Source: Lingula anatina
Lineage: Eukaryota > Animalia > Brachiopoda
Direction of reading: 5' to 3'
Length of the DNA: 64,000 nucleotides
Assembly (NCBI GenBank): GCA_051362555.1
Contig: CM120645.1
Coordinates: 10,044,001 to 10,108,000, forward strand
Made by a program: the position numbers and the translations under genes. The notes below the pieces were generated by a model. It ran no database searches and was not told the origin of the DNA. It worked only from the letters and a program-made list of their open reading frames with translations. This document shows, in pieces, positions 1-64,000 of the stretch (position 1 is its first letter; the number at the start of each line of letters is the position of its first letter).

Positions 1-3000
1 AGGTCAATTTTAAGGTCACATTTAGATTGCCAGTATATGACTTCCTATTCAAGTTTAATAGTAACTACGGACCCATCTCGGCCAGTTTTGGAGATAAAAG
101 GAAAGCAAAATTTGCAAAATTCAGTTCATGGTGTAAAGTAGGTCAAAGGTCAATTTTAAGGTCACATTTAGATTGCCAGGATATGACTTCCTATTCAAGT
201 TCAATAGTAACTATGGACCTATCTCTGCCAGTTTTGGAGATAAAAGGGAAGAAAAATTTGCAAAGTTCAGTTCATGGTGAAAAGTAGGTCAAAGGTCAAT
301 TTTAAGGTCACATTAAGATTGCCAGTATATGACTTCCTATTCAAGTTCAATAGTAACTATGGTCTTATCTCTGCCAGTTTTGGAGATAAAAGGGAAGCAA
401 AATTTGCAAAGTTCAGTTCATGGTGAAAAGTAGGTCAAAGGTCAATTTCAAGGTCACATTTAGATTGCCAGTATATGACTTCCTACTCAAGTTTAATAGT
501 AACTACGGACCCATCTCGGCCAGTTTTGGAGATAAAAGGGAAGCAAAATTTGCAAAATTCAGTTCATGGTGTAAAGTAGGTCAAAGGTCAATTTTAAGGT
601 CACATTTAGATTGCCAGGATATGACTTCCTATTCAAGTTCAATAGTAACTATGGACCTATCTCTGCCAGTTTTGGAGATAAAAGGGAAGAAAAATTTGCA
701 AAGTTCAGTTCATGGTGAAAAGTAGGTCACAGGTCAATTTTAAGGTCACATGTAGATTGCCAGTATATGACTTCCTATTCAAGTTTAATAGTAACTACGG
801 ACCCATCTCCGCCAGTTTCGGAGATAAAAGGAAAGCAAATTTTGCAAAGTTCAGTTCATGGTGAAAAGTAGGTCAAAGGTCAATTTTAAGGTCACATTTA
901 GATTGCCAGGATATGACTTCCTATTCAAGTTCAATAGTAACTATGGACCTATCTCTGCCAGTTTTGGAGATAAAAGGGAAGCAAAATTTGCAAAGTTCAG
1001 TTCATGGTAAAAAGTAGGTCAAAGGTCAATTTTAAGGTCACATTTAAATTGCCAGTATATGACTTCCTACTCAAGTTAAATAGTAACTACGGACCCATCT
1101 CGGCCAGTTTCAGAGATAAAAGGAAAGCAAAATTTGCAAAGTTCAGTTCATGGTGAAAAGTAGGTCAAAGGTCAATTTTAAGGTCACATTTAGATTGCCA
1201 GTATATGACTTCCTATTCAAGTTCAATAGTAACTATGGACCTATCTCTGCCAGTTTTGGAGATAAAAGGGAAGCAAAATTTGCAAAGTTCAGTTCATGGT
1301 AAAAAGTAGGTCAAAGGTCAATTTTAAGGTCACATTTAGATTGCCAGTATATGACTTCCTACTCAAGTTTAATAGTAACTACGGACCCATCTCGGCCAGT
1401 TTTGGAGATAAAAGGGAAGCAAAATTTGCAAAATTCAGTTCATGGTGAAAAGTAGGTCAAAGGTCAATTTTAAGGTCACATTTAGATTGCCAGGATATGA
1501 CTTCCTATTCAAGTTCAATAGTAACTATGGACCTATCTCTGCCAGTTTTGGAGATAAAAGGGAAGAAAAATTTGCAAAGTTCAGTTCATGGTGAAAAGTA
1601 GGTCACAGGTCAATTTTAAGGTCACATGTAGATTGCCAGTATATGACTTCCTATTCAAGTTTAATAGTAACTACGGACCCATCTCCGCCAGTTTCGGAGA
1701 TAAAAGGAAAGCAAATTTTGCAAAGTTCAGTTCATGGTGAAAAGTAGGTCAAAGGTCAATTTTAAGGTCACATTTAGATTGCCAGTATATGACTTCCTAT
1801 TCAAGTTTAATAGTAACTACGGACCCATCTCGGCCAGTTTCGGAGATAAAAGGAAAGCAAAATTTGCAAAATTCAGTTCATGGTGTAAAGTAGGTCAAAG
1901 GTCAATTTTAAGGTCACATTTAGATTGCCAGGATATGACTTCCTATTCAAGTTCAATAGTAACTATGGACCTATCTCTGCCAGTTTTGGAGATAAAAGGG
2001 AAGAAAAATTTGCAAAGTTCAGTTCATGGTGAAAAGTAGGTCAAAGGTCAATTTTAAGGTCACATTAAGATTGCCAGGATATGACTTCCTATTCAAGTTC
2101 AATAGTAACTATGGACCTATCTCTGCCAGTTTTGGAGATAAAAGGGAAGAAAAATTTGCAAAGTTCAGTTCATGGTGAAAAGTAGGTCAAAGGTCAATTT
2201 TAAGGTCACATGTAGATTGCCAGTATATGACTTCCTATTCAAGTTTAATAGTAACTACGGACCCATCTCCGCCAGTTTCGGAGATAAAAGGAAAGCAAAT
2301 TTTGCAAAGTTCAGTTCATGGTGAAAAGTAGGTCAAAGGTCAATTTTAAGGTCACATTTAGATTGCCAGTATATGACTTCCTATTCAAGTTTAATAGTAA
2401 CTACGGACCCATCTCGGCCAGTTTTGGAGATAAAAGGAAAGCAAAATTTGCAAAATTCAGTTCATGGTGTAAAGTAGGTCAAAGGTCAATTTTAAGGTCA
2501 CATTTAGATTGCCAGGATATGACTTCCTATTCAAGTTCAATAGTAACTATGGACCTATCTCTGCCAGTTTTGGAGATAAAAGGGAAGAAAAATTTGCAAA
2601 GTTCAGTTCATGGTGAAAAGTAGGTCAAAGGTCAATTTTAAGGTCACATTAAGATTGCCAGTATATGACTTCCTATTCAAGTTCAATAGTAACTATGGTC
2701 TTATCTCTGCCAGTTTTGGAGATAAAAGGGAAGCAAAATTTGCAAAGTTCAGTTCATGGTGAAAAGTAGGTCAAAGGTCAATTTCAAGGTCACATTTAGA
2801 TTGCCAGTATATGACTTCCTATTCAAGTTCAATAGTAACTATGGACCTATCTCTGCCAGTTTTGGAGATAAAAGGGAAGCAAAATTTGCAAAGTTCAGTT
2901 CATGGTAAAAAGTAGGTCAAAGGTCAATTTTAAGGTCACATTTAAATTGCCAGTATATGACTTCCTACTCAAGTTTAATAGTAACTACGGACCCATCTCG

Positions 3001-4337
3001 GCCAGTTTCAGAGATAAAAGGAAAGCAAAATTTGCAAAGTTCAGTTCATGGTGAAAAGTAGGTCAAAGGTCAATTTTAAGGTCACATTTAGATTGCCAGT
3101 TTATGACTTCCTATTCAAGTTTAATAGTAACTACGGGCCCATCTCGGACAGTTTCGGAGATAAAAGGAAAGCAAAATTTGCAAAATTCAGTTCATGGTGT
3201 AAAGTAGGTTAAAGGTCAATTTTAAGGTCACATTTAGATTGCCAGGATATGACTTCCTATTCAAGTTCAATAGTAACTATGGACCTATCTCTGCCAGTTT
3301 TGGAGATAAAAGGGAAGAAAAATTTGCAAAGTTCAGTTCATGGTGAAAAGTAGGTCAAAGGTCAATTTTAAGGTCACATTAAGATTGCCAGGATATGACT
3401 TCCTATTCAAGTTCAATAGTAACTATGGACCTATCTCTGCCAGTTTTGGAGATAAAAGGGAAGAAAAATTTGCAAAGTTCAGTTCATGGTGAAAAGTAGG
3501 TCAAAGGTCAATTTTAAGGTCACATGTAGATTGCCAGTATATGACTTCCTATTCAAGTTTAATAGTAACTACGGACCCATCTCGGCCAGTTTCGGAGATA
3601 AAAGGAAAGCAAATTTTGCAAAGTTCAGTTCATGGTGAAAAGTAGGTCAAAGGTCAATTTTAAGGTCACATTTAGATTGCCAGTATATGACTTCCTATTC
3701 AAGTTTAATAGTAACTACGGACCCATCTCGGCCAGTTTTGGAGATAAAAGGAAAGCAAAATTTGCAAAATTCAGTTCATGGTGTAAAGTAGGTCAAAGGT
3801 CAATTTTAAGGTCACATTTAGATTGCCAGGATATGACTTCCTATTCAAGTTCAATAGTAACTATGGACCTATCTCTGCCAGTTTTGGAGATAAAAGGGAA
3901 GAAAAATTTGCAAAGTTCAGTTCATGGTGAAAAGTAGGTCAAAGGTCAATTTTAAGGTCACATTAAGATTGCCAGTATATGACTTCCTATTCAAGTTCAA
4001 AAGTAACTATGGTCTTATCTCTGCCAGTTTTGGAGATAAAAGGGAAGCAAAATTTGCAAAGTTCAGTTCATGGTGAAAAGTAGGTCAAAGGTCAATTTTA
4101 AGGTCACATTTAGATTGCCAGTATATGACTTCCTATTCAAGTTCAATAGTAACTATGGACCTATCTCTGCCAGTTTTGGAGATAAAAGGGAAGCAAAATT
4201 TGCAAAGTTCAGTTCATGGTGAAAAGTAGGTCAAAGGTCAATTTCAAGGTCACAGTAAGATTGCCAGTATATGACTTCCTAGTCAACTTCAATAGTAACT
4301 ATGGACCTATTTCTGCCAGTTTTGGAGATATAAGGGA
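1..4337. repeat. 146-bp tandem satellite array (about 30 monomers), central array of a HINE family-1 element; runs off the window's left edge
   Basis: AGGTCAATTTTAAGGTCAC recurs at 1, 147, 293 and onward. Duplicated ORFs in the track are spaced at multiples of 146 (584, 1314). Confidence 0.97.
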
Positions 4338-5310
4338 CTTAATGTTATAATTTTGGAGTTACCATAATGTGCCTTAAATTTCGTACAGAAAAAATTAATT
4401 AAAATAAAGAAAATGTCATTTTGGTCAAAATTCTTGAAATAGGAGGTGCTCTGAAGTTTCAGAAGTTCAAATTTGATGAAATAATGTCATTTTTGAACAC
4501 AAGTTGTCTGCTTTGCCAAGCCTTATGTTTTATTTTTCCAGAGTTCAAAATTTATTATCCATTACCGTACTGCACATTTTGCTTTTACCACCAATATGTA
4601 CTTTTTAATACAGCTTAACTCGAAAACCGTATGGAATACAAAAAAACCGAGACCACATCCAGTGTTGGGCTTAACATGCTCTACAAAATGCAAAAAGGAA
4701 TGGGTCTCTAGCATTAACGGTTCCCGAATTAGAGATAGTTTTCAGTTTCGGTATCTTATGGCCGCTACTCCCATGAAAATGCACCGATTGACCCCAAATT
4801 CATGGAGATGAAAGATGACCTGAAGGGTAACACTTTCCAATAATATTATTGGTTAAGTCTGTGTGGTGTCTGAATAACAGGGAAAAAAAATTTTTTTTCG
4901 TAAAAAATTTCATTTTTTTAAAAATTTTGGCCCATTTGACCTTGAAGTAAAGGTCAAAGGTCAAATCCAAGGGTATATTTGAAATCTACACATATGACTT
5001 TTGGAAAGCCGTCTATAGAAATTTTTCCCATAACTCCTTCCGTAGGGTAGATAATAAGCATTTAATTTTGCCATTTTTAGACAAGGGTGCATTGCAATGA
5101 GTGCCACACCCAGACCCCAATACCGACAAAGCCCAAATTTTACGTGGAACGAGTTGAGATTATAGGTGACCTAAATCCATGAGATGGGTACGGGGGCCCT
5201 TACCGCCTAGGAGGAGAAGCGGTAACGGTAGGCGTCCGGCGGAGCTGGCGGAACGATCCGGACGGGACCGAAACCATGTGTACCGCCAGCGCTAACGCTG
5301 GTGGTACAAT
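1..5310 (-). mobile_element. Non-autonomous Helentron-like (HINE/DINE-type) element, family 1, left end outside the window
   Basis: The satellite array is followed by a unique module of about 980 bp, a short CCGGCGGAG-type microsatellite and a terminal hairpin TGTACCGCCAGCG-CTAA-CGCTGGTGGTACA. The same module recurs at 32322, 38850, 47203 and 64000. Confidence 0.8.
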
Positions 5311-7709
5311 AATAACTACGGACCTATCTCTGCCAGTTTTGGAGATAAAAGGGAAGCAAAATTTGCAAAGTTCAGTTCATGGTGAAAAGTAGGTCAAAGG
5401 TCAATTTCAAGGTCACAGTAAGATTGCCAGTATATGACTTCCTATTCAACTTCAATAGTAACTATGGACCTATCTCTGCCAGTTTTGGAGATAAAAGGGA
5501 AGCAAAATTTGCAAAGTTCAATTCATGGTGAAAAGTAGGTCAAAGGTCAATTTCAAGGTCACATTTAGATTGCCAGTATATGACTTCATATTCAAGTTCA
5601 ATAGTAACTATGGACCTATATCTGCCAGTTTTGGAGATAAAAGAGAAAGAAATAAGCAGAGTTCAGTTCATGATAATAAGTAGGTCAAAGGTCAAGCCAG
5701 GATATGACTTCCTATTCAAATTCAATAGTAACTATGGACCTATCTCTGCCAGTTTTGGAGATAAAAGGGAAGCAAAATTTGCAAATTTCAATTCATGGTG
5801 AAAAGTAGGTCAAAGGTCAATTTCAAGGTCACATTTAGATTGCCAGTATATGACTTACTATTCAAGTTCAATAGTAACTATGGACCTATCTCTGCCAGTT
5901 TTGGAGATAAAAGGGAAGCAAAATTTGCAAAGTTCAGTTCATGGTGAAAAGTAGGTCAAAGGTCCATTTCAAGGTCATAGTAAGATTGCCAGTATATGAC
6001 TTCCTATTGACTTCAATAGTAACTATGGACCTATCTCTGCTAGTTTTGGAGATATAAGGGACTAAATGTTATAATTTTGGAGTTACCATAATGTGCCATA
6101 AGTTTCCTAAATTAAGAAAAGGCCAGTTTTGGAGATAAAAGGGAAGCAAAATTTGCAAAGTTCAGTCCATGGTGTAAAGTAGGTCAAAGGTCAATTAATT
6201 AAAATAAAGACAAGGTCAGTTTGGTCAAAATTCTTGAGATGGGAGGTGCTCTGAAGTTCCAGATGTTCAAATTTTATGAAATAATGTCATTTTTGACCAC
6301 AAGTTGTCTGCTTTGCCAAGCCTTATGTTTTATTTTTCCAGAGTTAAAATTTATTATCCATTACCTTACTACACATTTGTCTTTCACCACCAATATGTAC
6401 TTATTGATACAGTGTAACTTTCCAGATAAAAGGGAGGCAAAATTTGCAAAGTTCAATTCATGATGAAAAGTAGGTCAAAGGTTAATTTCAAGGTCACAGT
6501 AAGATTGCCAGTATATGACTTCCTATTCAAGTTCAATAATAACTACGGACCTATCTCTGCCAGTTTTGGAGATAAAAGGGAAGCAAAATTTGCAAAGTTT
6601 AGTTCATGGTGAAAAGTAGGTCAAAGGTCAATTTCAAGGTCACATTTGGATTGCCAGTATATGACTTTCAGTTCAGTTCAATAGAAACTATGGACCTATA
6701 TCTGCCAGTTTTGGAGATAAAAGGGAAGCAGAATTTGCAAAGTTTAGTTCATGGTGAAAAGAAGGTCAAAGGTCAATTTCAAGGTCACATTTAGATTGCC
6801 AGTATATGACTTCCAATTCAAGTTCAATAGTAACTATGGACCTATCTCTGCCAGTTTTGGAGATAAAAGGGAACCAAAATTTGCAAAGTTTAGTTCATGG
6901 TGAAAAGTAGGTTAAAGGTCAATTTTAAGGTCACATTTCGATTGCCAGTATATGACTTCCCATCAAGTTCAATAGTAACTATGGACCTATCTCTGCCAGT
7001 TTTGGAGATAAAAGGGAAGCAAAATTTGCAAAGTTCAGTCCATGGTGTAAAGTAGGTCAAAGGTCAATTTCAAGGTCAGAGTAAGATTATCAGTACATGA
7101 CTTCCTATTCAACTTCAATAGTAACTATGGACCTATCTCTGCCAGTTTTGGAGATAAAAGGGTACCAAAATTTGCAAAGTTCAATTCATGATGAAAAGTA
7201 GGTGAAAGGTCAATTTCAAGGTCACATTTAGATTGCCAGTATATGACTTCCTATTCAACTTCAATAATAACTATGGACTTATCTCTGCTAGTTTTGGAGA
7301 TATAAGGGACTAAACGTTATAATTTTGGAGTTACCATAATGTGCCATAAATTTCCTACAGAAAAAATTAATTAAAATTAAGAAAAGGTCATTTTGGTCAA
7401 AATTCTTGAAATGGTAGGTGCTCTGAAGTTCCAGAAGTTCAAATTTGATGAAATAATGTCAATTTTGACCACAAGTTGTCTGCTTTGCCAAGCCTTATGT
7501 TTTATTTTTCCGGAGTTCAAAATTTATTATCCATTACCGTACTGTATATTTTGCTTTCACCACCAATATGTACTTTTTGATACAGCGTAACTTTCGAGAT
7601 AAAAGGGAAGTAAAATTTGCAAAGTTCAATTTATGATGAAAAGTAGGTCAAAGGTTAATTTCAAGGTCACAGTAAGATTGCCAGTATATGACTTCCTATT
7701 CAAGTTCAA
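5311..7709. repeat. More diverged 146-bp satellite monomers interleaved with pieces of the family-1 unique module
   Basis: Same monomer as 1-4337. Module fragments lie at about 6052-6420 and 7300-7590. Confidence 0.9.
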
Positions 7710-8558
7710 CTAGAGGATCAGAGAGGCGATACCGCCTCCGAATATTGTACCACAGGCTGGAGCAAGCGCATTCATATAGACCCCCACATACACAAAATAA
7801 GGGACACAGCCACCAGTTTTGTGCTTGACAAGCTGTAAAAATGCAATCAACAAGAATTTTTAAACTATTGCAAAATATATATATGGTATGGAGACCACTT
7901 GCAGTGTTGGGCTTTACATGCTCTACAAAATGCAAAAAAGAATGGGTCTCTAGCATTTACGGTTCCCGAATTAGAGACAGTTTTCAGTTTCGGTATCTTA
8001 TGGCCGCTCCTCCCGTGAAAATGCAATGACTGACCCCAAATTCACGGAGATGAAAGATGACCCGAAGGGTAACACTTTTCAACAATATTATTGGTTAAGT
8101 CTGTGTAGTGTCTGAATAACAGTGCAAATAACTTTTTTTCGTAAAAAAATTTTTTTTGAAAATTTTGGCCTGTTTGACCTTGAAAGAAAGGTCAAAGGTC
8201 AAATCCAAGGGCATATTTGAAATCTACACATATGACTTTTGGAAAGCCGTCTGTAGAAAATTTTCCCATAATTCCTTCCATAGGGTAGATAATTAGCATT
8301 TAATTTTGCCATTTTTGGACAAGGGTGCATTGCAATGAGTGCAACACCTAGACCCCAATACCGACAAAGCCCAAATTTTACGTGGAACGATTTGAGATTA
8401 TAGGTGACTTAAATCCAAGAGATGGGTACGGAGGCCCTTACCGTCTAGGAGGAGAAGCGGTAACGGTGAGATGGAGGCGGAGCCAGAGGAGCCGGCGGAA
8501 CATGCGGGTCGGGACTAAAACCATGTGTACCGCCAGCGCCTACGCTGGTGGTACAATT
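7710..8558 (-). mobile_element. Internally deleted HINE family-1 copy (both termini, no satellite)
   Basis: Starts CTAGAGGATCAGAGAGGCG-ATAC-CGCCTC (hairpin plus sub-TIR; on the minus strand it ends CTAG-TT) and ends with the CGCTGGTGGTACA hairpin. Confidence 0.75.
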
Positions 8559-8713
8559 AAGAATATGTTTTCAAAGGAAAAATATCAATAGAACAAATTT
8601 AAATGTCCAACTGTCTCCATTCTGAGATTCTTAACTTAGTGAATGATTGAATCTGACGAACTGCAATGATACCACTTACATACAAAAAGGCTAATAATTT
8701 CATCAAAACTTAA

Positions 8714-9704
8714 AGACAGTCTCAGCGCGTTAAACCCTTAAAATAGCACGAAAATGAATTTTCCTGGAAAACTCACCAATTTCCCCATAATGACCAAGGT
8801 ATATCCTATCCAAAACCGTTCAGAAAATGAAGCTACCTAATACCGTTTTTAAGTTCCATTAAATAATAAAAGACGACTCGTCTTAAATACTCAGCTACCA
8901 CCTCACAGTACGGCTTCAGAACGCGCAATTTCTCGCTAAGTCTCGCGGTTTACTATGAATGAAGTACTACGGCTGAGACCCGGATGTTACTAGTTGGCGC
9001 CAAAACAGCAAACATGGCTCAGACGCGCGTCAAGTCTGAACAGGAGAGCGACAAAAGGGGGCGAAAGAAAATAGCCACTCCAGTTCGAAAGATAGGAAAG
9101 AAAATTAGAGACAGACGAAGAAGCACTCAGACTGTGTATGTTGGGAGGGAGGTGGGATGGTGGAGGACACTTAAAGCTGAGTTAGGACTCACATACGAGG
9201 CAATGGCGAAACTACTCCTCGACACGTGAGTATGCGCTTCACAGGTCTCAAGTGCGTCTGATTATCATATTATCCTGTTCACAATAAATGACAATATTTG
9301 TGCTCATACAAAGTTGGTTACGTGTATAAGAGCGTTTTGGGCTTTACGTTTTCTGTTTTTGATCGGTACATGTACCGAAAAGATGGACAGGCGGCACTTA
9401 CATGTCTGACAAGTTTCGCTGTGTAGTCTTGACGACTATCTCATGCTGACTGAAGCCTGCTGTGATTGGTTGTAAGCATGGGAAAATCGAGGTCGTGACC
9501 TTGAGCTGGAAGTACTTCTGGCTGTGCTCCGAAATCATGATAAATAGTTTTCGTTTTCTAATTCTTTATTCTAGTTGTCTTAACAGGACTTTTGTGACCC
9601 AGACTTATTCATATAATAATAAACAATCTCCCAAAACACAAATCTGATCAAAGTTTTACATAGAACCTGCTTCTATACATTAATCTAACCCACTGAGTTG
9701 TCCT
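8714..9704 (+). mobile_element. Kolobok-like non-autonomous DNA transposon of about 990 bp
   Basis: Flanked by TTAA at 8710-8713 and 9705-9708. AG...CT termini with imperfect TIRs (AGACAGTCTCAGCGCGTTA vs reverse complement AGGACAACTCAGTGGGTTA). Confidence 0.6.
9014..9225 (+). pseudogene. Orphan first coding exon of a transposon-borne gene
   Basis: AAACATGG start context. Basic peptide ...RDRRRSTQTVYVG..WRTLKAELGL..AKLLLD ends at a GTGAGT splice donor. No second exon is evident. Confidence 0.45.
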
Positions 9705-9749
9705 TTAACTGATCAAATGTGAAAATAGTTTCATTGGATCTTAGTTTTG

Positions 9750-9928
9750 ATAGTCAGAAAGGTTTCATTTATGCTAGATCCTGAAATTTTGATTTACCTG
9801 TTGACTGTTTCATCTGTTCACTCTGACAGACTTGGTCACAACTGAATTACCTGTTCAGGTGAAGGTGAAACAGTCAACAGGTAAATCAAAATTTCAGGAT
9901 CTAGCATAAATGAAACTTTTCTGACTAT
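9750..9928. repeat. Inverted repeat or hairpin with arms of about 65 bp (MITE-like)
   Basis: ATAGTCAGAAAGGTTTCATTTATGCTAGATCCTGAAATTTTGATTTACCTGTTGACTGTTTCA is matched in reverse complement at 9863-9928. Confidence 0.85.
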
Positions 9929-11139
9929 TAACTGATCAAGCTTATTTTCAAACTTGATCTGTTTACTAGTCAGACTGATCACTCCCGTGAGTTTCAAGAC
10001 AAAAGGCTGATTGGTTTTCCTTAAAATATGTTATCAGTGTTGCATATATGCTGAATAATGGAAAATAAAAACAGCATAACTTTTGTAAAAATAGTCCAAT
10101 CAAGCCAGTTTTCGAACCTGACCTGCATATTATGAATATTCATCAGTTCTGTAAGTTTCAGTTCAAAAAGAAATACATTTGTACACTTATCATGATATCA
10201 GTGTTATAAAATGCTGAAAAAATTGAAAAAAAAAAAACAAAAAAAAAAAACAGGATAACTTCCATAAAAATGGCCCGATCATGCTGATTTTCAAACTTGA
10301 CCTGCATATTATAAATACTCATCAGTTCTGTAAGTTTCAAGCCAAAAGGTTAAACGTTTTTTCACTTATCATGTTATCGGTGCTGTATATATGCTGAAAA
10401 AGTGAAAAAACAGCATAACTTCCCTAAAAATGGCCTGATCATGCTGATTTCCGAACTTGACCTGCCTATTATGAATATTCATCAGTTCTGTAAGTTTCAA
10501 GCCAAAAGATAAAATGGTTTTCCACTTATCGTGTCATCAGTAAAAGTGCACGGTGACAACGGCGACAGGGATGATGGCTACGACAGATGCAGGTGACGGC
10601 TTTATGTACACATCTGTGTCTGTACATAAAAATATTGATTCTGTTCAACTTATCAAATATTCTTGTATTCTTATCTAGGAGATCTTCCTGTCCTTACAAA
10701 TCAAGTCATATCTTCGGAATAATTTTTCTTATGCCGCAAAGGCCCAATACCGCACCCATGCATATCTTGGAAAGATGATCAGCTTCTATGCTCTTTTGTC
10801 ACATTAGTCGGGTATTTTCCTATCTCTCATTGTTGCCATTTTTAAAGTACAAATAAAAAATATATTTGAGTGAGAAAATGGTAATTTTCTAGACTTAATT
10901 GGAGAAGTAAGATCAAGATGGTGGCACCTCACTACAGTAGGGGCATGTGAATGGATACTGTTATTGAAATGATTGAAAAATTTCAAATAATAGGGAAATA
11001 ATATTATATTTTAACAACAATAGTATACATGCGTCTTTTTATGCAGTATTCTGAAACTGATGGTGTTGAAATTTTACTTATAAGTCAGTACTGATCCACA
11101 ATGTTCAGGTGAGCTGAAAAGCTGGCTCAAGCATACCTG

Positions 11140-11278
11140 GACTCCGTATCTCAAAAGGTTCGCTATGTTGCACACGTGCGCAAGTGTCTCGATTCCATGG
11201 CCCCATATCTCGAAATAGAATTGGTTATTGACACTAACGCACGTGTGCAACATAGCGAACTTTTTTAGATACGGAGCC
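11140..11278. mobile_element. 139-bp PIF/Harbinger-type MITE
   Basis: TIRs of about 50 bp (GACTCCGTATCT...GTTCGCTATGTTGCACACGTGCG). CTG target-site duplication at 11137-11139 and 11279-11281. Confidence 0.8.
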
Positions 11279-12044
11279 CTGGTAGCAAAATGAACATAAC
11301 TTGCAAACTAATGGAGGTAACTTGAAAGTTAACATAATTGGCATAATCCCTCAGAATTTTCAGGCGAACAAGTGGGCAAATGAAAAAAAAAAGTGCATAA
11401 GATAAATCAACTTTTTTTTTTTACTCATTACCAAATAAGAAATTGTAGTTTTTAACTGGCCATAACTCTTGATACTGCATGTAAATATAAAAGTTATTCC
11501 ATTTTCATTTAGCTTGAAATATTGGGTTTTAAAAATGTATACTTTGTATGGGTAATAAAGGCAAACAAATAAATTATGGCCAATTTACTGGGGTGACCCG
11601 GCTTTTCAAGGCTAGCTCGCAATATTAATAAGGTCGCGCGACAAGGTTATTTTCAGTTGCACTCTGGATTACGCACGCTTGCTCCGCAAGGTGTCGCCTG
11701 TTGAGGGGGGGCAGCACAGCCCATGTGGTTACTGTGACGAAGGTGACAAGTACTTCCAAACATTTTTCAAAACTGTCATTATTCCTCATTCTATTCACAA
11801 ATTTGATATTGTAACGCGAGGGGTCGGGCCCGAGCGACGGCGACACCCATGCGCGGCGTGGGAACTTGGATGTTTCTTAGGGAAAGTATATCCCTGTCCT
11901 TCAGAAATAAAGAGGCAGATTTATGTTTTAATAAATTTTACTAAACGGATAAATCGACCATAAAATTCTCAAGTCAGTGGTGACTATCACATGACTTATT
12001 GTCATAAATGTCTATAAAATTGAGAAGTTGGCGTTGCGCGTAGT

Positions 12045-12785
12045 GTGAGATGACATCTGAGATGGAGTCGACCTCGTTGACCGCACTGCGTTGGATGGCA
12101 TCGTTAATGGAATCGGGTAGCGTGCGATGACATCAGGCATCTCTAGTAGTAACCATGTGTAGGACGGCCTCGTTGACGGTTCGCGTTAGATGACATCGTT
12201 GATGGAATTGGGTAGCGTGCGATGACATCTGGCATCTCTGGTGGTAACCATGCGTAGGACGGCCTCGTTGACGGTTCGCGTTAGATGACATCGTTGATGG
12301 AATTGGGAAGCGTGCGATGACATCTGGCATCTGTAGTGGTAACCATGTGTAGGACGGCCTCGTTGACGGTTCGCGTTAGATGACATCGTTGATGGAATTG
12401 GGTAGCGTGCGATGACATCTGGCATCTCTAGTGGTAACCATGCGTAGGACGGCCTCGTTGACGGTTCTCGTTAGATGACATCGTTGATGGAATTGGGAAG
12501 CGTGCGATGACATCTGGCATCTGTAGTGGTAACCATGCGTAGGACGACCTCGTTGACGGCACCGCGTAGATGGCATCGTTGATGGAATTGGGTAGCGTGC
12601 GACGACATCTGGCATCTCTAGTGGTAACTAAGCGAAGGACGACCTCGTTGGCGGTTCGCGTTAGATGGCACCGTTGATGGAATTGGGAAGTGTGCGACGA
12701 CATCTGGTGTCTCTGGTGGTAACTACGAAAAGGACGGCCTCGCTGACGGCACCGCGTTGGATGGCATCGTTGATGGACGTCGTTG
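12045..12785. repeat. 95-bp CpG-rich tandem repeat (about 7.5 units) inside the LTR
   Basis: GACGGCCTCGTTGACGG recurs every 95 bp (12163, 12258, 12353...). Second copy at about 22041-22781. Confidence 0.93.
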
Positions 12786-13189
12786 ACCCTCACTTTGTTT
12801 CTTCTTGGTATCAGCTGGCTGAATAAGGTATCTGGTGTTCCCAATGGGATAACTAAGGAAACTAAAATAAAAACTACCCCCAAGTCTCATGGAGGATTTC
12901 ACCGCGCACTTGGACTGGAACATCATCAACAGCACCAAGTTGACGTCTGCGCCGATGGCGCCCCGGACCCGTACGGCCTTTCACCCGAGGATGAGATGTG
13001 CACTTCTCTTCGCCATCAAAACCAGCAGCAACCTTGGCCAGGAACCTGTCAACTGCACCCCAAGGTCTTGGCCAGGAACTTGTCAACTGCAGCCAAGGGA
13101 CCAATTCCTACATGCTGGAACCCCTCCTCACCAGGAAAAACACCTCCATATTCAGTCAGCCAACTGTCCACTTAAAAACTTAATAATGG

Positions 13190-13610
13190 CTAGGAGCACT
13201 TATATTAAAGAGAGGGTGCTGCCCTCTAAAAACTCACTGATCTAACTTTGTAAAACCATAGCTAAATAAGCTTGCCAATCACCTTATTTGTTAAAAGCAT
13301 AAACCACTTGACTTAGGTAACTTAACGAATTCTCTGACCTTCGGCTTAGCACTTTATTAAAGAGAGGGTGCCACTCTCTGAAAAGCTCACAAATCCAACC
13401 TTGTATGACCATAGTTACATAAGCTTGCCAGTCGCCTTACTTGATAAAGACATTAACTTGGCGGTATAAGTCCACCCTTCTAATTAGGTAACTTAATGAA
13501 TTCTCTGACCTTAGCACTTTATTAAAGAGAGGGTGCCACTCTCTGAAAAGATCACAAATCTAACCTTGTATGACCATAGTTAAATAAGCTTGCCAGTCGC
13601 CTTACTTGTT
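13190..13610. repeat. Direct repeat of about 155-165 bp (three copies) inside the LTR
   Basis: AGCACTT(T)ATTAAAGAGAGGGTGC..CTCT recurs at about 13194, 13348 and 13513. Confidence 0.8.
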
Positions 13611-13704
13611 TAAAACTCAGAAACTAGTGGTAATTAATCTAACGAGCAAATGTCGGTAAATTTTAAATGACCCAAACATTAAAGATAATCGGTTTCCATA
13701 TAGT

Positions 13705-15103
13705 AATAACCCCTTAAGGTAACTCGAGATAACTTGTCCTCTTATAGAGATAACCCCTTAAGATAACTTAAGATAACCTACAGAGATAACCTAAGATAAG
13801 CTTTGATCTCATAGAGATAACCCATTAAGATTACCTGAGATAACCTAGGATAACATGTTCTCTTATAGAGATAACCTGTAAAGATAACTTAAGATAACCT
13901 ATAGAGATAACCTGAGATAACCTTTGATCTTATAGAGATAACCCATGAAGATAACCTGGGATAACCTATAGAGATAACCTAAGATAACATGTTCTCTTAT
14001 AGAGATAACCTGTTAAGATAACTTAAGATAACCTATAGAGATAACCTGAGATAACCTTTGATCTTATAGAGATAACCCATGAAGATAACCTGGGATAACC
14101 TTTGATCTTATAGAGATAACCCATTAAGATAACCTAGGATAACCTGTAGAGATAACCTAAGATAACATGTTCTCTTATAGAGATAACCTGTTAAGATAAC
14201 TTAAGATAACCTATAGAGATAACCTGAGATAACCTTTGATCTTATAGAGATAACCCATTTAGATAACCTAAGATAACCTATAGAGATAACCTAAGATAAC
14301 ATGTTCTCTTATAGAGATAACCTGTTAAGATAACTTAAGATAACCTATAGAGATAACCTGAGATAACCTTTGATCTTATAGAGATAACCCATGAAGATAA
14401 CCTGGGATAACCTATAGAGATAACCTAAGATAACATGTTCTCTTATAGAGATAACCTGTTAAGATAACTTAAGATAACCTATAGAGATAACCTGAGATAA
14501 CCTTTGATCTTATAGAGATAACCCATGAAGATAACCTGGGATAACCTTTGATCTTATAGAGATAACCCATTAAGATAACCTAGGATAACCTGTAGAGATA
14601 ACCTAAGATAACATGTTCTCTTATAGAGATAACCTGTTAAGATAACTTAAGATAACCTATAGAGATAACCTGAGATAACCTTTGATCTTATAGAGATAAC
14701 CCATTAAGATAACCTAAGATAACCTGTAGAGATAACCTAAGATAACATGTTCTCTTATAGAGATAACCTGTTAAGATAACTTAAGATAACCTATAGAGAT
14801 AACCTGAGATAACCTTTGATCTTATAGAGATAACCCATTAAGATAACCTGGGATAACCTATAGAGATAACCTAAGATAACATGTTCTCTTATAGAGATAA
14901 CCTGTTAAGATAACTTAAGATAACCTATAGAGATAACCTGAGATAACCTTTGATCTTATAGAGATAACCCATTAAGATAACCTGGGATAACCTATAGAGA
15001 TAACCTAAGATAACATGTTCTCTTATAGAGATAACCTGTTAAGATAACTTAAGATAACCTATAGAGATAACCTGAGATAACCTTTGATCTCCTAGCGATA
15101 ACT
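13705..15103. repeat. GATAAC-based minisatellite with 134/178-bp higher-order units in the 3' LTR
   Basis: (A)GATAAC occurs mostly every 10-13 bp. The marker AACATGTTCTCTT recurs 9 times at 134/178-bp spacing. Confidence 0.95.
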
Positions 15104-15851
15104 ACAGTAACATAGACGAACAGGTAAAAGAGAAGAAGAAAAAAAAAATTAACTGAACATCACTTAATTACTTGCACAGGGAGTGCAAAACAACAGAAGC
15201 GGGTAATTAGTGGTGAAAAACGGTTAATAGTAAAAAAAAGGGAGGTCATGGGGAAGCTACGCGAAATATCTAAATAGAGACCGTAACTTCGATCTAGCAA
15301 CTACTACAAGTTGAACTTGCTAAAATTAGATAAAGTTTCATTAAATTCAGTTCCAAACTACATAGAAAATGGCTAATGACAGGCGGGTTACCCCCGCGGG
15401 GGCACCCTCTAAATAAAATCTAACTCACTGGTACTATAGGCTGTTGATTCTGTCGAGAGGGGAGTCAGCTTTTCGAAGAACCCCCGCTTTGGCTCTGCAG
15501 CCCTATTTATAGACTCCGTTACGTCATGCTCGCGCTGCGGTCAAAGGTCGAAGGTCGCGACCTAACAGCATGGCCGCTCTGCATGGAAGTGTCACTAACT
15601 TGTGTATTGTAGATTTAGCGCCGTATTTCCATTATTTGGGATTTAAATGAAGAATTAACCTATGGGTTTAGTTGGATAAACTCCAGGACATATGTCTCTA
15701 AGGAAAAACGAAGTCTTAGGTAAGATTTAATGTAAAATTATTGAAGAAAAGTAGATTCCGGTCATAGCAGACGATCGTGCAGCACATGTTTACATTGTTT
15801 CTAATGATTTTAAATAGCAGATTCGTGGCTCCTGTGACCCCCTTTGTTACA

Positions 15852-15868
15852 CTGCCCCCACCCTTTTA
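15852..15868 (-). other. Polypurine tract
   Basis: Minus strand reads AAAAGGGTGGGGGCAG immediately before the 3' LTR start TGTAAC. Confidence 0.9.
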
Positions 15869-16032
15869 AAATTGATTCTCCTGAATCAAGAACAAGTACT
15901 GTAGGTAGATAAACACTATTTTAATAAAGTGAAAACTATATAACAGATGGCCATGAGTACATTTTAAGTTATTGAATATTGTCCGCAAGAGTACTGTCCC
16001 TGTATAGTCTGTGAGAAGAGATTCATTTTAAG

Positions 16033-16070
<38 letters not shown>

Positions 16071-16148
16071 ATTACACTTTGCCTTAAAAAAAAAATGATT
16101 TTAATAGTAATAATAATTCATAAACATCGTCTTAGATAAGCATTGCAG

Positions 16149-16658
16149 TCAACAAAAGAAATTTCTAACGATCATTCGTCTTCCATCTGGATAAATTGTT
16201 TCCTTTTCAGTGAACCTTGTCACCCTGCCATACAGGGTGGCAATGCTTGTGTCTGACTGATCTACACGTGCAGCAAGTGACTTCCTGGCAGGCATTGGTG
16301 TACTCTCACCATCCTCCACGTCCACGTCCTCGTCCGATGACCAACCTCCTGTTGGGGGCTCTGGCGTCATGTTCAGCCTGATACCCTTCCCACCTGTTGT
16401 CGGGCGTGGAGCTTTCCTTGGGGGCTCTTCTGCTGGTGTTTCCTCAAGGAGGGAGGCTTCCTCTTCCCTCCCCACCATTACCTGCACTGGCTGGTGACGG
16501 GCCTGTTGATGTTTCATCAATTCGCTTTCTGTGGTATAAGACCTGTCGCAATTCTTCTCCATGCACTTATACGTTTCGTGCATGGCCACTTCATGCCTCC
16601 TGCGGTTCGATCTTGAGGAAAAATGTAAACTGCAGTACTTGCATTTCTGACCTGGCAT
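16149..16658 (-). CDS. Accessory ORF3 of the retrotransposon: two C2H2 zinc fingers, acidic region, histone-tail-like motifs
   Basis: CKYC..F.....HEVAMH and CMEKNC..Y.....L..HQQARH. The frame is open from 16688; the likely start MPGQK at 16658 follows a TTTATTTTAG acceptor. Same strand as gag/pol, in the env position. Confidence 0.8.
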   Translation of the reverse strand: MPGQKCKYCSLHFSSRSNRRRHEVAMHETYKCMEKNCDRSYTTESELMKHQQARHQPVQVMVGREEEASLLEETPAEEPPRKAPRPTTGGKGIRLNMTPEPPTGGWSSDEDVDVEDGESTPMPARKSLAARVDQSDTSIATLYGRVTRFTEKETIYPDGRRMIVRNFFC

Positions 16659-17024
16659 CACTAAAATAAAGGTGGATTTATCATTCATTTCATTTTATGC
16701 GTTCATAAGATTTTTTTTTTTTTTTTTTTCGTGACCTTCAGCACAGATAAGGGGGTAGGTTATTCAGTGATTAGTAAAAAAAAAACAAACAAAAAAAAAA
16801 ACAAACAATTCTGCCAAATTCCTTAATAAATTTGAATAAAATTAAGTGGATGCGGAAACTCTCACTCCTCCCCTTTCAGTGGCCTGGCTGCCTGACCTTT
16901 GGACAGCTCGCCTCGCCCTCCACTCTCAGGGGAGCTGAGAGCTTTGAGCAACTTGAGCCAGCCGAGACAGAGTGCCACCGTCTGGGAAGGAATAGGGAGA
17001 TCCATACATCACACCTGTAATCTT

Positions 17025-20000
17025 CTACTGGCAGTAGGGTTTCAAATTGTCGTAGTGGACGACACGAAATTTGTTGCGATTTAGTCTAATTCGATAGATC
17101 AAATCCGAAATTCTCTCTAAAATTTCAAAAGGGCCAGACCACTTCTGCTGTAACTTCGGGCTGAAGCCTTTCTTCTTGGAAAAATCGTAATACCACACTT
17201 TATCTCCCACTTCATATTTCTGACCATGGACACGGAGGTCGTAGTTACGCTTCTGGATTTGAGCACTTTTCTTCAACTTTTCTCCTGCACGCTGCCACAC
17301 TGTAGCTAGATTCTCCCGTAATTGGCGTGCGTAGTTCGTTTGCAGTTGATTCATAGGTGGTTCCTCTATCATCAGGTGAACTGGCAGATCTACTTCTCTG
17401 CCCAGCATAAGCATATTGGGTGTCTCTCCCGTAGATTCATGCCGGGAACTTCGATAAGCCATCAGATAAAGAGGAATTCTCGTGTCCCAATCTTTCTGCT
17501 GCTGTTCAGGTGCCAGCATTTTTGAGATTCCTGCCAAGAGAGTACGATTAAATCTCTCAACCAAGCCATCGGACTTAGGGTTGAAAGGCGTGGTTCTCGT
17601 TTTGTTGATTCCCATAATTTGACAAATTTCCTGAAAAACATTTGACTCAAAATTTCTTCCCTGGTCTGAGTGTATTGAAGTAGGAGTTCCAAATCTGCTT
17701 ATCACTTCTTCTACTAGCTTTGACGCCACTGTGTCTGCCTCTTGGTTTGGTAATGGAAAAGCCTCCACCCATTTTGTAAAATAGTCGCACACAACTAGGA
17801 TAACCCGATTTCCCCTATGTGTTTCTGGAAAAGGACCAAGGATATCTACTCCTAAACGTTCCATTGGTGCTCCCACCAGAGATTGCTGCAGAGATCCTCT
17901 AAATCTTTTGCCCGTCGATTGATGGGCCTGACACTGCTCACAAGATCGGCACCAGGAATGCACATCGGCAGTTATCCCCGACCACCAGTACCTTTCTTGT
18001 ATGCGCCCAAGTGTTCTTTTCTCGCCCAAGTGGCCCGCTGTTGGATCGGAGTGACAGCCTTTCAGAATTTCATCCCTGAATACTCTTGGAATAATAATCA
18101 AGCTTCGCTCTATCTTCCCATCATTGGACTGCTCCTGAGTACATAATACTTCAGTCTCGAGTTTTAACTGTTCCCACTTACTAAAGTAATGTTTTGTGGC
18201 TGCCGTCCATGGGCTGACGCCGTACGCTGGTGGTTCAGCACTTTCTCTCAAAGCTTTGACAACAGGTGCAATGTCAGGGTCCCTTTCCTGCTCTGCTTTA
18301 ATGTTTTCTAGCGAAATCTCAGGGCGAAGAGAGATTGTTCTTACGAATCCCGGTTCTTGGTATAGGTGATTCTTCTTCACCCACCGTCTCTTCAGTATTT
18401 TGCCTTGTTGTTCCTCCTCCTCAGGTCTTCCACATTGGTGACAGGGTTTTCTGGAAAGACCATCTGCGTTTCCGTGACTCCTCCCGGCTCTGTGTTCCAA
18501 TCTGGGTTGGTATTCCTCTACTACCTGGATCCAACGTGCTAACTGACCTTCGGCGTCTTTCATACGTAAAAGCCAAGTCAATGCGGCATGGTCGGTTCTG
18601 AGGGTGAAATCTTGTCCATACAGATATTGCCGAAAATGTTTCATAAAGTGGACAGCTGCGAGAAATTCTTTCCTGGTTACACAATAGTTTCTTTCAGCTT
18701 TTCCTAAAGCTTTGCTGGCATAAGCAATGACCTTTTCTTGCCCGTCTTGAACTTGTGACAGGACAGCTCCAATTCCACAATTACTTGCGTCGGTGTCTAA
18801 AATAAACTTCCCCTCGGCCCTTGGATATGCCAGAATCGGAGAACGCGTCAACTTATTTTTCAACTCTTGAAAAGCTTCTTCACTTTCCTGTGTCCATCGG
18901 AACTGGTCTCCCTTCTCGGTTAACTTGTGAAGTGGCCTTGCTATCTTGGCAAACCCTCGTATGAATCTTCGGTAGTATGATGCTAACCCTAGGAAACTTC
19001 TTACTTCTGTGACTGTCTTGGGTACCACCCAATCTTTGACTGCCTGAATCTTCTCGGGATCCGTCTGTATTCCCTCTGCGGATACTATATGGCCCAGGTA
19101 GGTAACTTCTTTTTGAAAGAAATGACACTTATTAGGCTTGAGTTTTAACTTTGCTTCGCGCAATCTTCCAAACACCTCTCGAAGACGCCCAAGTTCCTCT
19201 TCAAAAGTCTTCCCATATACAATGACATCGTCTAAGTAGACTAACAGCGTCTGCCAGTGTAACCCTGATAAAATTCTCTCCATAAGGCGTTCGAACGTTG
19301 CAGGAGCATTGCAAAGCCCAAACGGCATAACCCGCCATTGGTATAGTCTGCCACGGACTGTGAATGCTGACTTCTCCTTAGCTTCTTTATCGAGTTCCAC
19401 TTGCCAATATCCACTGGCGAGGTCAGCTGTAGAAAACCAGATAGCACCAGAGAGGGCATCAAGGGTGTCATCTATGCGTGGAAGTGGATACGAGTCTTTA
19501 ATCGTGACGGCATTTAGTTTACGATAATCTACACAAAATCTGGTGGACCCATCTTTCTTCTTCACTAGTACGATAGGCGAAGCCCAGGGACTGTAGGAAG
19601 GTTCAATGACACCTTGTTTCAACATTGTCTTCACATGTTCTGCTGCTTCTTCTATTTGCTTGTTAGGAAGGCGACGATAAGGTTGTCGGATCGGAGTGGC
19701 ATTCCCTGTGTCTATACTGTGTTTAACTACGTCGGTTCTTCCTAAGTCCATGTCCCCTTCTGCGAAGATGTCTTGGAATTCAGTCAGTAGCTGCTTTACG
19801 TCTTCTTTTTCTGCTTCACTTAAATGCTTGCAACTTCTACGCCAAATATCGTGCAAAAACTCTGGTAAGTCAGGCGTTGCTGGTGACTTGTTCACAGATC
19901 TGATCCACGTGCCTGTGGAACAGGGTGGCAGGGATTGTACTTCCTCCGCTTCAGTGACTGTTCCTACTGTAGTTCCTTGGTAGAGTGTTATAGGATCCGG

Positions 20001-20714
20001 GCCCGGATTATAAACTTTAACTGGTAATGGCTCTGTAGACAAGTCGAGGAATGCCCTGGCCACAAGCAATCCTCTACCTGCAATTTTGTCCGGTCTGGTA
20101 TTTTCGATGATTCCACTCATACTTCTGCCCGGTTGGTCTGATGAGAACAGCTCACCTTCTACTACCACTTCATTTCCAGGTGGCACTAAAGTGTTATGCT
20201 TTACTTTCACAGCAGCAATAAAAGGGGTTGCTTCTTTATTCACGCAAGGGATCTTCTGACCCTCACAGGAGATCTGGAAACCATTAAAGTCAAGAACACT
20301 TCCTTTCTGTAATAAAAAGTCAATGCCTAGGATTCCATCATACGGAACTTCTGCCACTATCACCTTCTTCTGGGTTATAGTTTGGCCCACCTGTAAGTCT
20401 ACCCATGCTTGACCATACACTGGCAGGGGTTTTCCATCAGCCTGGTAAACAACTTCATTTAGATTCTCCAAGGTCGGTCTTCTGTAACTCTCTATGGCTT
20501 GGTAACTTTTCAATGAGATGATGGTGTCTGTGGCTCCAGTATCAACTAGTAACGTAACAGGAACACTAAAAATTTTAGCAACAACAAACAAACCCTTATT
20601 AACATCTGAAGCCGGAATTCTCCCATTATGTACATCACCATCATCTTCATTGGGGACCTTTACTGCTTTCTTGGCCTTGTCTCGGTCCACTGACGTGACC
20701 AGGTTCCGTTTCCC
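17025..20714 (-). CDS. pol: Pol polyprotein (protease, RT, RNase H, integrase), probably made as Gag-Pol by -1 frameshift
   Basis: LLVDTGAT protease; PWASP..KKDGS..VDYR..YLDD RT; LDTDAS RNase H; HH-CC zinc finger; DDE core (VDILGP, HSDQG, LVER); WSGPF motif. No stops. Confidence 0.97.
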   Translation of the reverse strand, partial: GKRNLVTSVDRDKAKKAVKVPNEDDGDVHNGRIPASDVNKGLFVVAKIFSVPVTLLVDTGATDTIISLKSYQAIESYRRPTLENLNEVVYQADGKPLPVYGQAWVDLQVGQTITQKKVIVAEVPYDGILGIDFLLQKGSVLDFNGFQISCEGQKIPCVNKEATPFIAAVKVKHNTLVPPGNEVVVEGELFSSDQPGRSMSGIIENTRPDKIAGRGLLVARAFLDLSTEPLPVKVYNPGPDPITLYQGTTVGTVTEAEEVQSLPPCSTGTWIRSVNKSPATPDLPEFLHDIWRRSCKHLSEAEKEDVKQLLTEFQDIFAEGDMDLGRTDVVKHSIDTGNATPIRQPYRRLPNKQIEEAAEHVKTMLKQGVIEPSYSPWASPIVLVKKKDGSTRFCVDYRKLNAVTIKDSYPLPRIDDTLDALSGAIWFSTADLASGYWQVELDKEAKEKSAFTVRGRLYQWRVMPFGLCNAPATFERLMERILSGLHWQTLLVYLDDVIVYGKTFEEELGRLREVFGRLREAKLKLKPNKCHFFQKEVTYLGHIVSAEGIQTDPEKIQAVKDWVVPKTVTEVRSFLGLASYYRRFIRGFAKIARPLHKLTEKGDQFRWTQESEEAFQELKNKLTRSPILAYPRAEGKFILDTDASNCGIGAVLSQVQDGQEKVIAYASKALGKAERNYCVTRKEFLAAVHFMKHFRQYLYGQDFTLRTDHAALTWLLRMKDAEGQLARWIQVVEEYQPRLEHRAGRSHGNADGLSRKPCHQCGRPEEEEQQGKILKRRWVKKNHLYQEPGFVRTISLRPEISLENIKAEQERDPDIAPVVKALRESAEPPAYGVSPWTAATKHYFSKWEQLKLETEVLCTQEQSNDGKIERSLIIIPRVFRDEILKGCHSDPTAGHLGEKRTLGRIQERYWWSGITADVHSWCRSCEQCQAHQSTGKRFRGSLQQSLVGAPMERLGVDILGPFPETHRGNRVILVVCDYFTKWVEAFPLPNQEADTVASKLVEEVISRFGTPTSIHSDQGRNFESNVFQEICQIMGINKTRTTPFNPKSDGLVERFNRTLLAGISKMLAPEQQQKDWDTRIPLYLMAYRSSRHESTGETPNMLMLGREVDLPVHLMIEEPPMNQLQTNYARQLRENLATVWQRAGEKLKKSAQIQKRNYDLRVHGQKYEVGDKVWYYDFSKKKGFSPKLQQKWSGPFEILERISDLIYRIRLNRNKFRVVHYDNLKPYCQ

Positions 20715-21667
20715 TGGTGTGGCTCAGTTCTGCAGTCTCTGGCGTAGTGACCTTTGTTTCCACATTGATAGCAAGTGGCTTCTTTTCTGTACCCCTGGTT
20801 AACTGTGCGTCTCTCTAGTTCAGCCTTCAGCTTCTTCACTTCCTGTTCCAACTGTTTCACTTTTTCATCTTCACAGGGTTCTGCAGACGTCACACGTACT
20901 TGTCTTCTCATATGACTTTTCTCTCCTATTCTTTCAGCCTCCAGGAAAGACTCCATTCCTGCAGCGGCTCGTATTGCGTCCTCTAGACTTCTACATTGCG
21001 CCTGGAAAATTCTGCTCCTTAGGTCCCTATCGTCCACAGCGTCTTGGAAATGGATTCGTGCCAGCCTATCTTGTGACTCTCTATTCAACTCTGGATACGC
21101 CAGGGCTGTCAATCTCTTAATGGCCTGGCCCAATTCTCTCAAGGTTTCGTTAGGCCTCCTCCTCCTATTTCTTAACTCGGCCACGTAAAGCTCTGCTCCA
21201 CGTCCAGGTCCAAACTGGTGAGCTAGAAGATGAACTAACTGGCGGTATGAGACCATTCTTCCATCTTCCTGTGCGTCACTCAACGTCGCCTGAGCAGTTC
21301 CTCGTAGGCTGGCTGCTAGAAAGCTCGCTTTCTCCTCCTCATCCCAGCCATTTATTCTGGCACAGCTCTCAAAGTGACAGTAATAATCGGCCCATGGTGT
21401 ATTTCCTTCATAGCGGTCAGGGACATAGCTGGGCCTTCTTCCATAGTTTAGGCCGGACCCTGCTCTCGGTAGACCCGGGGAAGCTAGAAATCGCCTTATA
21501 ACCTGGGGACTCTCCTCTGTCACCACTTCATCTTCAGCTATGGTGCTGGCACTGGACCCCACTGGTGCTCCTTCCCGTGGAGTGGCTTCTCTCAGGTTTA
21601 GGATTACTTCTGATTCTTTAGACTCACTCGCCATATCTGCATCCTCGCGCTTCCCATTGGTCGCCAT
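20660..21667 (-). CDS. gag: Gag with CCHC zinc knuckle
   Basis: PDRYEGNTPW..Y..HFE..A..NGW capsid-like motif and CYQCGNKGHYARDC knuckle. Likely start MATNGK at 21667; the track ORF starts inside the PBS. Confidence 0.93.
   Translation of the reverse strand: MATNGKREDADMASESKESEVILNLREATPREGAPVGSSASTIAEDEVVTEESPQVIRRFLASPGLPRAGSGLNYGRRPSYVPDRYEGNTPWADYYCHFESCARINGWDEEEKASFLAASLRGTAQATLSDAQEDGRMVSYRQLVHLLAHQFGPGRGAELYVAELRNRRRRPNETLRELGQAIKRLTALAYPELNRESQDRLARIHFQDAVDDRDLRSRIFQAQCRSLEDAIRAAAGMESFLEAERIGEKSHMRRQVRVTSAEPCEDEKVKQLEQEVKKLKAELERRTVNQGYRKEATCYQCGNKGHYARDCRTEPHQGNGTWSRQWTETRPRKQ
20708..20714 (-). other. -1 ribosomal frameshift slippery site G GGA AAC
   Basis: In-frame X XXY YYZ heptamer in the gag/pol overlap. 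pol is in the -1 frame and open from here. A stem GGTCAC..GTGGACC lies just downstream. Confidence 0.8.
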
Positions 21668-21786
21668 CTTCCTCTTAAACAATGAAATATAAATGGTCAT
21701 TAATTTTGCCAAAAGTTGAAATAAATCTAGCCTCAATTCTGGGGGTGATTTTCTGAAGGACTTTCCCACTGTTTTTCTGAAAGACG

Positions 21787-21804
21787 ATCCCACCGCTGCC
21801 ACCA
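21787..21804 (-). other. Primer binding site, tRNA-Leu (AAG/TAG type)
   Basis: TGGTGGCAGCGGTGGGAT, 1 nt from the 5' LTR, is complementary to the metazoan tRNA-Leu 3' end ATCCCACCGCTGCCACCA. Confidence 0.9.
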
Positions 21805-23700
21805 TTGTAACGCGAGGGGTCGGGCCCGAGCGACGGCGACACCCATGCGCGGCGTGGGAACTTGGATGTTTCTTAGGGAAAGTATATCCCTGTCCTTCAG
21901 AAATAAAGAGGCAGATTTATGTTTTAATAAATTTTACTAAACGGATAAATCGACCATAAAATTCTCAAGTCAGTGGTGACTATCACATGACTTATTGTCA
22001 TAAATGTCTATAAAATTGAGAAGTTGGCGTTGCGCGTAGTGTGAGATGACATCTGAGATGGAGTCGACCTCGTTGACCGCACTGCGTTGGATGGCATCGT
22101 TAATGGAATCGGGTAGCGTGCGATGACATCAGGCATCTCTAGTAGTAACCATGTGTAGGACGGCCTCGTTGACGGTTCGCGTTAGATGACATCGTTGATG
22201 GAATTGGGTAGCGTGCGATGACATCTGGCATCTCTGGTGGTAACCATGCGTAGGACGGCCTCGTTGACGGTTCGCGTTAGATGACATCGTTGATGGAATT
22301 GGGAAGCGTGCGATGACATCTGGCATCTGTAGTGGTAACCATGTGTAGGACGGCCTCGTTGACGGTTCGCGTTAGATGACATCGTTGATGGAATTGGGTA
22401 GCGTGCGATGACATCTGGCATCTCTAGTGGTAACCATGCGTAGGACGGCCTCGTTGACGGTTCTCGTTAGATGACATCGTTGATGGAATTGGGAAGCGTG
22501 CGATGACATCTGGCATCTGTAGTGGTAACCATGCGTAGGACGACCTCGTTGACGGCACCGCGTAGATGGCATCGTTGATGGAATTGGGTAGCGTGCGACG
22601 ACATCTGGCATCTCTAGTGGTAACTAAGCGAAGGACGACCTCGTTGGCGGTTCGCGTTAGATGGCACCGTTGATGGAATTGGGAAGTGTGCGACGACATC
22701 TGGTGTCTCTGGTGGTAACTACGAAAAGGACGGCCTCGCTGACGGCACCGCGTTGGATGGCATCGTTGATGGACGTCGTTGACCCTCACTTTGTTTCTTC
22801 TTGGTATCAGCTGGCTGAATAAGGTATCTGGTGTTCCCAATGGGATAACTAAGGAAACTAAAATAAAAACTACCCCCAAGTCTCATGGAGGATTTCACCG
22901 CGCACTTGGACTGGAACATCATCAACAGCACCAAGTTGACGTCTGCGCCGATGGCGCCCCGGACCCGTACGGCCTTTCACCCGAGGATGAGATGTGCACT
23001 TCTCTTCGCCATCAAAACCAGCAGCAACCTTGGCCAGGAACCTGTCAACTGCACCCCAAGGTCTTGGCCAGGAACTTGTCAACTGCAGCCAAGGGACCAA
23101 TTCCTACATGCTGGAACCCCTCCTCACCAGGAAAAACACCTCCATATTCAGTCAGCCAACTGTCCACTTAAAAACTTAATAATGGCTAGGAGCACTTATA
23201 TTAAAGAGAGGGTGCTGCCCTCTAAAAACTCACTGATCTAACTTTGTAAAACCATAGCTAAATAAGCTTGCCAATCACCTTATTTGTTAAAAGCATAAAC
23301 CACTTGACTTAGGTAACTTAACGAATTCTCTGACCTTAGGCTTAGCACTTTATTAAAGAGAGGGTGCCACTCTCTGAAAAGCTCACAAATCCAACCTTGT
23401 ATGACCATAGTTACATAAGCTTGCCAGTCGCCTTACTTGATAAAGACATTAACTTGGCGGTATAAGTCCACCCTTCTAATTAGGTAACTTAATGAATTCT
23501 CTGACCTTAGCACTTTATTAAAGAGAGGGTGCCACTCTCTGAAAAGATCACAAATCTAACCTTGTATGACCATAGTTAAATAAGCTTGCCAGTCGCCTTA
23601 CTTGTTTAAAACTCAGAAACTAGTGGTAATTAATCTAACGAGCAAATGTCGGTAAATTTTAAATGACCCAAACATTAAAGATAATCGGTTTCCATATAGT

Positions 23701-25344
23701 AATAACCCCTTAAGGTAACTCGAGATAACTTGTCCTCTTATAGAGATAACCCCTTAAGATAACTTAAGATAACCTACAGAGATAACCTAAGATAAGCTTT
23801 GATCTCATAGAGATAACCCATTAAGATAACCTGAGATAACCTAGGATAACATGTTCTCTTATAGAGATAACCTGTAAAGATAACTTAAGATAACCTATAG
23901 AGATAACCTGAGATAACCTTTGATCTTATAGAGATAACCCATGAAGATAACCTGGGATAACCTATAGAGATAACCTAAGATAACATGTTCTCTTATAGAG
24001 ATAACCTGTTAAGATAACTTAAGATAACCTATAGAGATAACCTGAGATAACCTTTGATCTTATAGAGATAACCCATGAAGATAACCTGGGATAACCTTTG
24101 ATCTTATAGAGATAACCCATTAAGATAACCTAGGATAACCTGTAGAGATAACCTAAGATAACATGTTCTCTTATAGAGATAACCTGTTAAGATAACTTAA
24201 GATAACCTATAGAGATAACCTGAGATAACCTTTGATCTTATAGAGATAACCCATTTAGATAACCTAAGATAACCTATAGAGATAACCTAAGATAACATGT
24301 TCTCTTATAGAGATAACCTGTTAAGATAACTTAAGATAACCTATAGAGATAACCTGAGATAACCTTTGATCTTATAGAGATAACCCATGAAGATAACCTG
24401 GGATAACCTATAGAGATAACCTAAGATAACATGTTCTCTTATAGAGATAACCTGTTAAGATAACTTAAGATAACCTATAGAGATAACCTGAGATAACCTT
24501 TGATCTTATAGAGATAACCCATGAAGATAACCTGGGATAACCTTTGATCTTATAGAGATAACCCATTAAGATAACCTAGGATAACCTGTAGAGATAACCT
24601 AAGATAACATGTTCTCTTATAGAGATAACCTGTTAAGATAACTTAAGATAACCTATAGAGATAACCGGAGATAACCTTTGATCTTATAGAGATAACCCAT
24701 TAAGATAACCTAAGATAACATGTTCTCTTATAGAGATAACCTGTTAAGATAACTTAAGATAACCTACAGAGATAACCTGAGATAACCTTTGATCTTATAG
24801 AGATAACCCATGAAGATAACCTAGGATAACCTGTAGAGATAACCTAAGATAACATGTTCTCTTATAGAGATAACCTGTTAAGATAACTTAAGATAACCTA
24901 TAGAGATAACCTGAGATAACCTTTGATCTTATAGAGATAACCCATTAAGATAACCTGGGATAACCTATAGAGATAACCTAAGATAACATGTTCTCTTATA
25001 GAGATAACCTGTTAAGATAACTTAAGATAACCTATAGAGATAACCTGAGATAACCTTTGATCTTATAGAGATAACCCATGAAGATAACCTAGGATAACCT
25101 GTAGAGATAACCTAAGATAACATGTTCTCTTATAGAGATAACCTGTTAAGATAACTTAAGATAACCTATAGAGATAACCTGAGATAACCTTTGATCTTAT
25201 AGAGATAACCCATTAAGATAACCTGGGATAACCTATAGAGATAACCTAAGATAACATGTTCTCTTATAGAGATAACCTGTTAAGATAACTTAAGATAACC
25301 TATAGAGATAACCTGAGATAACCTTTGATCTCCTAGCGATAACT
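23701..25344. repeat. GATAAC minisatellite in the 5' LTR (11 higher-order units)
   Basis: Same structure as 13705-15103 with two more units (111 + 134 bp). Confidence 0.93.
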
Positions 25345-25744
25345 ACAGTAACATAGACGAACAGGTAAAAGAGAAGAAGAAAAAAAAAATTAACTGAACA
25401 TCACTTAATTACTTGCACAGGGAGTGCAAAACAACAGAAGCGGGTAATTAGTGGTGAAAAACGGTTAATAGTAAAAAAAAGGGAGGTCATGGGGAAGCTA
25501 CGCGAAATATCTAAATAGAGACCGTAACTTCGATCTAGCAACTACTACAAGTTGAACTTGCTAAAATTAGATAAAGTTTCATTAAATTCAGTTCCAAACT
25601 ACATAGAAAATGGCTAATGACAGGCGGGTTACCCCCGCGGGGGCACCCTCTAAATAAAATCTAACTCACTGGTACTATAGGCTGTTGATTCTGTCGAGAG
25701 GGGAGTCAGCTTTTCGAAGAACCCCCGCTTTGGCTCTGCAGCCC

Positions 25745-25767
25745 TATTTATAGACTCCGTTACGTCA
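25745..25767 (-). promoter_or_regulatory. Putative LTR promoter: TATA box with upstream CRE-like site
   Basis: Minus strand reads TGACGTAACGGAGTC-TATAAATA about 340 bp from the LTR start. Copy at 15504-15526. Confidence 0.6.
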
Positions 25768-27224
25768 TGCTCGCGCTGCGGTCAAAGGTCGAAGGTCGCG
25801 ACCTAACAGCATGGCCGCTCTGCATGGAAGTGTCACTAACTTGTGTATTGTAGATTTAGCGCGGTATTTCCATTATTTGGGATTTAAATGAAGAATTAAC
25901 CTATGGGTTTAGTTGGATAAACTCCAGGACATATGTCTCTAAGGAAAAACGAAGTCTTAGGTAAGATTTAATGTAAAATTATTGAAGAAAAGTAGATTCC
26001 GGTCATAGCAGACGATCGTGCAGCACATGTTTACATTGTTTCTAATGATTTTAAATAGCAGATTCGTGGCTCCTGTGACCCCCTTTGTTACAATATTTAC
26101 GGCAATGGAAAATGTGGCACTGGCAAAAGTGGGTCTAGGTGCGTGGACCTGCCGCACAGGTGTCCCCAACATTAACCGCTGCCAGAGAATCCCGAAGCAT
26201 TAAACTACACAACCTGTAGATATTTGAAATTTGGCCAAAGTTAAGTAAATGAGGCTTTATTAGATTTGGGTAGAAATAGAGAGGAATGTCCAGTGACATG
26301 CCAAACCCCTAAGTTTAAGTCTTGGCCTTTGACACCTGTAACGCACCCCTTAGTCAAGAATCTGAACAAATCAACGTTGGGCAGGTATGCTTTGTTTTCT
26401 ACTGGCGCTTTTGTGATTTTATCAACTTGATTGTCCAGTGCCAGACCTTTTGTTCCCAGGTACTAGTAGCAAACTTTATCAGATAACAATCTGACACTAA
26501 CCACGCTGTACTAACAGCGCCGTAAACCCAGTTATCAATGCTGTCATCTTTACCTGTATCTCTATCGGTATTATACCAGTGGTACGTCCGATATATATAT
26601 CAGTAAGGAAATATGCTGTGATGCTTATATTTATTTGTAATACGTTAGCATCAGCCTGTTCATAAAAACTTGGAACCTTTCAGTATTATTACACAATAAC
26701 AGTATATTGACATCATGGGAGTTGTTATGATTAAATGCTTAGAAGAAATAATAAAAACAGATTACGTAAAATAAAAAATGAATTAATTTTATTTGAGTTA
26801 TTTTTTTTCAAACCAATTAATTATCAAACATGAATATTATTTTCAGAAACATCAACATATATTACTGCATTATAAATCTGCTGGTACACAGATCTACAGT
26901 TCTAAAATGCAAATACCAAGTACCTTTCACACACAAACGATGACATGTAAATAGTCATATGTATAAAGTAGTAAAAATTTCACAAAATGTGTGTAGGCAA
27001 GATATTTCTACAAGTAACCTCATTAATCAGTCAGGAAACTTCATAATGCCCTCAATAAATGTAGAAATTTGAGCAAGAGAAATTCTACATACATGTGTAC
27101 AGGCATGACAGATTTACCATATATTGCCACCAACCTTAAACTGAATGGGCATTTTAAAGAACAAAGTGAGTTAAAAATGAATAAGTAATAAAAAACAGAT
27201 ACTGTCATTCTTAACACTGAAAAA

Positions 27225-28421
27225 CAATGGCACCTTGCAGCCTTCACTGCCTCACTATTTGCAAACAATGTTCTAGTCACTGTCACTGTGTACTTTTGAT
27301 GAGGCATAGATGCAAGGATAACTCCTTTGAATTATATTGTGGAGGTCTTTTTTGTCATCAATCTGACACATATAACCTGAATGTACATATTGCAATTCAC
27401 ACCGCAGCGGCTTGTCTTAGTAAGGACTCAGCCAGTTGAAAACTTGTGGCACAGTTTCAGGGACAGGATCACACAAACTACCCTTGCAGTGATGATGGAT
27501 CTACTAGTACATTATCTGTGTCTTGTCCACCTAGTTTCTCTAATACTATTTCCCCTGATCTATGCTCACATCAATCTCTACAGCTTTACCAACTTCTACG
27601 CAGTTTTTGCATCTGAAAGTATAAAGCAAAAATGTAATAAAGCACTATCAATTTACTTGTTATATATTTATATTTCAGGGTGAGAGAAAAAAGGCAGAAA
27701 CCGCATATCATAATCAATATAATTGAAAATCAAATATGTATAATCAAATAGCTTTAATTGCACATACTAGTGATGATTCAATCTTTTAAAATTCAGCATG
27801 AATTTTGACTCTCTCTTGTTAAAGCATGGCCACTTTATCAAAATGTGCTTGATCAAATAATAATAATGGTAATAATAATAACCTGCACACATAAATGTAA
27901 TGGTCAACTGGCACAAAAATGAGTTGATATGTACTTGGCAGCCTGAGAAATAATATCAGGTATTAATTTGAGCAGCAATAATAGCAATAATACCACAGAG
28001 TTATCAACGACACAAGCATATGATATGGTGTTATATAGCAAAATTTCATGCATAACTTGCTGTAGCCGTGTCCTCCTCAAACTATCGTGCACATCAGCTT
28101 TTGATTTTCAATGTCATCAAAATGTTACATTGTTGTTGGTAAGATCTATGTATCTGCTATTCAAATAGTATCGTTTGGAGAATAACTAAAAATTTTAATT
28201 ATGCTTTTGCAACACGAAATTATCATTAACTTTGCCGGTTCACGTGTAGGCCCCTACACAGTACCTTGCTATCAATGCTGCTCTTTTCTCCCCAACTCGC
28301 CACTGACATGCTAACCACATCGTTCCAAAACAAAGTTGGCATGATCCTTTACTTTTGGTGTTGGCAGTTTCGCCCCGGGAACATCGTCTTCGGTTAAAAA
28401 CAACGTATCGTATTCACCCAT
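27225..28421 (-). pseudogene. Decayed exons of a SAP/SWIM-containing transposon ORF (ISL2EU YqaJ-type ORF-like)
   Basis: MGEYDTLFLTEDDVPGAKL...ER(WLAC)..AALIA followed by a GT donor; FKGVILASM..KYTVTV..AVKAARCHC. Contains frameshifts and stops. Confidence 0.45.
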
Positions 28422-29080
28422 CTTTGCATTGCTCCTGTACAAAATGTCCGCTTGCTGCCCCCCAAGGGAAAAATCGTAGCACGTGGGTAGTAACGCAAGA
28501 CCTGTGACGTATAATGCGCGCGACCTTATTGGGCACAGCAGAAGTTTATGGGTCAGCATTAACTACGTAAGGGTTAAAAAAAAATTGACTGTCTTTTGTG
28601 GAAAGCTGGCTGTTAAAGTAGAGACTAGACGTCTCTTTATGGAAAGTCTGTTACACAATACTGCTTTATTTTTCAGTAGATTTTGTGCATGTATGTTTTT
28701 TTTTAAAATACTTTACCTTCTCAAAAGACTCTTTTCTTGTGTCTCTATGCTGCTGCTGTCATCTGTAAGAAAATTAAAGACAAACTACAGTTAGACATTG
28801 CTGATGATTATGTTGCTTGAGACCATGACCTCTGACATTGTGATCCTTCCCATGAGGCATTGGTTATAATGGTTCTGATGTTAAGTAAAGTTTAATGTAA
28901 TGAACATGTGAATATTGTGTTGTTGTTCCACATACACAGTTGCGCTATCTGGTCCATACCAAACTGGAACCAAGATCAAAAGACATACCACATGTAATGA
29001 GTGTTAACATAGTACGTACTTACAGCTCTGTAGAAAACATGTCTTTTGTCTAAACAAGTAACAAAGACAAAACACAGTAA

Positions 29081-32000
29081 CAAGGCAGCAAAGCTGTCAA
29101 ATGTACAGACAAAAAGCAGAAAAAAATAATGCACAAAATAGCTAACTGTCAATTCTGATGCAAAAATACATTACGATTAAAGCAATAATAACTCTTCCTT
29201 TGAGATTCAAAATTCCGCAAGAAATACATTCTAAACAACACATGGAAATATATTATATTGCATTTCACCAATAAAACGGCTGTTATTGTAGTAAAACTAA
29301 TAACTGTCCTTGTCAATAGGGCTTTTGTTGCCTTTCTTCCCGGTCGTCAAGGCATCCATTGCCAAGGATGTTGGCGCATCACGCGGATTCTCACGTGCAT
29401 TCGAGACCAAATTAACATGTGGCGGGATAAGATATAGCAAGCGCATGACACAATCCTCGGACATAAGTTGCGAGTTTTTGTACAGTGTGTCGGATGATAA
29501 AAAGCCCAGAACTGCACACATTGTAGATATAAATGCATTCTGAGCAATAAGACGATTATATTGTATGAATCTTATTTTATTGTAATAAAGTGTTGTTGTT
29601 GTCTGCTTTTCTCGCGGTTTTAAGTAGGTCATCAGAAAACCCCGCTCAATATCGCGTGACTTGCAATGTGAGAGTGCTCAGTCACTCAGAGATTTTAACA
29701 AAAAACCAAGCGTTTAGGAAAAAAACCCTGGACTAACTTTGAATGCAGGAATGGGGTCGTTGACCATTGGTAAGTACCGGAAAATTGCCGTTTACGCCAG
29801 GAAAATCCAATTTTTGGCCAAAATGAAGAGTTATTATGACTTTAAGCAAAGTTAACATCAAATTTTCGATGTATGTAAAATTTGTAACTAACATATAAGG
29901 CTTCAGGCCCATGAAAATTCAAGTGCATACTTTGAAAGTGCCAGAAATAGAAAATGAAAATTTCATACATTTAAGAAAAATAATAACCCAATGAAACTGG
30001 TTTTCCAATTTGACCTCTATATCAATCTATGAACCATTCTTTTAAGTTACAAAATAATAAGTAACACAGTTTTCCTTTCACAACATTTGAGGTGGCAGTG
30101 CACAAAGTAGGTTTTTTAACAATTTTAATGCAATATTACATAATGATTAACAGCATAATCAACACCAATTTTTAATTACCTTCTATAGAAAACACTGACT
30201 TTCAGAAAATGTAAATACCATTCCGCTTAATGTCTGTTGTCCCACAGTGAAAATCCCAATATGTGAAAAATAAAAAATTCACAAAGAACTAAAGAGCTTC
30301 CAGAAAAAAGAATACGATCACATTGTTTTTTCAACTCAAGCTACACATGAGGCCCATGAATATTTTCAGAATATTTGAGAATCTTGAGTAACATGGTTTT
30401 CCCTTAATGGTCATCATGGCGGCAGTGTCCAAAATAGCATTTTTGTCATTTTTGATGCAACATTACATAATTCTAAACAGCATAATGGCCATCAATTTTT
30501 AATATTAAAATTAAATTAGCATCGATATTCAGAAAATGTGACTAGCAGAAGTCCTCAAGCCCATGGAGGTTCAAAGTCAAACCTTGAAAATGCCAATTAT
30601 CATGTTATCGCTGTTGCATATGTCATGCTCCTTTATAAATAATTTATGTGTAACCTTGCTTATGCATAATTAATGTTGTAAAACAGTACATGCTAAGAGA
30701 AGGTAACAATACTTGCTAAGAGAAGGTAACAATTAAAGATTCGGAATACAAAAATATTTCCTCATATGTGATGTATAAGAAGCTGGGCTACCAGCAGGTG
30801 AGGGTGAAGAATAAAGGGCTCTAACCGAGGAGATCTCTACACTTAGACCTAAATTAGATATTGCGTGGGGTGATGTCCATTGACCAATGTGACAACTGGG
30901 TTCGGCTTCACCCTCCCCACATCAATAGAACTCGGTGTACTTACCCAATGGAGCTTAAAGAACATCACCCAAAAACCGTTCGATACCCATTTGGTAGCCT
31001 TACACCATGGCTACATTCACTACATACCAATCCACAAAAATTGATTCTGTTTTAACCGCCTGTATTGTGTGTACCATGTATATAAATATATAATTAATTT
31101 TCTTGTAAATATTAGAAAGCATTCATCCATACGAGATAGATAATTCCGCTTGCCCGGACATTGCCTCTCTGTCAATCCCGGAGTCTCAGGATCCTCCTCT
31201 GTATTTATTTAGATATTAATAAGATGCATATTATGATATAACCTATCATCTTATAGTCTTCATAGTGTATTGTATGGTAGTGTAATGTGTTGAATGATAG
31301 TAACTGCATTGTTTATATAATATCTTTTGTACTGTATTCTATTTTTCATAAATTATACAGTAATTTAGTGCATTGTTTATAGTCTTTCATAGTGTATTGC
31401 ACTGTAGTGTTATGTGTTGAATGATAGTTACTGCATTGATTATATAATATCTCGTTATACTGTATTGTATTTGTCATAAATCACATAGTAATGTAGTGCA
31501 TTGTATTGTATAGTGTTAGTTTCGGGGCACAAAAACCTAAGTGCCGGGGGGAGCCCTGTCATGCTCCTTTATAAATAATTAATGTGTAACTTTCCTTATG
31601 CATAATTACCGTATGTATAATTAATGTGTAACCTTGCTTATGCATAATTAATGTTGTAAAACAGTACATGCTAACAGAAGGTAACAATACTTGCTAAGAG
31701 AAGGTAGCAATTAAAGATTCGGAATACAAAAATATTTCCTCATATGTGATGTATAAGAAGCTGGGCTACCAGCAGGTGAGGGTGAAGAATAAAGGGCTCT
31801 AACCGAGGAGATCTCTAGTTGTTGTTTCTGACTGTGAAACATATATGCTGAAAAAAAATAAAAAAATAATAATAATAAAAAACAGCATAACTTTTAAGAA
31901 AATGGCTTGATCATGCTGATTTGCAAACTTGAACATTCATCAGTTCTGTAAGTTTCATGCCAAAAGGTAAAAAGGTTTTCCACTTCTTGTGTTATCAGCG

Positions 32001-32089
32001 GAAGTGCACATTGACGTCGATGCCCATGATGTCGACAATGACAGACGCATGTGACAGCTGTATGTACAGACATATCTGTGTCTGTACAT
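29081..32089 (-). mobile_element. HINE family-2 element with nested insertion(s)
   Basis: Left end CAAGGCAGC-AAA-GCTGTC plus sub-TIR TGTACAGACA; right end hairpin TGTACAGACA-TATC-TGTGTCTGTACA. Homologous to 47749-50268. Confidence 0.65.
30621..31839 (+). mobile_element. Small internally deleted LTR element (TRIM-like)
   Basis: Direct repeats 30621-30839 (truncated) and 31557-31839 start TGTCA. GGGGGGAG PPT-like run before the right repeat. CATA duplicated at 30617-30620 and 31840-31843, restoring the host GTTGCATATATGCTG. Confidence 0.7.
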
Positions 32090-33125
32090 AGAAAGATAAA
32101 TTAAACGGTAACTGCCACAAACTAAAGATAATTTTAAATTGGCATTTGATCCACGAAGAGACCATTACAATTGAAGTTCTGCTACAGAGCACTTCAACAT
32201 AACATTATTGATCACTCTAAAATTTTTACCTAGACTGTTGTTTTGATATTATATCCTACTTTAAAGAAAGAAAACTTTAACGTAATTGAATACTTATAAA
32301 CATATGGTTTGATTAATTTAATTGTACCACCAGCGTTAGCGCTGGCGGTATACATGGTTTTAGTCCCGTCCGGTCTGTTCCGCCGGCTCCGCCGGCTCCT
32401 GCGACTCCGCCGGCTCCGCCGCCATGTTACCGTTACCGCTTCTCCTCCTAGACGGTAAGGGCCCCCATACCCATCTCTTGGATTTAGGTCACCTATAATC
32501 TCAACTCGTTCCACGTAAAATTTGGGCTTTGTCGGTATTGGGGTCTAGGTGTGGCACTCATTGCAATGCACCCTTGTCCAAAAATGGCAAAATTAAATGC
32601 TAATTATCTACCCTACGGAAGGAATTATGGGAAAAATTTCTACAGACGGCTTTCCAAAAGTCATATGTGTAGATTTCAAATATGCCCTTGGATTTGACCT
32701 TTGACCTTTATTTCAAGGTCAAACGGGCAAAAATTTTCAAAAAAATGAATTTTTTTACGAAAAAAAATTTATGTGCGCTGTTATTCAGACACCACACAGA
32801 CTTAACCAATAATATTATTGGAAAATGTTACCCTTCAGGTCATCTTTCATCTGTGTGAATTTGGGGTCAAACGGTGCATTTTCACGGGTGTAGCGGCCAT
32901 AAGATACCGAAACTGAAAACTGTCTCTAATTCGGGAACCGTTAATGCTAGAGACCCATTCTTTTTTGCATTTTGTAGAGCATGTAAAGCCCAACACTGGA
33001 GGTGGTCTCCGTTTTTTTGTATTCCATACGGTTTTTGAGTTACGCTGTACCAAAAAGTACATATTGGTGGTGAAAGCAAAATGTGCAGTACGGTAATGGA
33101 TAATAAATTTTGAACTCTGGAAAAA

Positions 33126-36100
33126 CTAGAGGATCAGAGAGGCGATACCGCCTCCGAATATTGTACCACCAGCTGGAGCAAGCGCATTCGTATAGACCCC
33201 CACATACACAAAATAAGGGACACAGCCACCAGTTTTGTGCTTGACAAGCTGTAAAAATGCAATCAACAAGAATTTTTAAACTATTGCAAAAAACATATAT
33301 GGTACAATCAAATTTAAGTTCTTCGTAAGGTAGGTCAAGGGTCAATTTCAAGGTCACAGTAAATTGCCAGTATATGACTTCATATTCAAGTTCAAGAATA
33401 ACTATGAACCTATCTCTGTCAAGTTTGAAGTTAAAAGAGAAAAAAAGTTCAGTTCATGATAAAAAGTAGGTCAAAGGTCAATTTCAAGGTCACACTTATA
33501 TTGCCAGTATAGGACTTCCTATTCAAGTTTAATAATAACTATGGACCTATCTCTGTCAGTTTTGGAGATAAAACGGAAGCAAAATTTGCAAAATTCAGTT
33601 CATGGTGAAAAGTAGGTCAAAGGTCAATTTCAAGGTCACATTTAGATTGCCAGTATATGACTTTCTATTCAAGTTCAATAGTAACGATGGACCTATCTCT
33701 GCCAGTTTTGGAGATAAAAGGAAAGCAAAATTTGCAAAGTTCAGTTCATGGTGAAAAGTAGGTCAAAGGTCAATATTAAGGTCACATTTATATTGCCAGT
33801 ATATGACTTCCTATTCAAGTTCAATAGTAACTATGGATGTATCTCTGCTATTTTGGAGATATAAGGGACTAAATGTTATTATTTTGGAGTTACCATAATG
33901 TGCCTTAAATTTCGTACAGAAAAAATTAATTAAAATAAAGAAAATGTCATTTTGGTCAAAATTCTTGAAATAGGAGGTGCTCTGAAGTTTCAGAAGTTCA
34001 AGTTTGATGAAATAATGTCATTTTTGAACACAAGTTGTCTGCTTTGCCAAGCCTTATGTTTTATTTTTCCAGAGTTCAAAATTTATTATCCATTACCGTA
34101 CTGCACATTTTGCTTTTACCACCAATATGTACTTTTTGATACAGCGTAACTCGAAAACCGTATGGAATACAAAAAACCGAGACCACCTCCAGTATTGGGC
34201 TTTACATGCAAAGTTCAGTTCATGGTGAAAAGTAGGTCAAAGGTCAATTTTAAGGTCACATTTAGATTGCCAGTATATGACTTCCTATTCAAGTTCAATA
34301 GTAACTATGGACCTATCAGTTCATGGTGAAAAGTAGGTCAAAGGTCAATTTTAAGGTCACATTTATATTGCCAGTATATGACTTCCTATTCAAGTTCAAT
34401 AGTAACTATGGACCTATCTCTGCCAGTTTTGGAGATAAAAGGGAAGCAAAATTTGCAAAGTTCAGTTCATGGTGAAAAGTAGGTCAAAGGTCAATTTTAA
34501 GGTCACATTTAGATTGCCAGTATATGACTTCCTATTCAAGTTCAATAGTAACTATGGACCTATCTCTGCCAGTTTTGGAGATAAAAGGGAAGCAAAATTT
34601 GCAAAGTTAAGTTCATGGTGAAAAGTAGGTCAAAGGTCAATTTTAAGGTCACATTTAGATTGCCAGTATATGACTTCCTATTCAAGTTCAATAGTAACTA
34701 TGGACCTATCTCTGCCAGTTTTGGAGATAAAAGGGAAGCAAAATTTGCAAAGTTCAGTTCATGGTGAAAAGTAGGTCAAAGGTCAATTTTAAAGTCACAT
34801 TTAGATTGCCAGTATATGACTTCCTATTCAAGTTCAATAGTAACTATGGACCTATCTCTGCCAGTTTTGGAGATAAAAGGGAAGCAAAATTTGCAAAGTT
34901 CAGTTCATGGTGAAAAGTAGGTCAAAGGTCAATTTTAAGGTCACATTTAGATTGCCAGTATATGACTTCCTATTCAATTTCAATAGTAACTATGGACCTA
35001 TCTCTGCCAGTTTTGGAGATAAAAGGGAAGCAAAATTTGCAAAGTTCAGTTCATGGTGAAAAGTAGGTCAAAGGTCAATTTTAAGGTCACATTTAGATTG
35101 CCAGTATATGACTTCCTATTCAATTTCAATAGTAACTATGGACCTATCTCTGCCAGTTTTGGAGATAAAAGGGAAGCAAAATTTGCAAAGTTCAGTTCAT
35201 GGTGAAAAGTAGGTCAAAGGTCAATTTTAAGGTCACATTTAGATTGCCAGTATATGACTTCCTATTCAAGTTCAATAGTAACTATGAACCTATCACTGCC
35301 AGTTTTGGAGATATAAGGGACTAAATGTTATAATTTTGGAGTTACCATAATGTGCCTTAAATTTCGTACAGAAAAAATTAATTAAAATAAAGAAAATGTC
35401 ATTTTGGTCAAAATTCTTGAAATAGGAGGTGCTCTGAAGTTTCAGAAGTTCAAGTTTGATGAAATAATGTCATTTTTGAACACAAGTTGTCTGCTTTGCC
35501 AAGCCTTATGTTTTATTTTTCCAGAGTTCAAAATTTATTATCCATTACCGTACTGCACATTTTGCTTTTACCACCAATATGTACTTTTTGATACAGCGTA
35601 ACTCGAAAACCGTATGGAATACAAAAAAACCCGAGACCACCTCCAGTATTGGGCTTTACATGCAAAGTTCAGTTCATGGTGAAAAGTAGGTCAAAGGTCA
35701 ATTTTAAGGTCACATTTAATTGCCAGTATATGACTTCCTATTCAAGTTCAGTAGTAACTATGGACCTATCTCTGCCAGTTTTGGAGATAAAAGGGAAGCA
35801 AAATTTGCAAAGTTCAGTTCATGGTGAAAAGTAGGTCAAAGGTCAATTTTAAGGTCACATTTAGATTGCCAGTATATGACTTCCTATTCAAGTTCAATAG
35901 TAACTATGGACCTATCAGTTCATGGTGAAAAGTAGGTCAAAGGTCAATTTTAAGGTCACATTTATATTGCCAGTATATGACTTCCTATTCAAGTTCAATA
36001 GTAACTATGGACCTATCTCTGCCAGTTTTGGAGATAAAAGGGAAGCAAAATTTGCAAAGTTCAGTTCATGGTGAAAAGTAGGTCAAAGGTCAATTTTAAG

Positions 36101-38850
36101 GTCACATTTAGATTGCCAGTATATGACTTCCTATTCAAGTTCAATAGTAACTATGAACCTATCTCTGCCAGTTTTGGAGATATAAGGGACTAAATGTTAT
36201 AATTTTGGAGTTACCATAATGTGCCTTAAATTTCGTACAGAAAAAATTAATTAAAATAAAGAAAATGTCATTTTGGTCAAAATTCTTGAAATAGGAGGTG
36301 CTCTGAAGTTTCAGAAGTTCAAGTTTGATGAAATAATATCATTTTTGAACACAAGTTGTCTGCTTTGCCAAGCCTTATGTTTTATTTTTCCAGAGTTCAA
36401 AATTTATTATCCATTACCGTACTGCACATTTTGCTTTTACCACCAATATGTACTTTTTGATACAGCGTAACTCGAAAACCGTATGGAATACAAAAAAACC
36501 GAGACCACCTCCAGTATTAGGCTTTACATGCAAAGTTCAGTTCATGGTGAAAAGTAGGTCAAAGGTCAATTTTAAGGTCACATTTAGATTGCCAGTATAT
36601 GACTTCCTATTCAAGTTCAATAGTAACTATGGACCTATCTCTGCCAGTTTTGGAGATAAAAGGGAAGCAAAATTTGCAAAGTTCAGTTCATGGTGAAAAG
36701 TAGGTCAAAGGTCAATTTTAAGGTCACATTTAGATTGCCAGTATATGACTTCCTATTCAAGTTCAATAGTAACTATGGACCTATCTCTGCCAGTTTTGGA
36801 GATATAAGGGACTAAATGTTATAATTTTGGAGTTACCATAATGTGCCTTAAATTTCGTACAGAAAAAATTAATTAAAATAAAGAAAATGTCATTTTGGTC
36901 AAAATTCTTGAAATAGGAGGTGCTCTGAAGTTTCAGAAGTTCAAGTTTGATGAAATAATGTCATTTTTGAACACATTGTCTGCTTTGCCAAGCCTTATGT
37001 TTTATTTTTCCAGAGTTCAAAATTTATTATCCATTACCGTACTGCACATTTTGCTTTTACCACCAATATGTACTTTTTGATACAGCGTAACTCGAAAACC
37101 GTATGGAATACAAAAAAACCCGAGACCACCTCCAGTATTGGGCTTTACATGCAAAGTTCAGTTCATGGTGAAAAGTAGGTCAAAGGTCAATTTTAAGGTC
37201 ACATTTAATTGCCAGTATATGACTTCCTATTCAAGTTCAGTAGTAACTATGGACCTATCTCTGCCAGTTTTGGAGATAAAAGGGAAGCAAAATTTGCAAA
37301 GTTCAGTTCATGGTGAAAAGTAGGTCAAAGGTCAATTTTAAGGTCACATTTAGATTGCCAGTATATGACTTCCTATTCAAGTTCAATAGTAACTATGGAC
37401 CTATCTCTGCCAGTTTTGGAGATAAAACGGAAGCAAATTTTGCAAAGTTCAGTTTATGGTGAAAAGTAGGTCAAAGGTCAATTTTAAGGTCACATTTAGA
37501 TTGCCAGTATATGACTTCCTATTCAAGTTCAATAGTAACTACGGACCTATCTCAGCCAGTTTTGGAGATAAAAGGAAAGCAAAATTTGCAAAGTTCAGTT
37601 TATGGTGAAAAGTAGGTCAAAGGTCAATTTTAAGGTCACATATAGATTGCCAGTATATGACTTCCTATTCAAGTTCAATAGTAACTATGGGCCTATCTCT
37701 GCCAGTTTTGGAGATAAAAGGGAAGAAAAATTTGCAAAGTTCAGTTCATGGTGAAAAGTAGGTCAAAGGTCAATTTTAAGGTCACATATAGATTGCCAGT
37801 ATATGACTTCCTATCCAACTTCAATAGTAACTATAGACCTATCTCTGCCAGTTTTGGAGATATAAGGGACTAAATGCTATAATTTTGGAGTTACCATAAT
37901 GTGCCTTAAATTTCGTACAAAAAAAATTAATTAAAATAAAGAAAATGTCATTTTGGTCAAAATTCTTGAAATAGGAGGTGCTCTGAAGTTTCAGAAGTTC
38001 AAATTTGATGAAATTATGTCATTTTTGAACACAAGTTGTCTGCTTTGCCAAGCCTAATGTTTTATTTTTCCAGAGTTCAAAATTTATTATCCATTACCGT
38101 ACTGCACATTTTGCTTTTACCACCAATATGTACTTTTTGATACAGCGTAACTCGAAAACCGTATGGAATACAAAAAAACCGAGACCACCTCCAGTGTTGG
38201 GCTTTACATGCTCTACAAAATGCAAAAAAGAATGGGTCTCTAGCATTAACGGTTCCCGAATTAGAGACAGTTTTCAGTTTTGGTATCTTATGGCCGCTAC
38301 TCCCGTGAAAATGCACCGATTGACCCCAAATTCATGGAGATGAAAGATGACCTGAAGGGTAACACTTTCCAATAATATTATTGGTTAAGTCTGTGTGGTG
38401 TCTGAATAACAGGGCAAAAAAATTTTTTTTCGTAAAAAATTTCATTTTTTTGAAAATTTTGGCCCATTTGACCTTGAAGTAAAGGTCAAAGGTCAAATCC
38501 AAGGATATATTTGAAATCTACACATATGACTTTTGGAAAGCCGTCTATAGAAATTTTTCCCATAACTCCTTCCGTAGGGTAGATAATTAGCATTTAATTT
38601 TGCCATTTTTAGACAAGGGTGCATTGCAATGAGTGCCACACCCAGACCCCAATACCGACAAAGCCCAAATTTTACGTGGAACGAGTTGAGATTATAGGTG
38701 ACCTAAATCCATGAGATGGGTATGGGGGGCCTTACCGTCTAGGAGGAGAAGCGGTAACGGTAGCCGTCCGGCGGAGCCGGCGGAGCCGGCGGAACGATCC
38801 GGACGAGACCGAAACCATGTGTACCGCCAGCGCTAACGCTGGTGGTACAA
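33126..38850 (-). mobile_element. Complete HINE family-1 element (inner, opposite orientation) with amplified satellite and module blocks
   Basis: Both termini are present. The outer module rejoins across it (GGAAAAA | TAATCCATAAGG vs expected TAAAACATAAGG). No TSD. Confidence 0.82.
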
Positions 38851-40047
38851 TAATCCATAAGGCTTGGCAAAGCAGACAACTTGTGGTCAAAAATGACATT
38901 ATTTCATCAAATTTGAACTTCTGGAACTTCAGAGCACCTCCCATTTCAAGAATTTTGACCAAAATGACCTTTTCTTTATTTTAATTAATTTTTTCTGTAG
39001 GAAATTTATGGCACATTAAGGTAACTCCGAAATTATAACATTTAGTCCCTTATATCTCCAAAACTGGCAGAGATAGGTCCATAGTTACTATTGAAGTTGA
39101 ATAGGAAGTCATATACTGGCAATCTTACTGTGACCTTGAAATTGACCTTTGACCTACTTTTCACCATAAATTGAACTTTGCAAATTTTGCTTCCCTTTTA
39201 TCTCCAAAATGGCAGAGATAGGTCCATAGTTACTATTGAACTTGAATAGGAAATCATATACTGGCAATCTAAATGTGACCTTAAAATTGACCTTTGACCT
39301 ACTTTTCACCATGAACTGAACTTTGCAAATTTTGCCTCCCTTTTATCTCCAAAACTGGCAGAGATAGGTCCATAGTTTCTATTGAACTTGAATATGAAGT
39401 CATATACTGGCAATCTAAATGTGACCTTGAAATTGACCTTTGACCTACTTTTCACCATGAACTGAACTTTGCAAATTTTGCTTCCCTTTTATCTCCAAAA
39501 CTGGCAGAGATAGGTCCATAGTTACTGTTGAACTTGAATAGGAAGTCATATACTGGCAATCTAAATGTGACCTTGAAATTGACCTTTGACCTACTTTTTA
39601 TCATGAATTAAACTTTGCAAATTTTGGTTCCCTTTTATCTCCAAAACTGGCAGAGATAGGTCCATAGTTACTATTGAACTTGAATAGGAAGTCATATACT
39701 GGCAATCTTTCTGTGACCTTGAAATTGACCTTTGACCTACTTTTCATCATGAACTGAACTTTGGAAATTTTGCTTCCCTTTTATCTCCAAAACTGGCAGA
39801 GATAGGTCTATAGTTACTTTTGAACTTGAATAGGAAGTCATATACTGGCAATCTAAATGTGACCTTGAAATTGACCTTTGACCTACTTTTTATCATGAAT
39901 TGAACTTTGCAAATTTTGGTTCCCTTTTATTTCCAAAACTAGCGAGATAGGTCCATAGTTACTATTGAACTTGAATAGGAAGTCATATACTGGCAATCTA
40001 AGTGTGACCTTGAAATTGACCTTTGACCTACTTATAATCATGAACTG

Positions 40048-41108
40048 GGGCCGTATTCTCAAAACTTTGTAACTTACAACAATTTGTAACTATTTACGTG
40101 AATTTGTATCTTAGACTTACACGGTATTCTCAAAACTCTTGTAAGTCTCGGACTTACAAACTCTTGTAACTTTTCACGTAACTTTCCGGAAGTGACGTTT
40201 GGTCCATGAATAACCCGCATCGACGTATTTCACTGCCGTGCTTTGCGGCGATAAAACGCTTATCTAGACATAAAAGTCTGTTGAAATGTATTGAGAATCA
40301 TTCATAAAGACGTTTTTTAAAATTTTCTTACAAGTTTTCGTCGGAAAATTCACTCATTTTGAATGTGCTTCCTCCGACATGCGAGCTCAGAAATCGGACT
40401 TGGCTCCTCTTGTGGGATTCCCCCAGCTGGGATTCCCCAAGTTTGCCGCTAGCAAAAAGCGCTTTATTTCATTAAATTTACAATGAAAACGGGTGTGAAT
40501 ATATCCTACAGTAAGTAGCTTATAATAAACACTCACCACATTGTTCAAATTTGATACTTGCTTGGATTTCATGCTGTCTTAGGATACCAAAGCCATACTA
40601 ATAAGTTCACACAATTCCTCTCTATATATGCCATTCAGTTAGATATAAAAGTGTAATTTTTATTTTAATATATAAACTTTGTTATTAAATATGAGTGAGT
40701 ATATTTGTTTTTCTATTCACGTTTGCTGTGATTTTTTTATGATGAAGAGTTAGTAAATGTTTTTTTCATGGTAAGCCACAAATAATAACACAAATTAATT
40801 AACACAAATAAGTTGGCCCAATATTTCAAAAATGACATTCAATTTAATATGGACATGTTATTTTTTAATAAAACTTATAATTGTGATTAATTAATGGGTG
40901 TTGGTATAAAAGTGAAAATATTTTTCCAGTACATCTTTGTTGTTACCATAAAGAGTGAGTATTTTTTTTTCATGTCAGTAAGAAATGCACATTGTACTGG
41001 TACAAATGAACATGTACCTACAGGTTGGCTAGCATAAGCAGTAAAAAAATGAAAATAAAGGATTTTGTAAATAAATAAATAAAAATATAATAATAATACT
41101 ACTACTAC

Positions 41109-41143
<35 letters not shown>

Positions 41144-43909
41144 TTGGTCACTGATTACTCAGTCACATTTTCAATAATTTCAGGTATTTTTTGTTTCATA
41201 TCATATCTACTTATTTACACTCACTGAAAACTAAAAAAAATATTCTTTCCTTCTGGATTTTTTCACCAACAGTTCTCATATGAGATGTAAATTCTTTACA
41301 AGTGCCTGTGTTCTTGTTTTATTTCACTGCAGCTGAGACTTACAAATCTTGACAAAGATTCATATGTAGTGTGTGTGCATAAAACGTGTGGGTGACACAG
41401 TAAACATTCATGAAATATGAATCTGTTGCTGGGTACATCCAAAATTATTTCATTTTAGGTGTATTCAATCATTTTGAACCTTGAAATGTGCTTGAATTTA
41501 GTTTTAAACCTGGATGCATGAAGGTAGTTATTCACAGGAAGGGGAGATATTCCTTTTTGGACATTATTTAATTTCTATTTTTTTAATGTTTCATCACCAG
41601 TGTGTATAAAATTTAATTTAAATGATATATTACTTCCTCTTTTCTTTGTTATAGAAACTTATGAGTGACTTTACATTGCCCTCATTTGCATTAAAAGAGT
41701 CATTGAAAAGCAATTGAATTAGTCTCAAAATTCTTATTAAATCCTTGAATTTGTTATTAGTGTTCATGTATGAACCTTGACATTGCACACTTTAATCATA
41801 GAAAGTTACACAAACATCCATGATAACTCACAAAAAATTGAAATAAAAGGTGAAAGGCAATGATTATCCCTAAAACTGACTTAAGAAAAAAAGAAAAGAA
41901 AATCTGTTTTGTGACTAAAAAGTACAAGCCACGGTTAAAATATATTTCATTGCGAATTATAAGATGTTTCTATTTGTTTACTCAAATTAAACAAACCAGT
42001 TTCCTGAAAATAGAAGGAAATTCACTGTACAGTGCATGCAATTTTAGTTTCAGTCATAACAATTGTGATAAGAAATACAAAATACTTCTTTATCCAAAAC
42101 AAAACCCAAAATAATTCCTTATGAGCAATATATCATAAAGGAGAAAATACAGAAAAAAAAATGATATGCATTTAAACTTTCAGTTATTATTACTGTTATT
42201 ATTTATGATGAAATAAATAATCATTTTATATTCATTATTATTGTAACAAGACTAAACATTTGTATTCTATGAGGAACTTAAATAATGAAATATACTTATT
42301 TCTTTGGCAAGAAGGTTTTTTCTTATTTTAATTAAAATTATGGTATATACTGGTTTTATTTTCCCTTATCTTAACACTGCAGCAAGTAGATGGGACTATG
42401 CAGGAATTATATTTTGCAGTATGAATCAATTTCAAAATGAAACAGTAGCAAGAAAACAGCTACAATGGTTATGATCAAAGTGCAACCTAAGCAAGTGTCA
42501 GTTTACTCTAAATTAGAAAATTAGAACTTACTCTGTAACTGTGTAATAAGTACAATGTTATGTAAGGAAAGCCATAAGTGGAATACTATCAAAAATGCCA
42601 ATATTTACAATCTTTTACTAACTCACACATTACTAGTAAGTCTTTTTTTGGTATTTAAAACAGTTTAAGTCATTTGTTTTTTCCATCAGTGATGATTACC
42701 TCATTATTTGAACTGGATATCCTTTATTTAAATGGATAAACCGAGCCTTTTAAATTAGTTAAAATGCTGTTTAAATATCTAAAATCATTCGAAAGTAGAT
42801 GATAAGACATTATAATCATCACTGAATGCTCCCAATTCATTATTATTTACAAAACCTACAAAATAAAGTTAATGAAACTTGCACATATTTTTTAATGCAG
42901 CCATCAGCTGATCGAGGTCACCACGTCGCTGGAAAGGGGGTCAACATTTGCAACATTTTATCTACACCTTTCTATTCCTTTGGCAGCCTTTCGATACTTT
43001 TTTGATACATAGTGTGCAGCATATCATTTTAAAGCATTTGAAATGTACTTTTTTGTGATGTGGAAGACAGATATTTTCTCCACCACATGTATGGAATAGA
43101 GACGTAAGAACCTGAGTCAATGAATTGCCGATAAAAATGGCGATTTTCAGACACACCTTCACGAAAAAATCTCACAGAATTTCTGTAAATAATACAATGA
43201 CAGTAAACATTATACATCAGTTGAAAGATAATTTTCTTCCGAACAAAACTCCATCTATTAAACTTGGTGTTTTGGTATAATTTTGATTTATTCACTGACT
43301 AAACATGTATCTTCATCCTAAAAAAGTCGGAAGATTCAAAATCTGAAATTAAGCCGCGGCTCAATTGATTAATTTTTAGTAACAACTTAAGTGCTTTATA
43401 TCGCCAAAAAGCTTATTAACTTGGCTTTCTCACAACACTTATAGTTATTTCACGTGCTTTAAAAAATGTTAGTTTTCGTTTTAATTTAAAAATTCGGACA
43501 CCCTACCAAACTGCCATGTTGCCATTGCGCGATCGACAGAAACGTATTGTTCTCATCTAAATCGTTAACTTTAGGCAACTAACCTGAAATATCCGAAAGG
43601 CGAACCTTTCTCGCTGATAATAATACATCCAAAGTTAAATAATTTTACTTGCTGTCAAAAATATCCGACAATAAACACGAGCATAAAATTCCCGCAGACA
43701 ACACTTTCTCCCCGACTTTTCACCAAATGCGCATGCGTACAACTTTTTGAGGCGACTTACAACAGGTCGGAGGCAGTTGTAAATTTACGTGCATATTTAC
43801 AAGACTTTGTAACTTACAAACCTTCGAGAATACCAACTTACGTGAACTATCGGACTTACGTGAAAAGTTACAAGAATTTGTAAGTTACAACTTTTCGAGA
43901 ATACGGCCC
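40048..43909. mobile_element. 3862-bp non-autonomous PIF/Harbinger-like DNA transposon
   Basis: TIR GGGCCGTATTCTC / GAGAATACGGCCC. CTG TSD at 40045-40047 and 43910-43912 restores the satellite TGAACTGAACT. Subterminal TTGTAACTTACAA repeats. No long ORF. Confidence 0.88.
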
Positions 43910-44374
43910 CTGAACTCTGCTAATTTCTTTCTCTTTTAACTCCAAACCTGGCAGAGATAGGTCCATAGTTACTATTGAAGTTGAATAGGAAGTCATATAC
44001 TGGCAATTTACTGTGACCTTGAAATTGACCTTTGACCTACCTTACGATGAACTTAACTTTGATTGTACCATTTTAAGTTATATATATTTTTTGCGTATTT
44101 TGAAAATTCTTGTTGATTGCATTTTTATAGCTTGTCAATTATAAGACTGGTGGCTGTGTCCCTTATTTTGTGTATGTGGGGGTCTATACGAATGCGCTTG
44201 CTCCAGCTGGTGGTACAATATTCGGAGGCGGTATCGCCTCTCTGATCCTCTAGTTTTTCTTTGTTTCTTGTTTCCTACCTTTTTTATTTCCTTTTTTATC
44301 ACATGTATATGAACTACTGACTTGGCAAACTTATGTTCCTGCAAGTTTTATACCATTAGTGTCACAGTACTTAC

Positions 44375-44440
44375 ATTTCTTCTCTTTCTTTGATGTTGGT
44401 ACATTAGATGCCTCCACATCATGGCCCAAGGTTTGTAACT
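44375..44440 (-). CDS. Small coding exon (66 bp, phase 1-1), probably of the Roco gene
   Basis: CTGTAG acceptor and GTAAGT donor. Open frame ELQTLGHDVEASNVPTSKKEKK is in phase with the upstream exons. Confidence 0.55.
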
Positions 44441-44679
44441 CTACAGTAATTTATTTAAAAATTCAAATTAATTTAATGTTTATTAAAATGATTCTAAGAA
44501 TATGCATTTTATAGTATTTATTATATTATCTCACATATTTTTTCTGTATTTTGATTGATTTTTTCTCACTTCAAATAAGCAATAATTATTGTATCTGCAG
44601 TTGATTATGACAATACTATTACGTATACATGTTCTAGTTCTATATTGCTAGTAGTTAGTTGTGCACACATAAGAATTAC

Positions 44680-44760
44680 CTGCAAGGCTTGCCCGAATTT
44701 CCTCATGTATCTTTCTTGTGTTAACAGCAAGCAAATGTGATATTGCTGGCCCATGACACT
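44680..44760 (-). CDS. Small coding exon (81 bp, phase 1-1), probably of the Roco gene
   Basis: TTTTAATCTTTAG acceptor and GTAATT donor. Open frame ECHGPAISHLLAVNTRKIHEEIRASLA. Confidence 0.55.
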
Positions 44761-44846
44761 CTAAAGATTAAAACATCATTTTATTATTTGTCAAGAAATA
44801 CACATTTTCTGTTCAAAGGGACCAAAGTGATCCACCAAGATGCAAA

Positions 44847-47203
44847 CTAGAGGATCAGAGAGGCGATACCGCCTCCGAATATTGTACCACCAGCTGGAGC
44901 AAGCGCATTCGTATAGACCCCCACATACACAAAAGAAGGGACACAGCCACCAGTCTTATGCTTGACAAGCTGTAAAAATGCAATCAACAAGAATTTTCAA
45001 AATAAGCAAAAAATATATATAACTTAAAATGGTACAATCAAAGTTAAGTTCATCGTAAGGTAGGTCAAAGGTCAATTTCAAGGTCACAGTAAATTGCCAG
45101 TATATGACTTCCTATTCAACTTTAATGGTAACTATGGACCTATTTCTGCCAGGTTTGGAGTTAAAAGAGAAAGAAATTTGCAAAGTTCAGTTCATAGTGA
45201 AAAGTAGGTCAAAGGTCAATTTCAAGGTCACATTTAGATTGCCAGTATATGACTTTCCATGCAAGTTCAATAGAAACTATGGACCTTCCTCTGCCAGTTT
45301 TGGAGATAAAAGGGAACCAAAATTTGCAAAGTTCAATTCATGATAAAAAGTAGGTCAAAGGTCAATTTCAAGGTCACACTTAGATTGCCAGTATATAACT
45401 TTCCATGCAAGTTCAATAGAAACTATGGACCTATCTCTGACTTCCTATTCAAGTTCAATAGTAACTATGGACCTATCTCTGCCAGTTTTGTAGATAAAAG
45501 GGAAGAAAAATATGCGAAGTTCAGTTCATGGTGAAAAGTAGGTCAAAGGTCAATTTCAAGGTCACAGTAAAATTGCCAGTATATGACTTCCTATTCAAGT
45601 TCAATAGTAACTATGGACCTATCTCTGCCAGTTTTGGAGATATAAGGGACTAAATGTTTTAATTTTGGAGTTACCATAATGTGCCATAAATTTCCTACAG
45701 AAAAAATTAATTAAAATAAAGAAAAGGTCATTTTGGTCAAAATTCTTGAAATAAGAGGTGCTCTGAAGTTCCAGATGTTCAAATTTGATGAAATAATATC
45801 ATTTTTGACCACAAGTTGTCTGCTTTGCCAAGCCTTATGTTTTATTTTTCCGGAGTTCAAAATTTATTATCCATTACCAGTACTGCACATTTTGCTTTCA
45901 CCACCAATATGTGCCAGTATATGACTTCCTATTCAAGTTCAATAAAAACTATGGACCTATCTCTGCCAGTTTTGGAGATAAAAGGGAAGCAAAATTTGCA
46001 AAGTTCAGTTCATGGTGAAAAGTAGGTCAAAGGTCAATTTCAAGGTCACAGTAAGATTGCCAGTATATGACTTCCTATTCAAGTTCAATAGTAATTATGG
46101 ACCTATCTCTGCCAGTTTTTGAGATAAAAGGGAACCAAAATTTGCAAAGTTCAGTTCATGATAAAAAGTAGGTCAAAGGTCAATTTCAAGGTCACATTTA
46201 GATTGCCAGTATATGACTTCCTATTCAACTTAAATAGTAACTATGGACCTATCTCTGCCAGGTTTGGAGTTAAAAGAGAAAGAAAATATAAGGACCAGAA
46301 AACTTGCAAAGTGAAGTTCATCATGAAAAGTAGGTCAAAGGTCAATATCAAGGTCACAGTTAGATTGCTAGTTAATGACTTCCTATTCAAATTCTTTGGG
46401 CGTATCTCTGCTAATTTTGGGAGTATTTTTTCATTTTATGTTAACTACTGAATATTGCATTGTTGTACTATTTAATAAAGTGCAACTCCTAAACCGTATG
46501 GAAAATAAGAAAATGGACACCACCTTTAGTATTGTGCTTGACAAGCTGTACTTCATGCAAAAAACAAGACGTCTCTAGTGTAAACAGTTCCACAATTACA
46601 GAGTTTTTAGTTTCGGCATCAAATGACTGCTTCTCCCGTGAAAATGCACCGATTGACCCCAAACCCACGAAGATGAAAGGAGTCCCTCAATAGTAGCCCT
46701 CACTGTAATATGAAAGCTTAGGTCTGTGTAGTTTCTGAAAATTGGCACAAACAATTCTTTTTTTGCAGAAAATTCCCATTTTTAGAAAATTTTGGCCTGT
46801 TTGACCTTGAAATAAAGGTCAAATGTCAAATCCAAGGGCATATTTGGAAACTCCATATATGACTTTTGGTCAGACCTCTATAGTAACTTTTTCCAAAATT
46901 CCTTCAGTTTGGGAGATATTTAGCATCAAATTTTCAAAAATTTTGACAAGGGTGCATTTCAGTGAGCATCACACCCAGACCAATGCACCAACTGAGACAA
47001 AAATACCAGGGGGTTCAAGTTGAGATTATATGTGACCTAAATCCAAGAGATGGGGACACAGGTCCTTGCGGTCTAGGAGGAGAAGCGGTAACGGTGACTT
47101 GTTTCCGGCGCCCGACTGCGGAGCCGGCGGAGCCGGCGGAGCTGTACGAGACGGGCCGGGACTAAAACCATGAGTACCGCCAGCGTATACGCTGGTGGTA
47201 CTA
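44847..47203 (-). mobile_element. HINE family-1 element (intronic) with about 7 satellite monomers and a diverged terminal module
   Basis: CTAGAGGATC start; terminal hairpin AGTACCGCCAGCG-TATA-CGCTGGTGGTACT. Confidence 0.78.
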
Positions 47204-47330
47204 ATAAATGAAAAACAAGGTGGAATCAAAAGAATTAATAAATATTCAAGCCATACATTTAGAATTTACATTTAAATGACTTTCAATATTGAAACACTTT
47301 ATAACTCTGAAAAGCTGCATTTATTCTTAC

Positions 47331-47579
47331 CAGCTTCATCTGAATTCCAACTCTCCTTTACAAGAACGTAATCAGTTTCTATACCATTAGTGATTGGATC
47401 TTTATCTTCATCATATTCCTTCCCGAGTAGCCGCTTTCTCAGGTGTGTTTTACCTGCACCGTAATGGCCCAGCAGCATCACCCTTGCCCTCTTCACTCTT
47501 TCAAAGCCATCCGTACATGCTCGTTGATATGCTTTTTTCAGTAGTGGATCTTGCCTATTTATTTCCTCTGAAAACTGAC
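47331..47579 (-). CDS. Exon encoding the N-terminal part of a ROC GTPase domain (Roco-family protein)
   Basis: RVMLLGHYGAGKTHLRKRLLG P-loop and TNGIE switch-I motif. TTTCAG acceptor and GTAAGA donor; 249 bp, phase 1-1. Confidence 0.82.
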
Positions 47580-47712
47580 CTGAAACATAAAAGATGCAAT
47601 TTAAGCTATAGTTTTGCTGCAAAAACCCAACCAAACATTACCATATTGATTCATATACGGACTAAATATTTAGATCAAAAGGTATGCCTTGGTAAAAATA
47701 GGTTCTAAAAAA

Positions 47713-47748
<36 letters not shown>

Positions 47749-47749
<1 letters not shown>

Positions 47750-50268
47750 AAGGCAGCAAAGCTGTCAAATGTACAGACAAAAAGCAGACAACAACAATGC
47801 ACAAAATAGGCTACTGTCAATTCTGATGCAAAAGTACATTATGCTTAACTGCAAATTCAACATCAAATATAATTATGCTCAACAGGTAATACCAATGTAA
47901 GTAAAATGTGTAACAAGCATAAGGATTCAGGCCCATGGGAGTTCAAGTTCACACTTTGAAAATGCCAGAATGAGAAAAATGAAAATTTCACACAAAACTG
48001 CATCAATTCAATAATAAATGATAACCCAATTGAGCTGGCTTTCTAATTTGAACTGCATGCCAATCATAAAAATCATACTTGTAAGTTGAAAATAATAATA
48101 AGTAATAGTTTTCTTTTCATAATGTTTGTAGTAGCAGTGCAAAAAGATTTTTGTCAATTATGATGTAACATTACATAATAAATTACAGAATAATTATCAC
48201 CAATTTTTGATTATTGACTATAATAGCATGGACATGTAGACAATTTGATTACCATTTGGCTTCATGTCCATAGGAGCTTGGAGTCCCACAATGAATATGC
48301 CAACATGATAAAAATGAATATTTCACTAAAATGTATAACTTCCAGAAAAAGAAGCCAATTAGACTGCTTTTCCAACTCGAGCTGCATTTTAGTCCTGTGT
48401 TTCTTTTTTGAAAGTTTGACAATCATAAGTAAAATGGTTTTCCCATGATGGTCATAATGGCAGCAGCACCGAAAATTGTGTTTTCTTCTATTTTGATGCA
48501 ATATTACATAATGCTTAACAGCATGAAGACCATCAGTTTTTAATAATAAAATATACGTATCATGGATTTTCAGAAAATGTGACTAGCATGGGTCTTCAAG
48601 CCCGTGGAGGTTCAAAGTCACACCTTGAAAATGCCAATAAGTGAAAAGTTAAATTTTCACAAAAAACTGTTTAACTGCCAGAAAAATTTACCAAACAGAC
48701 TGCATTGCCTAATTAAACTGTATCTTAGTCCCATGTTTCTTTCCTGTAAGTTTGAGAACAGTAAGTGACATGGTTTTCCTTAAATGGTCATCATGGGAGC
48801 AGTGTCCAAAATAGGGGTTTCTTCAAATTTTGATGCAATATTACATGATGTTTAACAGCATAATGACCATTAATGTTTAATAATAAAATATTAGTATCAT
48901 GGATTTTCAGAAAATGTGACTAGCAAAGGTCTTCAGGACCATGGAACTTCAAAGTCACACCTTGAAAATGCCAATATGTGAAAAATTTAATTTTCACAAA
49001 AAACTGTTTAACTGCCAGAAAAATTTACCAAACAGACTGCATTGCCTAATTAAACTGTATCTTAGTCCCATGTTTCTTTCCTGTAAGTCTGAGAACAGTA
49101 AGTGACATGGTTTTCCTTAAATGGTCATCATGGGAGCAGTGTCCAAAATAGGGGTTTCTTCAAATTTTGATGCAATATTACATATTGTTTAACAGCATAA
49201 TGACCATCAATTTTTAATAATAGAATATTAGTATCATGGATATTCAGAAAATGTGACAAGCAAAGGTCTTCAGGACCATGGAACTTCAAAGTCACAACTT
49301 GAAAATGCCAAAATGTAAACAAGACAGCACTGTCTTGAAATGTGTTTTTTTCCATTTTTAACAATTGTTTAACATATAACAAAATTAACAGTTTACTGCC
49401 ATTTTTACATGATCAACTAAGAAAATTGATGGCATGGGAAAAATATCAATAGAACAGTGTTTAATGTCCAATTTCCTCCATTCTGAGTTTCTGAACATAG
49501 TGAATGAATGAATCTGACAAACTGCAATGATATGAGTTTATTTCCATTTTTGAAACTCTATTATACAATACATGATACCAAGTTTACCATCATTTTTACA
49601 TAATCAACTAACAATGTTGTAAAGATGCAGGAAATGTCAAACAAACACTTTTACGAATCTTTATAGTTCAATAATGAGACTGTTAACATGCCTAAGAATT
49701 GAATCTGAGGAAATGTGAAAAAACAGCATAACTTATAAAATAATGGCCCGATTATGCAGATTTTCAAACTTGACCTGCGTTTTAGTAAGATTGATTACTC
49801 CTGTGAGTTTCATGACAACAGGCCTATCGGTTTTCTTTGAAATGTGTTAACAGTGTTGCATATATGCTGAAAAGTGAAAAAACAGCATAACTACTAAAAT
49901 AGTGGCCTGATCATGCCCATTTTTGAAGTTGATCTGCGTTTTAGTAAGATTGATTACTCCTGTGAGTTTCATGACAACAGGCCTATCGGTTTTCCTTGAA
50001 ATGTGTTAACAGTGTTGCATATAAGCTAAAAAGTGAAAAAACAGCATAAATTCTACAATAAAGGCCCGATCATGCTGATTTTCGAACTTGACCTGCGTTT
50101 TATGAATATTAGTCAGCTCTGTAAATATAAAGCCAAAAAGTAAAACTGTCTTCCACTTATGGTGTTAACGCTGAAAGTGCACGGCGACGGCGACATGATT
50201 GGCGACGGCGACGGCGACGACAGACGCAGGTGATGGCAATATGTACAGACACATCTGTGTCTGTACAT
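47749..50268 (-). mobile_element. Complete HINE family-2 element with internal tandem repeats (about 340 bp and about 160 bp)
   Basis: Both termini as for 29081-32089; GACGGC microsatellite; A-rich insertion site with no TSD. Confidence 0.75.
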
Positions 50269-50424
50269 AAAAAAAAATTAAAATTAAAAACTCAGGTCTC
50301 AAATAAGGTTTGTGAATGGAGTTTGGCTTTGACAAATTAAAGCATATGGCTCTGTCCAAAGGTCTCCAAATTTCCACAAGGCCTGCAAAGAAATTTTGCA
50401 TGCAAGGGTTCATTTTTTTTCTTT

Positions 50425-50780
50425 TGGCGGTGCGTAAAATAATGAAGATCTCATACAGCGACCATATCACCAACGAAGAAATGCTTAGGAAGGCAAAGTC
50501 AAGACCATTGCATGAAACAGTCACCATTCGTCGGATAAAATTGGCAGGACATATCATTCGACTACCTACTGAGAGGCATGCAAAAACTGCTATGACTTGG
50601 GTACCACCAGGAGGCAAGCACAAACGAGGTAGACTGAGGATAACATGGAGGAGAACCTTCCAGAATGATATGCAAAGAGGCAACATCAGGTGGGAGGAGA
50701 TAGAGAGGGCTGTTGCCGACCTAAAAAGTTGGAAAAAGTTTGCCATCCAATGGAGGACCTAAGACTAAGACTAAACTAAG
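50425..50780 (+). mobile_element. 5'-truncated RTE-like non-LTR retrotransposon 3' end
   Basis: KISYSDHITNEE...RRIKLAGHIIR..WVPPGGKHKRGR..TW C-terminal region, followed by a (CTAAGA)n tail. Confidence 0.8.
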
Positions 50781-51445
50781 TTAAGCAGTGTTTCAAATTA
50801 TTGTTATCCTGTGCCAGTACGGCGGGAAATACACACTGTCAGACAGGATATTGTGTCAAAAGGAATGGTCCACACAGCCTTACTAGATTTCTGAACCTAC
50901 AAAAAGGCCACACCCAATATATCCAAACCTTACCAACCAGGATACAAGACTCACTGCTTGCCCATGTGCTGCTACATTAAGGGGGTAATAATTCTTTGTT
51001 CTGGCCAAAAAATGAATTTTCCTGGAGTAAACAACAATTTTTCCATACTTACCAGTGGTTAATGAATCTATTTTTACATTCAAAGTTAGTCCCTGGTTTT
51101 TTTTCCTAAAATGTTTGTTTTTTGTTATAATCTCTTAAGAGAACAGTTTCATTAGCTATGTTATTGTAATAGACTTTTGAAGATTCTTTTGTCTATAGCT
51201 ACATAGATTTAATATTTTCCGCGTTTCATTAGTATATCGGAAAATTATTGTATTCATGGTTTGTGATGAAAAAGAAGGTACATGGAGATGTTTGGGTGGA
51301 TGATGCAATGAGGTAGAGTTATGAGTAGTAGTTCAATGCACGACCAATGAAGATTGGCGTGGTTGGTATAAAAGGGAGGATACAGGTAATAGTGGTCACT
51401 TTTTATTCTGCTTGTGAAAGAGTGGGATCATTTTTCCCAAAAATC

Positions 51446-53678
51446 ATGGACGCCGACTTTCGAGAAGAGATAAGAACTGAAGTTCAAGAGGCAATAACAA
51501 AGTCTCAGAATGCAATGATGACTGAAATCAAAGATATCATTTCTGCTGAAATGGGACAAATAATGACACAAAATAAGTTGGCAGAAAAACATTTGTTGAG
51601 GGTAGAGGAGTCCATTTTAGTTGGAGAAACTCAAAAGTTCAAAAAGAAAGGGAATGAAGAACAATTTAAGTTCAATGGTGCTCTTATGTTCAAGATTGGT
51701 GAAGCTTCCAACACCATTAGCAACGAAAAATAAACACAAGGTGATGTTGATAGTTGTAGAGAAAAGTAGGCTGAAGTCATGGAGTCTGTAAAACACAGAC
51801 AAAAGCTCATAAAATTAGCCGATTCTAATCCTCTCGCGGAAGATTCTGATGATGAGAAAAGAATTCTAAAAGCCCAAAGCAGAGTGGAAGGAAGATCAAA
51901 GCCGAGAAGAACAAAAGGAAGGAGAATGTCCGTTTTCGATCTTATAATTCTACCAGCCAAAGGGGCAGTCAACCAAGCACTTCAAGTGGATTTTACAGTC
52001 CTAGTAATAGTAAGCCGGGGAGATGTTATGAATGTGAAGAAAGAGAGCACTAAAAGAAAGAGTGTCCAGAGAACGCCAATTTGAAAATAATCATGTAAAT
52101 TTGCATCAAGATGACAGAATAGCGAAATACTTATCAAAATAAGATAGTGATGAAAATATTTTGAAATTAAAGGGATAATAACTCTTCATATGAAACCTAT
52201 ATTTCACAATAAAAACATTGTGAATAACTCATAGAAATATAATATATTCTGTTTTACTACAAAAAATGGCAAAAAACAATAAATCTGCCAGGGAAAATGA
52301 AACATTTGTTACAAATGAAATAGATAATTTGTTGAAAAGAAAATGCGTTTCAAAAGTGCTTATAAACCTTTGGTGGTCAATCCATTGACAGTTGCAGTAA
52401 GTGGCACTGGGAAGAAGAGGTTGGTGCTAGATTGTAGACATATTAACAAGCACTTATATCAGTTTAAATTCAAATATGAAAATGGTGAAATAGCAAAAGG
52501 GTTATATGAACAAAAAGATTATTTATTTACTTTTGATCTGAAATCAGCTTATCATCATGTAATGATTGCTACAGATTTTGTAAAATTTCTGGGTTTTGAA
52601 TGGAAAAATTGTTATTATGTTTTCACTGTTTTACCTTTTGGAGTGGCCTAAGGTTTTATATTCTCTAAAATCATGAGGGAAGTTGTAAAACATTGGAAGT
52701 CAGAAGGACATAAAGTCATTATGTATCTTGATGATGGTATAGCAGGAGCTGAGAATTTTGAAAAAGCAACTCAGTTTAGTAATTTGATAAAGCCGGAATT
52801 AGAATGTTTAGGGTTCATTATAGCTGAAGACAGACGTCAGTGGGAACCAGCACAAAATGTTAATTGGCTAGGTTTGATATGGGATATGAAAAAAGGCATC
52901 TTGCGTTTAACACAGAGTAGAGTTGAAAAATTATTGCAAAGTATTGAAAATTTATTGATGCATTTGCGTACTTTAACTGGGTGGTTAAAGTGAAAAGATT
53001 AGCATCAATTGCTGGTCAACTGATATCTACACAGTGTGTGTTTGGTGACAAAGTAAGATTGCGTAAAAGATGCATATACCAGGTTATAAATGAGCGTTTA
53101 TCATGGGATGGTTATGTATATGTGACGGACAAAGCAGAGGATGAGTTGAAATATTGGTTCAAGAATGTCAAAGAGCTCAATGAAGGGAAAAGTCAGTTTT
53201 GTCATTTGACAGAATTTACGGCAGACATTAGAATGTTTTGTGATGCTTCAAGAGCAGGCTACGGAGGGCATTTGTTATCAAACTCAGAGCAATTGCTAAT
53301 ACACTCGGTGATGCATGACACTTGGAATGCATGGGAAGTGGCGCAAAGTTCCACATGGAGAGAAACGGAAGCGGTACATAGAGTGTTATTACATAATGTT
53401 AATTTTTTTAAATGCAAAAAAGTTACGATTTTAAGTGATAAACAAAATGTGAAGCTAATTTTAGATGTGGGCAGCAGGAAGCCAAAGCTAAATGATATCA
53501 ATATGGAAATAGTTCGCATTTCCTAGATCTCAGAAAATAATGATGCAGATAAGTTGAGTAGAAAGTCCGATTGTGATGACTGGGGAATTCAGGGGTGGCT
53601 TTATGAGGAGTTGGACAGGTCGTGGGGACCGCATAGTTGTGACGAATTCGCTAATTATTATAACGGGAAATGTCCAAT
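51446..53678 (+). pseudogene. Decayed DIRS/Ngaro-type (tyrosine recombinase class) retrotransposon: gag-like, RT, RNase H, start of a methyltransferase-like domain
   Basis: KKKGNEEQFKFN, RQKLIKLADS..PLAEDSDDEKRI; NPLTVA..KKRLVLD, DLKSAYHH, LPFG, YLDDG; FCDAS, SSTWRE; DDWGI..WGPHSCDEFA. Stops and frameshifts present; YR domain not seen. Confidence 0.82.
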
Positions 53679-54883
53679 CGTACACATCTGTGTCTGTACA
53701 TAAAAAATATAAGGAAAAATGGTACAATCAAGCAAATTTTCGAATTGACCTGCATTTTCCTAACATTGGTCACTCCTGTGATTCTCTAGACAATAGGCCT
53801 ATTGGTTTTCTTTGAAATGTGTTGTCAGTGTTGCATATATGCTGACAAAAGAGAAAACCTCGGGGCAACATGTTCAATACTAACTACAGTATGGACGTAT
53901 CTTTGCCAGTTTTTGAGATATAAAGATCAGAAAATTTGCTAAGTGCAGTTTATCATGAAAAGTAGGTCAAAGGTTAATTTCAAGGTCACAGATTACCAGT
54001 ATATGATTTCCTATTTACCTATTTAAGAGCTTGTCCACGAGAGAACCAGCCCAGGGTGGCAAGGTGGGGGTCAGCGGATTTCAACCAAATTTGTTGTATG
54101 GAGGCATATTAGGAAGTTATTGATGAGTTACGAAGGAATCCCAAAAATATCCTTTCTTCAGAGAATTGTAGCCTATTATAAGTCATGGCTTTTGTAGCCT
54201 AGCTCTTTGAGACTCCATTTTTACCTTGGAAAAATAATGATATATTTTGTGTAAATTAAACAAAAATGGCGAAAACTAAAAAATATTAGACCTAACAAAC
54301 ATTGAAAACAATCATTTGGCTTGCCACAGATATATGTAGAATTCAGATAAGACGTACCCTGCTTGGGAGAGCCACACCCATTTATAACACCCCTCTCCCC
54401 AAAGTCCAATTTTGACACTACCATCTTTAGTTGCATATATCTCCATCTTCACAGGGTTTACAGCTATAAAACTGCATGAATATTTTAGGCAGATATGGAT
54501 CACTCCAAATCAAGTTTCAAAATTTACTGCTGTATTAATTAAAACAAGTACTGAAAAATACCCCCAAAGTTGGCCATTTTTAAGGCAAAAAATTGTGGTG
54601 GATTCATTCAAGTCTATGTAGACAATGGGTTTGATAAATTTATTAAAACATTTTGCTCTACAATGTTGTTACTAAATTAATAGGGCTGGTGAGCATGGAA
54701 AGTGGATGTGTACTAATGAATATCAGGTCAGTGGGTCATAGGTCAAGGTCACTGGGCTTCATTTTTGTAAATTGCCATAAATGGACTTTTTAATTTGTAT
54801 AGACAAAAAGTTTAGAGGAAATAAATCTTAGGTTCTATTACTTTGGATAGGCACTGGCAATTAACTTGAGAGTTTACATGATA

Positions 54884-54926
<43 letters not shown>

Positions 54927-56658
54927 TAAACAAATTAAAATCTTAGTTTAGTTACGATTTCTTTTTGGTGCAATATTTATCATATAGAGATCAGGATATG
55001 CCATATAGTATTTATGAGATCAAAGCCAGAACAAATCTTTTTTAATTTTCAAGAGTTTTTTTTAATCATCCACACCACTTTTTGGTGACTATTTATGAGC
55101 ATACAGTAACTAAAAAAAATATTCAAATTAGTTTATTGTTGTCTCAGATGAATAATTACAAATAATAAAAAAAATCACAAAATTATAATACAGCAATACA
55201 TGCAAAGCAGTGCAACATTAGTCGTGAATATTACAAACTATATCATAATGTAGCAAAACAATATAATTTTCTATTCAAAATGCAAAACTAACACAACTGC
55301 AAAATATATCCTGGTGTTAGGAAACATCTTTCCAGTTTTAGATCAAACATTACAGCTCATAACATTAAGTTTATTAAGTTTTTAATACACGCAAAAATAA
55401 CTGCCGATTTTTTTCTTCCTGAATAGTCTGTAACCCTCCTTACTGACATTTCATTCTCATCTTCATGCTCACAAATACTAGGTTCTGCTGGCCTGTTTCT
55501 TGTGCCCCTCTAAACTCCTTCAGTAAAAACTCCTTTACTTTATTTGAATATAGTTTCAAAGGTTTAGATGACTTTAAAGCTCATCCATTGTGTAACTCAG
55601 TGAGATATTCAAGAGGGTGGAGCTGTGCTTTAAGTTTTTCTTTAGTCCGATTGTTGGCCCACTAGACTTTAATTTGATCAAAAGCTATTTTTTGACACAT
55701 TTCATAACTGTGGTCTAAAAAAAAAAAAAGGACCTTACAATTACTCTTCAGTCTTGGTAGCAAAAGATTTCAGAGAAGACTTCTCTGGACAAGAAAAAAT
55801 TTCCTTGTTTGTGATCTTGCTCACCGAGAGTTAATGTGAGTTAATGTCTAAATCTTTAAGTTATCAAGTAAAATAAAAAAAAGTTGCCATAAATAAAGCG
55901 ACCTTAACTGGTAAAATAACATACAGCTTTATTACCGTGTTTGTTATTCAATTTAATTTTAACCTTGTACATTTTGAAACTTAACGTTCTGTCTTCCATG
56001 ATATTTCGCTAATTTTCGTACCAGAAAAGTGCACAATAAGATTGTAAACACTCATAGACGCGTAGCTACCAATATATAATACAGGAAACATCACGTGTCT
56101 TCTCTTCCAAAAAGTTAGCAAGCAACTGTTTATGCTGTCCTTCCAGGCTTGCATTAATATACCGGTACATGTACAGACCAAAGAGGCCATGGGACCGATG
56201 ACATTGCCGTTCCCCTGGCTATTGCAGCAGCAGGTGATTTAATCACAATTTGGAGAAATCTTATTCTAATAACTTCTCAGTGTTGCACATTTTCCAGGCC
56301 TTTCTTACGATCCACGTTCTAAGAAGCCATTCCTATTTCACCAACTTATGTACATGTACCTGTATATACTTAGGGTGGACATTTGCGTATGCAGTTAAGA
56401 CCAATTTTATCCCGTAGCAAGTTAAACAGTAGCTTATTACAAAGGCCTGCTAACTCAATAGTCCAGGTAAATGATTCAACCCGCCAGACACAAAAGGTCA
56501 AGCACTGTCTTTTCAAAATCTTCTGCTGTAAAATTCCCGATCACAGATAATGATCGGCAGTTATATAAGGGCCGATTTTATCTCATAACCAGGTGTGCAG
56601 CGGCTAATTACAAAGGCCTGTAAAGGAAATCGACCAGGTAAATAACTCATCTTCACTG

Positions 56659-59600
56659 CCCTTACGAAAATTTCCTATAGGATTTCCTATAGGATTTCCT
56701 ATAAGATTTCCTATAGGATCCTATAAGATTTCCTATAGGATATCCTATAGGATCCTATAGGAATTCCTATAGGATCCTATAGGAAATTGTCCCTTTTTCC
56801 TATAGGATCCTATAGGAAATCTTATAGGATCCTATAGGAAATCCTATAGGATCCTATAGGAAATCTTATAGGATCCTATAGGAAATCCTATAGGATCCTA
56901 TAGGAAATCTTATAGGATCCTATAGGAAATCCTATAGGAAATCTTATAGGATCCTATAGGAAATCTTATAGGATCCTATAGGAAATCTTATAGGATCCTA
57001 TAGGAAATCTTATAGGAAATCCTATAGGATCCTATAGGAAATCTTATAGGAACCTATAGAAATTCATATTAACTGCTTTGAATATTTTTACAGCTTTTTA
57101 TATATTGTTGGATCTTTGGCAAAATTGGTAATAGGCACTGGTCCCTCAAAACAAAAGAGAATATCATGTTTACATTCTTTATTCAATATGTATAAATGTA
57201 TGTACATATTCCACAGTATGGTATGCAACCAGCTTACTAGAGAACTGTTTTATAGATTTTTGCAAATTTAATGGTGTTGCTACTGCTTTTTAATTATAAG
57301 TTCTATAAGTTATCACAAGTATCCAATATGTCTTGTCAAGCTGTGGCGTCACTGTCTGTTTCTTGTGTGAGTTTGAACTCCTGCCAGAATGAGTGGCTAA
57401 AACCTCCCTTGGCCAGACCATGTCCATTGTCAGCATACTGCTTTAGTCACTTAATAATTGAAGAATTTCAGACAAAAGTCTTTTGCACATTGTTCAACTT
57501 TACTGTGATAAGTCTTTTGCACATTGTTCAACTTTACTGTGATGGCCTTCTTAACCTCTGCCTGAGTTGTGTTGAACCATTTGCAGATGTATTCTGAAAG
57601 ATAGACATTGTGAATTTCAATTAATTGTACATATCTACAAAAATGCAAAATGATGAAGGAAAAATTTTCTAATGAGATCAATAATAATCATTGCACCAAT
57701 TCTATTTTGAGCAATTCATAGCCTTTATTAGTTAACTGAATTTTTTTCAAAGACAAGGTATTAAAGCTGGATAATTTGTAAAAAAAAATATATATATATA
57801 TATAAAGAACATGAACATATTTCATAGGACCAAGTCCACAGGAACAATCAGAAATGCATTTTAAAATGCAGAAATTTGCATTGGAGAAAACTCTACTCTG
57901 GTTAAATATGCAATTGGGCCATTACAGAGCTGCCAGGGCCAAAAAAGTCCCAAAAACTATAAGAAAACTCATTTCTGAGGGTAAACAGTAATTCCCTATT
58001 CTCACCAGTCTTTGCTTGACCTAAGTCATCAGTCCAAACCACAAAAAAGCAATCCCCAAGTTAAAATTTATAGCTTTTGTGTAAGCAAAATGGTCAGATT
58101 TTCACAATGCACATTTCATTTCCGTTATGTATAGGTTAGCAAAAAATATTTTTAAACAAACTATGGTGTTTACCTCACATTAAGGGTTGAAAAGAAATTA
58201 AAGGGAAAGAAAACTTGGCAAATAAACGATCCTGAAGAACGTGTGAGGTAATGAAATTTGCCCTGACAGCCCCTCCTACATGTTAATTGTATGTTATTTA
58301 TTAGCATGGGTCTTCCTCAGTTATATATCATGATGGTCCCTTGGAGGCAGTTGTGGATAACATTAAATAGATAATTTTTAATAAATCACAAACCAAAAGT
58401 TAAATGAAATGTCATTTTTTTTTAGATTCAACTGCATTTAAAGAAATATGAACAATTGATCACAGTTTTTATCCTATAAAAAATAAAGAGACTAAACAAT
58501 GATTGCATTACGTATCCTTTTTTCTTCATTATAATATATAACTTGTTTAATGTAATATATATATATTTATAATGTTTACAAGGTACACTACAAATTAGAT
58601 CAATTAATTATCTCATTTTCAATTTGATTAGATGATCCAATGCATTACTGTAATACATACCTTCCTCAATCCGATTTTTCTACACTCTGTACCCTTCCAC
58701 TATGCTCCTGAATTTAAACTGTCTTGATAGCTGTATACTCATTTGCTGCTTGTCTCAAAGCAAACAAAGACTTAGACAGGATACCACACATCTGATAACA
58801 CCTAATAGGCGGTTACTGTTACTAGTGTAACAATAGCTACAGGAGTAGTGACCTAATAATAGGTGCCAGGCTAACAAAAGAAATTCACAGTTGTTGAATA
58901 TGTGGTTATGGCTGGTGGAGTAGGGCATTCTCTAGCTAACATCAGTTGACTGTTAAACCTTACAAATGATTGAGCATGGTTTATAATGTATCTTTATATT
59001 ATTTTAATTTGTCCCCATTTCCCATCCTTTATGAGGGACATTACTATACCCATAATGTTCACTTATACTTTTACATTATATTTTATATATTAGGCAGGAT
59101 TGCATTTTCACTTTTTAAAACAGCCAAGGTCAAGTAAAATCCGATTAGATAAGGTTGACGTTCAATATAATAGAAAAAATATGAAGTAAGTGAATATGAT
59201 CACACAAAAAGTAAAAATACATTATATACTGATATTATGACCAGTTTCATTATTTTTCATTCAACCCGGCTTTATAAAAAATCACTATATGAATTAGCAT
59301 GGGTTCCTATAGAAATTCATATAAGATTTCGTATAGGATCCTATAGGAATTTTTGTAATGGTCTGAAAATATATTTAAAATTATATACTGATATTTAGAC
59401 CAGTTTTATTATTTATCATATAACCTGGCCTTATAAAAATTTCCTATATGAATTAGCATAGGATTTCCTATACGTTCCTATAGAAATTCCTATAAGATTT
59501 CCTATAGGATCCTATAGGAATTTTTGTAATGGTATGAACATAAATAAAAAATAAAAATTATATACTAATATTTAGACTAGATTCATTATTTTAATTCAAG

Positions 59601-60620
59601 CCGCCCTTATAAAAATTCCCTGTATGAATTAGCATAGGATTTCCTATAGGTTCCTATAGAAATTCCTATAAAATTTCCTATAGGATTCTATAGGAATTTT
59701 TGTAATGTTCTGAACATATATTAAAAATCAAAATCATATACTGATATTTAAACCAGATTCATTATTTTTCATTCAACCCGCCCTTATAAAAATTCCTTAT
59801 ATGAATTAGCATAGGGTTTCCTATAGGTTCCTATAGAAATTCCTCCTATAGGATCCTATAGGAATTTTTGTAATGGTCTGAACATAAATTAAAAATTAAA
59901 ATTATATACTGATATTTAGACCAGATTCATTTTTTTTTTCATTCAACCCGGCCTTATAAAAATTTCCTATATGAATAAGCATAGGATTTCCTATAGGTTC
60001 CTATAAGATTTCCTATAGGATCCTATAAGATTTCCTATAGGATCCTATAGGATTTCCTATAGGATCCTATAAGATTTCCTATAGGATCCTATAAGATTTT
60101 CTATAGGATTTCCTATAGGATCCTATAAGATTTCCTATAGGATCCTATAGGAATTATTGTAAAGGTCTGAACATAAATTTTAAAAAAATAATTTCAGCTT
60201 CAATGATTTGGTACAAAAACATTCATAATGATAAAATATTTCTCCATAAAAGATTACTTTACAAACGATCAATTTTTCAAGATTTCTTTAAAATAGAAAT
60301 TAAAGAATTTCTATAGAATCCTATAGATGACTATAAGATTGTGCATTATAAACAATAAAAAGCATATTTACTTTAACAGTGATATATAATTGACAATTCC
60401 ACTGATAAAATTGACCTATATCAAATATCTTTTGTTTAGAATGATATTTGTTTATAAGATATGTATTTTTCTCAAGATTTTAACTTACAACAATTTCCTA
60501 TAGGATCCTATAGGAAATCCTATAGGAAAGGTGCCCTATAGGATCCTATAAGATTTCCTATAGGATCCTATAGGATCCTATAGGAATCCTATAGGATCCT
60601 ATAGGAAATTTTCGTAAGGG
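56659..60620. mobile_element. 3962-bp CMC/EnSpm-like non-autonomous element with palindromic subterminal arrays
   Basis: 24-bp TIR CCCTTACGAAAATTTCCTATAGGA; 2-bp TG TSD; TCCTATAGGA arrays at 56672-57060, 59305-60150 and 60495-60607. Confidence 0.82.
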
Positions 60621-60776
60621 TGACACAAGTGGTCAGGCACTGTGAAGTATGAAATCTTCGGACAAAGTCTGCCAACTTTTACATAGAAGTCAATGCGATC
60701 CACCATGTTGCCCGATTGGCACATTTGCCTCAGAAAAACCCAAATTAACTTTAACATCAGTATCACTCATATCACT

Positions 60777-60925
60777 CAGGGGCGGATCCAGAGATATTTT
60801 CTGACAGTCTTCCAAATTATCTTTGTTAATCCATCTTCCATTTTTGACCGTCTTCCGACAGAAAACCTTAGATACCCGTCAATGTAAACCCGGAAGACCC
60901 AGAAGACGGCCTAAATCCGCCCCTG
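60777..60925. mobile_element. Short MITE-like element
   Basis: TIR CAGGGGCGGAT(CC/TT)AG; no clear TSD. Confidence 0.5.
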
Positions 60926-62194
60926 AAAACTGCTCAAGGAAGTGGGACACCTTTTCTCATGTTGTAGGAATCAAGAAAGCAAAATTGTTGTAATTGGACA
61001 CTCTAGTCCATGCAGGTTTGGAAGATGTCTGTCAAGCTGGATGTAGAAAATGGCAGCAAAAGAGCACCCCTCCACTCCATCTGCAGAAACTAGGGCCTCA
61101 TGCATCAACTCAGCATTTGTTATATTGTGGCTTTCGTTTACATACATGCCTTTCTACAACACCCGTCATTTCCACACTAGTTTCAGTTTCTGCAAGGCTT
61201 TGGACTCTTTTGCTGACCATAAGATCACTGTGTGTCAAATAACACTTCTCAAATATGCCTGAAATATAAATATGGCTTACTACAGACACATGAAAACACT
61301 TATCTCAAAGTTAATTGATACATTGATGAAAAATATATTATTATCCCATTTGTCCATGTTTTATAAGTAAGACATGGTTTCGAATATAAATTATGATGAT
61401 CCTAGCAATTTTGCCAAGACCAGCCCTAGCTTCAATCTAATTCCAATTGTTACCCTTAAATTTATTTTACCCAAATACCCTTAAACCTACATAAATACCC
61501 ACACAAATATAGCTTAAAAGACAGAATTATTACAGGTCCTTAGGCTGCAATTTCATTATTTGAAAGGGGGCTTTTCTTTATAAAAAAGAAAAAAATGGAC
61601 CGTTTAGCATTAAAAAATTGCACCTAGATCATTTTTCTGAGTGAACTTTTTTCTGGCTTTTAGCCTGTATTAAAATACAAACAAACCCGTTTCTTACCTG
61701 AACCAAGTGGCACCAGTACATTCAAATGGCTTTTTGTCTACACTGACATCTGCAAGTTAATCCCATGACATATTTCGTTATAGGCTCGTTTTTCCCTGTG
61801 TGGATGGTTTCCAGCACAAACCAAGCCCATATCCCTATGCTGGTCACATGTTGTAACCCATTCATTCTCCCAAAGATACTTGAAAATGTCCAATTGCGGT
61901 CATCGGAGACAAAAGAATCCACACCTGACAAGAATCAGTGTGCTTTCGTAACTCACGCTGTTTTGCTTCACGTAAATACAAGGAAGATGACTGTTAATAT
62001 ATCTCTGTTGCAATTTTTTCAATACACTACATGTTTTTTCATATCTGTAGACAGAGTATAAACCACATGATATACGACTTTTTTGCAAAGAAACAGTCAG
62101 GGGTAATCCTAGAGAGGGGTAAGAAACGTCCATTGTTCTCGTCAGTAAGGCTAACCGAATTCAGGGTATGTACGCACAGACAGAAAACCATGTA

Positions 62195-63381
62195 TTTATT
62201 AGTTCAATAATGAGACTGTTAACATGCCTAAGAGTTGAATCCGAGGAAATGTGAAAAAAAAGCATAACTTCTAAAATAATGCCCCGATTATGCTGATTTT
62301 CGAACTCAACCTGTGTTTTATGAATATTCATCAGCTCTGTAAATATACAGCCAAAAAGTAAAACTGCCTTCCACTTATCGTGTTTACAATGAAAGTGCAC
62401 GGCCCCGGCGGCGGCGACAGCGACAGTGACGGCAAAGACAGACGCAGGTGATGGCAATATGTACAGACATATCTATATATATATATATTTACTGTACTGT
62501 TTGAGAACAGTAAGTGACATGGTTTTTCTTAAATGGTCATCATGGGAGCAGTGCCCAAAATAGGTTTTTTTCAAATTTTGATGCAATATTACATAATGTT
62601 AAACAGCATAATGACCATAAATTTTTAATAATAAAATATTAGTATCATGGATATTCAGAAAATGTGACAAGCAAAGGTCTTCAGGACCATGGAACTTCAA
62701 AGTCACAACTTGAAAATGCCAAAATGTAAACAAGACAGCACTGTTCTGAAATGTTTTTTTTTCCCATTTTTAACAATTTTTTTAACATAAAACAAAATTA
62801 ACAGGTTACTGCCATTTTTATACGATCAACTAAGAAAATTGATGAGATAGGAAAAATATCAATACAACAGTGTTAAATGTCCAATTTCCTCCATTCTGAG
62901 ATTCTGAACATAGTGAATGATTGAATCTGACAAACTACAATGATATGAGTTTATTTCCATTTTTGACACTTTATTACACAATACACGATAACAAGTTTAC
63001 CATCATTTTTACATAATCAACTAACAATGTTCTTAAGATGCAGGAAATGTCAAACAAACACTTTTAATATCTTATTAATTAAATAATGAAACTGTTAACA
63101 TGCCTAAGAATTGAATCTGAGGAAATGTGAAAAATATGCTGAAAAGTGAAAAAACAGCATAACTTCTACAATAATGGCCCGATCATGCTGATTTTCGAAC
63201 TTGACCTGCATTTTATGAATATTCATCAGCTCTGTAAATATAAAGCCAAAAAGTAAAACTGCCCTCCACTTATCGTGTTTACAAGGAAAGTGCACGGCGC
63301 CGGCATCGGCATCGGCATCGCCATCGGCGACGACAGACGCAGGTGATGGCAATATGTACAGACACATCTGTGTCTGTACAT
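62195..63381 (-). mobile_element. Two tandem HINE family-2 terminal fragments
   Basis: High similarity to 49090-50268, including the microsatellite and TGTACAGACA hairpin. Confidence 0.75.
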
Positions 63382-63385
63382 AAAA

Positions 63386-64000
63386 ACGGAGACCACCCCC
63401 AGTGTTGGGCTCGACATGCTCTACAAAATGCAAAAAAAGGATAGGTCTCTAACATTAACAGTTTCCGAATTGGAGACAGTTTTCAGTTTTGTATCTTATG
63501 GCCACTACTCCCGTGAAAAAGTACCGATGAAAAATGACCTGAAGGGTAACACCTTCCAATAACATTATAGATTAGGTCTGAGTAGTTTCTAAATATCAGC
63601 GCAAATATTTTTTTCGTAAAAAAATTCTTTTTTTATAATTTTGGCCTGTTCCACCTTGAAATAAACACATATGACTTTCGGTCAGCCATCTGTAGAAATT
63701 TTTCCCATAATTTCTTCGGTAAGGTAGATAATTAGCATTTTATTTTGCCATTTTTGGACAAGGGTGCATTGCAATGAGCACCATACCCAGACCCCAGCAC
63801 TGACGAAGCCCAATTTTTTTGTGGAACGAGTTGAGATTATAGGTGACCTAAATCCAAGAGATGGGTACGTAGGTCCTATTAGTCTAGGAGGAGAAGCGGT
63901 AACGGTAACTTGGCGGCGGAGCCGCAGGAGCCGGCGGAACATATGGGCGGAACATACGACCAAAACCATGTGTACCGCCAGCGCCTACGCTGGTGGTACA
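63386..64000 (-). mobile_element. HINE family-1 terminal module fragment
   Basis: Homologous to 4650-5310; ends CGCTGGTGGTACA at the window edge. Confidence 0.8.

Follow-up and report, generated by a model that had tools for sequence, protein, structure and literature searches.

A zinc-finger ORF3 and GATAAC arrays in a Ty3/Gypsy retrotransposon of Lingula anatina: a possible self-targeting regulatory system

VANDALs are DNA transposons of plants. Element-encoded regulators that recognize specific sequences of their own family have been established in plant DNA transposons and in complex retroviruses, and none was found described for animal Ty3/Gypsy elements. In Arabidopsis, VANC binding and demethylation have been established for VANDAL transposons (PMC5735166, PMC10398659, both as far as the available text goes). 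In foamy viruses, the gene for Tas (Bel1) follows the structural genes and precedes the 3' LTR, and its product, which has an N-terminal DNA-binding part and a C-terminal effector part, binds the DNA of its own LTR (available text of PMC4929722). Spm TnpA and transposase-derived regulators gain specificity from clusters of neighboring motifs on cognate copies (bioRxiv 10.64898/2026.08.24.746577, available text). The LTR elements of bdelloid rotifers, also invertebrate elements, carry family-specific, captured, non-envelope ORF3s that are expressed from spliced messages (PMC5408684, available text).

The element described here has features in common with each of these systems. It shares with the VANDALs a dense motif, repeated in the same orientation, in non-coding tandem repeats. 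However, it is an LTR retrotransposon with a C2H2 ORF3 and not a VANDAL DNA transposon with a gene of the VANC family; zinc is not mentioned in the available text of PMC5735166, whereas this ORF3 encodes C2H2 zinc fingers. Moreover, its array is nearly free of CpG, and most of its relatives have the gene without an array. A VANC-like anti-silencing function for ORF3 would be an analogy. The position of ORF3 resembles that of Tas/Bel1, but Tas is retroviral and acts on an internal promoter as well as on the LTR, activation was shown for Tas and is inferred for ORF3, and neither C2H2 fingers nor a 100-site array is mentioned in the available text of PMC4929722. No family of the Tas/Bel1 type was among the Pfam or solved-structure matches of ORF3. 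Spm TnpA and its counterparts belong to plant DNA transposons, and the available main text of bioRxiv 10.64898/2026.08.24.746577 mentions neither a retrotransposon nor a zinc finger. The bdelloid ORF3s differ in encoding GDSL esterases, DEDDy exonucleases, and coiled-coil or membrane proteins, and the available text of PMC5408684 mentions neither zinc nor tandem arrays. ORF3 would work like Tas, VANC, or TnpA, yet it is a member of none of these families. In a search of freely accessible literature, without Repbase or supplements, no C2H2 ORF3 and no such arrays were found described for animal Ty3/Gypsy elements, and PMC6238403, which treats the MolGy clades, mentions neither zinc nor an ORF.

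The window, meaning the whole stretch of 64,000 nucleotides that was analyzed, contains an intact LTR retrotransposon at 11810-26092 on the minus strand (Table 1). It is a Ty3/Gypsy element: pol has the order protease-RT-RNase H-integrase, and both LTRs, a primer-binding site, a polypurine tract, and a target-site duplication are present. We take the primer-binding site to be of the tRNA-Leu type. The nearest named pol proteins are those of Haliotis, Pinctada, Trichonephila, and Diaphorina (molluscs and arthropods). The two LTRs differ by nine mismatches, two of them outside the array, and by one 245-bp gap within the array; since just two positions differ outside the array, the insertion is very young. 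The CpG-rich 95-bp repeat of the LTRs neighbors the GATAAC array, in which the CpG o/e is 0.07.

Table 1. Features of the element and their positions in the window
Feature	Position	Strand	Details
3' LTR	11810..15851	-	4042 bp, TG...CA
5' LTR	21806..26092	-	4287 bp, TG...CA
Target-site duplication	11806-11809 and 26093-26096		ATAT, 4 bp
Primer-binding site	21787..21804	-	Identical in L020 and L022
Polypurine tract	15852..15867	-	
gag	20660..21667	-	335 aa, with CCHC knuckle
pol	17025..20723	-	Encodes protease, RT, RNase H, and integrase; 1232 codons from stop to stop without an internal stop
ORF3	16149..16658	-	169 aa; two C2H2 fingers, an acidic and proline-rich middle; residues 137-168 predicted to form a three-stranded sheet
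Finger 1 (C6-H27)	16578..16643	-	Helix S-R-S-N-R-R-R; predicted GA(N) reader
Finger 2 (C32-H55)	16494..16565	-	Helix T-E-S-E-L-M-K; predicted site absent from array
GATAAC array, 3' LTR	13728..15102	+ (opposite to element sense)	100 sites; 67/134-bp higher-order units
GATAAC array, 5' LTR	23724..25343	+	119 sites
CpG-rich tandem repeat	22068..22773, also 12072-12777		95-bp unit, 7.4 copies; CpG o/e 1.38
Likely core promoter, 5' LTR	25745..25767	-	TGACGT then TATAAATA; same in 3' LTR at 15504-15526
Two AATAAA signals	23349..23519	-	In direct repeats of ~140-165 bp, downstream of array
Candidate splice donor (inferred)	25664..25672	-	~80 bp past TATA box
Candidate splice acceptor (inferred)	16661..16675	-	2 nt before ORF3 ATG

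ORF3 follows the pol stop (17025) and precedes the polypurine tract. The first-pass annotation had placed an intact two-finger C2H2 ORF at this env position, and the protein indeed matches Pfam zf-C2H2 in two stretches (E 1.8e-6) and follows the pattern C-x2-4-C-x12-H-x3-5-H in its fingers. As zinc-finger families alone were matched, an env membrane fusion glycoprotein was rejected. The residues at the helix positions are those given before (S-1, S2, N3, and R6 in finger 1; T-1, S2, E3, and K6 in finger 2), and in the linker, described there as non-canonical, four residues separate the last histidine of finger 1 from the first cysteine of finger 2. No repressor motif was recognized in ORF3 among its Pfam matches. 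Two fold models had low confidence (pLDDT 54.6 and 57.7), the predicted sheet at the C-terminus comes from the single-sequence model with the mean pLDDT of 54.6, and Foldseek with these models gave no match at E 0.001. Finger 1 of the host factor tramtrack is taken to read GAT, for which a literature search gave no confirmation. In the structure 2DRP of the PDB, tramtrack has two fingers of the HX4H type as ORF3 does; S2, N3, and R6 of its finger 1 recur in finger 1 of the window, and R-1, D2, and N3 of its finger 2 are as in the related elements L018, L020, L022, and L054. The similarity is weak (E 0.15) and does not indicate descent.

A close homolog of ORF3 was not found in protein collections. 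A word search gave 0 of 24 candidates, a full phmmer search gave 98 matches that were generic zinc fingers and none of which was confirmed as ORF3, and the ESM Atlas returned generic C2H2 clusters only. Viral contigs gave no match, metagenome contigs had one 1.4-kb locus without the ORF3 region, and eight contigs of genome G003 with the primer site of the window were degenerate and had no ORF3. Relatives were collected through pol (52 loci and 80 further contigs); they come from bacterial genome records containing animal-type retroelement contigs, which are probably carry-over from hosts. A tree of RT-RNase H from 121 sequences, built without reference elements of named clades, placed the window element inside a clade with support 0.83. 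In the 70 tree members whose sequence continues for at least 500 bp past the integrase, we searched up to 2.2 kb after the integrase with a leave-one-out C2H2 profile. On the sense strand, a C2H2 match was present in 22 of the 39 members of this clade (window included) and in none of the 31 members outside it, and the antisense control gave 0/39 inside and 1/31 outside. The number 22 overstates the independent cases, because close relatives were not removed from the profile and five G002 loci nearly duplicate one another. The dN/dS ratio of ORF3, a check proposed in the first-pass annotation, was between 0.12 and 0.42 in the six of 11 pairs where it was estimable, and dS was saturated in the other five. 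These sequence comparisons support ORF3 as a real gene that is clade-wide and under purifying selection. Arginine at +6 of finger 1 is present in 15 of the 17 aligned elements. The C-terminal modules vary: in one relative the fingers are fused to a BTB domain, an unnamed domain also occurs in the clade, and TatD was found in the sister branch, while in the outgroup element L085 a true F-type env was recognized. A C-terminal likeness around "PDG" between the window and L020, L022, L119, and P0284 was rejected, with profile scores of -0.7 and about 0, below those of shuffles. Among the 40 of 512 within-species differences that were listed, ORF3 had five non-synonymous and three synonymous variants. 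None of them affects a zinc ligand or one of the helix positions -1, 2, 3, and 6, and no departure from neutrality was seen in this set.

The GATAAC arrays described for both LTRs were confirmed (Table 1). The 3' LTR has a total of 101 sites and the 5' LTR has 120, with one of each outside the array and none in the reverse orientation. By comparison, a Markov model predicts 2.4 GATAAC for the LTR, and the remaining ~55.7 kb of the window has 21 sites on either strand. There are five GATAAC in each 67-bp half-unit and ten in 134 bp. The first-pass annotation had the sites mostly about one helical turn apart; this applies to the spacing of 10 bp (38 of 99), but 13 bp is as frequent (38 of 99), 21 bp accounts for another 21 of 99, and phasing at 10.5 bp was rejected (vector length 0.02). 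When the 67-bp units were cut at an anchor lying outside the GATAAC core, 11 distinct units were obtained, and 1 of 30 core columns was variable versus 15 of 28 spacer columns (Fisher p 1.6e-5). Since the hexamer is constrained relative to the spacers, some reader of the GATAAC word is likely. This conservation disfavors a neutral satellite that arose by slippage and fits the fingers by chance, as does the TGAGG core that is kept across unalignable LTR DNA in a related lineage (see below). Such a satellite would agree with the 245 bp of array by which the two LTRs already differ, and with longer-unit tandem repeats in non-coding parts of L064, L082, and L093, which have no finger match; we consider it the least probable of the explanations weighed here. 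No short-motif array was seen in elements without the finger gene among the relatives examined.

The LTR has a single TATAAA, at LTR position 341, preceded by a TGACGT that we take to be CRE-like. The array occupies LTR positions 750-2370 and starts ~410 bp downstream, and the AATAAA signals are at positions 2574 and 2739, beyond it. Because TATAAA is upstream and AATAAA is downstream, the array is probably situated past the likely start site, either in R or in a leader intron, and not in U3. RNA reads, mapped to the element outside the arrays, numbered 59, 32, 1, and 4 in four runs. In run X14 (32 reads, a weak signal), the depth was 2.3-2.8 in the bins of 15110-15573 and 0 in 15574-16501; it begins near the TATA bin and extends toward the array. 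The array might act as RNA, as GUUAUC repeats in R to which ORF3 or a host protein binds, comparable to Tat and TAR. The probable transcription of the array, seen in the flanking signals and in the direction of these reads, and its strict orientation on one strand would suit such a role, but no RNA structure beyond that of shuffles was found (z -0.06), for which reason a structured array was rejected, and the matches to the finger code lie on the DNA strand opposite to the transcript. We regard an RNA role as very improbable, hardly more credible than the neutral satellite. RNA over ORF3 amounted to about one read pair in each of two runs, and no splice joints were seen among the RNA reads of the four runs. 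In at least 8 of 23 relatives, a pyrimidine-CAG stretch immediately precedes ORF3, and a candidate acceptor of this kind is also present in the window. Since such stretches precede ORF3, a spliced message is suggested for it, as for other ORF3s (PMC5408684, available text).

N3 and R6 of finger 1 predict GA, and x-x-S-N-R-x-R is among the selected readers of GA(N). Among selected fingers, those with the pattern x-x-x-N-R-x-R bind GAA, GAT, GAC, or GAG (available part of PMC1920264, Table 1), and thus the arginine at +4 does not disable finger 1. The earlier prediction of GAT or GAN for this finger agrees with selected readers, but the chance level of a GA or GAT match of the window to its own array is 12-48%. 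Moreover, the GA(N) code would fit the GAG of the relatives described below as well, which weakens the case. Finger 2 had been noted not to fit the array clearly; the triplet that it predicts beside GA has 0 matches in the array, which counts against self-binding. Finger 2 should read the bases 5' of GAT, and it is these bases that vary. This is compatible with a relaxed finger 2 and is not positive evidence for binding; the invariant AAC is unexplained by a two-finger code. Outside the array, sites of the two-finger code were not enriched.

A closer fit was seen in one related lineage. In L018, L020, L022, and L054, R-1, D2, N3, and R6 of finger 2 are kept while positions 1 and 5 vary, and R6 of finger 1 is kept; L018 has no LTR sequence, and the arrays were compared in the other three. 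RKDNRKR and RSDNLTR are listed for GAG (available part of PMC1920264, Table 1). An aspartate at position 2 makes a cross-strand contact, and together with Arg at 6 of the next finger it points to a following G (available text of PMC7293014). The helix R-x-D-N-x-x-R common to L020, L022, and L054 thus predicts GAG-G. Their LTR arrays contain 11, 7, and 3 visible GAGG sites, respectively (an assembly gap interrupts the L020 array, and contig ends cut those of L022 and L054), all antisense as the GATAAC of the window is, none sense, and always within TGAGG. The unit lengths and flanks differ among the three arrays, and the LTR DNA of L054 has no more than a 21-bp match to L020 and none to L022. 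L020 also has the primer site of the window, a long LTR, and, like the window, an array downstream of a TATA box, which it follows by ~200 bp. The chance of a GAGG-type 4-mer in a 5-bp core is roughly 1.6%, for one lineage (RT 77-89% identical) found after four groups had been inspected. That the array core fits a conserved finger code is supported by sequence for this lineage. For the co-variation of fingers and arrays that the first-pass annotation proposed to look for, the picture is mixed: fingers and array fit in this lineage and, through finger 1, partially in the window, but not in two other elements. L055 has a GATAT-rich 65-bp repeat directly after a TATA box and L057 has a 30-bp repeat after ORF3, and both, in our reading, mismatch the fingers of their own element. 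Furthermore, eight of the ten complete LTRs of finger-bearing elements, from about four lineages, have no array (540-1250 bp, no dense motif), which means that the protein does not always come with an array. The proposal of a protein-and-array system is partly supported, by the selected, clade-wide ORF3, the conserved hexamer, and the fit in one lineage.

WGATAR is the consensus of GATA factors. There are 93 AGATAA and 94 WGATAR in the 3' LTR, an overlap with host sites that had been anticipated, and the base preceding GATAA is A in 27 of the 32 distinct contexts. With AGATAA so frequent, host GATA factors could explain the conservation of the hexamer. The array would then be a homotypic cluster through which a host GATA-type factor drives tissue-specific transcription, and ORF3 would be a real gene acting on something else, such as a few sites in other parts of the element, host genes, RNA, or protein. 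The misfit of finger 2 and the many LTRs that lack an array next to a finger gene also favor this view. However, 12 sites are GGATAA and fall outside the consensus, yet their core is kept, and the non-GATA core of the second lineage, which has the same place and orientation and fits its own fingers, must on this view be put down to coincidence. A host factor as the reader is the main rival, in our view less likely than not but deserving serious consideration. Even with such an array, a C2H2 ORF3 that occurs across the clade and has exchangeable C-terminal modules appears undescribed in the literature searched.

Binding of ORF3 to the GATAAC array of its own LTRs, whether activating or repressing, seems slightly more probable than the contrary. 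In the form that we favor, with confidence just short of even, ORF3 would be a self-made, family-specific regulator and most likely an activator. Its message would be spliced, as that of env is. Finger 1, with N3 and R6, would read GA(T) and finger 2 would contribute little specificity, and the density of ~100 sites on the same strand just downstream of the promoter would offset the weak specificity of two fingers. The acidic middle of ORF3 could recruit host machinery, resulting in positive feedback. Alternatively, ORF3 may bind the array and repress, acting beyond the start site as a roadblock by which the element limits itself and caps its copy number. The location of the array downstream of the TATA box, the scarcity of element RNA in the four runs, and the BTB fusion in one relative would be in line with repression; on the other hand, ORF3 has an acidic middle and no recognized repressor motif, and host silencing or the choice of tissue explains the scarce RNA equally well. 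We consider a repressor improbable. More tentatively still, we suggest that a large invertebrate Ty3/Gypsy clade carries its own C2H2 transcription factors, and that in some lineages finger residues and LTR arrays co-evolve as a private family switch with an anti-silencing or activating role. If this is true, the C2H2 recognition code is usable to predict the co-evolution of protein and site in a selfish element from sequence, which is easy to test. It would also reverse the usual picture of zinc fingers as a host weapon against transposons, as the fold used by animal hosts for transposon silencing would become the transposon's own tool.

Positive feedback by ORF3 would serve copies without RT and integrase too. 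Copies of the window element elsewhere are visible through collapsed contigs, and these include a deletion form in which 17028-19651 is skipped at a 7-bp microhomology and most of RT, RNase H, and integrase is gone. A helper relation between the full element and this form is possible. The deletion form retains gag, protease, and the ORF3 side, and it was found in three of the four DNA runs, from two studies.

Bacterial genome records of the kind from which the related retroelement loci (L-numbers) were gathered contained 12 to 141 matches per record to animal-type retrotransposon pol (G001, G002, G003, and G006-G010), and this points to heavy host carry-over in these records.

Among these relatives, the gene between pol and the 3' LTR (ORF3) ends in different C-terminal modules (see table). 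Long ORF3s ending in a TatD nuclease domain are a feature of one branch within the clade of the window element in the RT-RNase H tree. The domain was matched in Pfam at L072 and L080 (E-values 2.5e-41 and 6.4e-43), and L074, L076, L094, L099, and L101 were assigned to the same group through similarity. The ORF3 of L091 is laid out like a transcription factor, inside a retrotransposon. The conserved C-terminal domain shared by L022, L020, L119, and P0284 had no match in Pfam or fold searches. In the outgroup, L068 and L108 have an ORF after pol that was judged esterase-like by eye only, and that of L068 had no Pfam match; L085 carries an env gene.

In L118 and L128, the 3' end of pol continues in frame into the finger region (open frames of 708 aa and 3079 aa). 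In L060, L061, and L066, a TATA-like word lies about 35 bases upstream of the ORF3 ATG, in place of a splice acceptor, and thus the sequence suggests an internal promoter for ORF3 in this branch.

Features of the window and of related elements (L-number coordinates refer to each locus's own contig)
Feature	Location	Remarks
TatD nuclease domain, end of long ORF3	L072:9097-11439	
TatD nuclease domain, end of long ORF3	L080:7518-9032	
N-terminal C2H2-like fingers and C-terminal BTB/POZ domain, one ORF3	L091:7326-9086	Pfam PF02214, E 6.6e-13
Conserved C-terminal ORF3 domain, ~80 aa	L022:7188-7511; L020:384-713; L119:1690-1989; P0284	
Baculovirus-F-type env	L085:6439-8172	E 9.4e-12
146-bp satellite, several blocks	window 1-7309, 33444-40047, 45039-46287	both orientations
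RNase H-like fragment of a different retroelement	window 52948-53526	
Arrays of palindromic word TCCTATAGGA	window 56673-60607	units 10-34 bp and 176 bp

A deletion form of the window element, with its junction at window 17027/19652, lacks most of RT, RNase H, and integrase and was found in DNA read runs X1, X2, and X9. Additional internal deletions of this element are also present in the read-derived listing. Elsewhere in the window, the TCCTATAGGA arrays are likely to be subterminal repeats of a different element, and the RNase H-like fragment sits within a G-skewed stretch at 50-54 kb.
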